A stretch of DNA of 64,000 nucleotides from a virus (Duplodnaviria; Heunggongvirae; Uroviricota; Caudoviricetes). Location: the IMG/VR virus record IMGVR_UViG_2718218131_000002; one strand, given 5' to 3'. Positions 1 through 64,000 of the stretch are shown here, one piece after another (position 1 is the stretch's first letter; the number at the start of each line of letters is the position of its first letter). The translations under genes were made by a program, and so were the position numbers. Below the pieces are notes generated by a model. The model did no database searches. It had not been told where the DNA came from and saw nothing but the letters and a program-made list of their open reading frames with translations.

Positions 1-169
1 TATCGCGTCCTCAACAATGAATTTTGTGATGCGATGCCTGGTGCCTCCAGGTGACGTTAACCAGTTAACAATTAACGCCGGATACAGAGAATCCACCCAT
101 AACACTGTTTTTGGTTTTAACTGTTCCGCGTGCGCTCAGCCGCATTCACCACATCACAAAATTCACTTT

Positions 170-227
170 AAAAAGGGCGGCAGAGCAGTCACGGAGTAAA
201 ACTGATACCGCCAAACGTCACCAGAAA
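170..227 (-). ncRNA. dicF: DicF small RNA (cell-division inhibitor sRNA of Qin-type prophages)
   Basis: Minus-strand sequence reads UUUCUGGUGACGUUUGGCGGUAUCAGUUUUACUCCGUGACUGCUCUGCCGCCCUUUUU, matching the recalled DicF sequence and ending in a terminator hairpin; lies downstream of ydfC as in the dicB operon. Confidence 0.6.
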
Positions 228-568
228 ATTGATAACAGAGGGCGTTGCAGCGGGGTTGTCACTTAAGCGTATGGTCAACCTGACAACCCGGTGTCCTCAA
301 CGGGGGAAGGAATAACCCCGCCATACTTACCGCCGCGCCATTTCGCGGATTGCCACAACCGGAAGCGCACGGTCGACGAAAATTTAACGACAGGCTATCT
401 ATGAACCAGCTACCTCGCCGTGCGCTTTCGCGTTATGGTCTGACTTTTCAGGGAAATATCCTTTCAGTAAACTGTCAATGCCGGATGCTCACCCGTGTCC
501 GGCGCACGCACTCCACCTCACCCGTGGAGAACTCCTTAATTACTAACCTTAGCTTTGTTGATTAGCTA

Positions 569-787
569 CTAACGCGGGTATGTAATCATTCTGGCAATGC
601 TTAATGCCGCTGCTTTTTCCAGATTGGTGATATCCTGCTCCAGAGCGGACAGATTTTCAGCCTGCTTAGCTCTGGCTTCATTGGCCCATTTCAGATCCTG
701 CGCTGCATTAATTTTCTGGTGCATCCACTCATAAAGTTCATCATCGGTATAGTCTGGCGCGATGATGACGGGTTCTCGTTTCTGCAT
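569..787 (-). CDS. ydfC: YdfC-like small protein of the dicB operon (72 aa)
   Basis: 72-aa ORF in the dicA-ydfA-ydfB-ydfC-dicF order; the length matches recalled YdfC. Confidence 0.45.
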   Translation of the reverse strand: MQKREPVIIAPDYTDDELYEWMHQKINAAQDLKWANEARAKQAENLSALEQDITNLEKAAALSIARMITYPR

Positions 788-816
788 ACTGATTCCTCGC
801 GGTGCTGTTTCGCTTA

Positions 817-945
817 TCAGCCGTTAGATTTTGCCGAACTGGAAAGCGCCTGTTTAAATTCGTTGAAGCTGAGAGCTTCTTCGCCTTCGGCAAGACCTTC
901 GAAGTATTCTTCGTAAGCCTTTTCCATGATTGTGTCGAAATCCAT
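817..945 (-). CDS. ydfB: YdfB-like small acidic protein (42 aa)
   Basis: Unlisted minus-strand ORF MDFDTIMEKAYEEYFEGLAEG...; its length and position match ydfB in Qin. Confidence 0.4.
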   Translation of the reverse strand: MDFDTIMEKAYEEYFEGLAEGEEALSFNEFKQALSSSAKSNG

Positions 946-946
946 A

Positions 947-1102
947 TCACTCACCTGAGTTTCTTTCCAGCCAGCGACGGGCACCATTTTCGGTTTTAAA
1001 CGTTTTGCTTTTGGTATACGTCATCGCGGTGAACGTACCGTCCTGGTTGGGAAACACGCCGTACACCAGAGATTCGTTGTTGCCAAGATCGATAGTATCC
1101 AT
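947..1102 (-). CDS. ydfA: YdfA-like small protein (51 aa)
   Basis: Internal start MDTIDLGNNESLVYGVFPNQDG... gives 51 aa, immediately downstream of dicA. Confidence 0.45.
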   Translation of the reverse strand: MDTIDLGNNESLVYGVFPNQDGTFTAMTYTKSKTFKTENGARRWLERNSGE

Positions 1103-1182
1103 GCTGACCTCATTTCCCCTTAACGCTGGGGTAGCGGAACTGTTTGCTGAGAACACCGTGCGGTGTGTTGATGCAAATAAGA

Positions 1183-1234
1183 TTAGCCATGGCTAACATA
1201 TAGGTCAAGTGATTTTGTATGTTATGGCTAACAT
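1183..1234. promoter_or_regulatory. Operator-like palindromes (TTAGC-N4-GCTAA type) in the dicA to ydfA intergenic region, probable dicB-operon promoter/operator
   Basis: Perfect palindrome TTAGCCATGGCTAA at 1183-1196 and a related copy at 1219-1234; the same motif recurs in the dicA/dicC intergenic region. Confidence 0.4.
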
Positions 1235-1268
1235 GATTGATGTGGTAAAAGATAACTCATTGATGATG

Positions 1269-1676
1269 TTATCTTTTATTTGTCCGCTGACGGGCTTTTA
1301 GTAATTCTTCAAAGAGTTTATTGAAGTTTTTTACTCGAGCTCGCATTTCGGCGAGCTGGGTATCCTGTTCTGATTCTGGCAGTGCATTAAACAGCTCAAG
1401 GAGCTCTAGTTCTTTGGGGGATAAGGCAACTGGCTTCTCAACAGGTGGTGTTGGTTGCTTGTCTTCATCGCCAAATAGAATCCATGTTGGTGAGCATTGC
1501 AATACTTTGCTGAGGGCAAAAAGGTTCTTCCCTGTAGGTTCACTATCATCCCGTTCCCATTGTGATACAGACACATGGGAGATTTTCAGGGCTTTAGCAA
1601 GAGACCTTTGGGTGTGTTTGAGGTTTTTCCGACGATACCTAATGCGTTCGCCGATAGTTAAATTTTTTGTTTCCAT
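1269..1676 (-). CDS. dicA: DicA, XRE-family HTH repressor (cI-like immunity repressor of Qin-type prophage)
   Basis: 135-aa ORF METKNLTIGERIRYRRKNLKHTQRSLAKALKISHVSVSQWER... with an HTH_XRE motif, divergent from dicC. Confidence 0.85.
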   Translation of the reverse strand: METKNLTIGERIRYRRKNLKHTQRSLAKALKISHVSVSQWERDDSEPTGKNLFALSKVLQCSPTWILFGDEDKQPTPPVEKPVALSPKELELLELFNALPESEQDTQLAEMRARVKNFNKLFEELLKARQRTNKR

Positions 1677-1678
1677 AG

Positions 1679-1742
1679 TTAGCTAATGCTAAATCGTATT
1701 GACTATGTTTTTGTTAACATCTATTTTGTTAGTTATGACTAA
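1679..1742. promoter_or_regulatory. Divergent dicA/dicC promoter-operator region with TTAG(C/T)-N4-(G/A)CTAA palindromes
   Basis: TTAGCTAATGCTAA at 1679-1692 and TTAGTTATGACTAA at 1729-1742, between divergently oriented repressor genes. Confidence 0.4.
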
Positions 1743-1759
1743 CAATAAAGGTGTTTTAA

Positions 1760-1990
1760 ATGCTTAAAACTGACGCTCTTTTGTATTTCGGTTCAAAAAC
1801 AAAACTTGCACAAGCAGCAGGTATTCGTTTGGCTTCGCTTTATAGCTGGAAAGGGGATTTAGTTCCCGAAGGTCGCGCGATGCGTCTACAGGAGGCATCT
1901 GGCGGGGAGCTTCAGTATGATCCCAAAGTTTATGATGAATATCGTAAGACGAAGCGGGCGGGGCGGTTGAACAATGAAAATCACTCCTGA
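1760..1990 (+). CDS. dicC: DicC, Cro-like regulator
   Basis: 76-aa ORF MLKTDALLYFGSKTKLAQAAGIRLASLYSWKGDLVPEGRAMRLQEASGGELQYDPKVYDEYRK, divergent from dicA. Confidence 0.8.
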   Translation: MLKTDALLYFGSKTKLAQAAGIRLASLYSWKGDLVPEGRAMRLQEASGGELQYDPKVYDEYRKTKRAGRLNNENHS

Positions 1991-2495
1991 ACAGGCTCGT
2001 GAGGCTCTGGATGCCTGGATATGTCGACCAGGAATGACACAGGAGCAGGCGACGATATTAATCACTGAAGCATTCTGGGCTTTGAAAGAGCGCCCGAACA
2101 TCGATGTTCAGCGTGTCACAGATGAAGGTGGCGCGGTTGATCAGCGAGCGCTTGGCGTTAATCGAGTGAAGATATTCGAACGCTGGAAGGCTATCGACAC
2201 CAGGGATAAGCGTGAAAAGTTCACGGCGCTAGTGCCTGCGATTATGGAGGCTATCCGGATTAGTGATTTCAGGTTGTATCGTGAGATCAGTGATGGAAAA
2301 AGTATTACGTACATGATCGCCGGGTTAAATAAAGAATATGGCGATGTGGTGGAATCCGGACTGCTTTTTGCAGATCCTGCCGTTGTAGATCGTGAAACTG
2401 ACGAACTTATAGAAAAAGCAATTGCTTTCAAGCTTGCGTATCGACAGCAATACCAACAAAAAGCTGGATGGAATTATGAGTCTTCTTTTTGCTGA
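1974..2495 (+). CDS. YdaT-like prophage protein (DUF1019-type), function uncertain
   Basis: 173-aa ORF directly after the cro-like gene; central segment ERWKAIDTRDKREKFTALVPAIMEAI resembles recalled YdaT. Confidence 0.4.
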   Translation: MKITPEQAREALDAWICRPGMTQEQATILITEAFWALKERPNIDVQRVTDEGGAVDQRALGVNRVKIFERWKAIDTRDKREKFTALVPAIMEAIRISDFRLYREISDGKSITYMIAGLNKEYGDVVESGLLFADPAVVDRETDELIEKAIAFKLAYRQQYQQKAGWNYESSFC

Positions 2496-3390
2496 ACGCC
2501 CACTGGTTATAAACACGCAGCTGGCAATGAAAATTGGCTTAAACGAAGCCATTGTTTTGCAACAACTGCACTACTGGTTGAGAGATACCAACTCCGGCAT
2601 GGAATGTGATGGTGTTCGCTGGATTTATAACACAACGGAACAATGGCTGGAACAGTTCCCATTCTGGTCAGAGTCAACGTTAAAGCGCGCGTTTGCAAGT
2701 CTGAAAACGCTGGGGCTTTTGCGTTGTGAAAAGCTCAATAAATCAAAGCGCGATATGACCAATTTCTACACGATCAACTACGGGAGCGAGCTTTTAGATG
2801 GTGGCAAATTGAGCGAATCCATCGGTTTAAAATGCGCCGCTCCATCAGGTCAAAATGACACGATGGAAGAGGTCAAAATGAAACGCTCCATTGGTTCAAA
2901 ACGACTCAATGTCATCGGGTCAAAATGGCCTGATGATCTTACAGAGAATACAACAGAGATTACTACAGAGAATAAAAAGACTTCTCGTCCGGAAGCTTCG
3001 CAACCGGACCCGCAGACGGTTGAACAGGATTTTTTAACCCGACACCCTGACGCGGTTGTGTTCAGTGCGAAAAAACGCCAGTGGGGCAGCCAGGAAGATT
3101 TGGCGTGTGCGCAGTGGATCTGGGGGCGAATCGTGAGTCTTTACGAGCAGGCCGCCAGCGATGATGGCGAGATTTCGCGACCGAAAGAACCCAACTGGAC
3201 CGCATGGGCCAACGACGTGCGCACAATGCGGATGCTGGATGGCAGAACTCACAGACAAATTTGTGAAATGTTTGGTCGGGTGCAGCGGGATCCATTCTGG
3301 GTAAAAAATATCATGAGTCCGTCAAAGCTTCGCGAAAAATGGGATGAACTGGTTATCCGCCTGGGCGTTCGTCTGTACAGCGTTGTGTGA
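2476..3390 (+). CDS. Phage replication initiation / replisome-organiser protein (N-terminal HTH, DnaT-like C-terminal region)
   Basis: Probable start at MSLLFAERPLVINTQLAMKIGLNEAIVLQQLHYWL...; occupies the position of the lambdoid O gene. Confidence 0.55.
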   Translation: MSLLFAERPLVINTQLAMKIGLNEAIVLQQLHYWLRDTNSGMECDGVRWIYNTTEQWLEQFPFWSESTLKRAFASLKTLGLLRCEKLNKSKRDMTNFYTINYGSELLDGGKLSESIGLKCAAPSGQNDTMEEVKMKRSIGSKRLNVIGSKWPDDLTENTTEITTENKKTSRPEASQPDPQTVEQDFLTRHPDAVVFSAKKRQWGSQEDLACAQWIWGRIVSLYEQAASDDGEISRPKEPNWTAWANDVRTMRMLDGRTHRQICEMFGRVQRDPFWVKNIMSPSKLREKWDELVIRLGVRLYSVV

Positions 3391-3480
3391 ATCATATTTC
3401 TGAGCCGGATACCGAAATTCCGCCGGGCTTCAGGGGGTAAGTGTTAATTTCTGGTCATGAGGTAATTTTCAGGAGGGCTT

Positions 3481-3903
3481 GTGGCAAAAGTTTTTACACA
3501 AGAAGAGCGGGAAAAAATTAAAGGGCAGGTTGTTGAACTCGTACGCCGGAGTGGGCGTGAGACGTTACGGCAACTGGAAGTCAAGACAGGTGCGACAAGA
3601 TATCTGATGAGCGTTCTCGCAAGAGAGCTGGTTGCCAGCGGCGATGTATACAACTCTGGTTACGGGTTATTCCCGTCTGAACAGGCGCGTAAGGACTGGC
3701 AAAATGCCCGTAAAAAGCTCTCAAGGGCAAAGCTGAAGGAACCATCTGCGGTTGATCCGGACCTTATCTGGTCATTACCTGACGGAGAAATACGTCGCTA
3801 CGACAGGCGTCAGAACATAATCTGTCGCGAGTGCCGGAAGAGTGAAGTTATGCAGCGCATACTAGCATTCTATCAGGGAAATGCTCGATATTTATTGAAG
3901 TGA
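3481..3903 (+). CDS. Hypothetical phage protein (140 aa, GTG start)
   Basis: ORF of typical GC content after the replication gene; no recognised motif. Confidence 0.35.
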   Translation: MAKVFTQEEREKIKGQVVELVRRSGRETLRQLEVKTGATRYLMSVLARELVASGDVYNSGYGLFPSEQARKDWQNARKKLSRAKLKEPSAVDPDLIWSLPDGEIRRYDRRQNIICRECRKSEVMQRILAFYQGNARYLLK

Positions 3904-4155
3904 TGAGATTAAAGTTTATTAGTTCAGATATTGATTGGCTCTTTTGTGGAGTAGGGTAGAGTTAGTGTGTTTGTCTGCTTGGTGCCAGCAGCGGATATGT
4001 TTAACAACAGAAAGCATTCAGCATGGTTAGTGGATTTGCAAAGTGGATTAGGATTTGAGAAACTTTGATGAAGTTGTAAAGCTTGTTTCTATAAAAATAG
4101 AAATTTAACTAATAGTTAAACACACCTCCAGCTTCATTGAAAAGGATTATTAGCT

Positions 4156-4443
4156 ATGATTGATCCACTTATTAGAAACTTACAGAGTGATATTGCACTA
4201 CTCCAGCTTTATATCGCGCAACGCAAACAGGCAGGCTTTCATGACATGGAAAGAATAATTGAGTCATTGACCATCTTTATGTTTCGCGCGCTGAAAATGG
4301 GTGAACTGGTAAACATGAATCAGATTAAAGTTAATTTTCCCGCCATTGATTTAGCTGATAATAAAAACATGATAGCAGTTCAAGTTACTACGAATGCAAG
4401 TCCAGCAAAAATTAAAAAACTATCGAATCTTTTGAGAAAATAA
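4156..4443 (+). CDS. Hypothetical protein, N-terminal part of a probably frameshifted ~300-aa gene (AT-rich accessory island)
   Basis: ATG with AAGGAT ribosome-binding site; the ORF ends just after an A6 run while the downstream frame is already open from 4416. Confidence 0.45.
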   Translation: MIDPLIRNLQSDIALLQLYIAQRKQAGFHDMERIIESLTIFMFRALKMGELVNMNQIKVNFPAIDLADNKNMIAVQVTTNASPAKIKKLSNLLRK

Positions 4444-4559
4444 ATGAAATAGGAGAGAGTCTGAAAGATAAATACTCTACTTTATATATTTTTGGTTTTT
4501 GTAAAGCCTCAAGATACCTAACTCCAAGTTATTGTAAAATAATCGACCCCAGCTATTTC

Positions 4560-5054
4560 GTGAATGAACTTTGCGATAAAGCAGATGAAGATATGGTCCA
4601 GGATATGATTGACGCCATTCGACGCCATCATGATTATACATCATTACATCCATGGAGTGATAAAGATTCACTCGAAATTATACTCAATATTATTAATCGC
4701 AATGCAATAAAACATCGGATGAGTTGCGAAGGCAGTCTGTCTGATATGCTCACTGGTTTAAAAGAAATTAATGAAGTAATTACAAAAGGAACAATTCAAC
4801 GTAAGCAACGTTCAAAATCGATATCTGACTTCAAAGATCAAAGCATGGTGAAATTTATGAGAGGTGTAATGGATGATTTGTCTGTTATTCAAGCCATAGT
4901 GAACAAATCTAAAGTTAACCAAGGTGATATGGTTTATATAAGCCATGAAGATATGATTAATATTGATAAATTAAAAGCTAAAATAGCAAGTGATTCATCA
5001 GAGATTGCAAGGCTAAATAATATTGATATAACACTAAATGTTGTTGATTTATAA
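4560..5054 (+). CDS. Hypothetical protein, C-terminal part of the same disrupted gene
   Basis: Reading frame is open from 4416 (no start codon until GTG at 4560) and overlaps the end of the upstream ORF; AT-rich codon usage. Confidence 0.45.
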   Translation: MNELCDKADEDMVQDMIDAIRRHHDYTSLHPWSDKDSLEIILNIINRNAIKHRMSCEGSLSDMLTGLKEINEVITKGTIQRKQRSKSISDFKDQSMVKFMRGVMDDLSVIQAIVNKSKVNQGDMVYISHEDMINIDKLKAKIASDSSEIARLNNIDITLNVVDL

Positions 5055-5368
5055 TTGTCGATTTAGCAAAACAGAGAATGCTTTGAAAGTTTCACCGAGA
5101 AATATTTATTGTGAACCTCCTTATTGTTTATCGACTTTTACTCTCCGCTCATTGCAGTACTGTCGGAGAAGGCTACTATGTACAAGAAGCAGCTAACATA
5201 AGCGAGCATCACTATTGATATTAGGAAGAGTATATAAAAACTTCATGCTGAACCTTACAAAAGTAGGTAAACCGGCAATGGCCTAAGTGGCAGGGTCATG
5301 TTGATCCGGCACTGCCGAGCTAATAATTAACAAGCAAATCACTCTTTCTAATAATTTGTTGAAATAAA

Positions 5369-6028
5369 CTAAATATGTATATGTTTACCAACAACCACAT
5401 ATGAACTACCTGCTTTGCTCCATGATTTTATTATTTCTAAATTATTATCTGAGCATATTTTACTTACAGTATCCACATCTAATAAACCATAGTAGAAAGC
5501 ATTGCGAGAGTTTTGGTATATATACCCATGCAAATGTTTAATACCGCTCTCGTACCTCTTGAAATAAGAACTTTTGTATTGATTGACAATCAGTGCTTCA
5601 CCATCACTCTTTAATAATTCTCTAATCGCACTGAGGACTTTGTGAATTGTGGATTCACATGGAATTGCGGAAAGCACGTTTGCGCAAAGTATGAAATCAT
5701 AATGATTTGTTATTTTATCTATATTTTCATAAGAAACAATATTAGCATTCTTATAGTTATTTATCACGTAATCTGGAATCGTGGTTTGTACACCTCTGAT
5801 AATTTGCACTCTTTCTAGTTGTCTTCTGGAATCTAAAAATGTCACAGTTTCAAATTTATTTACTAATTGTTCTGAATATCTAAGTTTTCCACATCCAAAA
5901 TCAAGGGCATTGCCATTTTTATTAGTGCTTTCAATCTGTTTACAGAGATAGTTAGATGGCATAGTGTGCGGTTTCGCTGCATTTTCTGAACGTATGTTTA
6001 TTCCATTTATTTTGTAATTCAAAATCAA
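5369..6028 (-). CDS. Class I SAM-dependent methyltransferase (219 aa)
   Basis: Motif I LDFGCGKLRYSEQL, acidic motif FLD and ILCANVL motif; about 30% GC; 6 bp downstream of the membrane-protein gene. Confidence 0.7.
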   Translation of the reverse strand: MILNYKINGINIRSENAAKPHTMPSNYLCKQIESTNKNGNALDFGCGKLRYSEQLVNKFETVTFLDSRRQLERVQIIRGVQTTIPDYVINNYKNANIVSYENIDKITNHYDFILCANVLSAIPCESTIHKVLSAIRELLKSDGEALIVNQYKSSYFKRYESGIKHLHGYIYQNSRNAFYYGLLDVDTVSKICSDNNLEIIKSWSKAGSSYVVVGKHIHI

Positions 6029-6034
6029 CCTCGT

Positions 6035-6742
6035 TTAAAAAATATTGTTATTGTTAAAGAATTCTTTTATTTTGCTATCAGGTATTTGTCTTACTTGGCT
6101 TTCTGTTCTTGGTTTAACTGATGCTATGAAAATAAGGAAGTCAAATGCGACAAGAGAAATAATCCACAACCAAAGATTAATTAAAGAGCCAGTAACAGAG
6201 AATATATTTGTTAATTTGGCGATACTTATTATTAAAATAGTAACAAATGCGATTACTGTATGTTCAAAGAAAACCCAAAAGTAATAAACTTTGTTCCAGA
6301 AAAGTTCAACGTAATGTTTGTCTTTTAACTCTTTAACTTCTGGGTAATACAGTTTACTCATTACCTTGTGAGATTCATCAGTAGTTAATTTTCTCGTAAC
6401 GCCTGCAATTTTTGCTAATGGTTTAATAATTAAATGACTATCCCACATCTTCCTTATTCCAATAATTTTTGCTACATTATTATGTAGATCTAAAGCTCCA
6501 CTAATTACTGACCAAAAAACTGAAGATGCAATTGGTAATATGCCAAAGGTTAATATCCATTTAATAAATTCCTCGTAGTCTTTAACGGGGGGGATATACT
6601 TGGCATTAATGCCAACCAATGGCATGTAGCCATAAATGACTAATGATAGGTAAAATATAAATGTAGTAATAAAAGTCGCCTTATGGAGCATAGGCAACAT
6701 TTCATTATAACTCTTTGGTGGTTCTAACATTTTACTCTCCAA
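6035..6742 (-). CDS. Multi-pass integral membrane protein (235 aa), unknown function
   Basis: Several long hydrophobic segments (FITTFIFYLSLVIYGY, ILTFGILPIASSVFWSVISG, FVTILIISIAKL, LWLWIISLVAFDFLIFIAS); apparently co-operonic with the methyltransferase. Confidence 0.6.
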   Translation of the reverse strand: MESKMLEPPKSYNEMLPMLHKATFITTFIFYLSLVIYGYMPLVGINAKYIPPVKDYEEFIKWILTFGILPIASSVFWSVISGALDLHNNVAKIIGIRKMWDSHLIIKPLAKIAGVTRKLTTDESHKVMSKLYYPEVKELKDKHYVELFWNKVYYFWVFFEHTVIAFVTILIISIAKLTNIFSVTGSLINLWLWIISLVAFDFLIFIASVKPRTESQVRQIPDSKIKEFFNNNNIF

Positions 6743-7171
6743 ACACTCAAAAAAAAGCTAATCTTCTATAATAACGAAATTCAGCTGGCACAATTAAAGA
6801 TTAATTGCCACCAATTTCTTGATTTTATAATTTTATCTAAATGTTTTTGATTAATCTAGTCCTAAAAGAAACCTACTGCATAAATATTTATGCTGATGAC
6901 CCACTCCCTGTTCGTTAACACATAGCAACGTTAGTAATGCATCCTAAGTGATCAATATTTTTGCTAGCTTCATCTGCTCGCTCAAAGGGAACTATAATGT
7001 TGGCTTGCGTGTGACTTGGCATGTTTAAAGAAGTGCTGGTGGTGACTGGTTGCTGTTTTCCATTTCCACAGAACAAAATCATAGAAACTATACCCAGTAG
7101 TTGTATTGAATCACTGACGAGACAGCCTCATATTTATCAGGACTGGTGTACGTCCAATACAGGAGGTTGTG

Positions 7172-7267
7172 GTGCTGGTTCTCAAATGTGCGCTGGCTAT
7201 TGCTGCTGTAATGGCAATTTATTGTCTTGCTGTTGTTCTTATGGATCACCTTTCTGATTGATTTCAT
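7172..7267 (+). CDS. Candidate small hydrophobic peptide (31 aa, MLVLKCALAIAAVMAIYCLAVVLMDHLSD)
   Basis: Canonical AGGAGG ribosome-binding site 5 nt upstream of GTG; one transmembrane-like helix; it overlaps the listed Cys-rich ORF in another frame. Confidence 0.3.
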
Positions 7268-7472
7268 ATTGGCGAGGTAACGGTAGTTAAGTAGAATTGC
7301 TGCGGGTGCTTGAGGCTATCTGCCTCGGGCATCAACACCAAAGGCAGATAGAGAAAAGCCCCAGTTAACATTACGCGTCCGGCAAGACGCTTAACATTAA
7401 TCTGAGGCCATATCTATGCTCTACACACGTAGGTTAGCCTCTTACGTGCCGAAAGGCAAGGAGAAGCAGGCT

Positions 7473-7628
7473 ATGAAGCAGCAAAAGGCGATGTTAATCG
7501 CCCTGATCGTCATCTGTTTAACCGTCATAGTGACGGCACTGGTAACGAGGAAAGACCTCTGCGAGGTACGAATCCGAACCGGCCAGACGGAGGTCGCTGT
7601 CTTCACAGCTTACGAACCTGAGGAGTAA
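7473..7628 (+). CDS. hokD: Hok/Gef-family type I toxin (51 aa), HokD/RelF-like, with an in-frame Mok-like upstream extension from 7416
   Basis: MKQQKAMLIALIVICLTVIVTALVTRKDLCEVRIRTGQTEVAVFTAYEPEE; structured leader upstream; terminator downstream. Confidence 0.8.
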   Translation: MKQQKAMLIALIVICLTVIVTALVTRKDLCEVRIRTGQTEVAVFTAYEPEE

Positions 7629-7696
7629 GAGACCCGGCGGGGGAGTAATCTCCCGCCACCTCTGATGTGCCAGGCATCCTCAACGCACCCGCACTT

Positions 7697-7717
7697 AACC
7701 CGCTTCGGCGGGTTTTT
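7697..7717 (+). terminator. Rho-independent terminator after hok
   Basis: Hairpin CCCGC-TTCG-GCGGG followed by TTTTT. Confidence 0.6.
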
Positions 7718-7793
7718 GCATTAGTCTGGTTGACAAAAATAGAAAAATGCGAAAATATGTGGTTTACGAATTCTAAAAAAAGCGAAACTTGAA

Positions 7794-8444
7794 ATGAATG
7801 AAAATCAGTTAGCTCCTTGTTGGGAATTTCAACCTTATCTTGCTGAAAACTATGTTCGCCACTTGTTGGCGGAGATCGCTAACGTACTTGAGCAGCTGTA
7901 CTATCATAAGCACGCATTAGACAGCAACTGGTCTGAAGGTGTAAGGGCTTATGATTGGGTCAGAAATCATCTTATTCAAAATGAAGATGCAATTCCTGGC
8001 CTTGAGATGATTTCCAAGGGGTTGGACTATGTAGTTGCTTTAAATAAAGTTCCGCTACAATTTACCAAAGATTGCATTAATAACCCCAAAAAGAAACATC
8101 GTCTGCGTCGAAATAAAGTAGAGTATGAGCAACTCTCATTGTTTGGTGATGTTGAGGCTGAGCAAGATATTACATGGCGAGTCATAGCTGAGCCTTTTTT
8201 ATCCGAAGAGGGCGATGGTGAATTAGAGTCCACACTGCCTCGTTGGGAGGTAGCTCTTGTTGGATTTAATACTTATGGTGCTCAGATTAGTATAGTTTCT
8301 CATCAATCTACAGCATCGATGCCGCTTATGCCTCTTGATTATAACACACTCCCTGACGAAGCGGAGATTAATAAGGTGCCTCTTCGTCGGCGTACGAAGG
8401 ATAAAGATTTGGATGTGAGCAGTGATGGAACATCAGGTGAATAA
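7794..8444 (+). CDS. Hypothetical protein (216 aa), partner of the downstream HTH-peptidase gene
   Basis: ORF overlaps the next gene by 23 bp; no recognisable motif; acidic C-terminus. Confidence 0.5.
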   Translation: MNENQLAPCWEFQPYLAENYVRHLLAEIANVLEQLYYHKHALDSNWSEGVRAYDWVRNHLIQNEDAIPGLEMISKGLDYVVALNKVPLQFTKDCINNPKKKHRLRRNKVEYEQLSLFGDVEAEQDITWRVIAEPFLSEEGDGELESTLPRWEVALVGFNTYGAQISIVSHQSTASMPLMPLDYNTLPDEAEINKVPLRRRTKDKDLDVSSDGTSGE

Positions 8445-18286: not shown

Positions 18287-18469
18287 ATGGGAAAGTATAA
18301 ACGAATTCTGTTGAGATTGACTATGAAAAACGGCCTTGAACTGAAAGCGCCTGTAACTGATGACGTCAGCAGAGCGCTGGCTTTTGCTATTAAGTGGGTG
18401 GCGGTCGGTATTGCTGTGTCTCCGATGCTGTATGGGCTGGCAAAACTGGTCATTGCGTTGAAATCGTGA
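18287..18469 (+). CDS. Hypothetical small protein (60 aa) with hydrophobic C-terminus
   Basis: AAGGGAGAAC ribosome-binding site before ATG; WVAVGIAVSPMLYGLAKLVIAL; a second unlisted 42-aa membrane peptide follows at 18482-18610. Confidence 0.3.
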   Translation: MGKYKRILLRLTMKNGLELKAPVTDDVSRALAFAIKWVAVGIAVSPMLYGLAKLVIALKS

Positions 18470-18620
18470 AGAGGATTAAGCATGTCAGACAAGCTCATAA
18501 CGCTGGCGAAGATCCTCTGTGTAATCGTCGGCATTTCATTTTCACTAATGCTGGTTGCTATTTGCTTTTCCACTGCCTGGCGCGTCTTAACTTTGTCATG
18601 GCTGGTGGGGTGAGGGGGAT

Positions 18621-19088
18621 ATGAACCGTGTTCTGTGTGTGGTGATTATTGTCCTGCTGGTAGCCTGTGGTGTGCTTAGTCTGGGGCTGAATCATTACCG
18701 CGATAACGCCATTACCTACAAAGCGCAACGCGATAAAAAAGCCAGTGAGCTGAAGCTGGCGAACGTGACAATTACTGATATGCAGGTACGCCAGCGTGAT
18801 GTCGCTGCACTTGATGCCAGATACTCGAGGGAATTAGCCGATGCGAGAGCTGAAAATGAAACTCTGCGTGCTGATGTTGCCGCTGGTCGTAAGCGCCTGC
18901 GCATCAACGCCAACTGTCCAGGCTCCTTGCGTAAAGCCCCCATCACCTCCGGCGTGGATAATGCAACCGGTCCCCGACTGGCAGAAGCCGCTGAACGGGA
19001 TTATTTCATCCTCAGAGAACGGCTGATGGCAATGCAGAAGCAACTGGAAGGAGCACAGGAATATATCCGTACCCAGTGTATACCGTGA
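18621..19088 (+). CDS. Rz i-spanin
   Basis: 155 aa; N-terminal transmembrane segment then coiled-coil region; embedded Rz1 frame. Confidence 0.8.
18856..19026 (+). CDS. Rz1 o-spanin lipoprotein embedded in Rz (+1 frame)
   Basis: [15 protein letters not shown] lipobox followed by a proline-rich segment. Confidence 0.7.
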
Positions 19089-19553
19089 TGTTTTGTTATG
19101 AAGGTGTTACTGGTAACGTTAAGGTAATTTAACAAAGAGTCAGTTCCGGACTTTATAGTGTGCTCAGTTCATGGACAAAAACGATTTCTGTGATAAATAT
19201 TTTGAATATTATTTACAGGTAAATGGAGTGGGGCGCATGGATAGAAATATTACAATAGAGTATGAAGTATATGCCCGTATTGTATGGGCAGAGAAGGCAA
19301 AAACACGGTAATTCCGTGTGTTGCCATGATACCTGATTGGCAGAATAGTTGTTTGGTTTTGAGTATATAGTCAGCGTTTTTTGTTCAGTAATTGCCCCCT
19401 CAAAAAATAATAAAATAAGGTGATTATTTTTGTTTATTATTTAGTTTTTTTTGTGTGTTATTTTATTGTTTTTGCGTGGTTTGTTTTTTATTGTTATTTC
19501 ATTAAGGGAAGGTAAATTCAGGATGGCAGTCTGTAGATAATCGGAGGTCACTT

Positions 19554-19868
19554 ATGCTACATGATCACGTGGCAGAATGTCTGGAGAAAAAAGGACTGTA
19601 CCGGAGAGCAGCTGAACGATGGGCAAAAGTGATGGTACAGCTAAGTGATGACCAGAAAAGAAAAGTGGCGGCACAGAAACGAGCAGAGTGTTTGCGTAAG
19701 GCGCGCCGGACTCCGGTTTCACCGGTGAACCTGACCGAAATAAAACAAGCGGTCAACAGACTACATTCTGAGTTGGGAATGGGATTTGAAGAGCGGCGGG
19801 TATTCCGACGATATAAAGGGACAGGAGAACAGAATACGTCCGGAAACGCGCGGTCAAAAAAATGCTAA
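19554..19868 (+). CDS. PerC-family (Pch-like) transcriptional activator
   Basis: N-terminus LEKKGLYRRAAERWAKVM resembles the PerC/Pch signature; follows an AT-rich region after the lysis genes. Confidence 0.55.
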   Translation: MLHDHVAECLEKKGLYRRAAERWAKVMVQLSDDQKRKVAAQKRAECLRKARRTPVSPVNLTEIKQAVNRLHSELGMGFEERRVFRRYKGTGEQNTSGNARSKKC

Positions 19869-19949
19869 AAAATATCTGAGAGCGTTATTGCCTGTTACCA
19901 TAAGAAAAAGCGACTTTAGTGGTCGCTTTTTGTGTCATATATAAGTCGT

Positions 19950-20174
19950 TTAAGTAAACCTGTCTGAACAGGTGCTCTGGTCGTGTTTGTCTTTGTTGGG
20001 TACAAATTGAGCATGTTTTTCATTAATTAATCTTCTTCTGCAGGCTTCAATAACCCACGCTGAAAAATTACCTGAACCTTTCTGATCAAGAGCGATGTTA
20101 ATTTGTTCAATCATTTGGTTAGGAAAGCGGATGTTGCGGGTTGTTTTTCTGCGGGTTCTGTTCTTCGTTGACAT
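19950..20174 (-). CDS. Ribbon-helix-helix (Arc/CopG-like) small DNA-binding protein
   Basis: 74 aa; basic N-terminus then RFPNQMIEQINIAL...GSGNFSAWVIEACRRRL. Confidence 0.4.
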   Translation of the reverse strand: MSTKNRTRRKTTRNIRFPNQMIEQINIALDQKGSGNFSAWVIEACRRRLINEKHAQFVPNKDKHDQSTCSDRFT

Positions 20175-20344
20175 GAGGTTGCCCCGTATTCAGTGTCGCT
20201 GATTTGTATTGTCTGAAGTTGTTTTTACGTTAAGTTGATGCAGATCAATTAATACGATACCTGCGTCATAATTAATTATTTGACGTGGTTTGAACCGCCC
20301 CGGGAATCCTGGAGACTAAACTCCCTGAGAAAGAGGTAAACAGG

Positions 20345-20671
20345 ATGACTAAAAATACTCGTTTTTCCCCCGAAGTCCGTCAGAGGGCGATTCGTATGGT
20401 TCTGGAAAGTCAGGGCGAATATGACTCACAGTGGGCGGCAATTTGTTCCATTGCCCCAAAGATTGGCTGTACACCGGAGACTCTGCGTGTCTGGGTACGC
20501 CAGCATGAGCGGGATACCGGAGGCGGTGATGGCGGGCTCACCACCGCTGAACGTCAGCGTCTGAAAGAGCTGGAACGTGAAAATCGTGAACTGCGCCGCA
20601 GTAACGATATCCTTCGCCAGGCTTCCGCTTATTTTGCAAAGGCGGAGTTCGACCGCCTCTGGAAAAAGTGA
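20345..20671 (+). CDS. IS3-family transposase OrfA (108 aa)
   Basis: [55 protein letters not shown]. Confidence 0.85.
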
Positions 20672-21558
20672 TGCCACTGCTGGATAAGCTGCGTAAGCTG
20701 TACGGGGTCGGACCGGTATGCAGTGAACTACATATTGCCCCGTCAACGTATTACCACTGTCAGCAACAGCGACATCATCCTGATAAACGCAGTGCCCGTG
20801 CGCAGCGCGATGACTGGCTGAAGAAAGAGATACTGCGCGTATACGATGGGAATCATCAGGTATACGGTGTGCGTAAAGTCTGGCGTCAGTTGTTACGGGA
20901 AGGAATCAGGGTAGCCAGATGTACAGTGGCGCGCCTCATGGCGGTTATGGGACTTGCCGGTGTTCTCCGGGGTAAAAAGGTCCGCACTACCGTCAGCCGG
21001 AAAGCCGTTGCCGCAGGCGACCGCGTAAACCGTCAGTTTGTGGCAGAACGTCCTGACCAGTTGTGGGTGGCTGATTTTACTTACGTCAGCACATGGCAGG
21101 GGGGCGTCTATGTGGCGTTCATCATTGATGTGTTTGCCGGATACATCGTGGGGTGGCGGGTCTCATCGTCTATGGAAACGACATTCGTGCTGGATGCTCT
21201 GGAGCAGGCGTTATGGGCCCGTCGACCGTCCGGCACAGTCCATCACAGTGATAAAGGTTCTCAGTATGTATCGCTGGCCTACACACAGCGGCTTAAGGAA
21301 GCCGGATTACTGGCATCAACAGGAAGTACTGGTGACTCGTATGACAACGCGATGGCGGAGAGCATCAATGGCCTTTACAAAGCGGAGGTAATACACCGTA
21401 AGAGCTGGAAAAACCGGACAGAAGTGGAGCTGGCCACACTCACGTGGGTGGACTGGTATAACAATCGACGATTGCTGGAAAGGCTGGGCCATATCCCACC
21501 GGCAGAAGCAGAAAAAGCTTATTATGCTTCCATCGGAAACGATGATCTGGCAGCCTGA
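20668..21558 (+). CDS. IS3-family transposase OrfB (296 aa; DDE integrase core)
   Basis: Overlaps orfA in the -1 frame; DDE catalytic region. Confidence 0.85.
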
Positions 21559-21686
21559 GTTCACAGATAAAACACTCTCCAGGAAACCCGGGGCGGTTCA
21601 GTTTGATGGCGTAGATGCACGTTGTGACATGTAGATGATAATTATTATCATTTTGCGGGTCCTTTCCGGCGATCCGACAGGTTACG

Positions 21687-21698
21687 GGGCGGCGACCT
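21687..21698. other. cosN cohesive-end site of the prophage (lambda-type)
   Basis: GGGCGGCGACCT followed by CGCGGGTTTTCGCTATTTATGAAAATTTTCCGG, matching the lambda left end, about 180 bp upstream of Nu1. Confidence 0.75.
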
Positions 21699-21875
21699 CG
21701 CGGGTTTTCGCTATTTATGAAAATTTTCCGGTTTAAGGCATTTCCGTTCTTCTTCGTCGTAACTTAATGTTTTTATTTAAAATACCCCCTGAAAAGAAAG
21801 GAAACGACAGGTGCTGAAAACGAGCTTTTGGGCCTCTGTCGTTTCCTTTCTCTGTTTTTGGCCGTGGAATGAACA

Positions 21876-22395
21876 ATGGAAGTCAACAAAAAGCAGCTGG
21901 CTGACATTTTCGGTGCGAGTATCCGTACCATTCAGAACTGGCAGGAACAGGGAATGCCCGTTCTGCGAGGCGGTGGCAAGGGTAATGAGGTGCTTTATGA
22001 CTCTGCCGCCGTTATAAGATGGTATGCCGAAAGGGATGCTGAAATTGAGAACGAAAAGCTGCGCCGGGAAGTTGAAGAACTGCGGCAGGCCAGCGAGACA
22101 GATCTCCAGCCAGGGACTATTGAGTACGAACGCCATCGACTTACGCGTGCGCAGGCCGACGCACAGGAGCTGAAAAATGCCAGAGACTCCGCTGAAGTGG
22201 TGGAAACCGCATTCTGTACTTTCGTGCTGTCGCGGATCGCAGGTGAAATTGCCAGTATTCTCGACGGGATCCCCCTGTCGGTGCAGCGGCGTTTTCCGGA
22301 ACTGGAAAACCGACATGTTGATTTCCTGAAACGGGATATCATCAAAGCCATGAACAAAGCAGCCGCGCTGGATGAACTGATACCGGGGTTGCTGA

Positions 22396-22421
<26 letters not shown>
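21876..22421 (+). CDS. nu1: Terminase small subunit Nu1
   Basis: MEVNKKQLADIFGASIRTIQNWQEQGMPVLRGGGKGNEVLYD..., 181 aa, lambda Nu1. Confidence 0.9.
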
Positions 22422-26102
<3,681 letters not shown>

Positions 26103-26122
<20 letters not shown>

Positions 26123-27422
26123 TCTCCCGCATATTGCCAGCATGGCCTTTAATGAGCCGCTGATGCTTGAACCCGCCTATGCGCGGGTTTTCTTTTGTGC
26201 GCTTGCAGGCCAGCTTGGGATCAGCCGCCTGACGGATGCAGTATCCGGCGACAGCCTGACTGCCGGAGAGGCACCCGCGGCGCTGGCGTTATCCGGTGAT
26301 GATGACGGACCACGACAGGCCCGGAGTTATCAGGTCATGAACGGCATCGCCGTGCTGCCGGTGTCCGGTACGCTGGTCAGCCGGACGCGGGCGCTGCAGC
26401 CGTATTCGGGGATGACCGGTTACAACGGCATTATCGCCCGTCTGCAACAGGCTGCCAGCGACCCGATGGTGGACGGCATTCTGCTCGATATGGACACACC
26501 GGGCGGAATGGTGGCGGGAGCATTTGACTGCGCTGACATCATCGCCCGTGTGCGTGACATAAAGCCGGTATGGGCGCTGGCCAATGACATGAACTGCAGC
26601 GCAGGTCAGCTGCTTGCCAGTGCCGCCACCCGGCGTCTGGTCACGCAGACCGCCCGGACAGGCTCCATCGGCGTCATGATGGCTCACAGTAATTACGGCG
26701 CTGCACTGGAGAAACAGGGCGTGGAAATCACGCTGATTTACAGCGGCAGCCATAAGGTGGATGGCAACCCCTACAGCCATCTACCGGATGATGTCCGGGA
26801 AACACTGCAGTCCCGGATGGATGCAACCCGCCGGATGTTTGCACAGAAGGTGTCGGCATATACCGGCCTGTCCGTGCAGGCTGTGCTGGATACCGAGGCT
26901 GCAGTGTACAGCGGTCAGGAGGCCATTGATGCCGGACTGGCTGATGAACTTGTCAACAGCACCGATGCGATCACCGTCATGCGTGATGCACTGGATGCAC
27001 GTAAATCCCGTCTCTCAGGAGGGCGAATGACCAAAGAGACTCAATCAACAACTGTTTCAGCCACTGCTTCGCAGGATGACGTTACTGGCGTGGTGCCAGC
27101 GATGGAGGGCGAAAACGCCAGCGCGGCGCAGCCGGACGTGAACGCGCAGATCACCGCTGCGGTTGCGGCAGAAAACAGCCGCATTATGGGGATCCTCAAC
27201 TGTGAGGAGGCTCACGGACGCGAAGAACAGGCCCGCGTGCTGGCAGAAACCCCCGGTATGACCGTGGAAACGGCCCGCCGCATTCTGGCCGCAGCACCAC
27301 AGAGTGCACAGGCGCGCAGTGATACTGCGCTGGATCGTCTGATGCAGGGGGCACCGGCACCGCTGGCTGCAGGTAACCCGGCATCTGATGCCGTTAACGA
27401 TTTGCTGAACACACCAGTGTAA
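26103..27422 (+). CDS. C: Head maturation protease C (with the in-frame Nu3 scaffold region at its 3-prime end)
   Basis: GTG start at MTAELRNLPHIASMAFNEPLMLEPAYARVFF; 439 aa as in lambda C. Confidence 0.85.
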
Positions 27423-27431
27423 GGGATGTTT

Positions 27432-27764
27432 ATGACGAGCAAAGAAACCTTTACCCATTACCAGCCGCTGGGCAACAGTGACCCGGCTCATACCGCAACC
27501 GCGCCCGGCGGATTGAGTGCGAAAGCGTCTGCAATGACCCCGCTGATGCTGGACACCGCCACCCGTAAGCTGGTTGCGTGGGATGGCACCACCGACGGTG
27601 CTGCCGTTGGCATTCTTGCGGTTGCTGCTGACCAGACCAGCACCACGCTGACGTTCTACAAGTCCGGCACGTTCCGTTATGAGGATGTGCTCTGGCCGGA
27701 GGCTGCCAGCGACGAGACGAAAAAACGGACCGCGTTTGCCGGAACGGCAATCAGCATCGTTTAA
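27432..27764 (+). CDS. D: Head decoration protein D
   Basis: [27 protein letters not shown]...[10 protein letters not shown]. Confidence 0.9.
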
Positions 27765-27819
27765 CCTTACCCTTCATCACTAAAGGCCGCCTGTGCGGCT
27801 TTTTTTACGGGATTTTTTT

Positions 27820-28845
27820 ATGTCGATGTACACAACCGCCCAGCTGCTGGCGGCAAATGAGCAGAAATTTAAGTTTGATCCGCTGTTTCTGCGTCTCTTT
27901 TTCCGTGAGAGCTATCCCTTCACCACGGAGAAAGTCTATCTCTCACAAATTCCGGGACTGGTAAACATGGCGCTGTACGTTTCGCCGATTGTTTCCGGTG
28001 AGGTTATCCGTTCCCGTGGCGGCTCCACCTCTGAATTTACGCCGGGATATGTCAAGCCGAAGCATGAGGTGAATCCGCAGATGACCCTGCGTCGCCTGCC
28101 GGATGAAGATCCGCAGAATCTGGCGGACCCGGCTTACCGCCGCCGTCGCATCATCATGCAGAACATGCGTGACGAAGAGCTGGCCATTGCCCAGGTCGAA
28201 GAGATGCAGGCAGTTTCTGCCGTGCTTAAGGGCAAATACACCATGACCGGTGAAGCCTTTGATCCGGTTGAGGTGGATATGGGCCGCAGTGCGGCAAACA
28301 ACATCACACAGTCCGGTGGCACGGAGTGGAGCAAGCGTGACAAGTCCACGTATGACCCGACCGACGATATCGAAGCCTACGCGCTGAACGCCAGCGGCGT
28401 GGTGAATATCATCGTGTTTGATCCGAAAGGATGGGCGCTGTTCCGTTCCTTCAAAGCCGTCAGGGATAAGCTGGATACCCGTCGCGGCTCTCATTCCGAG
28501 CTGGAGACAGCGGTAAAAGACCTGGGCAAAGCGGTGTCTTATAAGGGAATGTATGGCGATGTGGCCATCGTCGTGTATTCCGGACAGTACGTGGAAAACG
28601 GCGTCAAAAAGAACTTCCTGCCGGACAACACGATGGTGCTGGGGAACACTCAGGCACGCGGTCTGCGTACCTATGGCTGTATTCAGGATGCGGACGCACA
28701 GCGCGAAGGCATTAACGCCTCTGCCCGTTACCCGAAAAACTGGGTGACTACCGGCGATCCGGCGCGAGAGTTCACCATGATTCAGTCAGCACCGCTGATG
28801 CTGCTGGCTGACCCTGATGAGTTCGTGTCCGTACAACTGGCGTAA
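27820..28845 (+). CDS. E: Major capsid protein E
   Basis: Starts MSMYTTAQLLAANEQKFKFDPLF; 341 aa. Confidence 0.9.
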   Translation: MSMYTTAQLLAANEQKFKFDPLFLRLFFRESYPFTTEKVYLSQIPGLVNMALYVSPIVSGEVIRSRGGSTSEFTPGYVKPKHEVNPQMTLRRLPDEDPQNLADPAYRRRRIIMQNMRDEELAIAQVEEMQAVSAVLKGKYTMTGEAFDPVEVDMGRSAANNITQSGGTEWSKRDKSTYDPTDDIEAYALNASGVVNIIVFDPKGWALFRSFKAVRDKLDTRRGSHSELETAVKDLGKAVSYKGMYGDVAIVVYSGQYVENGVKKNFLPDNTMVLGNTQARGLRTYGCIQDADAQREGINASARYPKNWVTTGDPAREFTMIQSAPLMLLADPDEFVSVQLA

Positions 28846-28886
28846 TCATGGCCCTTCGGGGCCATTGTTTCTCTGTGGAGGAGTCC

Positions 28887-28996
28887 ATGACGAAAGATGA
28901 ACTGATTGCCCGTCTCCGCTCGCTGGGTGAACAACTGAACCGTGATGTCAGCCTGACGGGGACGAAAGAAGAACTGGCGCTCCGTGTGGCAGAGCT
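28887..28996 (+). pseudogene. FI: DNA-packaging protein FI, 5-prime fragment (interrupted by an IS21-family element)
   Basis: MTKDELIARLRSLGEQLNRDVSLTGTKEELALRVAEL then reads into IS sequence. Confidence 0.7.
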
Positions 28997-29198
28997 TGCA
29001 AAATGGCATCTGAATCGATCGCAGTTTGGCATTCGAATCGATCATGATTTGGCATCCATCTCCGATCACAGTTTGGCATCACAATCGATCACGATTTGGC
29101 ATGCTTCCGATCATTGATTGGCATCCTGCCAGTCACTCCGGGAATTAACTCTTTTCACCACAGTCTCCATTGCCGTGTTTAAACCAGTGGAGACGTCA

Positions 29199-30764
29199 AT
29201 GTCCAGAAAGAGAAAATCCAGGAGCACTATGGAAACCTGTTTTAAGATTCTTCAGCTCAAGTTCGACAAGAAGCTGACTAACCGTTGTATCGGACTGACG
29301 TTACACATCAGCGCCTCAACCGTTTTTGAGGTTCTTGCCCGCTTCAAAGCCTCTTCTCTGTCATGGCCATTACCTGCTGATATATCCCATGACACGCTGG
29401 AGAAACTCATTTTTCCGCCCAAAGACACCTTTGCATCAGAGCTTGTAATGCCTGACATGTTGTACCTCGATACGGAAATGAGAAAACCAGGTGTGACGCG
29501 GCAACTGTTGTGGATGGAATACAAGGCACAGGCGGGTAACAAAGCGATGGGATACTCGCACTTCTGCCGTTGCTACCGGGAGTGGAAAAAAACGCGACGT
29601 CTCTCCATGCGCCAGGAGCATCGTGCCGGCGAAAAGCTTTTTATCGACTTCTGTGGTCCTACGGTTCCTGTTATTAATCCGGACACCGGTGAGATACGCC
29701 GCGTGGCAATCTTCGTGGCCGTAATGGGGGCGTCCAACTATACCTACGTTGAAGCGTGCGAAGGTCAGGACATGATGTCATGGTTAAATGCCCACAGCCG
29801 TTGCCTGACCTTCCTGGGCGGCGTACCGAAGCTGCTCATCCCCGATAACCTCAGAAGCGCAGTGAAAAAGGCCGATCGATATGAGCCTGTCATCAACGAC
29901 AGTTATCAGGCACTGGCTGAGCACTATGGCACGGTTATCATCCCGGCCCGACCACGCAAACCTAAAGATAAACCAAAAGCAGAAAACGGCGTCCTCATCG
30001 TCGAACGATGGCTTCTTGCCCGCATCCGTAATGAAACCTTCCACACGCTCAGGGCGCTGAATGCGCGCCTTAGGGAGTTACTGACAGACATGAATAACCG
30101 GCCAATGAAGGGGTACGGCAATCAAACCCGTGCAGAACGCTTCCGCATACTGGATGCGCCAGCACTCTCTCCGCTGCCTCTGGCACCTTATGAATACACG
30201 GAATACAAAGCTGTGAAGGTTGGCCCTGACTACCACGTTGAATATGCCCGTCACTGGTACTCCGTTCCACACGAACTGGTCGGTCAGCGTCTGTCACTGA
30301 AGGCGGGGCAGTCGGTGGTACAGCTCTGGCACAAGGGGCAGTGTGTGGCGCAACATCCGCGCAGCACACATGAATATAAACACACAACCAATCCGCTTCA
30401 CATGCCAGAGCGCCACCGGCAGCACGGGACATGGACACCGGAACGCCTGATCGAGCAGGGAAAACGTACGGGCCCGTCCACAGGCCGGGTGGTTGAATCC
30501 ATGCTGAAGGCAAAACCCCATCCGGAACTGGCTTATCGTGCAGTTCTGGGGCTGCTGGCACTTCAGAAAAAATACGGCCCGGAACGGCTGGAAAAGGCCT
30601 GTTACGTTGCCCTGCACTATAACGCCCCTGACAGACGCTTTATCGACAATCTGCTGCGTCACCATCGGGAGAACCTGGAGCTTCCATTATCCCGCCAGGG
30701 CGAACAACATCCGGCATATGCTTCAGAGCATGAAAACCTGCGTGGTCCGGGCTACTACCACTGA
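29199..30764 (+). CDS. istA: IS21-family transposase IstA
   Basis: Probable start MSRKRKSRSTMETCFKIL; N-terminal HTH and DDE core. Confidence 0.8.
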   Translation: MSRKRKSRSTMETCFKILQLKFDKKLTNRCIGLTLHISASTVFEVLARFKASSLSWPLPADISHDTLEKLIFPPKDTFASELVMPDMLYLDTEMRKPGVTRQLLWMEYKAQAGNKAMGYSHFCRCYREWKKTRRLSMRQEHRAGEKLFIDFCGPTVPVINPDTGEIRRVAIFVAVMGASNYTYVEACEGQDMMSWLNAHSRCLTFLGGVPKLLIPDNLRSAVKKADRYEPVINDSYQALAEHYGTVIIPARPRKPKDKPKAENGVLIVERWLLARIRNETFHTLRALNARLRELLTDMNNRPMKGYGNQTRAERFRILDAPALSPLPLAPYEYTEYKAVKVGPDYHVEYARHWYSVPHELVGQRLSLKAGQSVVQLWHKGQCVAQHPRSTHEYKHTTNPLHMPERHRQHGTWTPERLIEQGKRTGPSTGRVVESMLKAKPHPELAYRAVLGLLALQKKYGPERLEKACYVALHYNAPDRRFIDNLLRHHRENLELPLSRQGEQHPAYASEHENLRGPGYYH

Positions 30765-30780
30765 CAGAAGGAACAACAGT

Positions 30781-31536
30781 ATGAGTGATAACCTGTTAAA
30801 CAAACTGACCCAACTGAAACTCCCGGCGATGGCCGGGAGCCTGATACGGCAGCGGGAAACGCCTCAGACCTACGACGAACTGTCGTTCGAGGAAAGGCTG
30901 ACGCTGCTGGTTGATGACGAGCTTCTGAGCAGGGAAAACAGCCGTGTGGCACGGTTGAGAAAAAATGCCGGCCTGAAATACCAGGCAACACCGGAAGGGC
31001 TGCGCTATCCGGCCTCAAGAGGTCTGCGGGCTGAACAGATGAGAGAACTGCTGAACGGCCACTACATAACCCACAGGAAAAACCTGCTGATAACCGGTCC
31101 GACAGGATGTGGCAAGAGCTGGATAGCCAATGCGCTGGGCGAACAGGCATGTCGACAGAAACACAGCGTCCGGTACTGTAGAACCGGGCGATTACTGGAA
31201 CAACTGGCTCAGGGACGTGTTGATGGCAGCTGGCTGAAATATCTGAAACAGTTGCAAAAAATACAGGTTCTAATCCTGGACGATCTGGGGCTGGAACAGT
31301 TAAGTAACGCCCAGTGTAATGACCTTCTGGAGCTCATAGAGGATCGTTACGGACAAAGCAGCACGATAGTGGTAAGCCAGTTCCCGGTAGATAAATGGCA
31401 TGGTCTGATGGAGAACCCAACAACAGCAGATGCCATCCTGGACAGACTGGTACATAACTCACACCGGGTGGTCCTTCAGGGAGAGTCACTGAGGAAAAAT
31501 CCCCCGGTAGTGGAAAGCAGCGAAAAAACGCGTTAA
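30781..31536 (+). CDS. istB: IS21-family helper ATPase IstB
   Basis: Walker A GPTGCGKS and Walker B LILDDLG; 251 aa. Confidence 0.8.
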   Translation: MSDNLLNKLTQLKLPAMAGSLIRQRETPQTYDELSFEERLTLLVDDELLSRENSRVARLRKNAGLKYQATPEGLRYPASRGLRAEQMRELLNGHYITHRKNLLITGPTGCGKSWIANALGEQACRQKHSVRYCRTGRLLEQLAQGRVDGSWLKYLKQLQKIQVLILDDLGLEQLSNAQCNDLLELIEDRYGQSSTIVVSQFPVDKWHGLMENPTTADAILDRLVHNSHRVVLQGESLRKNPPVVESSEKTR

Positions 31537-31635
31537 AAAGCGGTAGAAAAAGTTAAGTTCCCGGTTGATCGAATGGATGCGAATCGCTGATCGGACTTCG
31601 ATGCCAATCCGTGATCGAATAGAGCGGAATACGCA

Positions 31636-31931
31636 CAGAGCTGGAAGAGGAGCTTGATGACACGGATGAAACTGCCGGTCAGGACACCCCTCTCAGCCGG
31701 GAAAATGTGCTGACCGGACATGAAAATGAGGTGGGATCAGCGCAGCCGGATACCGTGATTCTGGATACGTCTGAACTGGTCACGGTTGTGGCACTGGTGA
31801 CGCTGCATACCGATGCACTTCACGCCACGCGGGATGAACCTGTGGCATTTGTGCTGCCGGGAACGGCGTTCCGTGTCTCTGCCGGTGTGGCAGCCGAAAT
31901 GACAGAACGTGGCCTGGCCAGAATGCAATAA
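31636..31931 (+). pseudogene. FI: FI 3-prime fragment
   Basis: In-frame continuation LEEELDDTDETAGQDTPLSRENVLTGHENEVGSAQPDTVILDTSELV...ERGLARMQ matches the lambda FI C-terminus. Confidence 0.7.
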
Positions 31932-31942
31932 CGGGAGGCGCT

Positions 31943-32296
31943 GTGGCTGATTTCGATAACCTGTTCGATGCTGCCATTGCCCGCGCCGATGAAACGATAC
32001 GCGGGTACATGGGAACGTCAGCCACCATTACATCCGGTGAGCAGTCAGGTGCGGTGATACGTGGTGTTTTTGATGACCCTGAAAATATCAGCTATGCCGG
32101 ACAGGGCGTGCGCGTTGAAGGCTCCAGCCCGTCCCTGTTTGTCCGGACTGATGAGGTGCGGCAGCTGCGGCGCGGCGACACGCTGACCATCGGTGAGGAA
32201 AACTTCTGGATAGACCGGATTTCGCCGGATGATGGCGGAAGTTGTCATCTCTGGCTTGGGCGTGGTGTGCCGCCTGCCGTTAACCGTCGTCGCTGA
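31943..32296 (+). CDS. FII: Head completion protein FII
   Basis: MADFDNLFDAAIARADETIRGYMGTSATITSGEQ..., 117 aa. Confidence 0.9.
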   Translation: MADFDNLFDAAIARADETIRGYMGTSATITSGEQSGAVIRGVFDDPENISYAGQGVRVEGSSPSLFVRTDEVRQLRRGDTLTIGEENFWIDRISPDDGGSCHLWLGRGVPPAVNRRR

Positions 32297-32307
32297 AAGG
32301 GGGGTGT

Positions 32308-32883
32308 ATGGCCATAAAAGGTCTTGAGCAGGCCGTTGAAAACCTCAGCCGTATCAGCAAAACGGCGGTGCCTGGTGCGTCAGCAATGGCCATTAACCGC
32401 GTGGCCGCAACGGCGATTAATCAGTCTTCGTCTCAGGTCGCCCGTGAAACCCGGGTGCCGAGAAAACTGGTTAAAGAGCGATCCAGACTGAAACGAGCTA
32501 CGGTCAGAAATCCGAATGCAAAAATTATCGTTAACCGAGGTGATCTCCCTGCTATTAAGCTGGGGATCAGGATGCTTGGTCATCGCCCGAACAGCATACT
32601 CAAAGCCGGTCAGCATCGTTATCAGCGGGCATTCATCCAGCGATTAAATAATGGACGCTGGCATGTTATGCAACGTCTGCCAGAAGCACGGTATGCGAAG
32701 GGCAATGACGATAAGGGAAGGAAAAAGCGTAATCGTCTTCCCATTCAGGTGGTGAAAATTCCGATGGCGGTCCCACTGAAACAGGCTTTTGATGAGAACG
32801 TTAACCGTATCCGGCGAGAACGTCTGCCAAAAGAACTGAGCTATGCGCTGAAACAACAACTGAGGATTGTGATAAAGCGATGA
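32308..32883 (+). CDS. Z: Tail terminator / completion protein Z
   Basis: 191 aa, lambda Z-like. Confidence 0.85.
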   Translation: MAIKGLEQAVENLSRISKTAVPGASAMAINRVAATAINQSSSQVARETRVPRKLVKERSRLKRATVRNPNAKIIVNRGDLPAIKLGIRMLGHRPNSILKAGQHRYQRAFIQRLNNGRWHVMQRLPEARYAKGNDDKGRKKRNRLPIQVVKIPMAVPLKQAFDENVNRIRRERLPKELSYALKQQLRIVIKR

Positions 32884-33275
32884 AACATACTGAACTCCGT
32901 GCAGCCGTACTGGATGCACTGGAGAAGCATGACACCGGGGCGACGCTTTTTGATGGTCGCCCCGGTGTTTTTGATGAGGCGGATTTTCCGGCAGTTGCCG
33001 TTTATCTCACCGGCGCTGAATACACGGGCGAAGAGCTGGACAGCGATACCTGGCAGGCGGAGCTGCATATCGAAGTTTTCCTGCCTGCTCAGGTGCCGGA
33101 TTCAGAGCTGGATGCGTGGATGGAGTCCCGGATTTATCCGGTGATGAGCGATATCCCGGCACTGGCAGGACTGATTACCACGATGGTTACGCAGGGCTAT
33201 GAGTATCGTCGTGATGACGATATGGCGTTATGGAGTTCTGCAGATCTGACTTATTCCATTACATACGAGATGTGA
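32880..33275 (+). CDS. U: Tail tube terminator U
   Basis: [22 protein letters not shown]..., 131 aa. Confidence 0.85.
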
Positions 33276-33282
33276 GGACGAT

Positions 33283-34035
33283 ATGGCAACACCAAATCCC
33301 CTTGAGCCGGTAAAAGGTGCCGGTACCACTCTGTGGGTTTACAACGGCAAGGGTGATGCTTATGCAAACCCGTTGTCAGACGATGACTGGCAGCGACTGG
33401 CTAAGGTGAAGGATCTGACGCCGGGCGAGATGACGGCAGAACCCTACGATGATAACTACCTGGATGATGAAGACGCGGACTGGACCGCGACCGGGCAGGG
33501 GCAGAAGTCTGCAGGAGATACCAGTTTTACGCTGGCCTGGAAACCGGGAGAAGAAGGTCAGAAAGGGCTTATAGGCTGGTTTGAAAGCGGGGATGTGCGG
33601 GCCTATAAAATCCGTTTCCCAAATGGCACGGTGGATGTGTTCCGTGGCTGGGTCAGCAGTATCGGTAAGGCCGTGACGGCGAAAGAAGTGATCACCCGCA
33701 CGGTGAAAGTGACCAACGTGGGCAAACCTTCTGTAGCGGAAGAACGCAGCAAAATTACGCCGGTCACTGCGATTAAGGTGACGCCGACATCCGGTACGGT
33801 GGCAAAAGGGAAAACAACCACCCTGACGGTTTCTTTTGAGCCGGAAAGTGCAACCGACAAGACGTTCAGAGCGGTTTCCGCCGATCCGTCGAAAGCCACC
33901 ATTAGTGTGAAAGATATGACAATTACGGTAAACGGCGTGGCGACAGGTAAGGTGCAGATCCCTGTGGTGAGCGGAAATGGTCAGTTCGCCGCAGTGGCTG
34001 AAGTCACCGTTACTGAAGCGGGCGCTGCAGGGTAA
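33283..34035 (+). CDS. V: Major tail protein V
   Basis: 250 aa, lambda V-like with a C-terminal Ig-like region. Confidence 0.9.
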
Positions 34036-34048
34036 ACGGAGGTAATAC

Positions 34049-34471
34049 ATGTTTCTGAAAACAGAACAATTTGAATATAACGGTGTGTCCGTCACGCTTT
34101 CCGAATTGTCTGCGCTGCAGCGGTTTGATTATATAAAGTTTGTTTCAGACGCAGAACAACAGGAGACAACGAAGCATGATGTCGTGCACATTAACCAGCG
34201 ATATCTGGAAACGGCATCCCTGCTTGTGGCGATGTCGCTATGGCATTCCCATTCCCTCAAAGGCACTCTGGCCTCTCCGGAGACAGAGATGCAGCAGATC
34301 CGCCGTGAAGTGATGCTGGGATGGCCTGCTGATGCACTGAATCAGGCAACGAACCGGGTGCTTTATCTTTCAGGTATGCTGGATAACCGGCACGATGCCG
34401 ATCCTGAACAAACCGGGAAAGCAGAAGCGACTGAGCCGGTAACATCAAAAAAGCATTCGAAGGCGAGCTGA
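34049..34471 (+). CDS. G: Tail assembly chaperone G
   Basis: MFLKTEQFEYNGVSVTLSELSALQRF..., 140 aa. Confidence 0.85.
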   Translation: MFLKTEQFEYNGVSVTLSELSALQRFDYIKFVSDAEQQETTKHDVVHINQRYLETASLLVAMSLWHSHSLKGTLASPETEMQQIRREVMLGWPADALNQATNRVLYLSGMLDNRHDADPEQTGKAEATEPVTSKKHSKAS

Positions 34472-34911
34472 ACTTTGTCCTGAAACTGGCGCGAGAGATG
34501 GGGAGACCCGACTGGCGCGCCATGCTTGCCGGGATGACATCCACCGAATATGCCGACTGGCGACATTTTTACCGCACGCATTATTTTCAGGATACCCAAC
34601 TGGATATGCATTTTTCCGGGCTGATGTACGCTGTACTCAGCCTGTTTTTTTGCGATCCGGATATGCATCCCTCTGATTTCAGTCTGCTTGTCCCCCGGCA
34701 TGAGGAAGAGCAGGTGGAGAGGCTGGATGAGGACAAAATGCTGATGCAGAAAGCGGCAGGACTTGCCGGAGGCGTCCGGTTCGGTGGGGACGGAGGGGGC
34801 GATATTTTATCGTCTGCGGATGTGGCGGATGTCATGGTGGATGATGCCGCATTAATGATGGCTTCAGCGGGGATTCCAGGAGGTGTGAGATATGTCCCAG
34901 CCAGCGGGTGA
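34049..34911 (+). CDS. Tail assembly chaperone G-T fusion (via -1 frameshift at 34447-34453)
   Basis: T-frame ORF has no own start near the junction and extends to 34911 (T-like sequence MGRPDWRAMLAGMTSTEYADW...). Confidence 0.6.
34447..34453 (+). promoter_or_regulatory. Programmed -1 frameshift slippery heptamer A_AAA_AAG for G-T synthesis
   Basis: AAAAAAG is in register with G codons AAA AAG; the T frame is open only from 34435 and G stops at 34471. Confidence 0.5.
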
Positions 34912-37504
34912 TCTGGTTATTGATTTGAGTCTGGATGCGGCCCGGTTTGATGAACAGATGGCCCGGGTACGCCGTCATTTTTCCAGTCTGGAGGCGGATG
35001 CCAGAAAAACCGCCAGTACTGTTGAACAGGGGCTGAGCCGACAGGCGCTGGCTGCACAAAAAGCCGGGATATCAGTCGGACAGTATAAGGCTGCCATGCG
35101 CACACTGCCCGCACAGTTCACGGATATTGTCACTCAGCTTGCCGGTGGTCAGAATCCCTTCCTTATCATGCTGCAGCAGGGGGGGCAGATCAGCGATTCA
35201 TTCGGTGGACCGCTCAGCCTGCTTACCCTGCTGAAGGAGGAACTTCTCGGGATCAGGGATGCCTCTGAATCATCAGAGGAGTCGCTGTCAGATACGGCAA
35301 ATGCACTGGCTGAAAATGCCCGGAATGCCGGTGAGCTGGGACGATTTATGTCGGTGGCCCGTGTGGCGGCAGGTGGCGGGGTTGCCGTACTGGCCGCGCT
35401 TGCTGCCGCCGCCTGGCAGGCAGAGCAGGCTGACCGGGCCTTATTGCGTTCACTGATCCTGACCGGAGGGGCGGCTGCCACCACAACGGCAGAATTGTGG
35501 AAAATGGCCGGGGTGATCAGCGATGAAGCCGGTGGTGGTATCAGACAGGCGGCAGAAAATCTGGCCCGTCTGGCAGAAAGCGGGAAATATACCGCCGGGC
35601 AGCTACGGATCATGGGGGAAACCTCTCAGAGATGGCTGCAGACGGTGGGGGACGATGCCGGGAAGGTGGAAAAAGCCTTTGAAGGGATTGCAGCAGATCC
35701 GGTGAAGGCGCTGGCCTCCCTGAATCAGCAGTATAACTTCCTGAGCGTTTCCCAGTTACGCCATATTGATGAGCTTGAGCGCACGAAAGGTAAACAGGCT
35801 GCGGTGACGGAGGCGATGTCCCTGTTTGCGGATGTCATGAATGCACGTCTGGAGCAACTTGATAAAGCGGCCACGCCGGTGGAAAAAATCTGGGACGATG
35901 TTAAAACCTGGACTTCTGACGCATGGGCATGGATAGGTGATCATACACTGGGGGCACTCAGTCTGATCACTGACGTGGTGGCCGGAACCGTTGAACAGGT
36001 GAAGCTGCTGCTTGTGCAGGGGGATCTGGCGCTGGCTGAATTTATTCAGTCAGCCTGGGAAACGACAAAGAATGTGCCCGGCGTTGGTGCGTTGTTTGGT
36101 GAACTGGCAGAAGAGAACCGCGTATTTATTGAGAAAACAAAACGCGATGAACTGGCGCTGAGAAAATCCATTGCGGAACGGGATGCGCGTATACGCCAGG
36201 GGGAAATGGGGTACATCAACCGCTCGCGTGCAACAGGCGTCAGCAAAGGTCCTGGGCAGCAGGAAGCCGTCAGCCGTCTGGCTGAAGAGCTGACAGGTAA
36301 AAAGCATACATCACCGAAAACGCGCTCTGCCGGGGAGAGGGAAGAGGAGCAGGCAAGAGAGGCTCTGCTTGCCCTTGAAGCTGAGCTCAGGACGCTGGAA
36401 AAACACAGCGGTGCGAATGAGAAAATCAGTCGGCAGCGCCGTGATTTATGGAAGGCGGAAAGTCAGTATGCGGTCCTGAAAGAGGCTGCCACGAAACGGC
36501 AGTTATCCTGGCAGGAAAAATCCCTGCTGGCCCATGAGAAAGAGACGCTGGAGTACAAACGCCAGCTGGCTGACCTGGGCGACAAGGTTGAACACCAGAA
36601 ACGCCTGAATGAGCTGGCACAGCAGGCGGTGCGGTTTGAAGAGCAGCAGAGCGCGAAGCAGGCCGCCATCAGCGCAAAAGCCCGCGGTCTCACTGACCGT
36701 CAGGCGCAGCGGGAGTCTGAAGCGCAGCGTCTTCGGGACGTGTACGGTGATAATCCGCAGGCGCTGGCGAAGGCCACATCGGCACTGAAGAACACCTGGT
36801 CTGCGGAGGAGCAGCTTCGTGGAAGCTGGATGGCCGGGCTGAAGTCCGGCTGGGGCGAGTGGGCGGAAAGTGCGACGGACAGTTTTTCGCAGGTTAAAAG
36901 TGCTGCCACGCAGACCTTTGACGGTATTGCACAGAATATGGCGGCGATGCTGACCGGCAGTGAGCAGAACTGGCGCAGCTTCACCCGTTCCGTGCTGTCC
37001 ATGATGACAGAAATTCTGCTTAAGCAGGCAATGGTGGGGATAGTCGGGAGTATCGGCAGCGCCATTGGCGGGGCTGTTGGTGGCGGCGCATCCGCGTCAG
37101 GCGGTACAGCCATTCAGGCTGCGGCGGCGAACTTCCATTTCGCGACCGGGGGATTTACGGGAACCGGCGGCAAATATGAGCCAGCGGGGATTGTTCACCG
37201 TGGTGAATTTGTCTTCACGAAGGAGGCAACCAGCCGGATTGGTGTCGGCAACCTGTACCGCCTGATGCGGGGCTATGCGGAAGGTGGTTATGTGGGCGGT
37301 GCCGGAAGTCCGGCGCAGATGCGGCGGGCTGAAGGCATTAATTTTAATCAGAACAATCACGTGGTGATTCAGAACGACGGTACGAATGGTCTGCCAGGTC
37401 CACAGATGATGAAGGCAGTGTATGACATGGCCCGCAAGGGTGCCCGTGATGAAATCCAGGCACAGATGCGCGATGGTGGCCTGTTCTCCGGAGGTGGACG
37501 ATGA
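34892..37504 (+). CDS. H: Tail tape measure protein H
   Basis: 870 aa, coiled-coil rich, lambda H-like. Confidence 0.9.
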   Translation: MSQPAGDLVIDLSLDAARFDEQMARVRRHFSSLEADARKTASTVEQGLSRQALAAQKAGISVGQYKAAMRTLPAQFTDIVTQLAGGQNPFLIMLQQGGQISDSFGGPLSLLTLLKEELLGIRDASESSEESLSDTANALAENARNAGELGRFMSVARVAAGGGVAVLAALAAAAWQAEQADRALLRSLILTGGAAATTTAELWKMAGVISDEAGGGIRQAAENLARLAESGKYTAGQLRIMGETSQRWLQTVGDDAGKVEKAFEGIAADPVKALASLNQQYNFLSVSQLRHIDELERTKGKQAAVTEAMSLFADVMNARLEQLDKAATPVEKIWDDVKTWTSDAWAWIGDHTLGALSLITDVVAGTVEQVKLLLVQGDLALAEFIQSAWETTKNVPGVGALFGELAEENRVFIEKTKRDELALRKSIAERDARIRQGEMGYINRSRATGVSKGPGQQEAVSRLAEELTGKKHTSPKTRSAGEREEEQAREALLALEAELRTLEKHSGANEKISRQRRDLWKAESQYAVLKEAATKRQLSWQEKSLLAHEKETLEYKRQLADLGDKVEHQKRLNELAQQAVRFEEQQSAKQAAISAKARGLTDRQAQRESEAQRLRDVYGDNPQALAKATSALKNTWSAEEQLRGSWMAGLKSGWGEWAESATDSFSQVKSAATQTFDGIAQNMAAMLTGSEQNWRSFTRSVLSMMTEILLKQAMVGIVGSIGSAIGGAVGGGASASGGTAIQAAAANFHFATGGFTGTGGKYEPAGIVHRGEFVFTKEATSRIGVGNLYRLMRGYAEGGYVGGAGSPAQMRRAEGINFNQNNHVVIQNDGTNGLPGPQMMKAVYDMARKGARDEIQAQMRDGGLFSGGGR

Positions 37505-37830
37505 AAACCTTCCGCTGGAAAGTGAAACCCGGTATGGATGTGGCTTCGGCCCCTTCTGTAAGAAAGGTGCGCTTTGGTGATGGCTATTCCCAGCGAGCGC
37601 CTGCCGGGCTGAATGCCAACCTGAAAACGTACAGCGTGACGCTGTCTGTCTCCCGTGAGGAGGCCACGGCGCTGGAGTCGTTTCTGGCTGAGCACGGGGG
37701 CTGGAAGGCCTTTCTGTGGACGCCGCCTTATGGTTACAGGCAGATAAAGGTGACCTGCGCAAAATGGTCGTCGCGGGTCAGTATGCTGCGTGTTGAGTTC
37801 AGCGCAGAGTTTGAACAGGTGGTGAACTGA
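37501..37830 (+). CDS. M: Tail tip protein M
   Basis: MKTFRWKVKPGMDVASAPSVRKVRFGDGYSQRAPAG..., 109 aa. Confidence 0.9.
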   Translation: MKTFRWKVKPGMDVASAPSVRKVRFGDGYSQRAPAGLNANLKTYSVTLSVSREEATALESFLAEHGGWKAFLWTPPYGYRQIKVTCAKWSSRVSMLRVEFSAEFEQVVN

Positions 37831-38528
37831 TGCAGGATATCCGGCAGGAAACATTGAATGAATGCACCCGTGCGGAGCAGTCGGCCAGCGTGGTGCTCTG
37901 GGAAATCGATCTGACAGAGGTCGGTGGAGAACGTTATTTTTTCTGTAATGAGCAGAACGAAAAAGGTGAGCCGGTCACCTGGCAGGGGAGGCAGTATCAG
38001 GCGTATCCCATTCAGGGGAGCGGTTTTGAACTGAATGGCAAAGGCACCAGTACGCGCCCCACGCTGACGGTTTCTAACCTGTACGGTATGGTCACCGGGA
38101 TGGCGGAAGATCTGCAGAGTCTGGTCGGCGGAACGGTGGTCCGGCGTAAGGTTTACGCCCGTTTTCTGGATGCGGTGAACTTCGTCAACGGAAACAGTGA
38201 CGCCGATCCGGAGCAGGAGGTGATCAGCCGCTGGCGCATCGAGCAGTGCAGCGAACTGAGCGCAGTCAGTGCCTCTTTTGTACTGGCCACGCCGACGGAA
38301 ACGGATGGCGCTGTTTTTCCGGGACGTACCATGCTGGCCAACACCTGCACCTGGACCTATCGCGGTGATGAGTGCGGTTATAACGGTCCGGCTGTCGCGG
38401 ATGAATATGACCAGCCGACGTCCGATATAACGAAGGATAAATGCAGCAAATGCCTGAGCGGCTGTAAGTTCCGCAATAACGTCGGCAACTTTGGCGGTTT
38501 CCTTTCCATTAACAAACTTTCGCAGTAA
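37830..38528 (+). CDS. L: Tail tip protein L
   Basis: 232 aa, lambda L-like. Confidence 0.9.
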   Translation: MQDIRQETLNECTRAEQSASVVLWEIDLTEVGGERYFFCNEQNEKGEPVTWQGRQYQAYPIQGSGFELNGKGTSTRPTLTVSNLYGMVTGMAEDLQSLVGGTVVRRKVYARFLDAVNFVNGNSDADPEQEVISRWRIEQCSELSAVSASFVLATPTETDGAVFPGRTMLANTCTWTYRGDECGYNGPAVADEYDQPTSDITKDKCSKCLSGCKFRNNVGNFGGFLSINKLSQ

Positions 38529-38532
38529 TCCC

Positions 38533-39276
38533 ATGACAGAGACAGAATCAGCGATTCTGGCGCACGCCCGGCGATGTGCGCCAGCGGAGTCGTGCGGCTT
38601 CGTGGTGAGAACGCCGGAGGGGGAAAGCTATTTTCCCTGCGTGAATATTTCCGGTGAGCCGGAGGATTATTTCCGGATGGCTCCGGAGGACTGGCTGCAG
38701 GCAGAAATGCAGGGTGAGATTGTGGCGCTGGTCCACAGCCACCCCAGTGGTCTGCCCTGGCTGAGTGAGGCTGACCGGCGGCTGCAGGTGCAGAGTGATT
38801 TGCCGTGGTGGCTGGTCTGCCGGGGGGCGATTCATAAGTTCCGCTGTGTGCCGCATCTCACCGGGCGGCGCTTTGAGCACGGGGTGACGGACTGTTACGC
38901 GCTGTTCCGGGACGCTTATCATCTGGCGGGGACTGAACTGCCGGATTTTCACCGGGAGGATGACTGGTGGCGTCACGGTCAGAATCTCTATCTTGACAAT
39001 ATGGAGGCGACGGGTTTTTACCGTGTCGCACTGACAGAGGCGCAGCCTGGCGATGTGCTGCTGTGCTGTTTTGGTTCATCGGTGCCGAATCATGCCGCCA
39101 TTTACTGTGGTGACGGCGAGCTGCTGCACCATATTCCTGAACAACTGAGCAAACGAGAGAGGTATACCGACAAATGGCAGCGACGCACACACTCCCTCTG
39201 GCGTCACCGGGCATGGCGCGCATCTGCCTTTACGGGGATTTGCAACGATTTGGCCGCCGCATCGACCTTCGTGTGA
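38533..39276 (+). CDS. K: Tail assembly protein K (JAB/MPN + NlpC/P60-like)
   Basis: MTETESAILAHARRCAPAESCGFVV...HSHP motif; lambda annotates a shorter 199-aa form starting at 38677. Confidence 0.8.
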   Translation: MTETESAILAHARRCAPAESCGFVVRTPEGESYFPCVNISGEPEDYFRMAPEDWLQAEMQGEIVALVHSHPSGLPWLSEADRRLQVQSDLPWWLVCRGAIHKFRCVPHLTGRRFEHGVTDCYALFRDAYHLAGTELPDFHREDDWWRHGQNLYLDNMEATGFYRVALTEAQPGDVLLCCFGSSVPNHAAIYCGDGELLHHIPEQLSKRERYTDKWQRRTHSLWRHRAWRASAFTGICNDLAAASTFV

Positions 39277-39845
39277 AAACGGGGGCTGAAGCCATCCGCG
39301 CACTGGCCACACAGCTCCCGGCGTTTCGTCAGAAACTGAGCGACGGCTGGTATCAGGTACGGATTGCCGGGCGGGACGTCAGCACGTCCGGGTTAACGGC
39401 GCAGTTACATGAGACTCTGCCTGACGGCGCTGTGATTCATATTGTTCCCAGAGTCGCCGGGGCCAAGCCAGGGGGCGTATTCCAGATTGTTCTGGGGGCT
39501 GCCGCCATTGCCGGATCATTCTTTACTGCCGGAGCCACCCTTGCAGCATGGGGGGCAGCCATTGGGGCCGGTGGTATGACCGGTATCCTGTTTTCTCTCG
39601 GTGCCAGTATGGTGCTCGGTGGTGTGGCGCAGATGCTGGCACCGAAAGCCAGGACGCCCACGGCAGCAAGTACAGATAACGGCAAACAGAACACCTATTT
39701 CTCCTCACTGGATAACATGGTTGCCCAGGGCAATGTTCTGCCGGTTCTGTACGGTGAAATGCGCGTGGGGTCACGCGTGGTTTCTCAGGAGATCAGCACG
39801 GCAGACGAAGGGGATGGTGGTCAGGTTGTGGTGATTGGTCGCTGA
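39174..39845 (+). CDS. I: Tail assembly protein I
   Basis: MAATHTLPLASPGMARICLYGDLQRFGRRIDL..., 223 aa; overlaps the end of K. Confidence 0.85.
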   Translation: MAATHTLPLASPGMARICLYGDLQRFGRRIDLRVKTGAEAIRALATQLPAFRQKLSDGWYQVRIAGRDVSTSGLTAQLHETLPDGAVIHIVPRVAGAKPGGVFQIVLGAAAIAGSFFTAGATLAAWGAAIGAGGMTGILFSLGASMVLGGVAQMLAPKARTPTAASTDNGKQNTYFSSLDNMVAQGNVLPVLYGEMRVGSRVVSQEISTADEGDGGQVVVIGR

Positions 39846-39905
39846 TGAAAAACGTTTTATGTGAAACCGCCTGCGGGCGGTTTTGTCGTATATGGAGCAT
39901 GACGA

Positions 39906-42900
39906 ATGGGTAAAGGCAGCAGTAAGGGGCATACCCCGCGTGAAGCGAAGGACAACCTGAAATCAACGCAGTTGCTGAGTGTGATTGATGCCATTAGTGA
40001 AGGCCCGATTGAAGGTCCGGTGGATGGCTTAAAAAGCGTGCTGCTGAACAGTACGCCGGTGCTGGACAGTGAGGGGAATACCAACATCTCCGGCGTCACG
40101 GTGGTGTTCCGGGCAGGTGAGCAGGAGCAGACTCCGCCGGAGGGGTTTGAATCCTCCGGCTCCGAGACGGTGCTGGGTACGGAAGTGAAATATGACACGC
40201 CGATCACCCGCACCATCACGTCGGCAAACATCGACCGACTGCGCTTTACCTTCGGTGTGCAGGCACTGGTGGAAACCACCTCAAAGGGGGACCGGAATCC
40301 GTCGGAAGTTCGCCTGCTGGTTCAGATACAGCGTAATGGTGGCTGGGTGACGGAAAAAGACATCACCATTAAGGGCAAAACCACCTCGCAGTATCTGGCC
40401 TCGGTGGTGGTGGATAACCTGCCGCCGCGCCCGTTTAATATCCGGATGCGCAGGATGACGCCGGACAGCACCACAGACCAGCTGCAGAACAAAACGCTCT
40501 GGTCGTCATACACCGAAATTATCGATGTGAAACAGTGCTACCCGAACACGGCACTGGTCGGCGTGCAGGTGGACTCGGAGCAGTTCGGCAGCCAGCAGGT
40601 GAGCCGTAATTATCATCTGCGCGGGCGCATTCTGCAGGTGCCGTCGAACTATAACCCGCAGACGCGACAATACAGCGGTATCTGGGACGGAACGTTTAAG
40701 CCAGCATACAGCAACAACATGGCCTGGTGTCTGTGGGATATGCTGACCCACCCGCGCTACGGCATGGGGAAACGTCTTGGTGCGGCGGACGTGGATAAAT
40801 GGGCGCTGTATGTCATCGGCCAGTACTGCGACCAGTCGGTGCCGGATGGTTTTGGCGGCACGGAGCCGCGCATCACCTGTAATGCCTGGCTGACCACACA
40901 GCGTAAGGCGTGGGATGTTCTCAGCGATTTCTGCTCGGCGATGCGCTGTATGCCGGTATGGAACGGGCAGACGCTGACGTTCGTGCAGGACCGACCGTCG
41001 GATAAGGTGTGGACCTATAACCGCAGTAATGTGGTGATGCCGGATGATGGCGCGCCGTTCCGCTACAGCTTCAGCGCCCTGAAGGACCGCCATAATGCCG
41101 TTGAGGTGAACTGGATTGACCCGGATAACGGCTGGGAGACGGCGACAGAGCTTGTGGAGGACACGCAGGCCATTGCCCGTTACGGTCGTAACGTCACGAA
41201 GATGGATGCCTTTGGCTGTACCAGCCGGGGGCAGGCGCACCGCGCCGGGCTGTGGCTGATTAAAACAGAACTGCTGGAAACGCAGACCGTGGACTTCAGC
41301 GTGGGCGCAGAAGGGCTTCGCCATGTACCGGGTGATGTTATTGAAATCTGCGATGATGACTATGCCGGTATCAGCACCGGTGGGCGCGTGCTGGCGGTGA
41401 ACAGCCGGACCCGGACGCTGACGCTCGACCGTGAAATCACGCTGCCATCCTCCGGCACCACGCTGATAAGCCTGGTTGACGGAAGTGGCAATCCGGTCAG
41501 CGTGGAGGTTCAGTCCGTCACCGACGGCGTGAAGGTGAAAGTGAGCCGTGTTCCTGACGGCGTTGCTGAATACAGCGTGTGGGGGCTGAAGCTGCCGACG
41601 CTGCGCCAGCGCCTGTTCCGCTGCGTGAGTATCCGTGAGAACGACGACGGCACGTATGCCATCACCGCCGTGCAGCATGTACCGGAAAAAGAGGCCATCG
41701 TGGATAACGGGGCGCACTTTGACGGCGACCAGAGCGGCACGGTGAATGGTGTCACGCCGCCAGCGGTGCAGCACCTGACCGCCGAAGTCACCGCAGACAG
41801 CGGGGAATATCAGGTGCTGGCGCGCTGGGACACGCCGAAGGTGGTGAAGGGCGTGAGCTTCCTGCTCCGTCTGACCGTAACAGCGGATGACGGCAGTGAG
41901 CGGCTGGTCAGCACGGCCCGGACGACGGAAACCACATACCGCTTCAGGCAACTGGCGCTGGGGCGTTACACGCTGACGGTCCGGGCGGTAAATGCGTGGG
42001 GACAGCAGGGCGATCCGGCATCGGTATCGTTCCGGATTGCCGCCCCGGCAGCGCCGTCGCGGATTGAGCTGACGCCGGGCTATTTTCAGATAACTGCCAC
42101 GCCGCATCTTGCGGTTTATGATCCGACGGTACAGTTTGAGTTCTGGTTCTCGGAAACGCGGATTGCCGATATCAGGCAGGTTGAAACCACAGCCCGCTAC
42201 CTCGGCACGGGGCTGTACTGGATAGCCGCCAGTATCAATATTAAGCCGGGCCATGATTATTATTTTTACGTTCGCAGTGTGAACACCGTTGGCAAATCGG
42301 CATTCGTGGAGGCTGTTGGTCAGCCGAGTGATGATGCATCCGGCTATCTGGATTTTTTCAAAGGCGAGATAGGGAAAACCCATCTGGCTCAGGAGCTGTG
42401 GACGCAGATTGATAACGGTCAGCTTGCGCCTGACCTGGCTGAAATCAGGACGTCCATTACGGATGTCAGCAATGAAATCACGCAGACCGTCAATAAGAAA
42501 CTGGAAGACCAGAGTGCGGCAATTCAGCAGATACAGAAGGTTCAGGTTGATACCAGTAATAACCTGAACAGCATGTGGGCTGTGAAGCTGCAGCAGATGC
42601 AGGACGGACGCCTTTATATCGCGGGTATTGGTGCCGGTATTGAGAACACCCCTGACGGCATGCAGAGTCAGGTGCTGCTGGCGGCGGACAGGATTGCGAT
42701 GGTTAATCCTGCGAATGGCAACACAAAACCGATGTTTGTTGGTCAGGGCGATCAGATATTCATGAACGACGTGTTCCTGAAACGCCTGACGGCCCCCACC
42801 ATTACCAGTGGCGGTAATCCTCCGGCATTTTCCCTGACACCAGACGGAAAGCTGACCGCTAAAAATGCAGATATCAGTGGCAGTGTGAATGCGAACGCCG

Positions 42901-43382
42901 GGACGCTCAACAACGTCACGATTAATGAGAGCTGTACTATTAAGGGGATGCTTGATGCTAACCAGGTGCGTGGTGATTTTGTAAAAACGACAGGGCATCG
43001 ATTTCCGCACCCCGGAGAATACCCACAGGGTTCACTTACCGTTCATATTAAGGACGATCATGCCTTTGACAGGCAGATTATAATTCAACCAATCATGTAC
43101 GGTGCACCACCATATTTTAGTAAAAATGATGGCGCTAATATCTACGATACCTGCAGATTAATTGTGCGCAAAAATGGCAATGTAATCTATGACAAATCCA
43201 CTAGTGGTTCGAAAAGGACAACAGTCGTGTACAGCAATATCATTGATATGCCAGTGGGGGACGGAGATGTAATATTAACATTTGAAGTTCAGTCGAGCGG
43301 CAGTGGAGAGCCCAGAACATGGATCAGTGATTTAATGGTCTCGGTCACGAAAAAAGCCGCATCCGGTATCAGTATCAGTTGA
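39906..43382 (+). CDS. J: Central tail fibre / host-specificity protein J
   Basis: 1158 aa; N-terminal about 900 aa near-identical to lambda J, C-terminal receptor-binding region divergent. Confidence 0.9.
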
Positions 43383-43451
43383 AATTTTTATAACCCCAAT
43401 ACGGGCGCCAGAAATGGCGCCTTTTTTATTGCAGAAAAGCGAGAGGTAATT

Positions 43452-44051
43452 ATGCGTAAAGTTTGTGCAGCCATTTTGTCCGCAGCCATTTGTCTGGCCG
43501 TATCCGGTGCGCCTGCATGGGCGTCTGAACATCAGTCCACGCTGAGCGCGGGGTATCTTCATGCCTCGACCAACGTTCCCGGCAGCGATGATCTGAACGG
43601 GATTAACGTGAAATACCGTTATGAGTTTACGGATACGCTGGGGATGGTGACGTCATTCAGCTATGCAGGAGACAAGAATCGCCAGCTTACCCGTTACAGC
43701 GATACCCGCTGGCATGAAGATTCAGTGCGTAACCGCTGGTTCAGCGTGATGGCGGGGCCCTCTGTGCGCGTGAATGAATGGTTCAGTGCGTATGCGATGG
43801 CGGGCGTGGCTTACAGCCGTGTGTCGACTTTTTCCGGGGATTATCTGCAGGTGACCGACAGCAAGGGGAAAACGCACGATGTGCTGACCGGCAGTGATGA
43901 CGGTCGCCACAGCAACACGTCTCTGGCGTGGGGGGCTGGCGTGCAGTTTAACCCGACCGAATCCGTGGCCATTGATATTGCTTATGAAGGCTCCGGCAGT
44001 GGTGACTGGCGCACTGACGGTTTCATCGTGGGTGTCGGTTATAAGTTCTGA
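43452..44051 (+). CDS. lom: Lom outer-membrane protein (Ail/Lom family)
   Basis: Signal peptide [24 protein letters not shown] and beta-barrel ending GVGYKF. Confidence 0.85.
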
Positions 44052-44115
44052 TTAGCCAGGTAACACTGTGTTATGACAGCCCGCCGTTTCAGGCGGGCTT
44101 TTTTGTGGGGTGAAT

Positions 44116-55053: not shown

Positions 55054-55427
55054 TTTTTTTCGTGTTTTTTCAGTATGCGCATACTGGATAAGTGCACAGA
55101 TACAACGTGAAACAATACGCAACAACGTGAAACAACCACGAACAAGAGGCCAAAAAGTATACAGATTTATAAGTTGCTGATTTTTAATGATCAACTGGTT
55201 TTTTATACATTAGCGAATAACGCTTTAAATAGTGAGAAAAAAGGCATAAAACGAGATTTTATGCCTTTGCATAACACTGAATTAAAATATATTTTATTAA
55301 AATAACCCCGTTTCTGTAAAATACCCGCCACCAACATTTGCCAACTCTGAATCACCCTGACACAATCAGACACATCCCAACGCAATAGAACACGAAATAA
55401 CTCTTTAAGAAACGAAAGGGGGCAATA

Positions 55428-55616
55428 GTGTTAAGCACTGATCGGTTTATACGTGAAAAAGAATGCGAAAAGCTAACAGGCCTTAGCCGCTCATGCCGCT
55501 ACCGCCTGGAAAAGGCCGGACAATTCCCATCACGGCGTAAGCTGGGCGGTCGTTCCGTTGGCTGGTCTTTATCCGAAGTTCTGGCATGGAAGGACAGCTG
55601 CGAGGCAGTTCACTAA
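55428..55616 (+). CDS. alpA: AlpA-family phage regulatory protein (excisionase-like HTH)
   Basis: 62 aa LTGLSRSCRYRLEKAGQFPSRRKLGGRSVGWSLSEVLAW. Confidence 0.55.
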   Translation: MLSTDRFIREKECEKLTGLSRSCRYRLEKAGQFPSRRKLGGRSVGWSLSEVLAWKDSCEAVH

Positions 55617-55943
55617 TCAGGCTGGCGGCACACAGCCGCCACGCATCCACTAATACAGAGATCTAACCATGAATACTGGATATACGCCCGAACAGGGGCG
55701 GGGCTTCGTTCGGCCTGGTGAAACTGAAAAACAACAAAATCGCGGTTTTTCAGACATAAAAAAAGCGGCCCCGATAAGGAGCCGCCTTTCTGAACAATTA
55801 ACCTACTGCGCAAAAAATGAATCTGAGCAGGGGAATTATATCAGCCAGGTGACGAAGCGCCACAATTGCCGGATAACGGGCAAAGAAAAGGCCACCTGTC
55901 ACGGTGGCCAATGTGATCAGTGTGGTGGTTTGCTGGTGGATTG

Positions 55944-56123
55944 TCAGCCTTTTGGCACAATACCGCGCTGTTGTAATTCTTTACGGATTATTCGCTTTAT
56001 CCAGGCAGCAAGAGAATCATCGCCGTCCTGTTGTTGTGCTTTTTCCATCTTTTCCCGTAAGTCAGGATCTAAACGAAACTGGAACGGAGGATTACCACGC
56101 CTTTCGTTTTTGTGTGTTGACAC
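55944..56123 (-). CDS. Ribbon-helix-helix small DNA-binding protein (unlisted 59-aa ORF, GTG start)
   Basis: NPPFQFRLDPDLREKMEKAQQQDGDDSLAAWIKRIIRKEL; GAGGTG ribosome-binding site upstream. Confidence 0.4.
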   Translation of the reverse strand: MSTHKNERRGNPPFQFRLDPDLREKMEKAQQQDGDDSLAAWIKRIIRKELQQRGIVPKG

Positions 56124-56630
56124 GTTAATTACACCTCATGTAATGTATTTATGTGTAGTGACACATTACACACAATCAGCACAAAAAGCAAAGCCCCGCA
56201 AGTGTCGTTACCACTGGCAGGGCTTATAACCACAAACCGTTATGAGAGGTAGTTTTATGGCTGTAAGACAGCATACCCCACGCCTAGCGCACACACAAAC
56301 GGCCTTTGTGTGGCGTAATCGATTTCATGATTTCACTTTTCACAATCAGCCAGGCGGTCGGTTTTTGCCGGATTTAAGCCGCCGTGGGTATTTATCGACA
56401 AAATCTTCAAGGGCAAATTTTTCTGGTGGCACTAAGCGCGGCGCTGGTGGTGGTATTTTTGTTCTGGTTAGTTCTTCCTCAAGTCTGGCGCAGGCTTCTG
56501 ACTGCCTTTGCCGGATGATTTCATCATCTTGCGTTTGCGTGTCTTGTATTGGTGATAGTGTGTTGTTGGTCATGATACTGCCCTGTAAAGCAATGCGCCG
56601 TAGTACCTCACACCACGGCGCTAGTGATGG

Positions 56631-56810
56631 TTACTCCTGCTCTTTGGCCTTCCTGCGCTGGCGGCGTTTGATCTCGCCTTGCATTGACGCAATGATGAAT
56701 TGTGATGTGCTTTCGCCTGATTCTTTCACTAATTCCATGGCGTTTACTATTTCGTGTGGTACACGAGCCTTTAGAGCTTGTGATTTTGCGTTTGTTGTAC
56801 CCGTTGCCAT
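56631..56810 (-). CDS. Ribbon-helix-helix-like small protein (59 aa)
   Basis: MATGTTNAKSQALKARVPHEIVNAMELVKESGESTSQFIIASMQGEIKRRQRRK; AGAGGA ribosome-binding site. Confidence 0.4.
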   Translation of the reverse strand: MATGTTNAKSQALKARVPHEIVNAMELVKESGESTSQFIIASMQGEIKRRQRRKAKEQE

Positions 56811-57005
56811 TTCTATTCCTCTGTTGGATTGGTGGGGGACAGTATACACAGAAAAAGCACAAATAAAACCCTTGACGTGGACCACACCTAAAGAATATAG
56901 TGGGCCACACCTTAAGGTTGTCAAGGTGCATAAATGCAAAGCCCCGCAAGTGTCGTTACCACTCGCAGGGCTTATAACCACAAACCGTTAACAGGAGTAA
57001 CGATT

Positions 57006-57203
57006 ATGGCTGGAACACAGCATACCCCACGCCTTGCGCACACACAAACCGCCTTTGTGTGGCGTTTTCTGGCACTGAGTGCCGGAGAATCTCAAATTAT
57101 CCACGTGACCGCCTGGACGGAACGCGAAGCGCGTAACCGTTGCCCGTCCGGTTGTGTCGCTGTATTCGCCGCCCGTATTCGTCAGGAGGTGTGCCATGCC
57201 TGA
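57006..57203 (+). CDS. Hypothetical small protein (65 aa) downstream of the second copy of a duplicated leader
   Basis: AGGAG ribosome-binding site; N-terminus MAGTQHTPRLAHTQTAFVWR is shared with a paralogous start at 56257. Confidence 0.3.
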   Translation: MAGTQHTPRLAHTQTAFVWRFLALSAGESQIIHVTAWTEREARNRCPSGCVAVFAARIRQEVCHA

Positions 57204-57516
57204 TATGTCAAATTACCAGTACCTGATTAATCCGCATTTTAACTGTGAGCATGATATTGCTAAAAAGGTTTATTCTGCTGCGGATGAGGCTACTGACAAT
57301 ATATCAATGGCTGTTGCGTCAATTGGTAGCCTGATGTGGTATGCGTCAGAAAATGAGGAATATGACGAAAAGGCTATGCGCATTGACATGGGGAATATTG
57401 GCTTGTTACTGGCAATGCTTGGGCAGTTTGATATTTCGTTACGGTGCACCATTGAAAATGCCACAGATGCATTAAATGCCATAAAGAAAGCGAATACTGA
57501 TTCAAATCGGGGATAA
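57196..57516 (+). CDS. Hypothetical protein (106 aa)
   Basis: Strong AGGAGG ribosome-binding site before ATG (MPDMSNYQYLINPHF...). Confidence 0.4.
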   Translation: MPDMSNYQYLINPHFNCEHDIAKKVYSAADEATDNISMAVASIGSLMWYASENEEYDEKAMRIDMGNIGLLLAMLGQFDISLRCTIENATDALNAIKKANTDSNRG

Positions 57517-57522
57517 ATAATC

Positions 57523-57822
57523 ATGAGAACATATTTATCTGGCTTGACTGCCAGCGGTTATGCACACCCAAAAATTATCCCCGGCGCTATTTATCTGGAT
57601 AAGAACGGTAACAGAGTAACGGTAAAAGAACTGATGTTTGACCGTGTTTATTTTATTCGTGATGGATATTCATTTCTTAGTTCGCTGAACGTGGAGATCT
57701 TTATTTGCAGATTCCGGCGGGAAATCCCGACTTCCAGAAATAACCATGTGTCACGTGTGGATGTGGATAAAAAACTACAGGAACTGAAAAACATGATTGC
57801 CGCGTGGAGAGAGCAGAAATGA
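57523..57822 (+). CDS. Hypothetical protein (99 aa)
   Basis: ORF tightly packed between the neighbouring genes; overlaps the primase start. Confidence 0.35.
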   Translation: MRTYLSGLTASGYAHPKIIPGAIYLDKNGNRVTVKELMFDRVYFIRDGYSFLSSLNVEIFICRFRREIPTSRNNHVSRVDVDKKLQELKNMIAAWREQK

Positions 57823-59636
57823 AAAAAGCGCCAAATTTAAAACACCAGCCGCGTGACAAAATGACGGAAGTCATCATTTTTGCGGGTAGTGATGCGTGGG
57901 CACATGCGAAGCAGTGGCAGGAACAGGACGGGCGACTGGCTGGCGATAACGTGCCACCTGTCTGTCTTGGAGAGCAACAACTTGCCGAACTGGACAACCT
58001 GCAAATCGTACCGGACGGACGCTATCGCGTGCGTCTCTACCAGGCGGGGTTATTGCGTCCGGGGCTTGTTAATACCATCGGGCAGAAACTGGCAGCGGCA
58101 GGTGTCAGGGATGCTGATTATTACCCTGAAGGAATGCACAGCCAGAAACGGGAGAACTGGCGCGAATATCTGGAACGTGAACGGGCAGAGCAGGCGGAAA
58201 AGAAAAAGGTAGTTGAACTGCCTGTAAAGAAAAAAGAGCGGGTAAAAGACGATAACGCTTCATCACTGGCGCTTAACCAGATGGGAGCAAGTCAACGCGG
58301 CGAAGTTCTCCTGGCACATTATGGCGGTGAACTGGCGATTCATGCTGACTCTGACACTGTTCACCATTACAACGGCGTTGTATGGGAGCCAGTACAGGAT
58401 AAAGAATTACAGCGAGCTATGGCACAGATTTTCATTGATGCGGAGATCAGCTATTCGCAGAACGCCATTAAATCGGCGGTCGATACCATGAAGTTAAGTT
58501 TGCCTGTAATGGGGAATACAGCCCGTAACCTGATTGGATTCAGTAACGGGGTATTTGATACCAGAACAGGTAATTTTCGGGAGCATAACAAAAACGACTG
58601 GTTGTTAATTGCCAGTGAATTACCTTTCAGCCCACCAGCAGAGGGGGAAACGCTGGCAACACATGCGCCGAATTTCTGGAAGTGGTTACGCCGTTCGGTG
58701 GCTGAGAATGACCGCAAGGCGGATCGCGTACTGGCTGCATTATTCATGGTGCTGGCGAACCGGTACGACTGGCAGTTATTCATTGAGGTAACAGGTCCAG
58801 GGGGAAGTGGTAAAAGCGTGATGGCGGAGATTTGCACCATGCTGGCGGGTAAGGCTAATACAGTATCAGCGAGCATGAAGGCGCTGGAAGATGCAAGGGA
58901 ACGCGCGTTAGTGGTTGGCTTTTCGCTGATTATCATGCCGGATATGACCCGCTACGCTGGTGATGGGGCGGGAATTAAGGCTATTACAGGCGGTGACAAG
59001 GTGGCAATCGACCCAAAACATAAAGCCCCATATTCAACTCGTATCCCGGCAGTAGTGCTGGCGGTTAACAATAACGCTATGTCATTCAGTGACCGCAGTG
59101 GGGGGATCTCACGTCGTCGGGTGATATTCAATTTTTCGGAAGTTGTACCGGAGAACGAACGTGATCCAATGCTGGCGGAAAAAATAGAAGGTGAGCTGGC
59201 GGTAGTGATTCGCCATCTGCTTACACGGTTTGCTGACCAGGACGAAGCCAGACGCCTGTTATATGAGCAGCAGAAATCTGAAGAAGCACTGGCGATAAAG
59301 CGAGAGGGGGATTCGCTGGTGGACTTCTGCGGCTATCTCATGGCGTCGGTAATGTGTGATGGCCTGTTAGTGGGTAATGCTGAAATTGTGCCATTCAGCC
59401 CACGCAGGTATCTCTATCATGCCTATCTGGCTTATATGAGGGCACATGGGTTTGGTAAACCTGTAACACTGACGCGCTTCGGTAAAGATATGCCGGGGGC
59501 AATGGCGGAATATGGCAGGGAGTATATGAAACGGAAAACGAAGCACGGTTTGCGTTCAAACGTGACACTGACGGAGGAATCAGAAGACTGGATGCCATCA
59601 TGTGTATCGGTCACTAATGACGATAGCAAAAATTAA
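57819..59636 (+). CDS. P4-alpha-type primase/helicase (satellite replication protein)
   Basis: Walker A GPGGSGKS in the C-terminal half; primase-like N-terminal region; followed by TGTTCACC iterons. Confidence 0.8.
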   Translation: MKKAPNLKHQPRDKMTEVIIFAGSDAWAHAKQWQEQDGRLAGDNVPPVCLGEQQLAELDNLQIVPDGRYRVRLYQAGLLRPGLVNTIGQKLAAAGVRDADYYPEGMHSQKRENWREYLERERAEQAEKKKVVELPVKKKERVKDDNASSLALNQMGASQRGEVLLAHYGGELAIHADSDTVHHYNGVVWEPVQDKELQRAMAQIFIDAEISYSQNAIKSAVDTMKLSLPVMGNTARNLIGFSNGVFDTRTGNFREHNKNDWLLIASELPFSPPAEGETLATHAPNFWKWLRRSVAENDRKADRVLAALFMVLANRYDWQLFIEVTGPGGSGKSVMAEICTMLAGKANTVSASMKALEDARERALVVGFSLIIMPDMTRYAGDGAGIKAITGGDKVAIDPKHKAPYSTRIPAVVLAVNNNAMSFSDRSGGISRRRVIFNFSEVVPENERDPMLAEKIEGELAVVIRHLLTRFADQDEARRLLYEQQKSEEALAIKREGDSLVDFCGYLMASVMCDGLLVGNAEIVPFSPRRYLYHAYLAYMRAHGFGKPVTLTRFGKDMPGAMAEYGREYMKRKTKHGLRSNVTLTEESEDWMPSCVSVTNDDSKN

Positions 59637-59647
59637 ACTTATGGAAT

Positions 59648-59880
59648 AACTGTTCACCACTGTTCACCCTGTCATAAATATCTTTTGTATCAGTATGTTA
59701 TAGGGTGAACAGTTATTTATGAACTGTTCACCAAACTATTCACTGTTCACCTTTTTGATTGTTTATTGAGCTTCAAGGGTGAACAGTGGTGAACAGTTGG
59801 TGAATAGTTTTTGTGAAACTGTTCACCCCTTAACATTATGAATTAAAAGATAAAATATCAAAAGGTGAACAGGTGAAGGG
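59648..59880. repeat. Iteron array (replication origin) with at least 8 copies of TGTTCACC / GGTGAACA
   Basis: ACTGTTCACC at 59650 and 59660, inverted copies at 59704 and 59778-59809, further copies to 59879; immediately after the primase gene. Confidence 0.75.
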
Positions 59881-59923
59881 TTAAAACGCAAAAATTTTAA
59901 TTTACTGCTGTGAGATAAAGCCT

Positions 59924-60169
59924 ATGACAGCGAAGCACATAAAAAAATCACAATCGCACGCCCTTGATTTGACGGAACACTGGTTAAGGGTGTCGATAAA
60001 AATCATCGACCGCAACGCCGGGGAAGGATATGCGAAAGCACATCCCGAACTGATTAGCGCATTCATGACAACGGCAGCTGCAAACTTTGCCACGCTGACA
60101 GAACGGGAGATTGCCGAAGCGGAACAGGTGACAACCATCAATGTTAAAACCGGAGAGCAGACAGCATGA
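59924..60169 (+). CDS. Hypothetical protein (81 aa)
   Basis: ORF overlapping the next gene start by 4 nt. Confidence 0.35.
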   Translation: MTAKHIKKSQSHALDLTEHWLRVSIKIIDRNAGEGYAKAHPELISAFMTTAAANFATLTEREIAEAEQVTTINVKTGEQTA

Positions 60170-60588
60170 CAGCACAGATAGCGGCTTACGGGCGGCTGGT
60201 GGCTGACCCGCAGTTAAAGACCACCAGCAAAGGGACACAAATGGCGATGGCGAGTATGGCGGTTCCCCTGCCGTGCAGCCAGGCAGATGACGGAACGGCG
60301 ACGATGTGGTTATCCGTCCTGGCGTTTGGCAGACAGGCCGACGCACTGGCAAAACACCACAAAGGCGAATTGGTGAGCGTGGCGGGTAACATGCAGGTAA
60401 GCCAGTGGACAGGCCAGAACGGCGAAACGCGGCAGGGCTGGCAGGTTATCGCAGACAGTGTAATCAGTGCGCGAACGGCGCGACCGGGCGGCAAAAAAGG
60501 CCAGCAGGGGCAGGCCACTGACGCACTGAACAGGGCAAAACAACAGTCGGGGAATGATGATCCGTACGGCGATAATATACCGTTTTAA
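60166..60588 (+). CDS. Single-stranded-DNA-binding (OB-fold, SSB-like) protein
   Basis: MTAQIAAYGRLVADPQLKTTSKGTQMA...WLSVLAFGRQADALAKHHKGELVSVAGNMQVSQW has an SSB-like pattern; Gly/Gln-rich acidic tail ending DDPYGDNIPF. Confidence 0.5.
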   Translation: MTAQIAAYGRLVADPQLKTTSKGTQMAMASMAVPLPCSQADDGTATMWLSVLAFGRQADALAKHHKGELVSVAGNMQVSQWTGQNGETRQGWQVIADSVISARTARPGGKKGQQGQATDALNRAKQQSGNDDPYGDNIPF

Positions 60589-60800
60589 ATTCTGCAAACA
60601 AAAAGATGCCGGAAAAAAAATAGATTTTCCGGCATGCTACATAAATCCCGACCAAAGGAAGTAAATACATTAACACGAATTATCAGCACTGAAGTTGTCA
60701 CGGCATATTTTATACAACATTGCACTTGGTTGCATGTATTCGCATAGCAGACATCGGTAATAGAATATATTCACAATTATTTGTAATGAATGTAAAGAGG

Positions 60801-61847
60801 ATGAGTATGGTTGACTTATATTCGCCTACACAGCTTGTGCAGGTGGCTAATGCTGAAGATGTGCAAAAAAAATTAAATGCGTTGTTTACCAGTTTGTTTT
60901 TCACTCGCTCGGTAATGTTTGAATCGAGAGACATTATTCTTGATACGATCGACGATCCAAATATCCCGATCGCGGCGTTTTGCTCTCCTATGGTGGGCAG
61001 TAAAGTTTCACGAGATGAGGGATACGAATCAAAAACAATTCGCCCTGGCTATATGAAACCGAAAAGCAGCATTGATCCAAATAAGTTAGCTGTGCGCCCT
61101 GCTGGTGTATCACCTGAGCAATACAATGCTTTTGGAGCGCGTAATATTAAAGTTAAACAGGCGATTGTAAATCAGGCTAAAGCTATTCGTGCACGTATTG
61201 AATGGCTTGCCGTTCAGGCAATCACAACGGGGAAAAATATCATTGAGGGCGATGGCATTGAACGTTATGAACTGGACTGGAATATAAAACCACAAAATAT
61301 TATCACGCAGTCCGGCGGTGCTGAGTGGTCAGGTAAGGATAAAGAAACTTTTGATCCAAATGATGATATTGAGAGCTACGCAGAATTTAGTGAGGGCGTC
61401 ACTAATATCATCATTATGGGCGGTAATGTATGGAAGAAATACCGTTCATTCAGAGCGATAAAAGAGGCTCTGGATACCCGTCGTGGTTCTAATTCCGAAC
61501 TGGAAACGGCCCTTAAAGACCTTGGTGATTCGGTGAGTTTTAAAGGGTATATGGGCGATGTTGCGATTGTTGTATACAGCGGGCGTTATACCGACGAGGA
61601 CGGAACTGAAAAACATTTCCTTGATCCTGATTTGATGGTGCTTGGCAATACGGCTCTTCAGGGGATTGTCGCCTATGGCGGTATTCAGGATCCGGAGCTA
61701 ATCCGAATGGGGCTGACTAAAGCCGAACTTGCACCGAAAAACTATATTGTGCCTGGTGATCCGGCTATTGAATATGTGCAGACACATTCAGCACCACAGC
61801 CAATACCGGCCCGCATCAATCGTTTTGTTACCGTTCGCATTGGCTAA
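60801..61847 (+). CDS. Major capsid protein homologous to lambda E, carried by the satellite
   Basis: 348 aa starting MSMVDLYSP; conserved blocks TQSGGAEWSGKDKETFDPNDDIESYA and TRRGSNSELETALKDLGDSVSFKGYMGDVAIVVYSGRY parallel lambda E. Confidence 0.8.
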   Translation: MSMVDLYSPTQLVQVANAEDVQKKLNALFTSLFFTRSVMFESRDIILDTIDDPNIPIAAFCSPMVGSKVSRDEGYESKTIRPGYMKPKSSIDPNKLAVRPAGVSPEQYNAFGARNIKVKQAIVNQAKAIRARIEWLAVQAITTGKNIIEGDGIERYELDWNIKPQNIITQSGGAEWSGKDKETFDPNDDIESYAEFSEGVTNIIIMGGNVWKKYRSFRAIKEALDTRRGSNSELETALKDLGDSVSFKGYMGDVAIVVYSGRYTDEDGTEKHFLDPDLMVLGNTALQGIVAYGGIQDPELIRMGLTKAELAPKNYIVPGDPAIEYVQTHSAPQPIPARINRFVTVRIG

Positions 61848-61856
61848 GGGGGAGCA

Positions 61857-62198
61857 ATGGCTACTCATTACACTGAACTCATGGCTGGCACTGAAGCACT
61901 GGTGACTACGCTGGGGATATTTTCAGCTAATAAAGGGGTAATTCCTGCATTTACGCCACTGATGCAGGAAGATGCAACAGGTGCACTGGTGGTATGGGAT
62001 GGTTCGAGCGTAGGTAAAGCGGTTTATGTTTCCGCTGTACAAATCGACACCGCGAAAAAAACACAGGCTCAGGTCTATAAGACAGGTGTCTTAAATGTTG
62101 ATGCTCTGAACTGGCCTGAGTCTGTAAAAGAACTGTCAGTAAAGATTGCAGCGTTTGTTGGCTCAGGTATTTCTGTTCAGCCGCTGGCTCGTGTGTAA
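61857..62198 (+). CDS. Head decoration protein homologous to lambda D
   Basis: 113 aa; FTPLMQEDATGALVVWDGSSVGKAVYVSAVQ...AAFVGSGISV parallels lambda D (TPLMLDT...[17 protein letters not shown]...[10 protein letters not shown]). Confidence 0.7.
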   Translation: MATHYTELMAGTEALVTTLGIFSANKGVIPAFTPLMQEDATGALVVWDGSSVGKAVYVSAVQIDTAKKTQAQVYKTGVLNVDALNWPESVKELSVKIAAFVGSGISVQPLARV

Positions 62199-62209
62199 AG
62201 GGGGATACA

Positions 62210-62593
62210 ATGCAGAATCATTACAATGACCTTAAGCCAATTGCCGAAATGATGTATCCGGATCCAGCAGTAGAGGAATTAAAGGCTATTGCTGACAAAA
62301 TGCGTTTAAGTGAACGCCTTGTTGATATGAATCAGGTGATGGAACTTACTACCCTTAGCCGTCGCACATTGCTAAACCTTGAGGCTCGCGGAGAGTTCCC
62401 CGAACGCGTACAGGTTACGGAAGGGCGTAAGGCCTGGTATTTAAGTGAAGTGATCGACTGGATAAACAATATTCCTCGATCTTCTGAATATTGCCGCGTA
62501 CCTGTCCCAAAAAAGCCAGATGCGGCGCTATGCCTCAAGATTGAGCGTGTACGTCGCAATGCACGGGATGGTCGCTATAAGTTGATTGGTTGA
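62210..62593 (+). CDS. Hypothetical protein with AlpA/MerR-like HTH in its C-terminal half
   Basis: LTTLSRRTLLNLEARGEFPERVQVTEGRKAWYLSEVIDWI. Confidence 0.4.
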   Translation: MQNHYNDLKPIAEMMYPDPAVEELKAIADKMRLSERLVDMNQVMELTTLSRRTLLNLEARGEFPERVQVTEGRKAWYLSEVIDWINNIPRSSEYCRVPVPKKPDAALCLKIERVRRNARDGRYKLIG

Positions 62594-62649
62594 TGAAATT
62601 AGGGCCCGTTCTGGCTGGCGGGTCCTTTCCGGCGATCCGGTAGGCTACG

Positions 62650-62661
62650 GGGCGGCGACCT
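62650..62661. other. cosN-like site of the satellite
   Basis: GCGGGTCCTTTCCGGCGATCCGG...ACGGGGCGGCGACCT...GTTTTCGCTATTTATGA closely matches the prophage cos at 21650-21720, then diverges. Confidence 0.65.
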
Positions 62662-62794
62662 TGCGCGTTTTCGCTATTTATGAGCCTTTTTCGGGTGCTG
62701 GTGGTGGTTTTGTTGTTCGCTCTATCTCTATGAATAAAAAGGAAAAGATAAAACCAATACACCAACCTGAAACATTACTTAAGTGGGGATATTG

Positions 62795-63337
62795 ATGAAA
62801 TCGTACCTGATGAACAAAAAAAACATGGCGCAAAGCTGCCGTGTAAGTGCGACAGCGTTCGACAAGTGGGGAGTGACTCCCGTTGAACGTAAAGGCCGCG
62901 AGGCGTTTTATGATGTTGCCAGCGTAATAGACAATCGGGTTAGCAATGCAATTAACCAGATTACAGACGACAAAGGCGAGATTGATAATGATGAACTTTT
63001 ACGAGTCAGGATCAGATTACTGACAGCACAGGCGGAGGCGCAGGAACTTAAAAACGAGCGCGATCGCGGTGACGTGATTGATACAGAGTTTTGCATGTAC
63101 GCGCTTTCAAAACTGGCGAGTCAGATTTCATCAATCATGGACAGCCTCCCGCTTACTATGCAAAGGAGCTTCCCACAGATGGCCCCCGCCATGCTGGATG
63201 GCCTGAAAAAAGAAGTTGTCAGAGCCTGTAACGCATGCACAAAACTTGATGAAAACATCCCGCGAATACTGTCCGATTATCTGATGGAAACTACCGGAAA
63301 TGTGCCTGATAAGTTTCAGCCGGATAAAGACAAGTAA
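62795..63337 (+). CDS. Nu1-like terminase small subunit encoded by the satellite
   Basis: C-terminal two-thirds parallel lambda Nu1 (LTAQAEAQELKNERDRGDVIDTEFCMYALSKLASQISSIMDSLPLTMQRSFP); N-terminal DNA-binding part divergent. Confidence 0.7.
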   Translation: MKSYLMNKKNMAQSCRVSATAFDKWGVTPVERKGREAFYDVASVIDNRVSNAINQITDDKGEIDNDELLRVRIRLLTAQAEAQELKNERDRGDVIDTEFCMYALSKLASQISSIMDSLPLTMQRSFPQMAPAMLDGLKKEVVRACNACTKLDENIPRILSDYLMETTGNVPDKFQPDKDK

Positions 63338-63348
63338 CGTAGCGCACA

Positions 63349-63630
63349 ATGACAGAAGCCGAACTACTGGGATTAATCCGCCGTGTTACCGGAATCAGCC
63401 AGCAGCATGACGAACAGGCCACGCAGCCGGACAGCGTGATCGCCGAAAATTACGTGCGTGTTGTTGCTGATGTAATGCGCCGTGATGGTATTGAGTTTAA
63501 CGGCGTGGATATGCGCGACATACGAATCAGAGTACTAGAGTTGCTGGCATACCGTCGACGCGTGGCGATGTATCAGGAGAGCGCGAAAAACACTTATCAG
63601 TGGAAGAAGCCGGAACGGCTGCGGCGGTAA
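63349..63630 (+). CDS. Hypothetical protein (93 aa)
   Basis: ORF following the Nu1-like gene where lambda would have terminase A; far too short to be a large terminase. Confidence 0.35.
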   Translation: MTEAELLGLIRRVTGISQQHDEQATQPDSVIAENYVRVVADVMRRDGIEFNGVDMRDIRIRVLELLAYRRRVAMYQESAKNTYQWKKPERLRR

Positions 63631-63639
63631 CTTGCTGAT

Positions 63640-63980
63640 ATTCCCGATAACGCAAAATTGCGTTGGCTGGCAAAGTGCAAAATTGCACGATGGCCTAACC
63701 CATTGATTATTTCGAAAACCTGCAATGCAGGAAATCGGGGAAGTAAGCCTAAGCTATTGATTCTTTCGGAAACCTCAATTTGAGGAAGTCGGCGCGGTAA
63801 CTCGCTGAACTTAAAGCAAAGCTCAAAATTGAGCTGGCTGAATAATCATTATGATTACGCAGATGATTAAGGAATGACCGAAGGCGGAAATTCGCCTGTG
63901 GTTGATGGGGGAGTTGCAGATCTGCAACTCGACCATGAAACTACGGAAACTACCCGTAGTTTGGGTAGTAAGAGTAACAC
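63640..63980. repeat. Array of short hairpin-forming palindromes with an A/T core (N3-5 AAAATT N3-5 type) embedded in longer direct repeats
   Basis: CGCAAAATTGCG, GCAAAATTGC, GCTCAAAATTGAGC, CCTCAATTTGAGG, GGCGGAAATTCGCC, TTGCAGATCTGCAA, CTACGGAAACTACCCGTAG; units GCAAAG..CAAAATTG..CTGGC recur three times. Confidence 0.5.

Positions 63981-64000: not shown

Follow-up and report, generated by a model that had tools for sequence, protein, structure and literature searches.

A putative stand-alone SMEK nuclease gene, probably inactivated recently by loss of one adenine, in a lambdoid prophage of Escherichia coli

We propose that positions 4156-5054 of the window (the whole 64,000-nt stretch of viral DNA that was analysed) hold a recently inactivated copy of a single gene for a 299-aa stand-alone SMEK nuclease, putatively an effector of the abortive-infection (Abi) type, and we give this reading a probability of roughly 0.6. 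The frameshift itself is ordinary homopolymer pseudogenisation: a run of seven adenines (A7) in the intact allele is six adenines long (A6) in the window, and the gene is left in two pieces (Table 1). The intact gene is already known, in that RefSeq carries it under a domain-level name (WP_000566848.1, ‘SMEK domain-containing protein’), whereas a solo SMEK domain joined to a four-helix bundle is, as far as the searchable literature shows, not described as a functional unit; our literature search returned no study of solo SMEK proteins and none linking such a protein to phage defence.

Table 1 Coordinates of the split gene, its frameshift site and the cassette that carries it (positions in the window).
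Feature	Position	Strand	Description
Low-GC mobile cassette with the SMEK gene	3973..6896	.	GC 0.324; 2.9 kb
ORF1, 5′ fragment of the broken gene	4156..4443	+	Frame 1, ATG start, 95 aa; from the ORF list and its translation
Frameshift site, A6 homopolymer	4414..4419	+	A7 in the intact allele (AAA ATT AAA AAA ACT = K-I-K-K-T)
3′ part in the shifted frame	4416..5054	+	Residues 88-299; end of the nuclease core and four-helix-bundle domain
ORF2 as listed mechanically	4560-5054	+	164 aa, GTG start; inside 4416..5054
Class I SAM-dependent methyltransferase	5369..6028	-	219 aa; TehB / Methyltransf_12/23-like; convergent with the SMEK gene
Multi-pass membrane protein	6035..6742	-	Operon-like with the methyltransferase

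Geometrically, the locus is just as the preliminary description had drawn it, with the coordinates of ORF1, the second frame open from 4416, the 28-nt overlap and the A6 run all exact, and the peptide quoted there lies in ORF1. The second frame has a TAA at 4413-4415, is then open to a stop at 5052-5054, and shares 28 nt with the first, beginning in ATT AAA AAA CTA; the sequence around the A6 run reads ATTAAAAAACT. One additional A in the run joins the two into a continuous frame of 299 codons that encodes a 299-aa protein. ORF1 encodes residues 1-88 of this SMEK-domain protein, followed by seven out-of-frame residues and a stop, and so comprises both N-terminal helices, beta-strands one to three and four putatively catalytic residues (E36, D65, Q76 and K85). 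Because the shift, after codon 88, separates the third core strand from the fourth, no complete nuclease fold can come from ORF1; the 3′ part, in which the conserved residues beyond the shift number 211, encodes the last two strands of the nuclease core and a C-terminal domain with the invariant residues R182, A184 and G212. ORF2 is unlikely to be a gene of its own, since the GTG at 4560 is not preceded by a Shine-Dalgarno sequence.

The proposal that a one-base deletion in the A run had split a gene of about 300 aa was borne out by a census of alleles, for which an 81-nt probe centred on the run was compared with the 145 complete E. coli genomes that carry the locus. Ten of the 145 match the probe at 100% and thus have the A6 allele, and the remaining 135 fall in the 95-99% band, in which the sampled rows span 82 nt (A7) with the exception of strain L65; an A7 run with an uninterrupted 299-aa gene is therefore the state of about 134 of the 145 genomes, the large majority. 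All ten A6 genomes are chicken isolates, with the same prophage in each. The alignment of strain C7 to the window has a single-base gap in the A run and no other difference, and intact alleles are 100% identical to the window across 3.2 kb apart from that one base, which indicates that the A6 event is recent. These are the features of a pseudogene made by homopolymer slippage: the orthologue differs in the length of the run only, and conserved 3′ sequence is lost from the frame. In E. coli L65 (NZ_CP034738.1), the corresponding region (1282-2182) has an A8 run (+1, spanning 83 nt) and the gene is again split into two annotated coding sequences (CDSs). Together, the A6 and A8 alleles represent slippage in both directions, unless A8 is an assembly error. 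The automated annotation (PGAP) mirrors these states, calling one 299-aa CDS in A7 strains and two in A6 strains (WP_001436291.1 for the 5′ fragment, and WP_001381102.1). In the chicken-associated lineage the gene would thus be dead, and the 95-aa and 164-aa ORFs are presumably remnants rather than genes; the annotation should accordingly be corrected, with WP_001436291.1 and WP_001381102.1 recorded as fragments of one dead gene. Practically, these natural loss-of-function alleles offer ready isogenic controls, as prophage lineages that are one base apart.

Two alternatives concern the split itself. The A6 run could be a homopolymer error of sequencing or assembly, so that the real organism carries an intact A7 gene; long-read assemblies err more often by homopolymer indels than in any other way, one base is the sole difference from the intact alleles, and the A8 run in one other assembly could likewise be an error. 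We give this explanation a slim chance. The split could also be functional, through programmed -1 ribosomal frameshifting, transcriptional slippage or use of the A tract as a phase-variation switch for a costly defence gene, and it speaks for this that a -1 slip on AAA AAA would restore exactly the wild-type K-K-T and that natural contraction (A6) and expansion (A8) make the tract a recurrent mutation site. However, T-AAA-AAA departs from the canonical X XXY YYZ heptamer, the RNA 3′ of the site is unstructured (minimum free energy -8.2 kcal/mol, z +1.09), and the A7 tract itself is not conserved: homologues are encoded in a single frame, and most lack the A run, those of other genera keeping K-x-K-T with AAG, GAT or AAT codons in its place. 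Programmed recoding was rejected on these grounds. The in-frame allele is moreover the majority one, and from the perspective of phase variation, A7 is below the typical length of a contingency tract and two independent events only were found among the 145 genomes, so we regard a functional split as most improbable. The tract is instead an incidental homopolymer in an AT-rich gene, with at least two slippage events behind it (A6, A8).

Functionally, the N-terminal half of the repaired protein is identified by its profile matches. The preliminary description had compared the N-terminal segment with domains of abortive-infection-like proteins, and this held broadly, with a more precise assignment to SMEK_N, an Mrr-like effector nuclease domain: once the repaired frame was translated and searched against profiles, residues 5-120 matched NF033859 (1.3e-30; 105.1 bits against a cutoff of 30) and PF21941, SMEK_N (2.2e-22; 79.9 bits against a cutoff of 27), and the PF21941 match is present in all 36 diverse family members. 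The scores above the cutoffs, the restriction-endonuclease (PD-(D/E)xK) fold and the conserved acidic, glutamine and lysine residues place the protein in the SMEK_N family, and we read this half as a predicted SMEK_N/Mrr-like PD-(D/E)xK nuclease domain with putative catalytic residues. Invariant in the alignment of the 36 members, which reach down to about 25% identity, are E36, N55, D65, Q76 and K85, and the resulting pattern (E...D...Q-x-T with a lysine seven residues on) is an Mrr-like variant of PD-(D/E)xK. The canonical lysine of (D/E)xK is replaced by threonine in this variant (Q76-V-T78), and catalysis thus depends on the assumption that another residue serves instead; K85 probably stands in for it. 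Residues 8-146 also match the PADLOC model of the Argonaute-associated REase-APAZ protein (Aga_REase-PNTD1-PNTD2; 1.4e-20; profile positions 9-143 of 463), and the only solved relative is 26bh, the ‘Mrr domain from Kordia jejudonensis Mrr-APAZ pAgo’, which is matched at 7e-8 with the single sequence and at 4e-13, over about 115 residues, with the family profile, and which has the motif NFPAIDLAD...(A/V)Q(V/I)T...K in common with the SMEK protein. The Pfam profile search returned no match to Mrr_cat (PF04471) or to known DNA-binding domains.

The C-terminal half is an unclassified all-helical four-helix bundle that is found only in the SMEK architecture. The profile search found it absent from Pfam, a Foldseek search against the PDB and viral models (BFVD) gave nothing significant, and structure comparison gave generic helical-bundle matches only, so that a sensor role for this domain is inferred purely. 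R182, A184 and G212 are its invariants in the 36-member alignment. An exhaustive phmmer search with ORF2 through 1.84 billion representative proteins retrieved 50 proteins and no fusion of the domain to any other effector; the full-length matches are 287-320 aa long, with the domain at about 135-300, and all ten of the distant matches that were examined carry SMEK_N. The domain is thus exclusive to a fixed two-domain architecture. Within it, R182-N-A-I-K-H187 (RNAIKH) fits the Rx4-6H motif of HEPN RNases; most members keep R-[NSD]-A-x-x-H, with R182 invariant, but in several divergent ones, including those of Bacteroidota, D, N or C replaces the histidine. A HEPN identity is weakened by this loss of the histidine across clades and by the lack of any match of the domain to a HEPN family profile or structure, and it stays a weak lead.

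Evolutionarily, the protein belongs to a family that extends well beyond E. coli. A search with the repaired protein gave 108 cluster representatives at 99% down to 31% identity, from Proteobacteria and Bacteroidota, all with PF21941; full-length homologues are single ORFs of about 290-320 aa, distant ones included, and shorter ones are fragment-like. Intact homologues, which the preliminary description had advised looking for, are thus readily found, and an arrangement as two separate genes is not their consistent pattern. At the junction, a 52-sequence alignment has K85 and T89 invariant and I90 and F93 nearly so, and because the residues that span the junction are conserved across homologues in the joined frame, the repaired frame is taken to be the biological one. 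The genes of family members have a GC of 0.42 in Pseudomonas and 0.54 in Cupriavidus, lower than is typical of these hosts (host values from general knowledge). No full-length copy of the gene was found in the phage-genome collection searched. A scan of genome contigs with a single strict peptide pattern returned 21 loci. A 3-kb contig labelled Streptomyces sp. NPDC088196 (NZ_JBFBIU010000052.1) encodes this low-GC gene of enterobacteria at 87% identity, most likely because that assembly is contaminated.

The neighbourhoods of the homologues are rich in defence genes and in mobile elements. In Cupriavidus, the gene adjoins Hachiman (HamA and a helicase) and SymE; in Citrobacter, a Lamassu-type operon and an AAA_15/21 ATPase; in Vibrio, Abi_alpha; in Pectobacterium and on a metagenome contig, CBASS (SMODS, S_4TM); and in Yersinia, AbiGi, within a conjugative element. 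Near the Enterobacter homologue are integrases, a resolvase, an AAA_13 ATPase, SymE and TacAT, near the Xanthomonas one H-NS, a PIN protein and Gabija, and near the Pseudomonas one an integrase and a SLATT_5 protein, while the Pantoea homologue is at the edge of a P4-like satellite. Among 124 neighbours at 15 further loci, strong PADLOC matches were obtained to DpdF, PDC-S05, PDC-S19, defence reverse transcriptases, IetA/IetS, ShosA, AriA, PtuA and AbiLi, with no neighbour family seen more than twice, and across the 25 other homologue loci there was no recurrent partner gene. Low GC, mobility and the lack of a recurrent neighbour mark the gene as a mobile, stand-alone member of defence islands, with the enrichment a qualitative one. 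Given that defence genes and mobile elements adjoin the gene and no partner is conserved, it most likely encodes a stand-alone defence nuclease.

The window copy is foreign cargo, as had been suggested from its base composition: it is part of a low-GC cassette (gene 0.329, cassette 0.324, flanking prophage 0.47-0.49), and this 2.9-kb, 32% GC unit is present also on an IncHI2A plasmid of Citrobacter at 88% identity. On that conjugative plasmid (pK820-1 of Citrobacter koseri), the cassette aligns as one contiguous 2960-nt block at 87.9% identity, adjoins a recombinase gene and has its SMEK gene unbroken, with the A7 run. In the cassette, the genes for the methyltransferase and the membrane protein are 6 nt apart and are kept together on the plasmid. 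By its matches, the methyltransferase belongs to the small-molecule/TehB-type families and not to DNA methyltransferase families; in PADLOC it scores weakly (9.7e-5) against mad2, from the MADS system. Searches of Pfam, NCBIfam, PHROGs and PADLOC gave nothing for the membrane protein. A scan of the cassette for promoters and terminators gave fewer promoter-like sites than shuffled controls did, with none just 5′ of position 4156. As a conserved partner of the SMEK gene, the methyltransferase/membrane pair was dismissed, for it is confined to the cassette as found in E. coli and Citrobacter; the 219-aa and SLATT_5 proteins of the Pseudomonas locus, which had been considered as its counterparts, proved unrelated.

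The protein can be set against several known systems. SMEK domains are the effectors of better-studied assemblies: in the heterodimer of a short prokaryotic Argonaute (pAgo) and SMEK-APAZ from Kordia, the SMEK domain is the cell-damaging nuclease effector, and the complex shows weak collateral DNase activity upon target recognition in the only biochemical report on a SMEK domain, as cited in PMC12205087 and PMC10810196; SMEK is one of the N-terminal effector domains of the short Lamassu protein LmuA, and oligomerisation is what turns on the related nuclease effectors of SPARDA and Lamassu (PMC10810196, PMC12205087, PMC12663957). SMEK_N effectors therefore work in SMEK-APAZ and in some Lamassu systems, both of which are cell-killing defence systems. 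The window protein shares its N-terminal nuclease domain with SMEK-APAZ (Mrr-APAZ of Kordia jejudonensis, of the SPARDA type), but it lacks an APAZ domain, its match ending at position 143 of the 463 of the profile with a four-helix bundle in the place of the remainder, and it has no Argonaute gene nearby, in the window or at the homologue loci surveyed (no Piwi family in the gene tables of ten annotated homologue loci). It is thus not a member of the SMEK-APAZ/pAgo systems, and its activation cannot be dependent on a guide RNA. With short LmuA, it has in common a SMEK-class N-terminal effector and a C-terminal part that is putatively regulatory, yet the C-terminal domain of LmuA is missing, as are the partners LmuB (SMC-like) and LmuC; the PADLOC and Pfam models of Lamassu did not match the protein, and no LmuB was found in the window. 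Lacking the LmuA C-terminal domain and LmuB, the protein is not a Lamassu component, and the Lamassu system beside the Citrobacter homologue is complete without the SMEK gene. Compared with Mrr-like nucleases (E. coli Mrr, the nuclease domain of type ISP enzymes such as LlaBIII, and AF1548), the window protein has threonine at the position of the motif lysine together with the invariant K85, and has no winged-helix DNA-binding domain, helicase or methyltransferase modules. Conceptually, it resembles Shedu SduA (DUF4263), which is likewise a single-protein PD-(D/E)xK nuclease with a variable or regulatory domain in defence islands, but which differs in nuclease family and in domain order, and the PADLOC Shedu model did not match the window protein. 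No system model of PADLOC v2 covers the solo SMEK protein.

Thus, we posit that the intact protein is probably an anti-phage nuclease of the abortive-infection type, in which infection is sensed by the helical domain and which prophages carry as cargo to exclude competitors. Before any cue of infection was sensed, the helical domain would keep the nuclease switched off; having sensed one, it would drive oligomerisation, which in turn would lead to non-specific cleavage of DNA, as for the nuclease effectors of the short-Argonaute and Lamassu systems; a prophage carrying the gene could in this way exclude competing phages. The contraction from A7 to A6 cuts the PD-(D/E)xK core in two and uncouples it from the C-terminal domain. 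More tentatively, we suggest a fuller scheme that we consider less likely than not, namely a single-gene anti-phage system in which a SMEK/Mrr-like DNase is restrained by a four-helix-bundle sensor and travels as solo cargo of prophages, satellites, plasmids and defence islands in Proteobacteria and Bacteroidota, in which the R-x4-H-like motif is perhaps a second, HEPN-like RNase site, and for which slippage at the A7 run (to A6 or A8) could serve as a recurrent natural off-switch of a costly and self-toxic gene. More broadly, the intact family would represent a compact, widely transferred solo version of an effector described so far solely as one part of multi-component systems (short Argonaute, Lamassu). 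Should the protein prove protective against phage, control of such an effector would need no more than a small helical domain, and the catalogue of defence systems would gain a single-gene one.

Other functions for the intact protein have to be weighed against an abortive-infection nuclease. It could restrict invading DNA directly, either as an Mrr-like type IV enzyme or with some other specificity for a sequence or a modification, and would then spare the cell and use the helical domain to recognise DNA. In favour of this are a nuclease domain that is Mrr-like in sequence and fold, the lack of a partner DNA methyltransferase, which is expected of a type IV enzyme, and a defence-island context that fits equally well. 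Nevertheless, the protein matches neither Mrr_cat nor a known DNA-binding domain, the SMEK domains characterised so far are non-specific collateral effectors, and a four-helix bundle is atypical as a module for recognising modified DNA, all of which makes direct restriction unlikely. Improbable, too, is a three-gene system in which the SMEK protein works with the convergent methyltransferase and the membrane protein, which might provide, for example, a protective modification or a membrane effector. The three genes do form one low-GC cassette that has passed as a unit between a prophage of E. coli and the Citrobacter plasmid, and the mad2 match of the methyltransferase hints in the same direction; yet neither of the two other genes accompanies any SMEK homologue at or below 83% identity (25 other loci), the methyltransferase is of the small-molecule type, and the convergent orientation precludes co-transcription, so that the methyltransferase is probably not a functional partner. 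There is, lastly, a very small chance that the gene has no part in defence and serves mobile elements instead, as a toxin/addiction or maintenance factor or as an enzyme with which they process DNA. The gene is always on or near such an element (prophage, P4-like satellite, conjugative element, plasmid or integrase islands), SymE and TacAT toxin modules adjoin it in some loci, and recurrent inactivation is compatible with toxicity; against this, no conserved small antitoxin-like gene adjoins it, the carrier elements are unrelated, which argues against a role in the life cycle of any one of them, and its neighbours are predominantly recognised defence systems.

The cassette occupies a defined slot in a Qin/Rac-like lambdoid prophage, in the order dicB-dicA-dicC-ydaT...DUF977, cassette, sok/hokD, so that the neighbours of the SMEK gene in the window are the methyltransferase, the membrane protein, the DUF977 gene (3481-3903) and hok/sok; the slot runs to about 6897. 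Elsewhere, the same slot holds the epoxyqueuosine reductase gene queH, in other E. coli prophages and in one plasmid, and in strain A20 it is nearly empty, behaviour that marks it as a cargo hotspot of Qin/Rac-like prophages. Immediately to the right of the cassette is a complete hok/sok type I toxin-antitoxin locus (7304-7628), with a sok RNA that matches RF01794 at 114 bits (7304-7478) and a hokD ORF given as 7416-7628 in the ORF list and annotated as a 156-nt CDS in related strains. A two-gene module is found 3′ of hokD (7794-9528), in which the gene for a 216-aa protein without a family match (7794-8444) overlaps that for a 368-aa ImmA/IrrE-type protein with HTH_3 and Peptidase_M78 domains (8422-9528). 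This module is present in the A6 prophage lineage but missing from the C7 prophage, which is similar in other respects, and it thus marks a second variable cargo slot.

Follow-up and report, generated by a model that had tools for sequence, protein, structure and literature searches.

The two minus-strand genes found between positions 5369 and 6742 of the window (the whole stretch of 64,000 nucleotides analysed here, an Escherichia coli lambdoid prophage of the Qin/Rac type) are, by homology and gene order, an allele of the ymfE-ymfD module of the K-12 prophage e14, i.e., a new member of a defence family that has just been described. The first gene codes for a membrane protein with 60% identity to K-12 YmfE over 230 of its 231 residues (E 2e-108), and the second for a methyltransferase with 68% amino acid identity to K-12 YmfD over its full length. 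At the nucleotide level the pair is 69% identical to ymfE-ymfD over 98% of its length, with the genes in the same order. The first-pass annotation of this DNA, made from the sequence alone, had seen in the combination of a membrane protein and a methyltransferase a pairing that matched no nameable system, and this view has to be abandoned. The interpretation that we favour, and that we consider probable, is that ymfE-ymfD is a two-gene anti-phage module of prophages and mobile elements in which the methyltransferase would act on the membrane protein, or together with it, at its cytoplasmic face.

The YmfE-like membrane protein gene (6035..6730, minus strand, 231 aa) starts at an ATG at 6730 that is preceded by GGAG at a spacing of 6 nt. 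The YmfD-like gene, coding for a class I SAM-dependent methyltransferase (5369..6022, minus strand, 217 aa), starts at a TTG at 6022 preceded by GAGG at the same spacing. Both have the same limits in the RefSeq annotation of identical DNA. Given the Shine-Dalgarno spacing and the RefSeq limits, the likely starts are slightly shifted from those of the longest open reading frames (5369-6028 and 6035-6742, both on the minus strand), for which alternative TTG starts are found at 6742, upstream, for the membrane gene and at 6028 for the methyltransferase. The 6 bp originally given as the distance between the genes are correct for the longest reading frames, whereas with the likely starts the spacer is 12 nt long (6023..6034, minus strand) and the GAGG ribosome binding site of the methyltransferase (6032-6029) comes right behind the TAA stop codon of the membrane gene (6037-6035). 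To judge from this arrangement, the layout is operon-like and tightly coupled. When the pair was compared with an allele of 86% identity, the membrane gene had a dN/dS of 0.11 and the methyltransferase gene one of 0.28, values that indicate purifying selection on both genes. Together with the widespread homologues described below, they rule out that we are dealing with chance reading frames in AT-rich DNA.

The pair has a GC content of 31.3%, close to the 30% of the first-pass annotation, against 50.2% for the whole window. It belongs to an AT-rich island (ca. 4000 to 7000, GC 29–34%) located between a DUF977 gene and hokD, which also holds a gene with a SMEK domain. Other prophage features of the window are the DicF RNA (175-226), dicA, dicC and ydaT-like genes, the sok/hokD locus (7304-7628, with sok at 7304-7478) and a DUF968 gene (10293-11348). 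The region upstream of the operon (6731..7303, minus strand), which extends to the edge of sok/hokD, is also AT-rich (GC 0.29–0.38) and is the expected site of the promoter; a scan of its minus strand for sigma-70 promoters gave no convincing match. By analogy with e14, this region is presumed to be bound by H-NS and the pair to be silenced by it.

The first-pass description of the upstream gene product as a multi-pass membrane protein was right. There are four hydrophobic helices, at about residues 15, 58, 150 and 184, and the AF2 model (pLDDT 86.6) is all-helical. Over 50 homologues, the N-terminal tail, a central segment of ca. 73 residues and the C-terminal tail carry a mean of 17.8 lysines plus arginines, against 2.1 on the two short loops, and the positive-inside rule was satisfied in all 50. 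The predicted topology of YmfE-like proteins is thus N-in/C-in, with a conserved cytoplasmic domain of about 70 residues between the second and third transmembrane helices and only some 23 residues in the periplasm; the C-terminal fusion of cytoplasmic enzyme domains in some homologues (see below) agrees with a cytoplasmic C-terminus. The polar residues conserved throughout the family (Y8, H83, R93, D97, Y129, D137, W152 and E156) are all on the predicted cytoplasmic side. In the periplasmic part, a 12-residue insertion (IPPxKDY) is limited to a gammaproteobacterial subfamily. The membrane protein matched nothing in Pfam, PADLOC, PHROG, NCBIfam or PDB, comparison of its model with PDB structures and viral proteins turned up no informative neighbour, and no PDB entry was retrieved with the sequence profile of either protein of the pair. 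An exhaustive profile search retrieved 537 clusters of YmfE-like proteins (at 50% identity), almost all with a length of about 230 aa, and the protein of the window can be placed by homology in this YmfE/'Kunado' family.

The second protein fits the class I methyltransferases, with a Rossmann-type fold, a GxGxG motif I (LDFGCG, as already noticed at first pass) and an acidic motif II residue. The only Pfam families matched are generic, i.e., Methyltransf_12 with 35 bits (cut-off 30) and Methyltransf_23 with 34.2 bits (cut-off 27), apart from a weak hit to the TehB family PF03848 (24.4 bits, cut-off 20.4). Neither DPPY nor NPPY is present anywhere in the sequence, as had also been remarked earlier, and no DNA-methylase family of Pfam was matched. 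A DNA methyltransferase of a restriction-modification system was rejected for the lack of any (D/N)PP(Y/F) or C5-type PC motif, the length of only 217 aa and the patchy presence of the SMEK gene. TehB can be discarded as well, its NCBIfam scores of 28–29 bits being far under the curated equivalog cut-offs (218 and 303); the class I fold and the weak PF03848 match are shared with TehB, but the protein differs from it by the motifs of the YmfD-like family, ENAAKP at the N-terminus and CxNVLSAIP. A search of PADLOC-DB 2.0 gave no system-specific match for either protein, and for the methyltransferase only the generic mad2 profile (19 bits, E 1e-4). The nearest folds are likewise generic, small-molecule methyltransferases that include toxin- and halide-methylating enzymes, and they do not point to any substrate.

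The K-12 homologue of the membrane protein has a reported phenotype. [quoted passage not shown] Adsorption is left unblocked by YmfE, and the authors propose a block of DNA injection; in their e14 deletion screen the only hits were lit and ymfE, and ymfD is nowhere mentioned (bioRxiv 10.64898/2026.09.05.749240). This preprint, which is not peer-reviewed, is the sole source of anti-phage data, and these data refer to the K-12 allele, 60% identical to that of the window (bioRxiv 10.64898/2026.09.05.749240). Since ymfE is described as cloned alone and sufficient, and the screen hit only lit and ymfE, YmfD appears to be dispensable for the known T5 phenotype. For ymfD, the one functional experiment that we found in the literature is a knockout that was checked for m6A in mRNA and gave no specific role, the Keio ymfD knockout growing normally (PMC12096079). 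As for ymfE, it has been listed as "essential only by TraDIS," i.e., it yielded hardly any or no transposon insertions (PMC5821084). Occlusion by H-NS might, in our view, account for this.

A search of 5426 complete E. coli genomes found 150 with DNA identical or nearly identical to the pair, and a more sensitive search added 283 with matches of ca. 69% identity over 98% of its length, annotated as ymfE and ymfD of the e14 prophage of K-12. One allele or another is therefore carried by 433 of these genomes (ca. 8%). The alleles of the window and of e14 have in common the gene order, the tight coupling, the AT-richness (31 and 33% GC, respectively) and their condition of prophage cargo beside another defence-type gene. 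They differ in location, the window pair lying in the nin region of a Qin/Rac-like lambdoid prophage and the e14 pair at the attachment-site end, and in neighbors, which are the convergent SMEK nuclease gene and the divergent hokD/sok in the window and the divergent Lit protease gene in e14. About 40% of the residues of YmfE and 32% of those of YmfD differ between the two, so the range of phages affected may differ too.

The distribution of the two genes indicates that they form a unit. A scan with the methyltransferase alignment, using one genome per species, gave 53 loci from Pseudomonadota, Bacillota, Planctomycetota, Acidobacteriota, Nitrospirota, Verrucomicrobiota, Gemmatimonadota and other phyla. 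Adding two more, one that keeps both genes at 34 and 46% identity (L003) and a relaxase-bearing element at 59 and 63% (L004), we searched all the reading frames of the resulting 55 loci with a profile of YmfE-like proteins. In 54 of the 55, a YmfE-like gene of about 230 aa with four transmembrane helices adjoined the methyltransferase gene on the same strand, and in the single exception the methyltransferase was located at a contig end. The membrane gene came first in 41 cases and the methyltransferase in 13. The median spacing was −11 nt, and the genes overlapped or were at most 30 nt apart in 51 of the 54, which is consistent with co-translation or translational coupling of the pair. The reverse test, starting from YmfE-like genes, found the methyltransferase next door in all eight informative contigs (P0031, P0039, P0190, P0200, P0230, P0250, P0260, and P0290), and each of the 28 prophage contigs of IMG/VR in which a close homologue was found had both genes. 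This census of 55, 28 and 8 loci is a sample of the family of 537 clusters. The matrices of pairwise identity of both families were correlated (r 0.76, a value reached by none of 2000 permutations), with mean pairwise identities of 36% for the methyltransferase and 27% for the membrane protein.

All-against-all clustering of the neighbors in the 55 loci revealed no third conserved gene, which rules out that the pair is a fragment of a biosynthetic or modification operon. The first-pass annotation had allowed for such a fragment of a known operon, and for two genes not found together elsewhere; with 54 of 55 and 8 of 8 loci paired, the second option fails as well. Its proposal of an accessory module holds, in the form of prophage cargo that moves horizontally. 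Among 50,697 deposited phage genomes there was no relative of either protein, so the carriers may be mostly defective prophages and islands.

Some of the homologues carry additional domains. A C-terminal TIR_2 domain, scoring 74–85 bits, was found in L057, L058, P0160, P0162-P0164, P0167, P0169, P0175, and P0176, and a C-terminal PNP_UDP_1 domain of the nucleoside-phosphorylase superfamily (60.8 bits) in P0250, with the methyltransferase still upstream. In P0190 there is an extra domain of 250 aa to which no family could be assigned. Wherever the surroundings of a fusion gene were checked, at L057, L058 and the P0190 and P0250 loci, the methyltransferase gene adjoined it. On the best-supported reading, the membrane protein drives classical effector domains in some lineages. 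The neighbors of the pair loci included HamB (Hachiman), RmrA, a KAP NTPase, a reverse transcriptase, resolvases, integrases and transposases.

The SMEK gene of the window (4156..5054, plus strand; SMEK_N with 67.9 bits in Pfam and 99.8 bits in NCBIfam) is of nuclease type; SMEK has been described as a nuclease domain occurring in proteins that partner short prokaryotic Argonautes (PMC10810196). It is convergent with the pair and, as reported at first pass, frameshifted; compared with an intact allele of 299 aa, it has suffered a 1-nt deletion in an A7 tract near 4414-4419 and is a pseudogene. This gene accompanies the pair in 27 enterobacterial loci, and both have diverged in parallel within one enterobacterial lineage (83–89% vs. 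84–91% identity). In strain EC28 the block of three genes, SMEK and the pair, is found in another lambdoid prophage, inverted with respect to the backbone. SMEK is absent from e14, where Lit holds the place that SMEK has in the window, from L004, L080, L082, L083, and L085, and from all the distant loci. Its restriction to one enterobacterial lineage and its condition of pseudogene here rule it out as an obligatory third component. It is probably an independent defence gene that travels with the pair in this lineage, outside the conserved core, and that has been inactivated in the window.

According to the model that we favour, the product of the first gene is a four-helix inner-membrane protein whose conserved polar residues, like nearly everything of it that lies outside the membrane, are predicted to face the cytoplasm. 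By homology with YmfE, it would be the active defence component, stopping T5-like phages after adsorption. The second gene, probably co-translated with it, gives a class I SAM methyltransferase that is taken to be catalytically intact and not to act on DNA. This enzyme might modify the membrane protein itself or else, at the membrane, some small ligand or a component of the phage, and would tune or license the system rather than be its killing part. A role in tuning, licensing or extending the range is preferred over that of an obligatory activator because the preprint describes YmfE as sufficient by itself against T5-like phages. The near-invariable overlapping partner, the predicted conserved face on the cytoplasmic side and the relatives with TIR and PNP domains all suggest that both genes work together as one system, with a methylation step that does not involve DNA. 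The analysis shows the homology, the operon structure, the near-universal pairing, the predicted topology, the fusions to effector domains and the genomic context; for the allele of the window we infer the defence activity and the control by H-NS, as well as everything said about the action of the methyltransferase. Of the earlier suggestion of a novel toxin-immunity or defence pair, defence is the part best supported; we found no specific support for the toxin-immunity part, and YmfE is reported to be tolerated and active when cloned alone.

The main competitor, in our opinion rather unlikely, is plain superinfection exclusion, with the membrane protein alone plugging or disturbing the entry of DNA at the inner membrane and the methyltransferase being a linked gene with an unrelated job. 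The description of YmfE as cloned alone, protective across different receptors and leaving adsorption unblocked (bioRxiv 10.64898/2026.09.05.749240) would suit it well, and so would the location in prophages, as in classical Sie genes. However, a near-universal overlapping partner in both gene orders across phyla would be left unaccounted for, only some 23 residues are predicted to be periplasmic while the conserved polar ones are cytoplasmic, and fusions to TIR and PNP would not be expected in a passive plug. In addition, many carriers are not prophages, and the family extends to phyla with very different envelopes, including Bacillota. Somewhat less likely is a mechanism of abortive infection similar to toxin-antitoxin pairs, in which the membrane protein would be a toxin that damages the membrane or activates effectors, kept inactive by methylation until infection upsets the balance. 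The tight translational coupling is like that of such pairs, TIR and PNP are typical effector domains of abortive infection, the K-12 locus is strongly silenced, and a restraining enzyme would explain that defence may survive the loss of the methyltransferase. A toxin of this kind is difficult to reconcile with a YmfE that is evidently tolerated without YmfD on a multicopy plasmid in a strain devoid of e14, and with the normal growth of the Keio ymfD knockout.

An enzyme that makes a signal for an effector seems to us improbable, although the two genes do look like an enzyme plus a protein with interchangeable effector add-ons. Upon infection, the methyltransferase would make a methylated or SAM-derived messenger to be bound by the cytoplasmic domain, with an output through the membrane, TIR or PNP, following the logic of Pycsar, CBASS or Thoeris. 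The better conservation of the methyltransferase (36 vs. 27%), frequent in signal-making enzymes, and its nearest folds among small-molecule methyltransferases go in this direction; the reported sufficiency of YmfE alone in K-12, the lack of a recognizable known ligand-binding domain in the membrane protein and the fact that we found no precedent for such a messenger go in the opposite one. A function outside immunity, i.e., detoxification of or resistance to small molecules as with TehB, by a methyltransferase working with a transporter or anchor in the membrane, has very little in its favour beyond the weak TehB match in Pfam and the toxin- and halide-methylating enzymes among the nearest folds. 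The NCBIfam TehB scores, a membrane protein without a transporter-like fold, the direct phage phenotype of the K-12 homologue, the TIR fusions and the defence-island neighbors all speak against it. Finally, it is barely conceivable that the enzyme is a DNA methyltransferase, either orphan or tied to a restriction system in which the SMEK nuclease would be its partner. The adjoining nuclease-type gene and its parallel divergence with the pair in one enterobacterial lineage could be taken as a hint, but the enzyme is short and has no target-recognition domain, besides lacking the motifs and Pfam matches of DNA methylases, SMEK is missing from most loci with the pair, and in the window it is a pseudogene while both genes of the pair are intact.

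The preprint treats YmfE as a lone membrane protein, and the comparative evidence points instead to a two-gene unit. What is new here with respect to it is the near-obligate pairing with a methyltransferase, the predicted conservation on the cytoplasmic side, the TIR and PNP fusions and the spread across phyla. More speculatively, and with clearly less confidence than in the module as such, 'Kunado' could be the membrane subunit of an ancient, cross-phylum two-gene immune system in which a SAM methyltransferase controls the output of a sensor-effector (the membrane domain, or TIR or PNP) by methylating its cytoplasmic domain or through a methylated messenger. If this were true, anti-phage immunity would include a control step based on methylation without modification of DNA. 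Both genes are present in E. coli K-12 and in the Keio collection, and with alleles in such a proportion of the complete E. coli genomes the family may shape the susceptibility to the T5-like phages used in phage panels.

The module recalls several known systems. Classical superinfection-exclusion proteins such as T4 Imm, P22 SieA or HK97 gp15 are small inner-membrane proteins of phages or prophages for which an action after adsorption has been proposed. Compared with them, the YmfE family is paired with an enzyme, is conserved on its cytoplasmic face, has members fused to TIR or PNP and occurs far beyond phage genomes. CheR, which acts on chemoreceptors, and the enzyme antitoxins of type VII toxin-antitoxin systems are soluble modifying enzymes encoded beside their partner protein, and ymfE-ymfD is similar in having an enzyme next to a possible target, the cytoplasmic domain; however, there is no homology past the generic methyltransferase fold and no demethylase partner. 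Pycsar, CBASS and Thoeris are two-gene systems of defence islands formed by an enzyme, either a nucleotide cyclase or a TIR protein, and an effector, with outputs of transmembrane, TIR or nucleoside-phosphorylase type. The minimal two-gene layout, the types of output (transmembrane, TIR and PNP) and the location in defence islands are shared by ymfE-ymfD. In contrast, its enzyme is a SAM methyltransferase that is apparently dispensable for the single known phenotype, and its module of four transmembrane helices is extended by the additional domains and never replaced by them.

On one side, the AT-rich island that carries the YmfE-like/YmfD-like pair is bounded by a toxin locus divergent from the membrane gene (7304-7628), which comprises hokD and the antisense RNA sok (114 bits in Rfam). 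Just past hokD, on the plus strand, there is an ORF of 216 aa that could not be annotated (7794-8444), overlapping the start of a gene (8422-9528, plus strand) that codes for a 368-aa protein with HTH_3 and Peptidase_M78 domains (ImmA/IrrE-type, with a HELGH motif). These two genes could form a regulatory or defence-type pair of their own. The SMEK-domain nuclease-type gene (4156-5054) is split in the window by a frameshift near 4414-4419, where one A is missing from an A7 tract; the gene is unbroken, at 299 aa, in FORC064 and in most IMG/VR copies. The split could reflect either phase variation or a sequencing error. A similar split of the SMEK-domain gene was seen in L068, another locus with homologues of the pair.

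Several other prophage features were located in the window, i.e., a DicF RNA (175-226), a cluster of three tRNA genes (13949-14195) followed by the STnc100 sRNA (14274-14464), and an ALIL pseudoknot (20626-20742), an IS3-type frameshift signal that suggests the presence of a transposase within the prophage. Directly upstream of the gene at 11349-11714, a plus-strand gene (10293-11348) codes for a DUF968 protein of 351 aa, the C-terminal part of which is HNHc_6 nuclease-like.

In two E. coli strains (records NZ_CP196743.1 and NZ_CP024155.1), insertion sequences (ISApl1 and IS1A) break up the pair itself. A 73% identical copy was found in the locus L085 (1891-3263). Judged by eye, the ORFs flanking this copy resemble phage tail or baseplate genes; if this is true, the pair would be moving as cargo between unrelated phage types.

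Some of the YmfE-like homologues are extended. The four-TM protein P0190 (L090, 3544-4986) has an additional, unassigned C-terminal domain of about 250 aa that may be another effector type; the methyltransferase gene is located upstream, with a ResIII helicase gene and a reverse-transcriptase gene in the flanks. In the TIR-fused homologue of a Binatia MAG (L057, 671-3214), a predicted extra TM helix is followed by yet another C-terminal domain, Lcl_C (59 bits).

In loci of Pseudomonas and Amphritea, genes of HamB-type helicases, i.e., of the kind found in Hachiman defence (L003, 1-1836; L024, 1309-3828; L016, 7776-10310), are separated from the pair by about 1.8 kb or less. The PADLOC models of Hachiman HamB were matched by two neighbours, presumably those in L003 and L024. 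The helicase of L016 was called HamB-type by its BLAST clustering with these two and by its DEAD, ResIII and Helicase_C domains.

Follow-up and report, generated by a model that had tools for sequence, protein, structure and literature searches.

Type I toxin-antitoxin systems encode a small hydrophobic toxin peptide, shorter than 60 aa, that spans the membrane with one helix. Enterobacterial examples are TisB (29 aa), ZorO (29 aa), ShoB (26 aa), DinQ (27 aa) and Ibs (19 aa), which are encoded on chromosomes or prophages; each is essentially a hydrophobic helix that ends in a short polar segment. Such toxins are accompanied by a partner sRNA, an antisense promoter or a pairing repeat, and their mRNAs typically have a long, folded 5' UTR that is processed and that hides the ribosome-binding site. 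Over-production of the toxin stops growth or damages the membrane, and the sRNA counteracts this effect. The Hok/Gef family (PF01848) comprises small inner-membrane peptides with an N-terminal helix and a conserved C-terminal periplasmic domain, translated from an mRNA under the control of mok/sok and of fbi/tac elements. Other tiny single-pass peptides, such as the bacterial regulatory membrane proteins MgtS and AcrZ and the small membrane proteins of phages, have been overlooked by annotation pipelines, and prophage morons are autonomous promoter-plus-gene cassettes located in variable prophage regions. A preprint on ribosome profiling in CFT073 reports novel small membrane proteins in genomic islands (bioRxiv 10.64898/2026.09.28.754932).

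Here, we examine a short reading frame immediately upstream of a hok gene in a 64-kb stretch of phage DNA, the whole of which is referred to below as the window. We propose, with a probability of roughly 0.7, that positions 7106-7261 constitute a genuine, autonomous and unannotated gene for a 29-aa single-pass membrane peptide, which lies beside hok/sok and would be independent of it. As a lambdoid (Qin-like) prophage gene, it would be transcribed from a sigma-70 promoter (TTGAAT-17-CATATT) with a leader of about 31 nt, in which a strong ribosome-binding site precedes the GTG that opens the 29 codons. The kind of gene is already known among small prophage and bacterial membrane peptides; this particular gene was previously unannotated.

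Locus and genomic context

The interval 6900-7720 occurs with 100% identity on the chromosome of E. coli FORC 064 and on other chromosomes of this species. The FORC 064 copy is part of a Qin-like lambdoid prophage integrated beside tRNA-Ser/mtfA and is flanked by a dicA/dicC-ydaT-DUF977 early region and by later genes, and hokD is the sole gene that RefSeq annotates in the interval. The small gene would sit at the right edge of a variable hotspot of cargo and defence genes, between the replication genes and the nin/Q region. Nearby genes encode a methyltransferase, an uncharacterised membrane protein, Hok and RmrT/RmrA. The features of the locus are listed in Table 1. The leftmost part of the conserved block has a sharp left boundary against variable cargo DNA and is missing or unrelated in diverged lineages. 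Immediately downstream, the hok CDS is preceded by an in-frame ATG at 7416, which gives rise to a 70-aa "MokW-like" call, and the 5' end of the hok mRNA falls at 7304 in the Rfam alignment.

Table 1. Positions of the small gene, its neighbours and the rejected overlapping frames in the window
Feature	Position	Strand	Remarks
Conserved block, left part	6982-7105	.	Non-coding; no codon periodicity; several indels
78-aa Cys-rich ORF	7021-7257	+	Chance overlapping frame, not a gene
59-aa ORF	7088-7267	-	Hypothetical protein in the annotation of phage HannyBb; rejected as a gene
Proposed -35 element TTGAAT	7106-7111	+	17 nt to CATATT; consensus scan, 8/12
Proposed -10 element CATATT	7129-7134	+	Same place in 35/36 upstream haplotypes
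5' UTR, about 31 nt	7141-7171	+	Putative leader of the small gene
Shine-Dalgarno AGGAGG	7161-7166	+	Spacer TTGTG (5 nt), then GTG at 7172-7174
CDS, 29-aa peptide MLVLKCALAIAAVMAIYCLAVVLMDHLSD	7172-7261	+	GTG start; TGA stop at 7259-7261
hok promoter TTGGCG-17-TAGAAT	7269-7297	+	Consensus scan; neighbouring unit, outside the small gene
hok mRNA leader and sok target	7304-7478	+	Rfam RF01794, 114 bits, E=6e-27
hok (HokD-type) toxin CDS	7473-7628	+	RefSeq annotation of the identical FORC 064 locus; HannyBb annotation
Intrinsic terminator of the hok transcript	7697-7714	+	First convincing terminator downstream of the small gene

A 29-codon reading frame and its predicted product

The small ORF comprises 29 sense codons and a TGA stop, ends 8 nt before the hok promoter, and encodes one very hydrophobic helix. 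The original prediction, made from the sequence of the window, placed a frame opened by AGGAGG, 5 nt and GTG just upstream of hok, and direct reading confirms both the signal and the position. It gave the length as 31 codons; the peptide string was correct, and the count was not, because it began at an in-frame GTG at 7169 (frame 7169-7261, 30 aa). Half of the homologues have GTC in place of this upstream GTG, which is separated from the ribosome-binding site by only 2 nt, and we therefore assign the start to 7172. AGGAGG occurs only 17 times in the window with both strands counted, and nine of these sites have a start codon 4-9 nt downstream that opens an ORF of at least 25 codons, so that the signal exceeds what chance would readily give.

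The best 19-residue Kyte-Doolittle mean of the peptide is 2.7. Among the 814 stop-to-stop segments of 25-45 aa that the window contains, 99.6% are less hydrophobic, which places the peptide in the top 0.4%. AlphaFold2 predicts a single helix over residues 2-29 with a mean pLDDT of 91.6. The single transmembrane-like helix of the original prediction is thus borne out by both the hydropathy value and the structural model, and the peptide has the small size and the single hydrophobic helix of a type I toxin. The helix carries a short acidic C-terminal tail (D-R/H-L-S-D). The product would be a single-pass peptide, most likely inserted into the inner membrane.

Selection on the reading frame

Three sets of homologous loci were used to ask which frame is under selection. 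The first contains 84 loci retrieved via the 78-aa frame, so that any bias would be towards the Cys-rich frame. The second was retrieved with a degenerate pattern of the small peptide in which codons 5-17 were constrained; because it is biased towards the small frame, we used it for flanks and contexts and kept it out of the selection statistics. The third contains 205 matches to a purely non-coding anchor in the leader and, because of this anchor, is unbiased with respect to the ORF.

The small ORF is intact in all of the approximately 200 loci that have the unit. The 27 distinct nucleotide alleles of the third set are all open and encode 19 peptides, all of the same length (29 aa) across the codons they share; in two alleles the stop is lost, and these are extended by 2 and 5 codons. 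In the same set, pN/pS in the small frame is 0.35, compared to values of 0.71 for the +1 and 1.08 for the Cys-rich frame. Synonymous changes account for 20 of the 43 allele changes in the small frame, compared to 30% expected (p=0.017), and for 8 of 42 in the Cys-rich frame. All 23 replacements are conservative, with a mean BLOSUM62 score of 0.26 compared to -0.51 for all possible replacements (p=0.013), and fall into the classes A/V/T, V/I/A/L, M/V/L/I/T, L/F, D/E/N, R/H, S/T, K/T and C/Y/F. Even in the set retrieved via the 78-aa frame, 9 of the 15 variable sites within the small ORF are third codon positions when read in that ORF. By eye, the most diverged allele, present in L221, L223 and E. 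coli KSC1031, has changes at roughly 20 of its 90 nt, and its product is again a hydrophobic helix, MLALTCVLAIVAVLVIYCLVVAFMERFSD... This allele has lost the one hairpin located within the ORF (7196-7215), which places the constraint at the level of the protein and not of an RNA fold. Together, these substitution patterns indicate that purifying selection acts on the 29-codon frame. The statistics give moderate support (p about 0.01-0.03 per test), as the ORF spans only 87 nt and its homologues are close, at 80-100% identity.

One alternative is that the ORF is a chance frame in non-coding DNA, conserved through linkage to hok, for example as promoter context, or through recent divergence of the prophages. 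The nucleotide identity of the ORF (91-100%) is similar to that of the adjoining hok block, and part of the conservation of the ORF is therefore simple linkage. In addition, the individual p-values are modest, no RefSeq/PGAP CDS for the peptide was present among the matches listed, and we found no homologues outside the clade. A chance frame would nevertheless have to account for an ORF that stays intact where hok is missing, and for a start, a stop, a ribosome-binding site and promoter hexamers that persist while the flanking non-coding DNA diverges or is replaced. It would also have to account for the synonymous excess and the conservative replacements, for a hydrophobicity that is extreme for a random frame, and for the lack of indels in the ORF, compared to several in the 187 nt immediately upstream. 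Given this combination, we regard a chance frame as unlikely and favour a protein-coding gene.

Overlapping reading frames

Gene callers choose a different frame at this locus. The original prediction noted that the 78-aa Cys-rich ORF is the same DNA read in another frame, as we confirmed, and named conservation of that frame as the pattern that would count against the small peptide; we found the reverse. The exact 78-aa sequence is present in 392 contigs under the name "hypothetical protein", and its Cys-, Gly- and Ser-rich composition superficially resembles that of thiazole/oxazole-microcin precursors, so that one could take it for the real gene, encoding for example a microcin-like peptide precursor. 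The alleles speak against such a gene. The ATG at 7021 is GTA in 34 of 38 unique homologues, one allele contains a stop and two contain a frameshift, and the cysteines undergo radical changes (C>R/Y/G/S/H). The 150 nt upstream of the small ORF lack codon periodicity (15/12/17 variable sites), diverged lineages have only the 3' part of the frame in common, and the frame is called at differing lengths of 47-98 aa across genomes. Thiazole/oxazole-modified microcins have a conserved precursor with a Cys/Ser/Gly core and adjacent genes for modification, export and immunity; the core is not preserved here, and the neighbours of the ORF include no modification enzymes. Searches of Pfam, NCBIfam and PHROGs returned no family matches. 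Judged by its alleles, the 78-aa ORF is an artefact, and we consider it highly improbable that it is the real gene.

A 59-aa ORF on the minus strand also exists and has been annotated by automatic pipelines, although its database records are only sporadic. Stops break this frame in 6 of 27 alleles, its pN/pS is 0.69, the DNA under the greater part of it is unrelated from lineage to lineage, and it has no family matches. The chance that this frame is the gene is close to negligible.

Proposed promoter, leader and ribosome-binding site

Apart from the hok promoter, TTGAAT-17-CATATT is the best sigma-70 candidate on the plus strand. Its conservation was assessed in 36 upstream haplotypes taken from the peptide-pattern loci, in which the upstream region was unconstrained. 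A -35 element (TTGAAT, TTGAAG, TTGATT or TTGCTG) is present at exactly 17 nt in 31 of the 36 haplotypes, and the CATATT element is also invariant in the loci retrieved via the 78-aa frame. At least five lineages keep the hexamers and the 17-nt spacing with unrelated spacers between them, for example CACTGACGAGACAGCCT, CAAGAAATAGGTTGCTA, TAACGAGCACGAAGACA, TAGTGAGTACAAAGCCA and CGATGAGAAGGCGGGCA. We propose that the small gene has its own sigma-70 promoter, conserved in hexamers and spacing, and the position of this promoter would place the transcription start near 7141.

The leader has diverged around the same signals. The 5' UTR is 51-65% identical to that of the window in lineages where the ORF is 91-96% identical, its length is retained, and in several of these lineages the distal upstream region is unrelated. 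The ribosome-binding site occurs at the same position as AGGAGG, GGGAGG, AGGAGA or GGGGG, and the sole exception is AGAAGA in one haplotype from a single locus. RNA folding revealed no stable or conserved structure that would hide the ribosome-binding site; fold z-scores range from -0.4 to +1.2 for the allele of the window, and the folds differ between lineages. A structured RNA or sRNA across 6982-7275 was considered and rejected on both strands (z-scores +1.2 and +1.1).

Three observations about the promoter count against an autonomous gene. The candidate matches the consensus at 8 of 12 positions, and about 25 loci, a subgroup with TCTCAT, have lost the -35 element. In BL21 the promoter itself is gone, through a deletion that joins the DUF977 gene out of frame to the unit; the unit keeps its ribosome-binding site there and also an intact ORF, at NZ_CP060121.1 1560600-1560689 on the minus strand.

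Relation to hok/sok

The hok promoter and hok follow the unit in about 90% of its copies. The small ORF lies outside the hok mRNA, as it ends at 7261, before both the hok promoter and the 5' end of the hok transcript. In about 20 loci the unit is present without hok; the DNA behind it is unrelated, and a convergent minus-strand gene and then ninB come next. Conversely, the hok loci of O157-type prophages have only the hok promoter in common with the locus described here and lack the small gene. The unit is therefore separable from hok/sok, since each is found without the other. Its own conserved promoter and its occurrence without hok argue that it is an autonomous gene and not a part of the hok/sok system.

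The product also differs from Hok. The two would both be small inner-membrane peptides encoded by immediate neighbours in the same prophage block, as predicted for the 29-aa peptide. However, the 29-aa peptide has no counterpart of the C-terminal periplasmic domain of Hok and does not match PF01848, and its ORF is located upstream of the hok promoter, outside the mRNA controlled by mok/sok and the fbi/tac elements. A BLASTP comparison of the peptide with the adjacent Hok gave no alignment at E<=100.

Transcription may nevertheless connect the two genes. In the hok-linked form, a scan found no terminator between the small ORF and the hok terminator; the one other terminator-like element, which spans 7196-7215 within the ORF, is weak and has disappeared from diverged alleles. 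We therefore expect read-through, and the transcript of the small gene probably runs into hok. The hok-less form has a weak element, consisting of an A-run, a hairpin and a T-rich stretch, that was seen by eye and is below the threshold of the scanner.

The frequency of hok linkage and the lack of a terminator between the units bear on a further possibility, namely that the peptide is functionally coupled to Hok: transcription from its promoter would pass through the hok promoter and give a 5'-extended hok mRNA, and the peptide would be a protein-level partner of Hok in the membrane that acts as an enhancer, immunity factor or timer. If this were true, hok/sok in these prophages would have three components, in contrast to the RNA-only system of the textbooks. 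We view such coupling as distinctly unlikely.

Comparison with type I toxins

A different possibility is that the peptide is a genuine type I toxin that depolarises the membrane and is controlled by an undetected antisense or trans-acting sRNA, forming a second module beside hok/sok. Several features are compatible with this. At 29 aa and one helix, the peptide has the size and shape of the TisB, ZorO, ShoB and DinQ class (about 26-29 aa), and it is strongly hydrophobic with a polar tail. In the prophage it is adjoined by another type I system, and its start codon, GTG, is a weak one.

The regulatory features of such systems were looked for and were not seen at this locus. The original prediction suggested searching the minus strand for antisense promoters; the best candidates matched 7 of 12 positions and had poor -35 boxes, in scans of a kind that may miss weak or atypical promoters. 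Rfam (E<=1) contains no matching family besides hok/sok, no direct repeats indicative of a divergent trans-pairing sRNA were found, and there are no tandem copies. Because the DNA downstream of the unit is unrelated in the hok-less lineages, a cis-antisense promoter would have to sit inside the ORF, where none is seen. Toxin mRNAs typically have long, folded 5' UTRs; the putative leader here has only about 31 nt, lacks structure and is poorly conserved, and the peptide, unlike the small type I toxins, matches no family model.

A toxin of this kind is thus improbable, and we do not think that the peptide is a classical RNA-controlled type I toxin. With its sigma-70 promoter and consensus ribosome-binding site, and with no repressor RNA in sight, the gene is easier to interpret as one for a small membrane protein expressed by the prophage than as one for a potent toxin. 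The original prediction allowed for both an additional type I toxin and a small membrane protein; the second agrees with the conservation of the frame, the promoter and the ribosome-binding site, and nothing we found supports the first.

A candidate small membrane protein of prophages

Our working guess is that the gene encodes a "moron"-type small membrane protein that acts on the host envelope, where it may modulate a membrane protein or may perturb the membrane when over-produced. Like prophage morons and like mgtS and acrZ, it would be an autonomous promoter-plus-gene cassette, in this case within a variable region of a prophage. The independence of moron promoters from phage operons has a parallel in the sequence conservation of the promoter proposed here (31 of 36 haplotypes). 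With MgtS, AcrZ and the small membrane proteins of phages it has in common a tiny, predicted single-pass product that annotation pipelines have overlooked. The differences are that the 29-aa peptide has no homology to any named small protein, and that, in contrast to moron cassettes, the hok-linked form of the gene lacks a clear terminator of its own.

Since its start codon, promoter and natural allelic series are defined, the gene is a clean candidate for small-protein studies. Its location directly before hok/sok in a defence and toxin hotspot also means that constructs and deletions made to study prophage hok loci may, unnoticed, carry or disrupt a second membrane-active gene. Its interest would lie in its prevalence, in its position within this hotspot and in the possible coupling to hok.

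Distribution and annotation

The unit, at 7141-7262, occurs in 1921 of 5426 complete E. coli genomes (about a third, 35%), in up to three copies per genome and about 2177 copies overall, and its carriers include FORC 064, 55989, BL21 and ATCC 25922 (strain Seattle 1946). Translation of the ORF would thus make the peptide a small membrane protein common in E. coli. The reference annotation that we inspected lacks it, and annotations have repeatedly mistaken this DNA for a gene of the Cys-rich "hypothetical protein". The only feature annotated under a listed match is the overlapping DUF977 gene in BL21.

Searches of Pfam and NCBIfam (E<=10), PHROGs and PADLOC gave no match to the peptide, and HMMER against 1.84 billion representatives recovered only the same peptide with spurious N-terminal extensions, so that no relatives were found beyond a narrow clade in the databases covered. 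In the literature, none of the papers searched contains the peptide sequence, and the study of hokW-sokW (PMC8621323) does not mention an upstream ORF. Among phages, tblastn identified the unit in Evi, Tritos, mEp460_ev081 and HannyBb, and in these four only. It is also present in more than 200 IMG/VR contigs, and further records come from E. albertii, E. ruysiae and Salmonella. The exact 29-aa sequence appears once in GenBank, as APK03751.1, where it is called "membrane protein"; this is the only named record.

Genes flanking the small gene and hok

In PADLOC, the first two genes 3' of hok (7794-9528, plus strand) give matches to RosmerTA, a defence/toxin-antitoxin pair. Because this match lies directly downstream of hok, hok/sok and the small gene, the proposed single-helix membrane peptide ORF upstream of hok, are enclosed by a defence hotspot. 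The left-hand cargo in the window, a convergent pair, consists of two minus-strand genes, and other prophages carry wholly different genes in its place, encoding an acetyltransferase, SIR2 and ITPase, QueH, or DNA methyltransferases. In L062, a locus of the class that has the small gene and lacks hok, the cargo 5' of the small gene is three plus-strand genes (76-1693). By eye, one product resembles a fragment of a deaminase and the other two resemble Ham1/ITPase and SIR2 proteins, and on the basis of these resemblances the three genes may form a defence system.

Features flanking the small gene and hok, and Rfam elements elsewhere in the window (Rfam matches at the Rfam gathering threshold)
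Feature	Position	Strand	Basis or remark
DicF sRNA	175-226	-	Rfam
Class I SAM-dependent methyltransferase	within 5369-6742	-	Pfam Methyltransf_12/23; weak PADLOC mad2 match
235-aa multi-helix membrane protein	within 5369-6742	-	without family
RmrT (RosmerTA)	7794-8444	+	PADLOC, E=5e-25
RmrA (RosmerTA)	8422-9528	+	PADLOC, E=6e-105; HTH and Peptidase_M78/IrrE domain
Three consecutive tRNAs	13949-14195	+	Rfam
STnc100 sRNA	14274-14464	+	Rfam; directly 3' of the three tRNAs
ALIL pseudoknot (frameshift element of IS3-family insertion sequences)	20626-20742	+	Rfam

Divergent and fused alleles

The most diverged small-gene allele, found in three homologous loci (L221, L223 and L248, the last from E. 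coli KSC1031), has lost 11 nt at the end of the ORF, including the stop codon. The ORF is thereby lengthened to 34 aa and ends shortly 5' of the hok -10 box. The hok CDS is absent from the KSC1031 annotation, and an ISEsa1 transposase pseudogene lies immediately 3' of the hok leader. At the homologous locus of E. coli BL21 (NZ_CP060121.1; L247, 2704-3113), a DUF977 gene enters the small-gene region out of frame and acquires the C-terminus ...RRFMCWFSNARWLLWL. This annotated C-terminus is probably an artefact of the fusion. Although the deletion in BL21 removed the promoter of the small gene, its AGGAGA, GTG and 29-codon ORF are still intact.

hok reading frame and complementarity to the hok mRNA

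An upstream ATG at 7416 opens a 70-aa ORF (7416-7628, plus strand), which the phage HannyBb annotation labels 'MokW-like'. This ORF is in the same frame as hok, whereas mok and hok overlap in different frames in plasmid R1. Within the spacer of the small-gene promoter, a 10-nt segment (7121-7130, GACAGCCTCA) shows 90% complementarity to the hok mRNA at its 5' end (7311-7320, TGAGGCTATC). Since this segment lies 5' of the inferred transcription start of the small gene and is not kept in diverged lineages, the complementarity probably arose by chance.

Follow-up and report, generated by a model that had tools for sequence, protein, structure and literature searches.

A pchA allele of the PchABC group in the Rz-cos interval of a lambdoid prophage, and the possible relationship of PerC-family regulators to the ANR family

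PerC, Pch and the regulators closest to them

PchA, PchB and PchC have been shown experimentally to activate ler/LEE1 in EHEC (PMC4456613; PMC4764244; PMC6265319), and ler/LEE expression and adherence reach their full level only with pchABC, whereas pchD and pchE are dispensable (PMC6265319; PMC4456613). [quoted passage not shown] The mechanism of activation by Pch has been described as poorly understood (PMC4764244). Host inputs acting on pchA include LrhA, Lrp/butyrate and LeuO (PMC4456613).

Three other systems invite comparison. PerC of typical EPEC, encoded by perABC on pEAF/pMAR2 (strain E2348/69), belongs to the same Pfam family and is, like Pch, a LEE1 activator (PMC4456613; PMC5550750). 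However, PerC is plasmid-borne, has 89 amino acids and is co-transcribed with the AraC-type gene perA, whereas Pch is prophage-borne and monocistronic, with a 15-residue C-terminal tail predicted to be disordered. Ler, an H-NS paralogue encoded by LEE1, resembles Pch in being horizontally acquired and in relieving the H-NS silencing of LEE and effector genes, and the two act together (PMC4764244). Ler is a DNA-binding protein of the H-NS family, whereas no relation to H-NS was detected for Pch, nor any recognisable DNA-binding fold. Finally, the ANR proteins (Aar of EAEC, Cnr of ETEC and Rnr of C. rodentium) are also encoded on mobile virulence elements and have a functional link to H-NS (PMC4983702; PMC5570504), but they are anti-activators repressing AraC-type regulators, whereas PchA activates.

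The pchA allele, its control region and its probable terminator

We analysed a 64,000-nucleotide stretch of DNA (hereafter referred to as the window) from the caudoviricete record IMGVR_UViG_2718218131_000002. A reading of the sequence alone (hereafter referred to as the sequence-only reading) had pointed to a 104-amino-acid ORF with a PerC/Pch-like N-terminus. The ORF was found exactly where it had been placed, at positions 19554 to 19868 on the plus strand, with an ATG start and 104 codons plus a stop in the ORF list, and with a GGAGG ribosome-binding site at 19544-19548, 6 nt 5' of the ATG. The likeness to PerC and Pch also held, but not its confinement to the N-terminus: the Pfam PerC model (PF06069) covers residues 1-89, aligned with model positions 1-89 of 90 and thus with the model over its full length (E=3.8e-44; 149.3 bits against a gathering cut-off of 22.6). 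The alignment with PerC that the same reading had proposed as a check gave 49% identity to PerC of EPEC E2348/69 (pMAR2), or 47% by tblastn (E=1e-17), over residues 2-88, which is decisively at odds with an absence of similarity.

All 104 residues of the window protein are the same as in PchA of E. coli O157:H7 Sakai (ECs_1091, prophage Sp4), and its identity to Sakai PchB and PchC is 99% and 98%, respectively. The protein thus displays two features of the PchABC group, being 104 amino acids long and nearly identical to PchA/B/C. It also contains all the residues that are invariant in the PerC family (R17, A19, A20, W23 and C46 in Pch numbering), as defined on an alignment of 40 sequences with 27-45% identity; A19 and W23 are invariant in 71 sequences. 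The same exact protein is present on at least 1000 contigs of a public collection, under the names “PchABC family” or “PerC family transcriptional regulator”. A word-indexed protein search returned 16 matches, all close relatives at least 70% identical, and an exhaustive HMMER search yielded 82 PerC-family representatives. In a phage collection, the pch module was present in two unannotated fragments only. The gene in the window is an allele of pchA and encodes a small PerC-family regulator of the PchABC group; it is therefore already known, as a textbook regulator of EHEC and aEPEC at its usual site.

Other ORFs overlap the gene. Two on the minus strand (19552-19722 and 19565-19756) were considered and rejected as coding sequences. 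A third, in the +1 frame (19786-19944), was also rejected, as its translation is known only as the tail of frameshifted pch variants from other strains. Such variants in public data (P0021, P0029 and P0027) end in the translation of this ORF (…YLRELLPVTIRKSDFSGRFLCHI), so pch pseudogenes or variants with an altered C-terminus are in circulation.

The AT-rich region with poly-T tracts that had been noticed ahead of the ORF proved to be a marked feature of the locus. The 224 bp upstream of pchA (19330 to 19553) have a GC content of 0.299, versus 0.502 for the window as a whole, with a composition profile of 0.285-0.30 and a T fraction of 0.46. Five T-runs of 5 to 8 nt lie within this segment, at 19377-82, 19427-31, 19445-52 (T8), 19469-73 and 19484-89. 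Among stretches of 224 bp, only 1.3% have a GC content this low, and only 0.05% a T content this high. A module of about 880 bp, which begins where Rz ends and runs past the probable terminator described below, aligns with the Sakai pchA, pchB and pchC loci, with a handful of mismatches relative to pchA and coding DNA identical to that of Sakai pchA. Between alignment columns ~300 and ~480, there are two differences between the window and Sakai pchA, versus dozens for pchB, the divergence being clear at columns ~320-440. The T-rich stretch follows pchA rather than pchB, so the window contains a pchA allele whose control region is also of the pchA type. A scan of 19000-20300 for the sigma-70 promoter consensus found three sites, versus 3.1 expected, and was thus not above chance; no promoter is therefore claimed. 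A literature search on the transcription start of pchA returned nothing useful.

Downstream of pchA, a hairpin with the sequence AAAAAGCGAC-TTTAGTG-GTCGCTTTTT (19905 to 19931, no strand assigned) is flanked by an A-run and a T-run and lies between pchA and a convergent gene of the YlcI/YnfO type. The RNA fold of 19866-19945 has an energy of -17.3 kcal/mol (z=-2.56 versus shuffled sequences), and the hairpin is invariant in the window and in the Sakai pchA, pchB and pchC loci. It was not detected by a simple terminator scan, probably because the A- and T-runs pair into the stem, and a search of Rfam at gathering thresholds found no RNA family within the pch module. This hairpin is probably a bidirectional intrinsic terminator.

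The prophage setting and the host

The convergent gene, a small ORF on the minus strand (19950 to 20174), belongs to the YlcI/YnfO family (Pfam DUF3950, E=7.6e-20; NCBIfam YlcI_YnfO_N, E=1.3e-8), and a gene of this family is annotated beside the PerC-family gene in most matching genomes. The genes around pchA confirm that it is carried in a prophage, as had been claimed: lysozyme (17598-18131), Rz (18621-19088), pchA, Nu1 (starting at 21876; Pfam Phage_Nu1, E=2.4e-101) and the large terminase subunit (22396) follow one another in this order, and head and tail genes extend up to about 46.8 kb. Together with the identity to Sakai PchA, these lambdoid genes support the reading of the ORF as a PerC/Pch homologue borne by a prophage. 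The order Rz - pch - [ylcI/ynfO] - cos/Nu1 is the same for pchA, pchB and pchC in Sakai Sp4, Sp11 and Sp14.

The sequence GGGCGGCGACCT at 21688 to 21699 (plus strand), read directly from the DNA, is a cosN site; going by the left-end sequence of lambda, we take it to be the lambda cohesive end. This site places pchA at the far right end of the phage genome as packaged, a usual place for phage cargo genes. In this lambdoid prophage, pchA is a cargo gene (a “moron”) lodged after the lysis cassette (Rz) and before cos. A complete IS3-family element of the IS629/IS1203 type (1310 bp; 20291 to 21600, plus strand) separates the pch module from cos. It has terminal inverted repeats matching at 23 of 25 positions, a 3-bp target duplication (GTT), orfA and orfB ORFs at 20345-20671 and 20668-21558, and an ALIL frameshift pseudoknot at 20626-20742. 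The insertion lies 88 bp upstream of cosN, and strain PK8241 carries the same insertion.

Two genes for type III secretion system effectors, both on the minus strand, lie at the right end of the prophage that carries pchA, abutting potB. These genes, espO (46886-47161) and espK (47222-48583), fall in a stretch 100% identical to strain PK8241, in which they are annotated as “secretion protein EspO” and “type III secretion system effector EspK”; Pfam contained no family matching either protein. The presence of pchA and espO/espK on one prophage means that regulator and effector cargo travel together. There is no stx gene in the window. In Stx phages, the toxin genes occupy a slot by the tRNA cluster. 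Here, the phage tRNAs (CAT, TCG and TCT anticodons; 13949-14198) are followed by the sRNA STnc100 (14274-14464; 138 bits) and a SASA/DUF1737/DUF6645 esterase gene (14687-16540), and this slot (13949-16540) contains no toxin gene.

Several further elements were observed in the window. In the early region of the prophage, Rfam identified the DicF sRNA (175-226, minus strand) and a sok antitoxin RNA of the hok/sok type (7304-7478, plus strand). In the tail-fibre region, an ORF for an IS30-family transposase (HTH_38 plus rve; 45501-46502) lies within about 1.07 kb of extra DNA that is missing from the otherwise identical PK8241 prophage. A second, small mobile element, between roxA and phoQ (53803-63340), carries genes for an integrase, a D5-type primase, a major capsid protein E, a head decoration protein and a Nu1-like small terminase. 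This gene set is that of a capsid-forming phage-inducible chromosomal island (PICI), a satellite. PICIs often carry a PerC-like ORF. The element in the window has none, nor does it have tail or lysis genes, and tblastn identified a single PerC-like ORF in the whole window, that of pchA.

The window shares with Sakai pchA (Sp4) the encoded protein, the pchA-type AT-rich upstream region and terminator, and the slot between Rz and cos, but not the phage backbone. The window backbone is that of a different prophage (the best 24-kb match to O157 prophages has about 94% identity over about 70% of its length), integrated next to potB and carrying espK and espO. The corresponding part of Sakai Sp4 has been rearranged and inverted, and its IS629 fragments lie on the opposite side, which is not the case in the window.

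The 661-bp pch region was found in 672 of 5426 complete E. coli genomes; the median copy number was three, so the copy in the window may be redundant. Sakai ler with the LEE1 promoter was found in 696 of the same 5426 genomes. When this ler and LEE1 promoter sequence was appended to the query, exactly one extra match was obtained in each of the 12 genomes nearest to the window, as judged from the espK-potB junction. On this sequence evidence, all 12 closest sequenced relatives carry ler/LEE1. A LEE-bearing host is therefore likely, given these relatives and the presence of espK and espO on the same prophage. These nearest genomes come from isolates of chicken and human origin rather than from O157.

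Proposed mode of action and possible relationship to the ANR family

In our interpretation, pchA is very probably a prophage-borne anti-silencer of LEE1 under the control of its own AT-rich region. The gene would be transcribed from this regulatory region and its transcript ended by its own terminator. PchA made in a LEE-positive host would activate the LEE1 promoter by relaxing the hold of the H-NS/StpA/Hha silencing complex on AT-rich virulence DNA, with no classical contact between activator and polymerase, and LEE1 activation would then raise Ler together with the type III secretion system and phage-borne effectors. We infer that this copy may be expressed and active in this host. Nothing in the sequence evidence contradicts a role in LEE1 activation. 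The suggestion of the sequence-only reading that the prophage may modulate host virulence regulation is supported to this extent: the identical PchA is a published ler/LEE1 activator, and the host is likely to bear a LEE.

How PchA might loosen the silencing complex is a question on which profile comparisons have some bearing. The published ANR signature comprises A10, E14, A22, W26, A29, W43 and R47, plus C51, on three helices (Santiago et al.; PMC4983702). Pch gave a collinear match to the NCBIfam model ANR_neg_reg (NF033650), with E=0.046 and 13.6 bits, and PerC matched the same model with E=0.0017. NF033650 was matched by 38 of 40 long PerC-family members (best E 5e-7) and by all 10 short members (best E 1e-7), and no family other than ANR was matched by more than two PerC-family members. 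All these matches, including that of the best PerC-family member (31.6 bits), nevertheless fall below the curated cut-off of 32 bits, versus 66-67 bits for bona fide Aar and Cnr (Aar, 65.7).

Over about 50 N-terminal residues, the PerC family can be aligned with the signature A..E...A...W..[AV]....W...R...C in a single register, in which Pch residue r corresponds to Aar residue r+7. In the family alignment, these columns contain A in 67 of 71 sequences, E in 68 of 70, A in 71 of 71, W in 71 of 71, V in 62 of 70, W in 21 of 71 (the commonest residue at this position), R in 54 of 71 and C in 70 of 71, so that six of the eight signature positions are near-invariant in the PerC family overall. The score of this register was 5.96, versus no more than 2.25 at 24 other shifts. 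Pch itself has A7, E11, A19, W23 and C46 in register; at the other three positions, K42 replaces R, and V26 and V38 replace A and W, respectively. Comparisons with decoys were consistent with this alignment: an HMM of the PerC N-terminus placed all six ANRs in the top 2% of 3000 shuffles, and an HMM built from six ANR sequences scored 36 of 71 PerC members above the 1% decoy score. Profile-profile comparison was less favourable. In hhalign, the PerC family aligned with the six-sequence ANR alignment in the right register, but with a probability of just 12-14% (P of about 0.002); with Aar alone, there was no meaningful match (probability 2.6%, out of register), and only one of the six ANRs marginally matched Pfam PerC (E=0.058).

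The AlphaFold (AF2) model of Pch (mean pLDDT 81) comprises three helices predicted with a pLDDT of about 95 (residues 5-13, 16-29 and 33-50), a fourth helix (61-73) and a disordered tail; ANRs are also predicted to be three-helix proteins (PMC4983702). A sequence search of the PDB found no homologue of Pch or Aar, and Foldseek returned nothing significant for the Pch model against the PDB. No helix-turn-helix, winged helix or other recognisable DNA-binding fold was found in the model, leaving the published “competitive DNA binding” step without structural support here. Pch differs from the ANRs in being about 40 residues longer, with the fourth helix and a basic tail. The ANR family is also characterised by small size (<10 kDa) and an AraC/XylS-type neighbour, whereas Pch has 104 amino acids and the window contains no AraC-type gene beside pch. 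On account of score, size and gene neighbourhood, Pch is not filed in the ANR family, but may work similarly. We consider the evolutionary link between PerC/Pch and the ANRs to be probably real.

The mechanism that this link would imply is more tentative. PerC and Pch would form a longer branch of the ANR (Aar/Cnr/Rnr) superfamily, in which a three-helix, TPR-like N-terminal module with a C-terminal extension docks on H-NS-family (and possibly also AraC-type) proteins, with no DNA recognition of its own, and switches on LEE1 mainly through this binding rather than by competition for DNA. The NF033650 matches across the family, the single-register signature with its decoy tests, and the three-helix core are consistent with such a module, and the location of perC in an operon with the AraC-type gene perA is much like the association of ANR genes with AraC genes. 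Aar binds H-NS rather than DNA and renders H-NS-DNA complexes sensitive to DNase (PMC5570504), paralleling the effects of PchA (PMC4764244). However, the sub-threshold scores, the low hhalign probabilities and the single match to Pfam PerC weigh against this mechanism, and a shared TPR-like helical signature could be convergent. Furthermore, PchA is reported to associate with LEE1 DNA in ChIP to the same extent when hns and stpA are mutated, and the binding of H-NS at gadE does not change; these two observations argue against a simple titration of H-NS (PMC4764244), and contact between Pch and H-NS is putative. We therefore regard this protein-docking mechanism as possible, but doubtful. ANR matches have been noticed for a PICI-borne PerC-like repressor of LEE1 in a 2025 paper, which hints at such a mechanism for that one protein (PMC11773190); in the literature searched, it is not stated for PerC or Pch, and the ANR papers within that literature make no mention of PerC.

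The position of pchA raises a different possibility, that it is chiefly a passenger of the late region, transcribed by read-through from the late promoter after induction, so that Pch would be produced in a burst during the SOS response and lysis rather than exerting steady control over LEE. The gene follows the lysis genes directly and in the same orientation, where the late-operon side of the genome ends, and pch is among the regulators most strongly changed in O157:H7 by SOS-inducing trimethoprim-sulfamethoxazole (PMC6265319). Conversely, 465 bp of non-coding, AT-rich spacer precede pchA and differ between paralogues, LrhA, Lrp/butyrate and LeuO are reported to act on pchA in uninduced cells, and pch deletions alter LEE without induction (PMC4456613; PMC4764244). 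A predominantly late role is thus improbable, although read-through and transcription from its own promoter are not mutually exclusive.

Membership of the PerC family alone is insufficient to predict LEE activation, as PchD, PchE and the PICI PerC-like proteins do not activate LEE and one of them represses it (PMC6265319; PMC11773190). The window protein might on these grounds be a non-activator. It might be inactive, as are the PICI homologues and also PchD and PchE, which are dispensable for ler expression (PMC6265319), or it might repress LEE, as does EcCIMP1_025. The sign of the effect is not predicted by family, and LEE1 is either unaffected or silenced by PICI-borne PerC-like proteins (PMC11773190). 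However, the residue-for-residue identity of the window protein to the characterised activator PchA effectively refutes this notion.

Anti-silencing of LEE1 by a prophage-borne PchA is the reading we retain. The combination of pchA with type III effector genes on an stx-negative lambdoid prophage, in what is likely to be a LEE-positive lineage, is routine for EHEC and atypical EPEC. In practice, the locus can serve as a marker of a host of the attaching-and-effacing pathotype, with a prophage feeding into LEE control. The link between PerC and the ANRs is the sole forward-looking part of this analysis, and provides a concrete, testable hypothesis on mechanism, with specific residues to mutate. 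If it is correct, activators (PerC and PchABC), inert proteins (PchD/E) and repressors (the PICI PerC-like protein and Aar) would constitute one mechanistic class, in which the sign of the effect would be set by the partner bound, a matter for the family rather than for the window locus in particular.

Follow-up and report, generated by a model that had tools for sequence, protein, structure and literature searches.

The DNA analysed here (a stretch of 64 kb, hereafter the window) contains a lambda-like prophage that carries an effector gene (espK) and is integrated next to potB; the source strain is close to the E. coli chicken isolates Z1323CEC0005/0006 and PK8241. Between the major capsid gene E (27793-28845) and the head-tail joining gene FII (31943-32296), the position that FI also occupies in lambda, lies the packaging gene FI in two pieces. 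These are separated by a complete IS21-family element of the ISSso4 family (28997-31635, 2,639 bp, plus strand) that is co-oriented with the phage late operon. A preliminary description of the locus had proposed that a 2.64-kb istA/istB element interrupts the FI frame and is flanked by a 7-bp CAGAGCT duplication. Both points hold, and the two copies of the duplication, at 28990-28996 and 31636-31642, are perfect.

The two halves of FI

FI opens with an ATG at 28887, reading MTKDELIARLRSLGEQLNRDVSLTGTKEELALRVAEL. Its 5' fragment (28887-28996, plus strand) comprises codons 1-36 and the first two bases of codon 37, is 100% identical to positions 31112-31221 of the sister locus (L001) and to lambda FI nt 1-110, and matches positions 1-37 of the PF14000 (Packaging_FI) profile with E = 3e-15. 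Codon 37 (CTG, Leu) at 31641 is the point at which FI resumes. The 3' fragment (31643-31931, plus strand) extends from the last base of this codon through codon 132 to a TAA stop at 31929-31931; it is likewise 100% identical to the sister FI and covers PF14000 profile positions 36-131 (E = 4e-38). Both the linker and the complete C-terminal domain for head binding (residues 72-132, limits taken from the sequence match to PDB 2LSM) are encoded here.

Removal of the element and of one duplicate (28887-28996 joined to 31643-31931) restores an FI gene of 399 nt, or 132 codons plus stop, that is identical to the intact FI of the sister prophage at all 399 nucleotides and all 132 residues. Compared with lambda gpFI (J02459 7202-7600; PF14000, 2LSM), 130/132 residues are the same, and the two replacements, K38E and K90T, are both also present in the intact sister allele; the main difference from lambda is the split after codon 37. 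The identification as FI by alignment to lambda is thereby upheld. The earlier expectation that the fragments would reconstitute an FI frame was right in substance but not in its choice of join: fusing 28887-28996 to 31636-31931 counts the duplication twice and gives 406 nt that are out of frame, and this join was rejected.

Element and duplication together measure 2,646 bp (3 x 882), so the 3' part of FI keeps the absolute frame of the 5' part. Translation from the FI start is nevertheless halted within the element by an in-frame TGA at 29115-29117. According to the ORF list and its translation, the outcome is an FI' fusion ORF of 76 aa (28887-29117, plus strand) made up of 37 FI residues and 39 residues from the left end of the element. 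With the break after codon 37 and this stop, no intact two-domain FI reading frame is left; FI in the window is an insertionally inactivated allele without functional membership in its family, and should be labelled a pseudogene disrupted by a mobile element.

The inserted element and its target site

The boundaries of the element were set by aligning 10 copies with unrelated flanks; in the nine others, the conserved sequence starts and stops at exactly the same bases. The ends read 5'-TG...CA-3', with TGCAAAATGG as first and GAATACGCA as last bases. The left terminal repeat region (28997-29125, plus strand) consists of the terminal TGCAAAATGGCAT and five direct 16-nt repeats of the form GATCN5-6TTGGCAT, located at 29017-29124 with a spacing of 22-24 bp. 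The right terminal repeat region (31577-31635, minus strand) holds two inverted 16-nt repeats (31577-31592 and 31601-31616) and the ...ACGCA terminus. In the rest of the window the repeat has one loose match (GATCTCGCCTTGCAT, 56670-56684). The element thus carries terminal inverted repeats composed of several direct repeats at intervals of about 23 bp, and IS21 has IstA-binding direct repeats with 23-bp spacing (PMC10122671).

Two consecutive, co-oriented genes fill the interior. The first, istA (29229-30764, plus strand; start codon as placed by PGAP on identical copies; WP_023181050.1), encodes a 511-aa DDE transposase, a protein that in the IS21 family combines an HTH, a DDE/rve core and a beta-barrel; it scores 285.8 bits against the NCBIfam equivalog NF033546 (cut-off 160) and 72 bits against Mu-transpos_C_2, and its rve match of 32.1 bits falls slightly below the gathering score of 32.6. 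The second, istB (30781-31536, plus strand; WP_001282653.1), encodes a 251-aa AAA+ helper ATPase that matches PF01695 (205.7 bits, 1e-60) and NF038214 (257.8 bits, cut-off 200), and its translation shows a Walker A motif, GPTGCGKS, and a Walker B motif, LILDD. The two equivalog cut-offs passed, together with PF01695, bear out the IS21-family assignment made previously. The name ISSso4 rests on RefSeq/PGAP, which calls the IstB of copies with 100% identity 'IS21-like element ISSso4 family helper ATPase'.

Among structurally characterized relatives, IS21/IS5376 (PDB 8b4h, 8q4d, 8q3w and 5bq5) shares the pairing of a DDE transposase with an AAA+ helper, the TG...CA termini and end repeats that are direct and about 23 bp apart. 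In sequence it is distant (phmmer E = 3e-14 for IstA against 8b4h/8q4d and 4e-24 for IstB), and the element described here is longer at 2.64 kb. Its left end carries five repeats, compared to two in prototypical members such as IS5376, and the element and its copies are flanked by duplications of 6-7 bp as opposed to 5 bp in IS5376.

Target-site duplications of 4-8 bp are typical of the IS21 family, and the 7 bp found here lie within this range. The match between the two flanks ends at exactly 7 bp, for which the chance expectation is about 6e-5 for a fixed position pair. In the sister E. coli NZ_CP148466.1, which is 99.0-99.6% collinear on either side of the insertion, the site is empty: CAGAGCT occurs once only, visible as a 7-bp overlap of BLAST segments at L001 31215-31221. 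Eight of the nine other ISSso4-group copies checked are also flanked by duplications (7 bp in three and 6 bp in five), while one has none.

With the ISSso4 group as a whole, the likeness is complete (100% nucleotide identity over 2,639 bp, with matching ends and likewise duplications of 6-7 bp), and the insertion site is the sole difference. The element is a common one in E. coli: among the matches listed, at least 25 copies, on chromosomes and plasmids, are 100% identical to it from position 1 to 2639, and sister strains carry it at other chromosomal places; identical copies with duplications at many distinct sites suggest that it is apparently active. None of the genomes searched holds another copy in FI. 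When 5,426 complete E. coli genomes were searched with a 4.6-kb query including 1-kb flanks, the FI::IS insertion was absent from all, with no place exceeding 57% query coverage. A 30-nt pattern spanning the left junction found no match in GTDB species representatives or metagenome contigs, and no identical protein turned up for the FI' fusion ORFs of 76 and 89 aa. Since the two FI halves are mutation-free relative to the sister FI and no other genome carries the insertion, we regard the event as recent and strain-specific.

Predicted loss of gpFI in cis

Taken together, we place a probability of roughly 0.93 on a recent transposition of a full-length ISSso4-group IS21 copy into FI codon 37, cutting off functional gpFI in cis. 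In such an event, going by what is established for IS21, the IstA DDE transposase would bind the multi-repeat ends and cleave at the terminal CA, IstA and the IstB AAA+ ATPase would cut the target in a staggered fashion, and repair of the staggered cuts would leave the 7-bp CAGAGCT duplication. FI in cis would now yield the 76-aa product, with the linker and C-terminal domain separated from the start codon. Because FI is broken after codon 37, cis-encoded gpFI is almost certainly lost.

A review describes gpFI as essential for packaging in vivo, and in lambda bypass (fin) mutations of the FI requirement exist (PMC13595911). Packaging of the prophage's own DNA should therefore be strongly reduced unless FI is supplied in trans, and the impairment of the head pathway deduced earlier from the FI split is a reasonable expectation; the prophage can be annotated as probably packaging-defective in cis. 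Sister genomes have 2-4 FI copies per chromosome, in other lambdoid prophages. As gpFI is diffusible, complementation in trans is possible if such prophages are co-induced.

Expression of the genes downstream of the insertion, FII through J, is expected to continue. The element lies in sense orientation and no terminator-like site was found on its plus strand, the late transcript is Q-antiterminated, and FII starts at a GTG with a Shine-Dalgarno sequence of its own. A crude scan of 28700-32100 found no sigma-70-like promoter; it thus lends no support to an outward promoter in the element driving the FI 3' fragment, and, being crude, it is weak evidence against one. In principle, translation of a C-terminal fragment might begin at an internal GTG at 31707 (FI codon 59).

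Further damage in the prophage and alternative readings

Besides ISSso4, the prophage has been hit by two other kinds of IS element. The tail-fibre C-terminal gene is interrupted at codons 2-4 by ISApl1, and an IS3-family element, which sister genomes also have, is inserted in the stretch separating the lysis genes from cos without damage to cos or Nu1. Nothing in the sister prophage corresponds to the early region, at about 3.5-10 kb of the window. The Nu1-to-J head and tail ORFs other than FI match the sister annotation in length, given the earlier starts chosen by the ORF finder, and effector genes (espK/espO cargo) are located at the prophage right end. About 5 kb beyond that end lies a PICI-like island, adjacent to pepT, which carries an E-like capsid protein, a D-like decoration protein, a Nu1-like small terminase and a lambda-type cosN.

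In light of the further IS hits, the FI insertion may be neither the sole nor the first defect of the prophage. It is tenable, although we hold the odds to be somewhat against it, that the insertion is real but functionally neutral, because the prophage was already defective or because gpFI comes from sibling lambdoid prophages. The ISApl1 and IS3-family insertions and the unmatched early region make a prior defect possible, which would render the FI hit inconsequential, and the FI copies in sister chromosomes offer a potential source of the protein. However, the IS3-family element also occurs in sister genomes and has spared both cos and Nu1, the remaining head and tail ORFs are all full length, and supply in trans requires co-induction, the FI copies moreover having been counted in sister strains only.

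A more elaborate possibility is that the disruption of FI was selected as a 'grounding' of the prophage, in which espK/espO and the tail operon are kept while its own packaging is blocked, and whose beneficiary could be the neighbouring capsid-encoding PICI-like island. The intact tail genes Z to J, the effector genes at the right end and the island's own capsid, decoration, small-terminase and cosN functions would fit such a scheme. We nevertheless judge it highly improbable, given that the event is unique to one strain and bears no sign of age or spread, that a single insertion cannot demonstrate selection, and that ISApl1 breaks a tail-fibre gene too. An equally slim chance attaches to the related idea that the FI::IS prophage supplies tails to the island without competing with it, with istAB transcribed from the late promoter. 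If its own packaging is blocked while Q-driven late transcripts and the full tail set are made, tail donation to the island is conceivable, and istAB expression from the late promoter would couple the IS to prophage induction.

Least credible is an assembly artefact in which a multi-copy element was misplaced into FI: the element is multi-copy in related genomes, repeats are the usual source of mis-joins and no other genome searched has the insertion, but a mis-join would not yield a perfect 7-bp duplication of a single-copy target at TG...CA ends, a length that also occurs at other copies of the same element.

A recent ISSso4-group transposition into FI is therefore the reading we retain, and an insertion of this type is an ordinary form of prophage damage. 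Lambdoid prophages of pathogenic E. coli are familiar targets of IS-mediated decay, as exemplified by IS629 in O157:H7 prophages. There, as here, mobile elements have entered structural or regulatory genes of lambdoid prophages that carry effectors or toxins; what differs in the present case is the elements, ISSso4 and ISApl1, and the target gene, which is particular to this strain. Three IS types within one effector-carrying prophage illustrate this well-known process as an ongoing one, and the significance of the insertion beyond annotation is little. As a clean, recent and strain-specific marker, it could serve strain typing and could help to trace ISSso4 activity in the chicken-associated lineage.

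An ISSso4-family insertion in the FI gene of a lambda-like prophage

The 5′ reading frame of FI, followed in the ORF list and by direct reading, opens with an ATG at 28887 and reads MTKDELIARLRSLGEQLNRDVSLTGTKEELALRVAEL before passing into unrelated sequence and terminating at a TGA (29115-29117). Two long co-oriented ORFs come next, followed by an FI-like tail with a TAA stop (31929-31931). Scripted delimitation placed the intervening element at 28997-31635 (2,639 bp; first bases TGCAAAATGG, last bases GAATACGCA), flanked by CAGAGCT at 28990-28996 and 31636-31642. The flank identity ends at exactly 7 bp, in agreement with the duplication proposed in the preliminary description. Since the element and the duplication together span 2,646 bp (3 x 882), both FI pieces share the same absolute frame; read-through between them is blocked by in-frame stops within the IS. 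Joining 28887-28996 to 31643-31931 yields 399 nt, equivalent to 132 codons and a stop, so the proposal that the two fragments reconstitute FI holds with this junction. The join first suggested, with the second piece beginning at 31636, includes both copies of the duplication and loses the reading frame, a slip of bookkeeping and not of substance.

The identification of the interrupted gene as FI was borne out by megablast against phage records, in which both pieces align to the annotated Fi gene of lambda (J02459, 7202-7600) with 98.3% identity. The joined protein is identical to lambda gpFI at 130 of 132 residues, the differences being K38E and K90T, and the Pfam profile Packaging_FI (PF14000) is divided between the 5′ piece (profile positions 1-37) and the 3′ piece (36-131).

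Assignment of the istA/istB element to the IS21 family likewise stands. IstA scores 285.8 bits with the IS21 equivalog model NF033546 (cut-off 160) and also shows a Mu-transposase C-terminal barrel and a borderline rve match, while IstB is unambiguous (PF01695, 1e-60; NF038214, 257.8 bits, cut-off 200). Both proteins have detectable homology to the IstA and IstB structures of IS5376, a structurally characterised family member. Five direct copies of a 16-nt repeat, GATCN5-6TTGGCAT, lie 22-24 bp apart at the left end and two inverted copies lie at the right end, an arrangement shared with IS21, whose ends have a multi-repeat architecture with a spacing of roughly 23 bp (PMC10122671). Over its full 2,639 bp, the element shows 100% identity to copies found on numerous chromosomes and plasmids of E. 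coli; RefSeq labels their genes ‘IS21 family transposase’ and ‘IS21-like element ISSso4 family helper ATPase IstB’, and PGAP places their istA start at the equivalent of position 29229. Judged by this identity, the element is assigned to the ISSso4 family, a name taken from the RefSeq annotation. Published work mentions ISSso4 both in Shigella sonnei and on plasmids of E. coli, pCT among them.

We retrieved nine other copies with their flanks and aligned the junctions. Their conserved sequence begins and ends at exactly the bases proposed for 28997-31635, which corroborates the boundaries. Duplications border eight of these copies, with a length of 7 bp in three and 6 bp in five, and are lacking in the ninth. 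A length of 7 bp is thus normal for the element and differs from the 5 bp of IS5376. Two independent ISSso4 copies in unrelated genes, encoding a TPR protein and a DUF932 protein (loci L005 and L009), share the same 6-bp duplication, GTATCC, a possible sign that the element weakly prefers certain targets.

Empty site and age of the insertion

The host flank (47000-64000) is 100% identical to that of the chicken isolates PK8241 and Z1323CEC0005/0006. In the sister genome Z1323CEC0006 (NZ_CP148466.1), the same prophage adjoins potB and contains an intact FI of 399 bp, to which the FI fragments are identical at 399/399 nt. BLAST resolved two blocks collinear with this locus (L001), 17537-28996 and 31636-45435, with a 7-bp overlap on the sister side (L001 31215-31221). 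CAGAGCT is therefore single-copy there, as an alignment also shows directly.

The insertion in FI was not found among 5,426 complete E. coli genomes, of which 225 carry a near-full-length copy of the element, nor in species-representative genomes or metagenome contigs. Together with the identity of the FI fragments and the presence of the same IS at other chromosomal places in the sister strains, this marks the insertion as a recent, probably intragenomic, strain-specific event. Prophages are well known to decay through the insertion of IS elements into their morphogenesis genes. Both components, FI and the IS, are known and by sequence comparison essentially identical to database entries; novelty is limited to the insertion site.

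Predicted consequences for packaging and late genes

Late transcription in lambdoid phages is antiterminated by Q, and 11711-12277 holds a Q-type gene. The IS lies in the sense orientation relative to the late genes, a scan for plus-strand terminator-like sites inside it found none, and FII is equipped with a Shine-Dalgarno sequence (GGGAGG) and a GTG start codon (31943) of its own. Taken together, these points make a polar effect on the genes from FII to J unlikely. The remaining head and tail ORFs agree in length with the sister annotation, given the earlier start codons chosen by the ORF finder. Loss of the cis-encoded gpFI is nearly certain. The solved C-terminal domain (PDB 2LSM) comprises residues 72-132, so with the break after residue 37 the linker and the C-terminal domain in its entirety are cut off from the N-terminal segment. 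What the locus can produce is a 76-aa FI′ fusion; at best, it might also give a putative 74-aa C-terminal fragment from a GTG at 31707 (FI codon 59).

A review (PMC13595911) describes gpFI as essential for packaging in vivo and as a bridge that joins the capsid to the complex of terminase and DNA; suppressor mutations in the genes for terminase and capsid can relieve the need for it. The proposed impairment of the head pathway comes with caveats. FI is present in 3,210 of the 5,426 E. coli genomes and in 2-4 copies in each sister strain, so complementation in trans by sibling prophages is plausible. Given its two further IS elements and an early region unlike that of the sister, the prophage may already have been non-viable.

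Other features of the prophage and its neighborhood

An IS3-family element (~20290-21605; ORFs 20345-20671 and 20668-21558, with a programmed frameshift according to the sister annotation) separates the lysis genes from cos and is common to the sister genomes. Just downstream, cosN (GGGCGGCGACCT, at 21687) and Nu1 (21876) are both intact. A second strain-specific insertion in the same prophage is a copy of ISApl1 (IS30 family, about 1.07 kb; 45436-46511), the element associated with mcr-1. Its ORF spans 45501-46502 (NF033563, 3e-92), and the copy is 99.8% identical to those on plasmids. It interrupts the tail-fibre C-terminal gene near its start, around codons 2-4, and is absent from the sister (L001 45010-45279).

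A low-GC segment (33-43% GC; ~3500-10000) without counterpart in the sister prophage encodes a methyltransferase (5369-6028, minus strand) and an HTH and M78 peptidase protein (8422-9528), and may represent cargo or a replacement for the replication module. Also missing from the sister is 13949-16540, where three tRNA genes (Met-CAT, Arg-TCG and Arg-TCT) precede a 617-aa, NanS-p-like DUF1737/SASA esterase; Stx phages typically show this layout in the stretch from Q to the lysis genes, but no stx ORF separates the tRNA genes from the esterase here. The type III effector gene espK (47222-48583, minus strand) adjoins potB at the right end, where espO is also annotated in the sister genome, which makes the damaged prophage a carrier of effectors.

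Beyond pepT, an island (~53800-64000) runs off the end of the window. It encodes an integrase (53803-55053), a D5-type primase/helicase (57804-59636), an SSB (60166-60588), a lambda-E-like major capsid protein (60720-61847), a gpD-like decoration protein (61857-62198), AlpA (62210-62593) and a Nu1-like small terminase (62783-63337), and looks like a capsid-forming phage-inducible chromosomal island (PICI). It contains a second lambda-type cosQ/cosN (about 62615-62680), whose cosN is 100% identical to that of the prophage while the cosB side is divergent. That an FI-null, tail-proficient prophage could serve this neighbouring island is speculation of low probability. In relatives, a large terminase and a portal are annotated further on.

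Follow-up and report, generated by a model that had tools for sequence, protein, structure and literature searches.

A P4-type octamer array as the probable replication origin of an EcCICFT073-family PICI

Described origins of PICIs and of P4

In SaPIs and other Gram-positive PICIs, the origin reportedly lies immediately 3' of the gene for the rep helicase and consists of iteron sets on either side of an AT-rich region, and SaPI Pri is a separate AEP-type primase. Fillol-Salom et al. 2018 (PMC6092414) summarise this Gram-positive layout and place the origins of Gram-negative PICIs directly 3' of rep as well, again as two iteron sets with an AT-rich region between them. According to the same paper, PICIs of the EcCICFT073 type are approximately 10-15 kb in size, a rep-ori segment from EcCICFT073 maintains a plasmid, and the loss of either rep or ori impairs that maintenance (PMC6092414).

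The ori of P4 is a single unit located beside sid, approximately 4 kb from the alpha gene, and is accompanied by a separate element, crr. P4 crr is a cis-acting enhancer and not a replication start site. In the P4 record (X51522) the octamer TGTTCACC bears the label 'ori type 1 repeat'; ori (9310-9413) contains six copies and each 120-bp crr repeat five. The alpha protein itself combines a DnaG-type primase, an SF3 helicase and a winged helix (PMC2777425), and the core set of P4-like satellites consists of int, psu, delta, sid and alpA, together with epsilon and alpha (PMC8628076).

The island and its octamer array

The window analysed here is a stretch of 64,000 nucleotides from IMG/VR virus record IMGVR_UViG_2718218131_000002, and its right part (46512-64000) matches E. 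coli PK8241 at 100% identity. There, the gene order runs from roxA through int, an HTH gene, further genes, an Icd-like gene, a DUF4222 gene and a 'DNA primase family protein' to a gap, and after the gap through genes encoding a hypothetical protein, SSB, a major capsid protein, a head decoration protein, an HTH protein and a terminase small subunit to phoQ. A 10.5-kb island is bounded by 26-bp direct repeats (CGGTGTAGTTAATGGTGTAGTTAATT), of which attL is located at 53777..53802, while attR, as mapped in the identical genome, lies about 268 bp past the end of the window. The island begins with a tyrosine integrase gene (53824..55053, plus strand, from annotation and Pfam), followed by a gene for a small HTH protein of the AlpA family (55428..55616, plus; PF05930, E=5e-18). 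The DUF4222 gene (57523..57822, plus, from Pfam), which is also found in EcCICFT073, overlaps the start of rep and occupies the position of the P4 copy-number gene cnr; its product has no sequence similarity to P4 Cnr. Beyond the array discussed below lie an 81-aa ORF directly 3' of it (59924..60169, plus; phrog_1231), whose position is conserved in EcCICFT073, and a gene for a single-stranded DNA-binding protein (SSB) assigned to the replication module from annotation and Pfam (60166..60588, plus). Late genes encode a lambda-E-type capsid protein (Phage_cap_E), a gpD-type decoration protein (HDPD) and a Nu1-like protein (Phage_Nu1), and the lambda cosN 12-mer GGGCGGCGACCT is present at 62650..62661 (plus), upstream of the Nu1-like gene (62783/62795-63337). 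A second AlpA-family protein of 127 aa (62210-62593; PF05930, E=1.3e-8) is encoded between the decoration gene and cos.

The order int - alpA - ... - pri-rep - ori, unidirectional and spanning 10.5 kb between the 26-bp repeats, is that of Gram-negative PICIs, and CFT073 carries the prototype of these, EcCICFT073, at the same roxA/phoQ site with a matching gene order. The core genes of P4-like satellites are a different matter: P4 Sid, Delta, Psu and Epsilon had no tblastn match in 53001-64000 of the window (59 P4-like loci were matched in the control), and in place of a full-length alpha the island encodes a protein with the helicase and winged helix and without the primase part. Because sid, delta, psu and epsilon are absent, and because attachment site, gene order and cos are as in a PICI, the element is an EcCICFT073-family PICI and not a P4-like satellite.

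The array (59651..59879) occupies most of the intergenic stretch 59637-59900, and its first octamer starts 14 bp after the rep stop codon (TAA, 59634-59636); the next ORF begins at 59924. An exact search of the whole window for TGTTCACC on both strands gives 16 matches, compared to 1.97 +/- 1.23 expected from dinucleotide shuffles, which do not preserve common codons, and none of 100 shuffles reaches 16. Nine of the 16 fall in 59651-59871, five on the plus strand (59651, 59661, 59725, 59744 and 59820) and four on the minus strand (59704, 59778, 59788 and 59864). When mismatches are allowed, three degenerate copies appear in register: 59799 (minus; TATTCACC) with one mismatch, and 59737 (plus; TATTCACT) and 59872 (minus; CCTTCACC) with two each. 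These last two of the 12 sites may not bind Rep. The site order, + + - + + + / - - - + - -, has its dyad centre near 59764/59765, and the start-to-start spacings of 10, 43, 21, 12, 7 / 34 / 10, 11, 21, 44, 8 are mostly near whole helical turns. When folded as a single strand, the array gives a single long hairpin (-55 kcal/mol, z = -9.6), which is the same dyad symmetry in another form.

The 12 sites form two inverted six-site units separated by a central spacer (59752..59777) that contains the dyad centre. The left unit (59651..59751, minus) comprises 59651+, 59661+, 59704-, 59725+, 59737+ and 59744+, the P4 ori arrangement in reverse complement, and the right unit (59778..59879, plus), comprising 59778-, 59788-, 59799-, 59820+, 59864- and 59872-, is colinear with P4 ori. 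Each half includes a stretch of approximately 35 bp with 75-85% A+T that is a candidate unwinding element. The one in the left unit (59669..59703, about 75-80% A+T in the AT profile) varies in sequence among relatives, which keep the iterons on both sides of it, and the one in the right unit (59828..59863, 80-85% A+T) is the positional homologue of the AT-rich stretch of P4 ori. The lone plus-strand iteron of the right unit carries a conserved 3' extension (59820..59836, plus; TGTTCACCCCTTAACAT), which has a mirror copy at 59695-59711 and is also found in P4 ori, as TGTTCACCCTTTAAC. A motif search detected no DnaA box, IHF consensus or GATC in the origin.

Seven exact octamers lie beyond the array, compared to about two expected for the whole window. 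Six are outside the island (11390, 16350, 28926, 37192, 41396 and 44217), and the scattered copies probably reflect common codons (GGT GAA / GTG AAC). The seventh is located inside rep at 58358 (plus), inverted with respect to a one-mismatch copy 32 bp away at 58326 (minus); this pair (58326-58365) could be due to chance or could be an internal Rep site.

At the DNA level, blastn of the array against phage records matches P4 ori (78.7% over 75 nt, 9304-9378, E=4e-6). A further match, to a 16.5-kb record labelled 'induced prophage' (vB_KppS-Ant), covers 86% of the query. In a multiple alignment, P4 ori, the right half of the array, its left half in reverse complement and both halves from vB_KppS-Ant are all versions of one unit of about 110 bp, in which three inverted octamers and a spacer are followed by TGTTCACCC(N)TTAAC, an AT-rich stretch and, lastly, two inverted octamers. 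The units are 72% and 75% identical to P4 ori, the higher value belonging to the reverse-complemented left unit (against 9306-9417), compared to a shuffled null of 53.8 +/- 2.9 with a maximum of 62.5. The six-site arrangement (---+--) with its AT-rich stretch is that of P4 ori, and the spacings of 10/11/21/44/8 correspond to 10/11/22/43/10 in P4; the lone opposite-strand site and the TGTTCACCC-TTAAC extension are common to both. The difference is that the PICI unit is doubled and inverted at a single locus 14 bp after rep. With crr the array shares its location directly 3' of the initiator gene, the identical octamer and the presence of two repeated units, but the crr units are direct, lie 60 bp apart and have another arrangement of 5' sites, and identity is only 58-60%, near the shuffled null. 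No second octamer cluster is present in the island (53777-64000 searched), so that the bipartite layout of P4, ori plus a distant crr, is absent, and P4 type II repeats (3 x 10 bp, CAYTTAAAG-type) were not found in 53700-64000.

The initial annotation had counted at least eight direct and inverted octamers within about 230 bp and read them as a P4-type iteron origin. The count was slightly conservative, given nine exact and three degenerate sites in register, and the octamer is indeed the one labelled in X51522. In its account P4 alpha binds this octamer in ori and crr; both units here are colinear with ori, and the division between the two elements is absent.

The likeness to EcCICFT073 extends from the island family, attachment site and gene order to the location of the origin in the gap after rep and to the AT-rich cores, so that the array shares the layout of a functionally tested PICI origin: two iteron sets with AT-rich DNA directly 3' of rep. 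The iteron differs, being TGTCTACC in EcCICFT073 and TGTTCACC here. In the EcCICFT073 gap, 10 of the 12 expected sites were picked up by a one-mismatch scan and the remaining two by eye from the sequence; matches comprise the left unit and the right unit's outer pairs, and the third and fourth sites of the right unit are only weakly recognisable. The SaPI origins resemble the array in having iteron sets and an AT-rich region 3' of rep and a self-loading SF3-type helicase, but their iteron sequences and DNA-binding domains are unrelated.

Rep and its relation to P4 alpha

The proposed initiator, Rep, is the 'DNA primase family protein' encoded at 57819..59636 (plus), with 605 aa, or 610 aa from an alternative GTG start at 57804. 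Pfam recognises D5_N, DUF5906 (the SF3 ATPase) and Pox_D5 in it, and there are matches to 7OLA and, weakly, to PPV_E1_C. The D5_N and SF3 ATPase core (58302..59117) includes a Walker A motif, GPGGSGKS, and a double-arginine (RR) motif, both conserved between Rep and P4 alpha. BLASTP aligns Rep aa 150-600 with P4 alpha aa 320-771 at 51% identity (E=7e-164). The C-terminal winged helix, a putative origin-binding domain (59307..59597), is homologous to the solved origin-binding domain of P4 alpha (1KA8; Rep aa 497-593, E=1.7e-24). Because the 51% identity to alpha includes this winged helix, assignment of the array and Rep to a putative P4-type initiator and iteron pair is well supported. The relation between Pri-Rep and alpha is called 'distant' in PMC6092414, a term that, judged by these alignments, appears to understate it for the present lineage.

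The N-terminal domain (aa 1-125; 57819..58193) is without a family match and is swapped among relatives. There is no Pfam or NCBIfam match in the first ~145 residues, hhalign of the N-domain family against the primase region of P4 alpha is not significant, and Pfam, NCBIfam and hhalign detect no Zn-ribbon/Toprim primase domain in Rep. The E...DxD signature is also absent from the Rep family alignment, and the predicted similarity of the N-domain to TOPRIM is one of fold only, with the catalytic motif missing. The name derives from the NCBIfam model TIGR01613, 'primase, P4 family, C-terminal', a model of the helicase part that scores below its cut-off here. As profile searches find no primase domain and the E...DxD signature is missing, the 'primase' label is taken as unproven, and 'DNA primase' annotations of such Rep proteins have no recognisable primase domain behind them.

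Divergence is uneven across the protein. The N-domain is 70% identical to that of CFT073 Rep and has no significant similarity to P4 alpha; the SF3 ATPase is 56% identical to CFT073 Rep and 66% to P4 alpha; and the winged helix is 32% identical to CFT073 Rep and 48% to P4 alpha. The DNA-binding domain thus tracks the iteron and not the island family, as expected if that domain reads the octamer. Since the iteron differs from that of EcCICFT073, and the DNA-binding domain is 32% identical compared to 70% for the N-domain, the present origin is best viewed as an allelic specificity variant of the EcCICFT073 type whose code appears to coincide with that of P4.

Several elements of the initial annotation can be reassessed here. 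It had placed the array immediately downstream of a primase gene and had seen a P4-family replication module and a satellite origin. The adjacency holds, and the SF3 helicase and C-terminal origin-binding domain are common to Rep and alpha, but the primase designation and the two-part P4 layout do not carry over. The position directly after rep is that of the tested EcCICFT073 origin; the satellite concerned is the PICI and not a P4-like element.

Distribution and proposed function

The origin is present in 686 of 5426 complete E. coli genomes (~13%), in 540 of them at >=95% identity, and carriers of this PICI origin type include O157:H7, O26 and O121 strains. An O157:H7 island has a version that is 82% identical and likewise located after rep and before SSB. 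A scan of IMG/VR with the octamer-pair pattern TGTTCACCNNTGTTCACC yields at least 120 loci. Among the matches listed, the array of 45 of 48 PICI-like loci is a single one of 190-240 bp, at a median of 14 bp after rep; in P4-like loci the octamers form two clusters, one of ori size next to sid and a crr cluster 50-63 bp downstream of alpha. An intact rep accompanies the array throughout these matches. In 36 distinct PICI-type origins among them, iteron columns are better conserved than spacers. In nine divergent origins the values are 94.5% and 73% (Mann-Whitney p ~1e-17), a comparison biased by the retrieval of loci with an iteron-pair pattern and by the relatedness of the sequences.

Some loci depart from both layouts. 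One IMG/VR contig (L120) encodes a full-length alpha-type protein of 822 aa with Zn-ribbon, Toprim, D5_N, SF3 and Pox_D5 domains (895-3605) and has a doubled, inverted 12-site origin 22 bp after that gene. The doubled layout thus does not depend on the PICI N-domain, and it is possible that this locus is an intermediate between the P4 and PICI arrangements. In another type (L077, 1250-1351; also L011, L021, L040 and L088), six copies of TGTTCACC, all direct, are arranged as two copies, an AT-rich 45 bp and four copies, and the array lies upstream of genes for an HK97-type capsid, a protease and a portal. No alpha-type rep was detected in the DNA analysed there. This would be another origin layout using TGTTCACC, perhaps in capsid-forming PICIs. 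A 10-kb viral contig (L017) has two copies of the doubled origin (3882-4102 and 9471-9691), 5.6 kb apart, which could represent tandem or rearranged islands or the assembly of a concatemer.

Taken together, the architecture of the array, its homology to P4 ori, the relation of Rep to alpha and the correspondence to EcCICFT073 make it very probable that the 230-bp array is the replication origin of the 10.5-kb PICI between roxA and phoQ. In the model suggested by these comparisons, Rep would act as an SF3 (D5/P4-alpha-type) hexameric helicase whose C-terminal winged helix would read TGTTCACC. Each six-site unit, equivalent to the six-repeat P4 ori, might nucleate one Rep hexamer, on the basis of six domains and six sites, a correspondence that is numerology so far. 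Two such hexamers, facing each other across the dyad, would melt the AT-rich spacers of the units and then unwind the DNA bidirectionally. The palindromic origins of SF3-helicase viruses, served by SV40 large T and papillomavirus E1, may work alike, with inverted initiator-site arrays around a dyad loading two head-to-head hexamers; they have no sequence relation to the array, and double-hexamer loading at the array is what we infer from its inverted units. If such loading occurs, the inverted pair would be a local equivalent of P4 ori plus crr. The island SSB would coat and stabilise the single strands. As Rep is without the DnaG-type primase domain of alpha, priming would probably be left to host DnaG or a helper function. 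Following helper-triggered excision, the island would be amplified and then packaged in a cos-dependent manner.

A model in which the array is instead a crr-like cis control element, used by Rep for looping, handcuffing or copy-number control while replication starts elsewhere in the island, is unlikely. The array does occupy the position of P4 crr, directly 3' of an alpha-type gene, and the AT-rich core and 3' iteron pair of crr align with its units. However, the units are much closer to ori than to crr, a search of 53777-64000 finds no second octamer cluster, and the equivalent segment of EcCICFT073 is a functional ori according to PMC6092414. The shared position does mean that one of the two units could be auxiliary. 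The array also takes up the one sizeable gap between genes in a unidirectional operon, and a scan of 59400-60100 predicts no terminator, so transcription probably crosses it. It might on these grounds consist mainly of transcriptional operators, through which Rep or another island protein would regulate read-through into the 81-aa ORF, SSB and the late genes. This is very unlikely, however, as the same scan found no sigma-70-like promoter and as twelve sites that have AT-rich cores and are colinear with a known origin constitute an origin architecture, with which a regulatory side-effect would be compatible.

It is extremely improbable that the array is functionless today, whether as a relic of a decayed P4-like satellite or as a chance cluster of repeats. 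Octamer and unit are P4-like, as such a relic would be, but P4 sid, delta, psu and epsilon are absent, hundreds of genomes carry the array in intact, near-identical form, its coupling to an intact rep has no exception among the IMG/VR matches listed, and the shuffles exclude a chance cluster. The location of cos at 62650 and of att at 53777 led to the rejection of the array as a cos/pac or att site. An origin behind rep is thus the preferred interpretation, and it identifies the origin, together with the likely initiator-DNA code, of a PICI type found in about one-eighth of complete E. coli genomes. Uses may include annotation, PICI-based delivery vectors and the prediction of replication cross-talk with P4-like satellites on the same octamer.

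A more extended proposal, tentative and rather doubtful, is that P4-like satellites and lambdoid-helped PICIs, two unrelated families, share an initiator/iteron code, such that, in co-resident cells, alpha and Rep might fire one another's origins, titrate them or block them. If true, this would amount to cross-family replicon piracy or incompatibility between P4-like satellites, with their P2-type helpers, and PICIs. The doubled origin may, in that proposal, fuse the roles of ori and crr in one self-contained element and load two head-to-head hexamers of an SF3 helicase that is primase-less and depends on host DnaG.

The P4 octamer and ori, and the location of the PICI origin 3' of rep, are already known. 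The existence of a common PICI lineage with exactly the code of P4 and a unit DNA-homologous to P4 ori, and the duplication of that unit in inverted orientation, appear to be new, and part of this may already be published. A full-text literature search for TGTTCACC returned unrelated primer sequences only, and the supplements of PMC6092414 contain no iteron sequences. Conceptually, little is gained over the classical P4 work and the account of Gram-negative PICI origins given in 2018.

The left part of the window is occupied by a lambdoid prophage that contains a further copy of the cosN 12-mer (21687-21698). Approximately 70 bp around the prophage and PICI copies are nearly identical, and the cosB side diverges. 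Given these shared surroundings, the neighbouring prophage is a candidate helper, and the Nu1-like gene of the PICI (62783-63337) may encode an Rpp-like packaging redirector. Identity of the window to PK8241 is restricted to 46512 onward, and the left prophage is related to its PK8241 counterpart as a mosaic lambdoid phage, with a late region that is ~99.5% identical and early regions that differ. The DNA of the window therefore derives from a different strain within the PK8241 lineage. Rfam gives no match in the island; its matches in the prophage part (175-226, 7304-7478, 13949-14195, 14274-14464 and 20626-20742) are to DicF, sok, three tRNAs (Met, Arg, Arg), STnc100 and an IS3-type ALIL frameshift pseudoknot.

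Follow-up and report, generated by a model that had tools for sequence, protein, structure and literature searches.

Through PICIs, genes for virulence, resistance and defence against phages move at high frequency, and for the enterobacterial cos-type PICIs the only packaging mechanism worked out so far is Rpp. It is known from Rpp-type islands such as EcCICFT073, with the proteins RppA, RppB and RppC (Fillol-Salom et al. 2019, PMC6739421; Murialdo & Feiss 2022, PMC9026076). Rpp proteins are 135–154 aa long, combine a DNA-binding domain with dimerisation helices and are devoid of a C-terminus binding the large terminase TerL (PMC9026076), and Rpp needs the small terminase TerS of the helper. 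The cos of Rpp-type PICIs consists of a helper-type cosQ and cosN and a private, single R3-like cosB without I1, R2 and R1.

In phages, a hybrid cos with cosQ and cosN of lambda and cosB of N15 was packaged by an N15-specific TerS together with the TerL of lambda, the lambda and 21 terminases failed on such a site (~1e-4), and the N15-specific terminase packaged lambda DNA too (Feiss et al. 2015, PMC4669245). Staphylococcal SaPIs such as SaPI1 and SaPIbov1 redirect packaging by a satellite TerS combined with the helper TerL (summarised in PMC6739421). Two further PICIs, EcCIIHE3034 and EcCI18098, were stated to 'encode TerS', and neither was mobilised (Fillol-Salom et al. 2018, PMC6092414). 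The HE-PICI prototype 11capE was described without terS and has about 258 bp of cos in common with its helper (PMC10111431). In the literature searched, the scope of which left out most subscription journals, no account of the cos or TerS mechanism of EcCIIHE3034 or EcCI18098 and no description of a cos-type PICI TerS was found.

The satellite analysed here lies near the end of a window of 64,000 nucleotides (IMG/VR record IMGVR_UViG_2718218131_000002), this being the whole stretch of DNA under study, which also contains a lambda-like prophage. Its cos and TerS gene were compared with those of the prophage, of other satellites and of phages.

The island between roxA and phoQ

The satellite is a 10.5-kb EcCICFT073-like PICI between roxA and phoQ, a site that is also occupied by EcCICFT073 itself and by an island of O157:H7. 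It displays sequence features of a PICI, with an integrase at the left end, AlpA and a primase-replicase, all on the + strand:

53777–53802, + strand: left att repeat CGGTGTAGTTAATGGTGTAGTTAATT, the longest exact repeat present in both flanks of the identical SLK172 locus L001
53803–55053, + strand: tyrosine integrase (Pfam Arm-DNA-bind_3 and Phage_integrase)
55428–55616, + strand: AlpA-type regulator, 62 aa (RefSeq: helix-turn-helix transcriptional regulator)
57804–59636, + strand: primase/helicase of the pri-rep module (Pfam D5_N, DUF5906, Pox_D5)
60795–61847, + strand: major capsid homologue of the lambda gpE family (Pfam Phage_cap_E, E=4e-41)
61857–62198, + strand: head decoration homologue of the lambda gpD family (Pfam HDPD)
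62210–62593, + strand: second AlpA-like HTH protein, directly 5' of cos (Pfam Phage_AlpA, PHROG 2790)
62795–63337, + strand: satellite TerS, 180 aa (Pfam Phage_Nu1, PHROG 57, homology to N15 gp1)
63349–63630, + strand: conserved 93-aa protein, function not assigned (PHROG 1561)

The first AlpA assignment leans on a Pfam match (PF05930, Phage_AlpA) in the equivalent 62-aa gene of two other satellites (L005 and L006). The right att copy lies 268 bp past the end of the window (equivalent of 64268–64293), and the two 26-bp repeats are thus 10.5 kb apart.

The island shares with EcCICFT073 not only its family and site but also the gene order of capsid, decoration, small ORF, cos, packaging gene and 93-aa ORF. 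Its gpE-like capsid protein is 55% identical to c1499 of EcCICFT073, and the 93-aa protein, which comes after TerS or Rpp in all compared islands, is 77% identical to its counterpart there. EcCICFT073 carries rppA exactly where the satellite carries terS. EcCIIHE3034, which has been published but not characterised, has a TerS of the same family: its protein WP_000835278.1, which is also the protein of the Nissle 1917 island, is encoded by a gene with 88% DNA identity to the one in the window, and its layout of capsid, decoration, cos, TerS and 93-aa protein is that of the satellite. EcCIIHE3034 (cspD-clpS) and EcCI18098 lie at other integration sites.

The late genes of the island are limited to the gpE-like, gpD-like and TerS-like ones, and Pfam and annotation revealed no lysis, tail, portal or TerL gene over its whole length. 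A P4-like class was ruled out by the absence of psu, delta and sid. cf-PICIs resemble the satellite in having capsid proteins and TerS, but they additionally contain TerL, portal, protease and head-tail connector genes; these are absent from the island and the capsid-forming class was ruled out as well. A TerL encoded just beyond the window would have spoken against a hijack of the helper terminase and was looked for in the same genome. Between terS and the island end none is present, and what follows is the att repeat and then phoQ. phoQ directly adjoins the island, which accordingly lacks a TerL, and the absence of a TerL gene downstream sets the satellite TerS apart from phage TerS.

A hybrid cos and its small terminase

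The cos regions of satellite and prophage contain the following elements, with bp numbered relative to cosN:

62620–62626, + strand: satellite cosQ GGGTCCT, 30 bp 5' of cosN as in the prophage
62650–62661, + strand: satellite cosN, cohesive-end sequence GGGCGGCGACCT, the same as in the prophage and in lambda
62617–62684, + strand: satellite cos core (-33 to +35)
62696–62719, + strand: private cosB, R3-like GCTGGTGGTGGTTTTGTTGTTCG from bp 48, at the R3 position of lambda and N15
62755–62769, - strand: second conserved block CAATACACCAACCTG, bp 106–120, kept across genera in surroundings that are not
21654–21721, + strand: prophage cos core (cosQ 21657–21663, cosN 21687–21698)
21876–22421, + strand: prophage Nu1, lambda-type TerS, 181 aa (Pfam Phage_Nu1, 337 bits, full length)
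22396–24321, + strand: prophage gpA, TerL, 641 aa, candidate partner of the satellite TerS

The original prediction was that the satellite cos shares the cosQ/cosN core of the prophage and then diverges, and the alignment bore this out. In the core, 61 of 68 positions are the same as in prophage 21654–21721, and an ungapped alignment anchored on cosN is at chance identity on both sides (12/47 upstream, 52/165 downstream). BLASTN within the window aligned 62618–62694 to 21655–21731 with 88.3% identity over 77 bp (E=2e-23). The exact cosN is found at only two positions of the window, 21687 and 62650; GGGTCCT likewise is found at only two, 21657 and 62620, each time 30 bp before its cosN. Across all aligned satellite and phage cos sites cosQ is invariant. 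Satellites of the Citrobacter type have another cosN, GGGCGGCAGCGT, which is the version used by one group of lambdoid phages, and yet keep the satellite cosB. The capsid-decoration-AlpA-cos-TerS module of the satellite, here a chromosomal copy, is also found in HE-PICIs of E. coli, Enterobacter and Citrobacter, where lambdoid prophages carry it within their late genes. Copies embedded in lambda-like prophages have bp -33 to +34 in common with the cos of their own helper (62/67) and diverge thereafter. cosQ and cosN follow the helper, including in satellites embedded in lambda-like prophages.

Downstream of its core, the prophage has a lambda-type cosB with an R3 containing CATTTCCGTTCTTCTTCG. 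R3 occupies bp 50–65 in lambda and bp 48–59 in N15. That the satellite would differ from the prophage on the cosB side was correct. Its bp 47–69 were associated only with the satellite-type TerS domain. This block, scored for conservation as bp 47–69 (62696–62718), is conserved at 17–22 of 23 positions from E. coli to the Enterobacter and Citrobacter satellites, while its flanks diverge. Both N15 and the satellite have a single R3 at bp 48–59 made of G/T triplets, GAGGTTGTTGTT in N15 and GCTGGTGGTGGT followed by GTTGTT in the satellite, and differ at bp 55 and 58. The EcCICFT073 cos has the same design with another cosB, ACCACCACC in place of GGTGGTGGT...GTTGTT. The reverse complement of the second block, CAGGTTGGTGTATTG, resembles R3 and its position is that of the inverted R2 of lambda, and it is a candidate for either a promoter element of terS or a further site for TerS. 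N15 has a remote rR2 within its gene; no such site was found in the satellite terS at 3–5 mismatches. Another R3-like motif at 56442–56463 (20/22) was rejected as a remote site, since it is missing from the O157, Nissle, IHE3034, Enterobacter and Citrobacter satellites.

In lambda-like phages, the C-terminal ~40 residues of TerS bind the cognate TerL, the gene of which follows and overlaps. The start codon of the satellite terS lies at bp 146 after cosN, within the 90–190 bp expected of a lambda-like TerS. Its product comprises a putative winged-helix domain of the N15 type (~1–60), a central region that is conserved and a C-terminal tail (~126–180) of variable sequence, the homology of which is to the end of Nu1 that binds TerL. 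It was expected to be a Nu1-like TerS with a divergent N-terminus. Divergence from Nu1 was confirmed (36% identity overall to the prophage Nu1, the N-terminus being gapped), but the domain is not an orphan: N15 gp1 is the closest characterised TerS, with 46% identity over residues 3–163 and 62% in the DNA-binding domain, and the recognition helices read VSATAFDKWG in the satellite and ISVQAFDKWG in N15. Judged from their sequences, cosB and the TerS DNA-binding domain of the satellite are therefore of the N15 type and not of a novel type.

The remaining two-thirds had been described as Nu1-like, which holds for the Pfam match to Phage_Nu1 (PF07471; 81.6 bits against a cut-off of 30, residues 64–147 only) and less so for the C-terminal part, which is only ~42% identical to lambda Nu1, 45% to N15 and 38–45% to any phage TerS. 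N15 and lambda, in contrast, are 80% identical in this domain. The distance of the C-terminal part from phage TerS equals that between lambda and 21. The TerS/TerL pairs of these two phages are reported as non-interchangeable. The match to PHROG 57 (TerS) extends over residues 2–173 (E=9e-50), whereas RppA matches this family over the DNA-binding domain only. A total of 24 of the 31 residues invariant in four phage TerS are kept. The family profile matched the N-terminal structure of lambda TerS (6HN7_B, E=0.0034, positions 6–84), which was reached by the profile only, as a PDB search with the single sequence gave nothing meaningful. An AlphaFold model from a 15-sequence alignment showed the expected order of strand, helix, helix, wing and long helix, but at low confidence (pLDDT 58). 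An origin of this TerS in a sequenced phage was ruled out, as the best phage match is 46% identical and none of 50,697 phage records contains the cosB and TerS DNA.

An unlikely alternative to a full adaptor is an Rpp-like mode of action, in which the satellite TerS co-assembles with the helper TerS via the central region and the mixed oligomers prefer the satellite cosB. The helper TerS would then contact TerL and be required, as for EcCICFT073. It fits that terS stands in the position of rppA within the same island backbone, that the stretch best conserved with phage TerS is the central oligomerisation part (AQA(D/E)AQELKN / F-x3-LS-x2-A-x2-I-x-SI-x-D-x2-PL), exactly where natural TerS chimeras recombine, and that the tail is poorly conserved against every phage TerS. 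Furthermore, one and the same satellite TerS occurs inside helpers whose TerLs differ strongly (99% and 65% identity to gpA), so that it cannot be taken for granted that it binds TerL directly and specifically. However, a TerS of 180 aa with a Nu1-type C-terminal part exceeds the 135–154 aa of Rpp, which lack the TerL-binding C-terminus (PMC9026076). The C-terminal region is under purifying selection (dN/dS about 0.2), and the family-invariant P141, K152 and N160 are kept in it, with a conservative exchange of K157 to R. No similarity of the satellite TerS to RppA was detected (BLASTP E=1.4), and neither the protein nor the family profile matched the RppC chains in the PDB.

Co-variation and distribution of cosB and TerS

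In a comparison of about 170 lambda-type cos sites, every type of TerS DNA-binding domain was paired with its own sequence at bp 48–70. The satellite type always reads G[CG]TGGTGGTGGT[TG]TTGTTGTT and was associated solely with the satellite-type domain. It persists in the satellites of Enterobacter and Citrobacter, whose TerS has 57% identity and whose surrounding DNA has diverged; there the second AlpA-like gene also accompanies the cos/TerS module. An unselected scan of IMG/VR assigned 12 of 118 lambda-type cos sites to the satellite type, all 12 of them with the satellite capsid gene upstream and none with a TerL downstream. The cosB/TerS pair was found in none of 50,697 phage records, none of which holds more than the cos core. 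Variant satellites have copied cosB and the N-terminal 101 residues of TerS from a 21-like helper, so that a private cosB is not obligatory for the lineage.

These data also bear on whether the TerS could be an interference device, which titrates TerL or poisons the helper terminase while the satellite DNA is packaged via the shared core by whatever terminase is present. This appears improbable, even more so than the Rpp-like mode. Interference is a conserved trait of PICIs and Rpp does both jobs (PMC6739421), and the N15-specific terminase also takes lambda DNA, for which reason exclusivity at the DNA level may be one-sided (PMC4669245). Interference alone, however, does not need a tight co-conservation of cosB and the DNA-binding domain across genera. 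Besides, the lambda terminase cuts a cosB-less or mismatched cos poorly and inaccurately (PMC9026076), and the lambda and 21 terminases do not use an N15-type cosB (PMC4669245).

Of 5,426 complete E. coli genomes, 763 (~14%) carry the module in intact form, among them O157:H7, O145, Nissle 1917 and ATCC 25922, and it is present in other genera. It is ~7 times commoner in complete E. coli genomes than the rppA/B region (763 vs 110, RppC left out). terS is under purifying selection, with a dN/dS of 0.2–0.3 within E. coli and of 0.05 between Enterobacter and Citrobacter. Such frequency and selection, the constant architecture and the conserved short non-coding motifs make it very improbable that the cos core and TerS are a decaying remnant of a lambdoid or N15-like prophage with no current function, although the island holds several phage-derived late genes (capsid, decoration, TerS) and EcCIIHE3034 was not mobilised in one published test (PMC6092414).

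Proposed packaging route and its meaning

The explanation that accounts best for these observations, and probably the right one, is that a hybrid cos and a full-length TerS adaptor redirect the helper TerL. On the left, cosQ, cosN and bp 13–35 would form the half of cos that TerL reads and that is kept as in lambda-like helpers. The right half, cosB, would have been swapped for the single N15-style R3 GCTGGTGGTGGTTTTGTTGTTCG, which a TerS of the lambda or 21 type is not expected to use, and the site would exclude the helper's own TerS. The satellite TerS would physically bind its private R3 through the N15-type winged-helix domain, and its Nu1-like C-terminal part may bind and recruit the helper TerL. 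The latter would then nick the lambda-type cosN and package satellite concatemers, probably about 4 x 10.5 kb, into heads built by the helper. That the satellite may hijack packaging through a private TerS had been proposed in the original prediction and is well supported at the level of comparison, because co-variation, the satellite-only pair and the helper-matched cosQ and cosN agree; the absence of TerL and the purifying selection point in the same direction.

By analogy, the lambda/N15 hybrid cos of Feiss is a direct precedent for this design. The strategy would be that of the SaPI TerS, but packaging in SaPIs is of the headful (pac) type, with a TerS from an unrelated family, and needs a separate Ppi that blocks the phage TerS. 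The satellite system is cos-type, and therefore the helper's nicking and termination sites must be copied too.

Prophages with an embedded satellite module have TerLs 98–100% identical to gpA of the window. In the co-resident prophage itself, gene FI is split by an IS21 element and further IS insertions are present, so that it may not be a competent helper. An exact search of IMG/VR with the cos core of the Enterobacter satellite, aimed at its helper, gave no match, and no helper cos was present within the 10-kb flanks of the embedded islands of Enterobacter and Citrobacter.

The hybrid cos and TerS cassette is a common, experimentally uncharacterised alternative to the published Rpp. If the proposed route is true, it would explain how TerS-bearing islands gain packaging priority, and the phages able to mobilise them could be predicted, namely any with a TerL that accepts both the TerS tail and the cosQ/cosN half. 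A further consequence would be a cos/TerS pair, compact and orthogonal, with which transducing particles could be engineered. The satellite TerS set is a natural test bed for how TerS of the lambda family read R3 and how the TerS tail chooses TerL, and chimeric and allelic variants supply material for both questions. Two alleles of the tail are known from this set, one as in the window and one as in O157 and Nissle.

More tentatively, the satellite cosB and TerS may constitute a packaging specificity of their own within the lambda family, beside those of lambda, 21 and N15, restricted to satellites and possibly working in a plug-and-play manner, with a constant cosB and DNA-binding domain, cosQ and cosN matched to the helper (GGGCGGCGACCT vs GGGCGGCAGCGT) and tail alleles exchanged to fit the TerLs. 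In that case, enterobacterial cos-type PICIs would rely predominantly on a full TerS and not on Rpp for packaging, and Rpp could be a derived, truncated form, which is relevant to a question posed in 2019, 'what is the origin of Rpp?'

The two cos sites and the island carrying the second

The 12-base lambda cohesive end GGGCGGCGACCT occurs exactly twice in the window by exact search (21687 and 62650), as does the cosQ heptamer GGGTCCT (21657 and 62620), in each case 30 bp upstream of cosN. When anchored on cosN and compared without gaps, the prophage and satellite sites share 61 of 68 positions from -33 to +35, and beyond this core identity is at chance level (12/47 upstream of -33, 52/165 downstream of +35), which bears out the original observation of a shared core followed by divergence. 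BLASTN within the window aligned 62618–62694 with 21655–21731 (88.3% over 77 bp, E=2e-23). The prophage core is followed by a near-lambda cosB, the small terminase (TerS) Nu1 and the large terminase (TerL) gpA, and the satellite core by unrelated DNA and then a 180-aa open reading frame.

Features of the window
20345–21558, 28887–31931 and 45528–46502: prophage insertion sequences
21876–22421: prophage Nu1 (Pfam Phage_Nu1, 337 bits, full length)
22396–24321: prophage gpA
46886–48583: espO and espK, type III secretion effector genes, at the prophage right end
53.8–63.6 kb: satellite genes, in the order integrase, AlpA, D5-type primase, SSB, lambda gpE-family capsid, gpD-family decoration protein, second AlpA-like protein, cos, TerS-like gene, 93-aa ORF
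62795–63337: 180-aa ORF, the TerS-like gene

E. coli SLK172 matches the window at 100% identity, and there the island, flanked by roxA (ycfD) and phoQ, is bounded by a 26-bp direct repeat (53777 and 268 bp past the window end). Because phoQ directly follows the island in the SLK172 locus, no large terminase lies beyond the window, and a satellite TerL just past its end, named beforehand as a finding against a packaging hijack, is thereby removed. EcCICFT073, the model Gram-negative PICI, has the same integration site and layout (capsid homologue 55% identical, 93-aa ORF 77%) but carries after cos the gene for the packaging-redirecting protein RppA, where the window satellite has its TerS-like gene. 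The satellite protein showed no similarity to RppA (E=1.4), and PHROG 57, the TerS family, matches it over the whole length and RppA over the DNA-binding domain only; therefore, the island is an EcCICFT073-like PICI with a complete small terminase in the Rpp slot. An Rpp-like mode, in which the occupant of this slot would co-assemble with the helper TerS, was considered unlikely, and a private TerS working with the helper TerL is the preferred reading.

The Nu1 and A genes of the co-resident prophage are intact. An IS3 element adjoins its cos, ending about 100 bp upstream of cosQ, the DNA-packaging gene FI is interrupted by IS21 (istA/istB), and the side tail-fibre gene is split by ISApl1. This IS-ridden prophage may be unable to make particles alone and is a candidate helper only. 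A potAB/pepT/roxA chromosomal segment, with espO/espK just before it, separates it from the satellite.

The satellite TerS and its cosB

Pfam Phage_Nu1 matches the satellite TerS over residues 64–147 only (81.6 bits); with the prophage Nu1 the protein shares 36% identity. N15 gp1 is its nearest relative in a set of 50,697 phage records (46% identical over residues 3–163).

Identity of the satellite TerS to phage TerS types
N-terminal 60 residues: N15 62%, lambda 42%, 21-type 32%
C-terminal 95 residues: N15 45%, lambda 42%, 21-type 38%

A profile built from 15 family sequences matches 6HN7 chain B, the solved N-terminal fragment of lambda TerS (E=0.0034). The N-terminal domain had been described as divergent from Nu1, which holds, but it proved to be of N15 type and to have its own version of an N15-type site. 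The tail is no nearer to that of lambda than the tail of 21 is.

N15 is a lambda-like phage whose cosB consists of a single R3 site, read by TerS, at bp 48–59 from cosN (GAGGTTGTTGTT; PMC4669245); the satellite has GCTGGTGGTGGT at exactly bp 48–59, followed by TTTGTTGTTCG. Two cosQ-N17-cosN patterns, and a third that adds the satellite cosB, retrieved about 170 lambda-type cos sites from IMG/VR, and each site was classified by what lies after it. Across these sites, the sequence at bp 48–70 is specific to each type of TerS DNA-binding domain.

Core sequence at bp 48–70 by TerS type
Lambda-type: CGTTTCCGTTCTTCTTCG
21-type: CATGTCGGTACTTCTCG
N15-type phages: GGTGGTTGTTGTTT
RppA: GGTGACACCACCACCAC
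Satellite type: G[CG]TGGTGGTGGT[TG]TTGTTGTT

In the unselected IMG/VR scan, 12 of 118 cos sites were of satellite type; the satellite capsid gene lay upstream in all 12 and TerL downstream in 0/12. TerL follows four of the five sites with an N15-like cosB, the fifth (L139) having the satellite capsid gene upstream and ending before any TerS, and it follows TerS proteins with an N15-type DNA-binding domain in 5/5.

The satellite cosB motif recurs at 56442–56463 (GCTGGTGGTGGTATTTTTGTTC) in the same orientation, 6.2 kb upstream, within a minus-strand hypothetical ORF (56346–56573), and this copy is 20/22 identical to 62697–62718. Matches with at most five mismatches are expected about 0.02 times per 20 kb of shuffled sequence; the O157, Nissle, IHE3034, Enterobacter and Citrobacter satellites do not have the copy. 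In the EcCICFT073 locus (L004 2606–2625), the proposed RppA site GGTGACACCACCACCAC (bp 49–65) contains ACCACCACCA. Reverse-complemented, this is the R3 core of the satellite, TGGTGGTGGT (bp 50–59; window 62697–62708), and it lies at nearly equal distance from cosN. The match could be a chance likeness of low-complexity triplet repeats, or it could reflect related recognition in opposite orientation. EcCICFT073 also has an inverted second cos (L004 ~3200–3310, minus strand) with cosB GGATCCATGTCCGGTTTCTCT, almost identical to that of one group of lambdoid phages with a 169-aa TerS starting MATQTEVARHLSLTDRQL and then TerL. It looks like a copy of the complete cos of a second helper type, and this likeness bears on a published question, the reason for two cos sites in some PICIs.

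Conservation and exchange among relatives

The same module occurs in Enterobacter and Citrobacter, in islands that interrupt gene E of lambdoid prophages; TerS there shares about 57% identity with that of the window. Compared with the window, bp 47–69 are kept at 17–22 of 23 positions, and bp 13–24, 36–46 and most of 70–150 have diverged. A second conserved block, CAATACACCAACCTG (bp 106–120; window 62755–62769), between cosB and the terS start, is kept from E. coli to these satellites, but the surrounding DNA is not. The complementary strand of this block resembles R3, and the block sits at the position of the inverted R2 of lambda. Citrobacter-type satellites (L017 9840–9905; L165 1948–2050) carry the satellite cosB and TerS, but their cosN is GGGCGGCAGCGT, a cohesive end found also in some 20 contigs of lambdoid phages that encode a TerS and TerL of their own. 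The cutting half of cos, as judged from these sites, follows the phage.

The E. coli version is embedded in lambda-like prophages in several contigs of IMG/VR. The helper cos is lambda-type in IMGVR_UViG_3300029613_000327 (L123 and L021) and in L030, where satellite and helper sites are identical at 62/67 positions from -33 to +34 and then diverge; the helper TerL is 98–100% identical to the window gpA in both and in L027, L040 and L043. L026 (IMGVR_UViG_3300028982_000003) has a satellite TerS identical to the helper-embedded E. coli copies L021, L028, L030 and L040. Its satellite has inserted behind a truncated portal-like ORF (290 aa) in a phage with its own N15-type TerS, N15-like cosB GGTGGTTGTTGTTT and a TerL 65% identical to lambda gpA. 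Because identical TerS occurs in L026 and the other helpers, one satellite TerS meets at least two helper terminase types.

The roxA-phoQ islands L005–L007 encode chimeric TerS proteins of 194 aa (P0100–P0105; L005 9780–10585). Their N-terminal 101 residues are nearly those of the 21-like TerS of CFT073 prophage 4 (over the 60 residues scored, most are 88–97% identical and P0104 is 68% identical), and after fusion at the conserved AQADAQELKN motif the satellite C-terminal part is 93–99% identical to that of the window. They come with a 21-type R3-I1-R2-R1 cosB and a cosN with one mismatch (GGGCGTCGACCT). As these chimeras combine a 21-type N-terminus and cosB, the private cosB is dispensable in some lineages and the satellite tail is kept, which hints at a satellite-specific function in the tail too, beyond the DNA-binding domain.

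In all three parts of the protein, dN/dS is 0.2–0.3 for comparisons of E. coli alleles and 0.05 for Enterobacter against Citrobacter. Comparison of the window gene with the O157/Nissle alleles gave a dS of about 1.0 for the last 55 codons (126–180; window 63170–63337) and 0.07–0.23 for the remainder, from which we infer that the tail is exchanged as a module of its own. Recombination appears to spread two alleles of the tail, which are possibly matched to different helper large terminases.

L083 and L104 from IMG/VR carry the satellite capsid-decoration-AlpA module with a helper-like lambda-type cosB; TerS is absent after cos in both, and a 198–199-aa protein (MSADKEVMTRIELSG... / MNPCAEVMTTISLGG...) is found instead.

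Packaging and distribution

From these comparisons, the proposed packaging hijack is the best-supported reading, with the satellite TerS as a probable adaptor between helper TerL and private cosB. The TerL-read elements (cosQ, cosN, bp 13–35) would be copied from the helper, the TerS-read element would be private to the satellite, and the satellite TerS would link the two; contact between TerS and TerL is suggested by homology alone. Feiss and colleagues showed that a cosQ-lambda/cosN-lambda/cosB-N15 site is packaged by N15-specific TerS with lambda TerL, yielding 2.5–3.5 prophages per induced lysogen, but only about 1e-4 with lambda or 21 terminase (PMC4669245). This hybrid has exactly the arrangement proposed for the satellite. 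If the analogy holds, a lambda-type helper would pass over the satellite cos in the absence of the satellite TerS. N15-specific terminase is known to package lambda DNA as well (PMC4669245); the satellite TerS may therefore not be blind to the helper cos, and interference with the helper cannot be assumed.

The adaptor reading is weakened by the same satellite TerS occurring in helpers with TerL 99% and 65% identical to gpA, by tail homology that is no closer than between lambda and 21, by chimeras P0100–P0105 lacking the private cosB, and by the IS-split FI and tail-fibre genes of the co-resident prophage. Since lambda heads take about 38–51 kb of DNA, about four copies of the 10.5-kb island would be packaged together. 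For an E. coli model PICI, PMC10111431, citing Fillol-Salom 2018, describes packaging of concatemers of phage length (~45 kb).

At a threshold of at least 80% coverage, terS with its cosB is present in 763 of 5,426 complete E. coli genomes, including O157:H7, O145, Nissle 1917 and ATCC 25922; the rppA/B region, a count that leaves out RppC, is present in 110. A 2018 study lists EcCIIHE3034 among PICIs encoding TerS, but it was not mobilised (PMC6092414); its TerS belongs to the same family as that of the window and is identical to the Nissle island TerS. TerS is among the PICI core components in SatelliteFinder (PMC10085698). PICIs themselves, TerS encoded by satellites (SaPIs) and hybrid cos sites of PICIs (Rpp islands) are already known. 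In the literature searched, no account was found of a full-length, N15-like TerS of cos type that is paired with a cosB confined to satellites and serves as the alternative to Rpp, nor of modular evolution of such a pair. The satellite TerS and its cosB are of moderate interest, being common, mechanistically clean and directly testable.

Follow-up and report, generated by a model that had tools for sequence, protein, structure and literature searches.

The window, by which we mean the whole stretch of 64,000 nucleotides analysed here, ends inside a phage-inducible chromosomal island (PICI) of the EcCICFT073 type that lies between roxA and phoQ (Table 1). The sequence of this island is a 100% match to E. 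coli PK8241 (NZ_CP080139.1). In K-12, the same site is empty, with the attB core near GGACATA, and EcCICFT073, which has been described experimentally (PMC6092414), shares both the insertion site and the gene order. We assign the element to the PICIs on the basis of its int, alpA, primase, capsid E-like and capsid D-like genes, a lambda-type cos, a specific att site and, according to annotation and Pfam, a Nu1-like gene at the rpp position. In PICIs, cos is followed by rpp (PMC9026076). A cosN identical to that of the island is found at 21687, in the neighbouring lambdoid prophage.

The Nu1-like gene is followed by ORF93, a conserved gene that is always located directly upstream of the array described below and whose TAA stop codon is also the TAA of the first IHF-like site. 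The AlphaFold2 model of ORF93 is a three-helix protein (pLDDT 74) without significant fold match in the PDB; no Pfam match was obtained, and its PHROG family, phrog_1561, has no known function. Among the GTDB species representatives, a first search found no ORF93 and a second one recovered it only in Shigella flexneri, which suggests a module confined to Escherichia and Shigella. Between ORF93 and the phoQ stop codon lies a tail of 743 bp (NZ_CP080139.1). An earlier note, made from the letters of the window alone, had pointed to short hairpins at 63640-63980, in a stretch described as non-coding and as lying after a Nu1-like operon. Both descriptions were borne out. The tail holds only short ORFs (≤77 aa) that are not conserved where modules are swapped, and no longer protein-coding gene covers the array once the sequence beyond 64000 is considered. 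The satellite resembles EcCICFT073, and the array forms its non-coding tail, between ORF93 and attR. Dyads do occupy the interval initially delimited, but the array begins at the ORF93 stop codon (63628) and extends to ~64100, ~100 bp beyond the window end.

Table 1. Features of the satellite and of its non-coding tail (positions are those of the window)
Feature	Position	Strand	Content	Support
EcCICFT073-type PICI	53644..64000, on to ~64369 past the window end	+	between roxA and phoQ	
Lambda-type satellite cosN	62650..62661	+	GGGCGGCGACCT	exact match
Nu1-like small-terminase homolog	62783..63337	+	at the rpp position of EcCICFT073-type islands	Pfam Phage_Nu1 7e-23, phrog_57
ORF93	63349..63630	+	93 aa, conserved	phrog_1561
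Unit A1	63627..63671	+	IHF-like site TATCAGCAAGTTA (- strand, 63628-63640) and dyad ACGCAAAATTGCGT	nhmmer E = 2.7e-8; IHF consensus match
Dyad of A1	63650-63663		ACGCAAAATTGCGT	
Solitary A-type dyad	63675..63688	+	GTGCAAAATTGCAC	repeat family D4
Unit B1	63695..63739	+	IHF site AATCAATGGGTTA (- strand, 63696-63708) and dyad CCTGCAATGCAGG	nhmmer E = 5.3e-8
Dyad of B1	63719-63731		CCTGCAATGCAGG	
Unit B2	63749..63793	+	IHF site AATCAATAGCTTA (- strand, 63750-63762) and dyad CCTCAATTTGAGG	roi homology E = 8e-11
Dyad of B2	63773-63785		CCTCAATTTGAGG	
Unit A2	63797..63840	+	degenerate IHF-like site and dyad AGCTCAAAATTGAGCT	nhmmer E = 5e-5; repeat families D3, D5
Dyad of A2	63820-63835		AGCTCAAAATTGAGCT	
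Module P	63840..63897	+	two dyads	
Dyad	63844-63856		AATCATTATGATT	
Dyad	63882-63897		AGGCGGAAATTCGCCT	
Module Q (~130 bp)	63899..64000, on to ~64028	+	three dyads	
Dyad	63911-63930		GAGTTGCAGATCTGCAACTC	
Dyad	63940-63960		ACTACGG..CCGTAGT	
Dyad	63979-63993		ACCCAGATTTTGGGG	

The six or more short palindromes first noticed in this region are real. Palindromes are far denser in the array than expected by chance, with at least 10 dyads within 63640-63980, and this interval, folded as a single strand with DNA parameters, reaches -63.8 kcal/mol compared with -37.3 ± 3.8 for shuffled sequences (z = -6.9). The RNA folding that had been proposed as a check gave, for 63631-64099, z = -10.85 on the + strand and z = -8.48 on the - strand. 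The dyads have A/T centres and different stems, as described, but an AAAATT centre is present in only three of them, the others having AAT/ATT or something else. The direct repeat units had been put at 25-35 bp; the actual ones measure 45-54 bp.

Four such units, arranged in tandem, make up the proximal part of the array (63627-63840). In each, a consensus site (YAANNNNTTGATW) for IHF, a DNA-bending protein of the host, is separated by a T-rich spacer of constant length from a dyad of 13-16 bp, and the units abut with a spacing of 48-68 bp. Unit A2 opens with a copy of the 3' end of ORF93 (GCGGTAACTCGCTGA), and a compensatory variant of its dyad, AGCGCAAAATTGCGCT, is present in another satellite (locus L005). 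The solitary dyad GTGCAAAATTGCAC, whose GCAAAG flank is common to 63816-63831, is apparently a truncated A2-type unit; it occurs 17 times in satellite tails, on the + strand only. A-type dyads have a CAAAATTG centre, in the + orientation in 42 of 45 cases. Further downstream, module P is composed of CTGAAT, dyad AATCATTATGATT, ACGCAG, a third copy of ATGATT, AAGG and dyad AGGCGGAAATTCGCCT, and in other satellites its frame carries GGTCATAATGACC. Module Q combines a 20-bp dyad with central GATC and two more dyads with four AAACTAC/GTAGTTT half-sites at 9-bp spacing. This block is 91-95% conserved in 10 satellite loci, where it is either precisely inserted or absent, and the copies showed too little variation for covariation analysis. 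The A-type dyads and the two distal modules, P and Q, also resemble operators.

The core consensus of IHF, WATCARNNNNTTR (YAANNNNYTGATW on the other strand), is matched exactly in A1, B1 and B2, each time on the - strand. Units and roi alleles were drawn from the matches listed, from up to 80 loci per scan. Among these matches, 50 of the 60 distinct satellite units carry WATCARNNNNTTR; TAA and TGA are invariant in all 60, 52 have retained the T completing TGAT, variation is seen at the positions that separate TAA from TGAT, and the IHF site stands at a fixed distance from the dyad. At locus L001, 7 IHF consensus matches were counted for 1.7 expected, and the 3 in the array are all on one strand. 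Thus, the invariant positions of the proximal units are exactly those of the IHF consensus, which supports, at the level of sequence, the reading of these units as candidate binding sites.

Roi proteins are Rha and KilAC 'antirepressor-like' DNA-binding proteins of lambdoid phages. Within the roi/Rha genes of these phages, a segment of 48 bp, read on the roi antisense strand, is homologous to the B-type units. Unit B2 is identical at 45 of 48 positions to the roi antisense strand in 44 phage records (E = 8e-11) and belongs to the allele type 'LPQIEV' (HK620, H-19B, Stx phages). The match corresponds to roi codons ~41-57, inside the Phage_pRha domain, and in tblastn the - strand of B2 matches Roi residues 42-57. 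Unit B1 is of the allele type 'LPALQV' (Stx2a_WGPS6), with an identity of 26/27 to the WGPS6 anti-repressor gene and of 36/40 to that allele class. For both units the + strand is antisense to roi, with perfect stretches of 26-33 nt. Among the roi matches listed, the alleles have different 5+3+5 dyads at the same spot (CCTCAATTTGAGG, CCTGCAATGCAGG, CCACCATTGGGGG, CAGCCATTGGCGG, TTCGCCATTGGCGCA, CCTCCATTGGAGG and TCCCCATTGGGGGA), and among the matches listed other satellites match five further roi alleles; the better-matching B-type satellite units are 85-96% identical to roi alleles over 40-50 nt. Where a unit departs from the roi allele nearest to it, the mismatches affect its borders and the N4 spacer, seldom the dyad and never TAA or TGAT. 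Moreover, symmetry is often better in the satellite dyads than in their roi counterparts, which are under coding constraint (compare CCCCCATTGGGGG with CCACCATTGGGGG). The B-type units appear to be copies of the only place in roi where this IHF consensus occurs with an allele-specific dyad, and short-patch gene conversion is the probable route of copying. Roi reportedly binds its own gene at a site adjoining an IHF site, and we take the roi segment carrying the IHF consensus and the dyad to be the mapped Roi/IHF site of HK022 roi.

Of 5,426 complete E. coli genomes, 1,581 (∼29%) have a match to part of the 743-bp tail, whether or not this part includes the array, at a median of 1 and a maximum of 6 places per matching genome, and the remaining 3,845 genomes gave no match. 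All examined matches are in satellite tails or inside roi genes; phage HK620 has exactly one unit, inside roi. The pattern is present in related elements: the array was seen directly in EcCICFT073 (NC_004431.1, 1388655-1388860), in a cf-PICI and in Shigella. EcCICFT073 has one degenerate dyad and, as the cf-PICI shows, satellites of two classes whose packaging modules are unrelated share this tail. Among the matches listed, satellites carry 1-5 units, and all the significant ones are on the + strand. Duplicate dyad classes within an array are avoided (1 compared with 6.2 expected, P = 0.002), although this P-value overstates independence because the arrays analysed are related by descent. In the library searched, the literature on PICIs with Roi, IHF, hairpins or non-coding arrays contained no description of such an array.

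Taken together, these data point to the proximal units as DNA-level composite sites for host IHF and helper Roi, serving as a multi-helper decoy or sensor, a reading to which we give a probability of about one half. They suggest a satellite with a set of sites on which proteins from several distinct helper phages can dock. When a phage carrying roi grows, its Roi, helped by IHF, would be captured on the satellite tail, and different units would capture the Roi of different phages. Once the satellite has replicated, the array would act on helper Roi as a sponge or sensor of several specificities. Such a capture could alter roi autoregulation or the action of Roi on the phage, to the advantage of the satellite, a benefit that is speculative. 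Lambda is not known to carry roi. In the prophage at icd in CFT073, which we take to be the natural helper of EcCICFT073, no gene annotated roi or Rha was found in the nin region. Known helpers of EcCICFT073 thus seem to be devoid of roi, which counts against this reading, and Roi cannot be required for the life cycle of the island. Of the two possibilities left by the earlier note, RNA hairpins or binding sites, the second is favoured for the proximal units by the IHF consensus and the roi dyads, and no test supported the first. The link to roi, the main result of this analysis, was not visible without a database. No counterpart of unit A1 was found in phage records, and the A-type units and the distal modules had no homolog among 50,697 phage records; half of the hairpins noted earlier are accordingly not explained by Roi. 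In a bolder and doubtful version, the tail would be a heritable and updatable library of ~48-bp modules, copied from the roi genes of lambdoid phages encountered by the satellite and each recognising, or as RNA silencing, one Roi allele. Such a multi-helper recognition array would work much like a record of earlier helpers, kept up to date through gene conversion at a hot spot rich in Chi, and would determine the phages open to exploitation or blocking by the satellite.

The orientation of the units also counts against Roi sites: taking the satellite operon as reference, they all run antisense to roi, and an identity of 26-33 nt would suit antisense RNA equally well. The array could be transcribed by read-through from the rpp-ORF93 operon, and each B-type unit would be processed into an RNA, or act within one, with a hairpin and flanks that pair with the 5' part of the roi mRNA of one allele, from a matching helper phage, and silence Roi. 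The uninterrupted identity is far above what an sRNA seed needs, no intrinsic terminator is present between ORF93 and the array, the + strand folds better than the - strand, and the centres of the A-type dyads are mostly in the + orientation. In the Vibrio PLE/ICP1 pair, a satellite sRNA regulates helper genes. However, we detected neither a promoter nor a defined 3' end: sigma-70-like promoters numbered 0 in 1.2 kb for 2.2 expected, and the dyads are not followed by T-runs. Rfam, searched with the window tail and the extended locus, gave no family at threshold and nothing but manA at E < 0.4. This manA match (RF01745, 63820-63989), at 21.6 bits, is below the gathering score of 55.2, and we treat it as chance. 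The tRNA/tmRNA scan found nothing. The dyads also lack a G.U strand bias, with 8 GT/TG and 6 AC/CA at non-Watson-Crick stem positions in the 60 units among the matches listed, and the R-module hairpin has A.C on the + strand. Furthermore, the captured roi sequence is in every case the 48 bp in which the IHF consensus lies. Divergence concentrated in the N4 spacer, with TAA and TGAT kept, is explained by IHF and not by base pairing; the dyads of the satellites have moved away from the roi sequence and closer to perfect symmetry, and the A-type units keep the IHF frame without roi complementarity. We consider antisense RNA unlikely.

The tail could also be recombination debris, in which a Chi-rich hot spot gathers fragments of phages and satellites whose inherited palindromes have no function in the satellite. 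Tails of different satellites are indeed highly mosaic: each module is either precisely in place or precisely missing, and one locus has acquired an IS. In addition, 67 Chi octamers were counted over 31.7 kb of distinct tails, a very high density, and EcCICFT073, with its one degenerate dyad, also fits this view. However, debris would not be limited to the same 48-bp roi window, always in one orientation, tandem and abutting, with no further roi sequence. Nor would it keep TAA/TGAT or the fixed IHF-to-dyad spacing seen in the 60 units among the matches listed, improve dyad symmetry or avoid duplicate dyad classes within an array, and we regard this origin as distinctly unlikely.

A generic role of 3'-UTR hairpins, protecting the late-operon mRNA from 3' exonucleases or insulating phoQ in the manner of REP or terminator clusters, is improbable. 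The array comes directly after the last gene of the operon, facing the convergent phoQ, and contains many stable stem-loops. However, an intrinsic terminator cluster was rejected, as there are no U-tracts and only 2 weak terminator-like sites for 1.4 expected; the same tail is present at other integration sites with different neighbours, and such a role leaves the roi homology, the IHF consensus and the allele diversity all unexplained. Finally, the array can hardly be part of the attP apparatus, with IHF sites and dyads as accessory sites for integrase, AlpA and IHF in excision and integration: it does lie in the attR-side arm, and the core is flanked on both sides by a separate IHF consensus (64334-64346) and a doubled motif (GGTGTAGTTAAT x2), and for a related clade of PICI integrases PMC10111431 describes attP arms with a doubled motif, but these arm-type elements are distinct and much nearer the core, the units are 530-740 bp from the crossover core compared with ~240 bp for a lambda-type attP, and unit content varies freely among satellites with the same integrase and att site.

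Two further readings were set aside. A cosB is not compatible with a cosN situated 1 kb upstream, before the Nu1-like gene. As for coding capacity, the - strand of B2 corresponds to 16 Roi residues, but no ORF runs across the units.

For Gram-negative PICIs, the activation of AlpA by the helper is known, whereas neither the cues that come from the helper nor most mechanisms of interference are understood (PMC6092414). The array is a concrete cis element in the model island EcCICFT073 that links satellites to the helper family Roi/Rha, a family whose function is poorly understood and to which the roi genes of Shiga-toxin phages belong. Binding of Roi by the units, if real, would offer a way into the role of this protein, and array content might then predict satellite-phage compatibility. 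In that case, it would also be the first satellite known to us to have copied the operator of a helper for use as a decoy or sensor with several allelic specificities. Should the array work through RNA instead, it would amount to a natural multiplex antisense array.

Several known systems resemble the array in part. The manA RNA (RF01745) shares CUGAAUAA, UAAGG and several hairpins with it, but the array has no pseudoknot helix. As in CRISPR, a tandem array has variable elements that match sequences of invading phages; however, the earlier note had excluded a CRISPR array and we concur, since the units abut, the variable 13-bp dyad is inside the repeat, no cas gene is annotated in the island and all the 'targets' are roi. 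RIB/RIP-type BIMEs are likewise short intergenic modules with an IHF site and palindromes downstream of operons, whereas the array has no REP consensus and is not dispersed, with a median of 1 place per matching genome rather than hundreds of copies. With the antisense RNAs sar of P22 and c4 of P1 (against ant) and the PLE sRNA (against ICP1 genes), the units have two features in common: each contains a hairpin, and each is complementary to the 5' portion of the coding sequence of a partner gene from the antirepressor family. They differ in that no promoter, terminator, processing signal or c4-type match in Rfam was found for the array, and in that its conservation tracks the IHF consensus. 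Closer in organisation to what we propose, datA (DnaA boxes and an IHF site) and the incA iterons of P1 are non-coding clusters of sites for one DNA-binding protein, which act by sequestering or handling this protein and not by regulating an adjacent promoter; in E. coli datA, the cluster is assisted by IHF, as proposed for the array. The array would differ from both by targeting, in its presumed function, the protein of another element, the helper phage, with several allelic specificities. Closest of all would be the Roi/IHF site of HK022 roi: the homologous roi segment, the putative equivalent of this site, has the same spacing and the same allele-specific dyads as the B-type units; phages have one copy within coding sequence, whereas the satellite has 1-5 tandem non-coding copies with several specificities and no roi gene.

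The final 10 kb of the window constitute a phage satellite whose sequence is 100% identical to that of E. coli PK8241 (NZ_CP080139.1), which supplies the DNA beyond position 64000 (locus L001, whose coordinates are window positions minus 54299). Between ORF93, the 93-aa ORF directly upstream of the array, and the stop codon of phoQ, a convergent gene, lie 743 bp without any gene. Since comparison of the satellite site with the K-12 empty site places the crossover near GGACATA, this entire tail is part of the island. EcCICFT073, a model island described experimentally (PMC6092414), has the same insertion site and architecture. Of 5,426 complete genomes of E. coli, 1,581 match some part of the tail, in up to 6 places per genome and at several chromosomal sites, and the same tail ends a capsid-forming PICI with an unrelated packaging module.

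The hairpins noticed from the sequence in an earlier note are genuine: the folding energy of 63640-63980 is -63.8 kcal/mol, versus -37.3 +/- 3.8 for shuffled sequences (z = -6.9), and for the full array (63631-64099) the + strand has z = -10.85 and the - strand z = -8.48. The array extends ∼100 bp past the window end and is followed by an att arm; the sequence there shows no longer protein gene that could enclose the region, as the note had considered, and the tail ORFs (≤77 aa) are not kept in relatives with exchanged modules. The repeats are units of 45-54 bp rather than the 25-35 bp first proposed, and the AAAATT-type centre, then ascribed to the palindromes at large, comes from the A-type dyads ACGCAAAATTGCGT, GTGCAAAATTGCAC and AGCTCAAAATTGAGCT, to which nothing in the roi loci corresponds. 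A 14-nt motif at the ORF93 start, AATGACAGAAGCCG, has two further copies (79-86% identity). One of these opens a 60-aa ORF (from 63874) whose lack of conservation in relatives marks it as a probable duplication remnant and not a gene.

Features of the satellite, its tail and the matching roi alleles (window positions unless a locus is named)
Feature	Position	Strand	Remarks
Integrase	53824-55053		then AlpA
Icd-like and DUF4222 genes			between integrase/AlpA and primase
Primase	57804-59636		SSB next
Lambda E-like capsid and D-like decoration genes			after SSB
Second AlpA-like HTH gene			between D-like gene and cosN
Lambda-type cosN	62650		GGGCGGCGACCT
Nu1-like small-terminase homolog	62783-63337
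ORF93 (phrog_1561)	63349-63630		last gene before array
AATGACAGAAGCCG copies	63348-63361, 63599-63612, 63873-63886
Unit A1	63627-63671	+	profile search
Unit B1	63695-63739	+	profile search; WGPS6-type roi allele
Unit B2	63749-63793	+	profile search; HK620-type roi allele
Unit A2	63797-63840	+	profile search
Module P	63840-63897		conserved frame, variable dyad; GGTCATAATGACC in frame in other satellites
Module Q	63899-~64028		130-bp block; 20-bp dyad centred on GATC; four AAACTAC/GTAGTTT half-sites, 9-bp spacing
Module R	distal part		AACCATAACG..CGTTACGGTT and CCCCATTGGGGG
Doubled 12-bp motif	53777-53802; L001 9969-9994 (window ~64268-64293)		CGGTGTAGTTAATGGTGTAGTTAATT
Chi octamers	54708, 55932, 56443, 59315, 60195, 62697	+	GCTGGTGG
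Chi octamers	58632, 60221, ~64120	-	last beyond window
roi allele LPQIEV (HK620)	L004 1501-1548	roi antisense	dyad CCTCAATTTGAGG
roi allele LPALQV (Stx2a_WGPS6)	L088 ~885-935	roi antisense	dyad CCTGCAATGCAGG
roi allele NPPMVV (VT2-Sakai)	L086 901-948	roi antisense	dyad CCACCATTGGGGG
roi allele KPPMAV		roi antisense	dyad CAGCCATTGGCGG
roi allele SAPMAN (Stx2_EH2201)	L087 901-943	roi antisense	dyad TTCGCCATTGGCGCA
roi allele LPPMEV		roi antisense	dyad CCTCCATTGGAGG
roi allele LPPMGI		roi antisense	dyad TCCCCATTGGGGGA

A profile made from 12 hand-picked units was searched against the whole 64-kb window and found four units, all on the + strand, and none outside the array. Among the matches listed from 80 related IMG/VR loci and E. 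coli records, 60 distinct units were collected, and all 60 lie on the + strand relative to ORF93. They follow the pattern YTAAC-NNN-YTGATW-TTYCGRAAAC-[dyad]-GRRNYCGG, the dyad having a 3-4 bp A/T centre between arms of 5-6 bp. No unit departs from TAA or TGA, 52 of the 60 keep the T completing TGAT, and the positions separating TAA and TGAT vary. The IHF consensus WATCARNNNNTTR is fitted on the - strand by 50 of the 60; L001 holds seven matches to it versus 1.7 expected, and three of these share a strand within the array. Every first unit begins over the stop codon of ORF93, so that one TAA serves both the stop and the IHF consensus.

Unit B2 matches 44 phage records with 45/48 identity (E = 8e-11), always within roi, a gene that different annotations call DNA-binding protein Roi, anti-repressor Ant or KilAC; its product has a Phage_pRha domain (residues 11-98) and a KilAC domain (125-227). 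The HK620 match spans codons ∼41-57 of roi, the satellite + strand corresponding to the roi antisense strand, and tblastn confirms it (Roi residues 42-57, 87.5% identity). The window itself contains no roi gene. Other satellite units used as queries match other roi alleles; in each allele (four inspected directly, 240 further loci sampled among the matches listed), the same codons carry the same IHF consensus and then a different 5+3+5 dyad. The better-matching B-type units, those homologous to roi, are 85-96% identical over 40-50 nt to one allele or another, and identity ends at the unit edges. HK620 has exactly one copy, within roi, and satellites have 1-5. Across 50 units in 19 distinct arrays, a dyad class recurs within an array just once, where random assortment predicts 6.2 recurrences (P = 0.002). 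The arrays being phylogenetically non-independent, this is indicative only: it agrees with selection for several specificities and also with recombinational loss of identical direct repeats. In roi, the allele-specific dyad is encoded by codons of the Rha DNA-binding domain (P-x-x-x after GVIR) that vary among alleles; the presumed operator and the variable protein segment would thus share nucleotides and would always be co-inherited.

Several observations point to a constraint acting at the DNA level. Every captured roi piece is the same 48 bp, holding the IHF consensus and the dyad. Differences between the non-coding satellite units and the closest roi allele gather at the unit edges, in the IHF N4 spacer and at positions 17-18 and 42-45, and TAA, TGAT and the dyad are nearly free of them. 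Dyad symmetry is often better in satellites (CCCCCATTGGGGG, TTCGCCAGCGGCGAA, CAGCCAACGGCTG) than in roi, where coding constrains the sequence, and no strand bias was seen at non-Watson-Crick dyad positions (GT/TG 8 versus AC/CA 6). The tail also gave no sigma-70-like promoter, no excess of terminators and no Rfam family. In 1996 Clerget & Boccard, a study that PMC3430580 cites, reportedly found that Roi of HK022 binds within the roi gene at a site adjoining an IHF site, in a complex stabilised by IHF. From sequence comparison, we consider it about an even bet (∼0.5) that the array units are DNA-level binding sites. Such composite IHF and Roi docking sites would capture the Roi proteins of several lambdoid phages, and the array would work as a decoy or sensor, a purpose that we hold with less confidence than the binding itself.

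An antisense array directed against roi would also account for units that are uniformly antisense to roi, with perfect stretches of 26-33 nt; this reading seems unlikely alongside the missing promoter and the balanced dyad mismatches. Somewhat less probable still is functionless recombination debris at a Chi-rich hot spot. Generic 3'-UTR hairpins would agree with the folding, and we rate them as improbable, the tail showing no excess of terminators. An attP accessory region is very improbable as an explanation of the array. An IHF consensus lies ∼30 bp from the crossover (L001 10035-10047), and a doubled 12-bp motif (GGTGTAGTTAAT twice) with TTGTTCCA/TTGTTTCA repeats, probably integrase arm-type sites, is found near both island ends. 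A doubled motif is described for attP arms of a related PICI integrase clade (PMC10111431), in a passage that does not give its sequence.

Chi octamers number nine in the ∼10.7 kb of the satellite, one of them 47 nt right of cosN, and 67 in 31.7 kb from 37 distinct satellite tails (∼one per 470 bp). This density may protect a Gam-less satellite from RecBCD and may drive mosaic exchange of tail modules. In an IMG/VR satellite (L009), the first unit is followed immediately, from ∼3330, by an inserted IS transposase gene, in keeping with a tail that is permissive for insertion and recombination.

The A-type dyads share the IHF frame of the B-type units and have compensatory variants in relatives (GCCCAAAAATGGGT, AGCGCAAAATTGCGCT); no counterpart was found in 50,697 phage records or in roi loci. 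The distal modules P, Q and R, for which a search returned no phage homologs, look like further operator-type sites; Q is 91-95% conserved, with precise presence or absence among satellites. ORF93 and the array show strict linkage across two satellite classes that are unrelated to each other. The protein ends in an invariant basic stretch (WKKPERLRR), is predicted to form three helices in a fold without known relatives, and is a conceivable partner for the A-type dyads. Among 185,579 species representatives, ORF93 was found in Shigella flexneri alone, which likewise carries an array.

A lambdoid prophage (∼1-47000) adjoins the satellite; its cosN (21687-21698) is identical to the satellite cosN, which makes it a candidate helper, and it has a large-terminase-size ORF at 22396-24321. 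Profile search and tblastn found no roi-like gene in the part of it within the window. The prophage at icd in CFT073, which we take to be the natural helper of EcCICFT073, has no roi or Rha annotation in its nin region, and lambda is not known to carry roi. Roi would thus be unneeded for the satellite life cycle, and modulation of, or defence against, roi-carrying phages is the more likely role of the array. The hypothesis is directly testable in EcCICFT073, whose three array units have the dyads TTCGCCAGCGGCGAA, CCTCAAATTGAAG (degenerate) and CCCCCATTGGGGG.

In the Eru-type Stx phage Stx2_EH2201, the unit-bearing Rha-domain gene lies directly after cro (L087 358-1065), the position of the replication genes O and P in lambdoid phages (PMC8951638). 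Its presumed binding site is internal to the gene, as the lambda ori is to O, an analogy which prompts the idea that origins may be where some Rha proteins act. The literature searched gave no description of a satellite tail that repeats the internal operator region of a helper gene in tandem and in several allelic forms; IHF sites, operators and titration loci are already known kinds of element.
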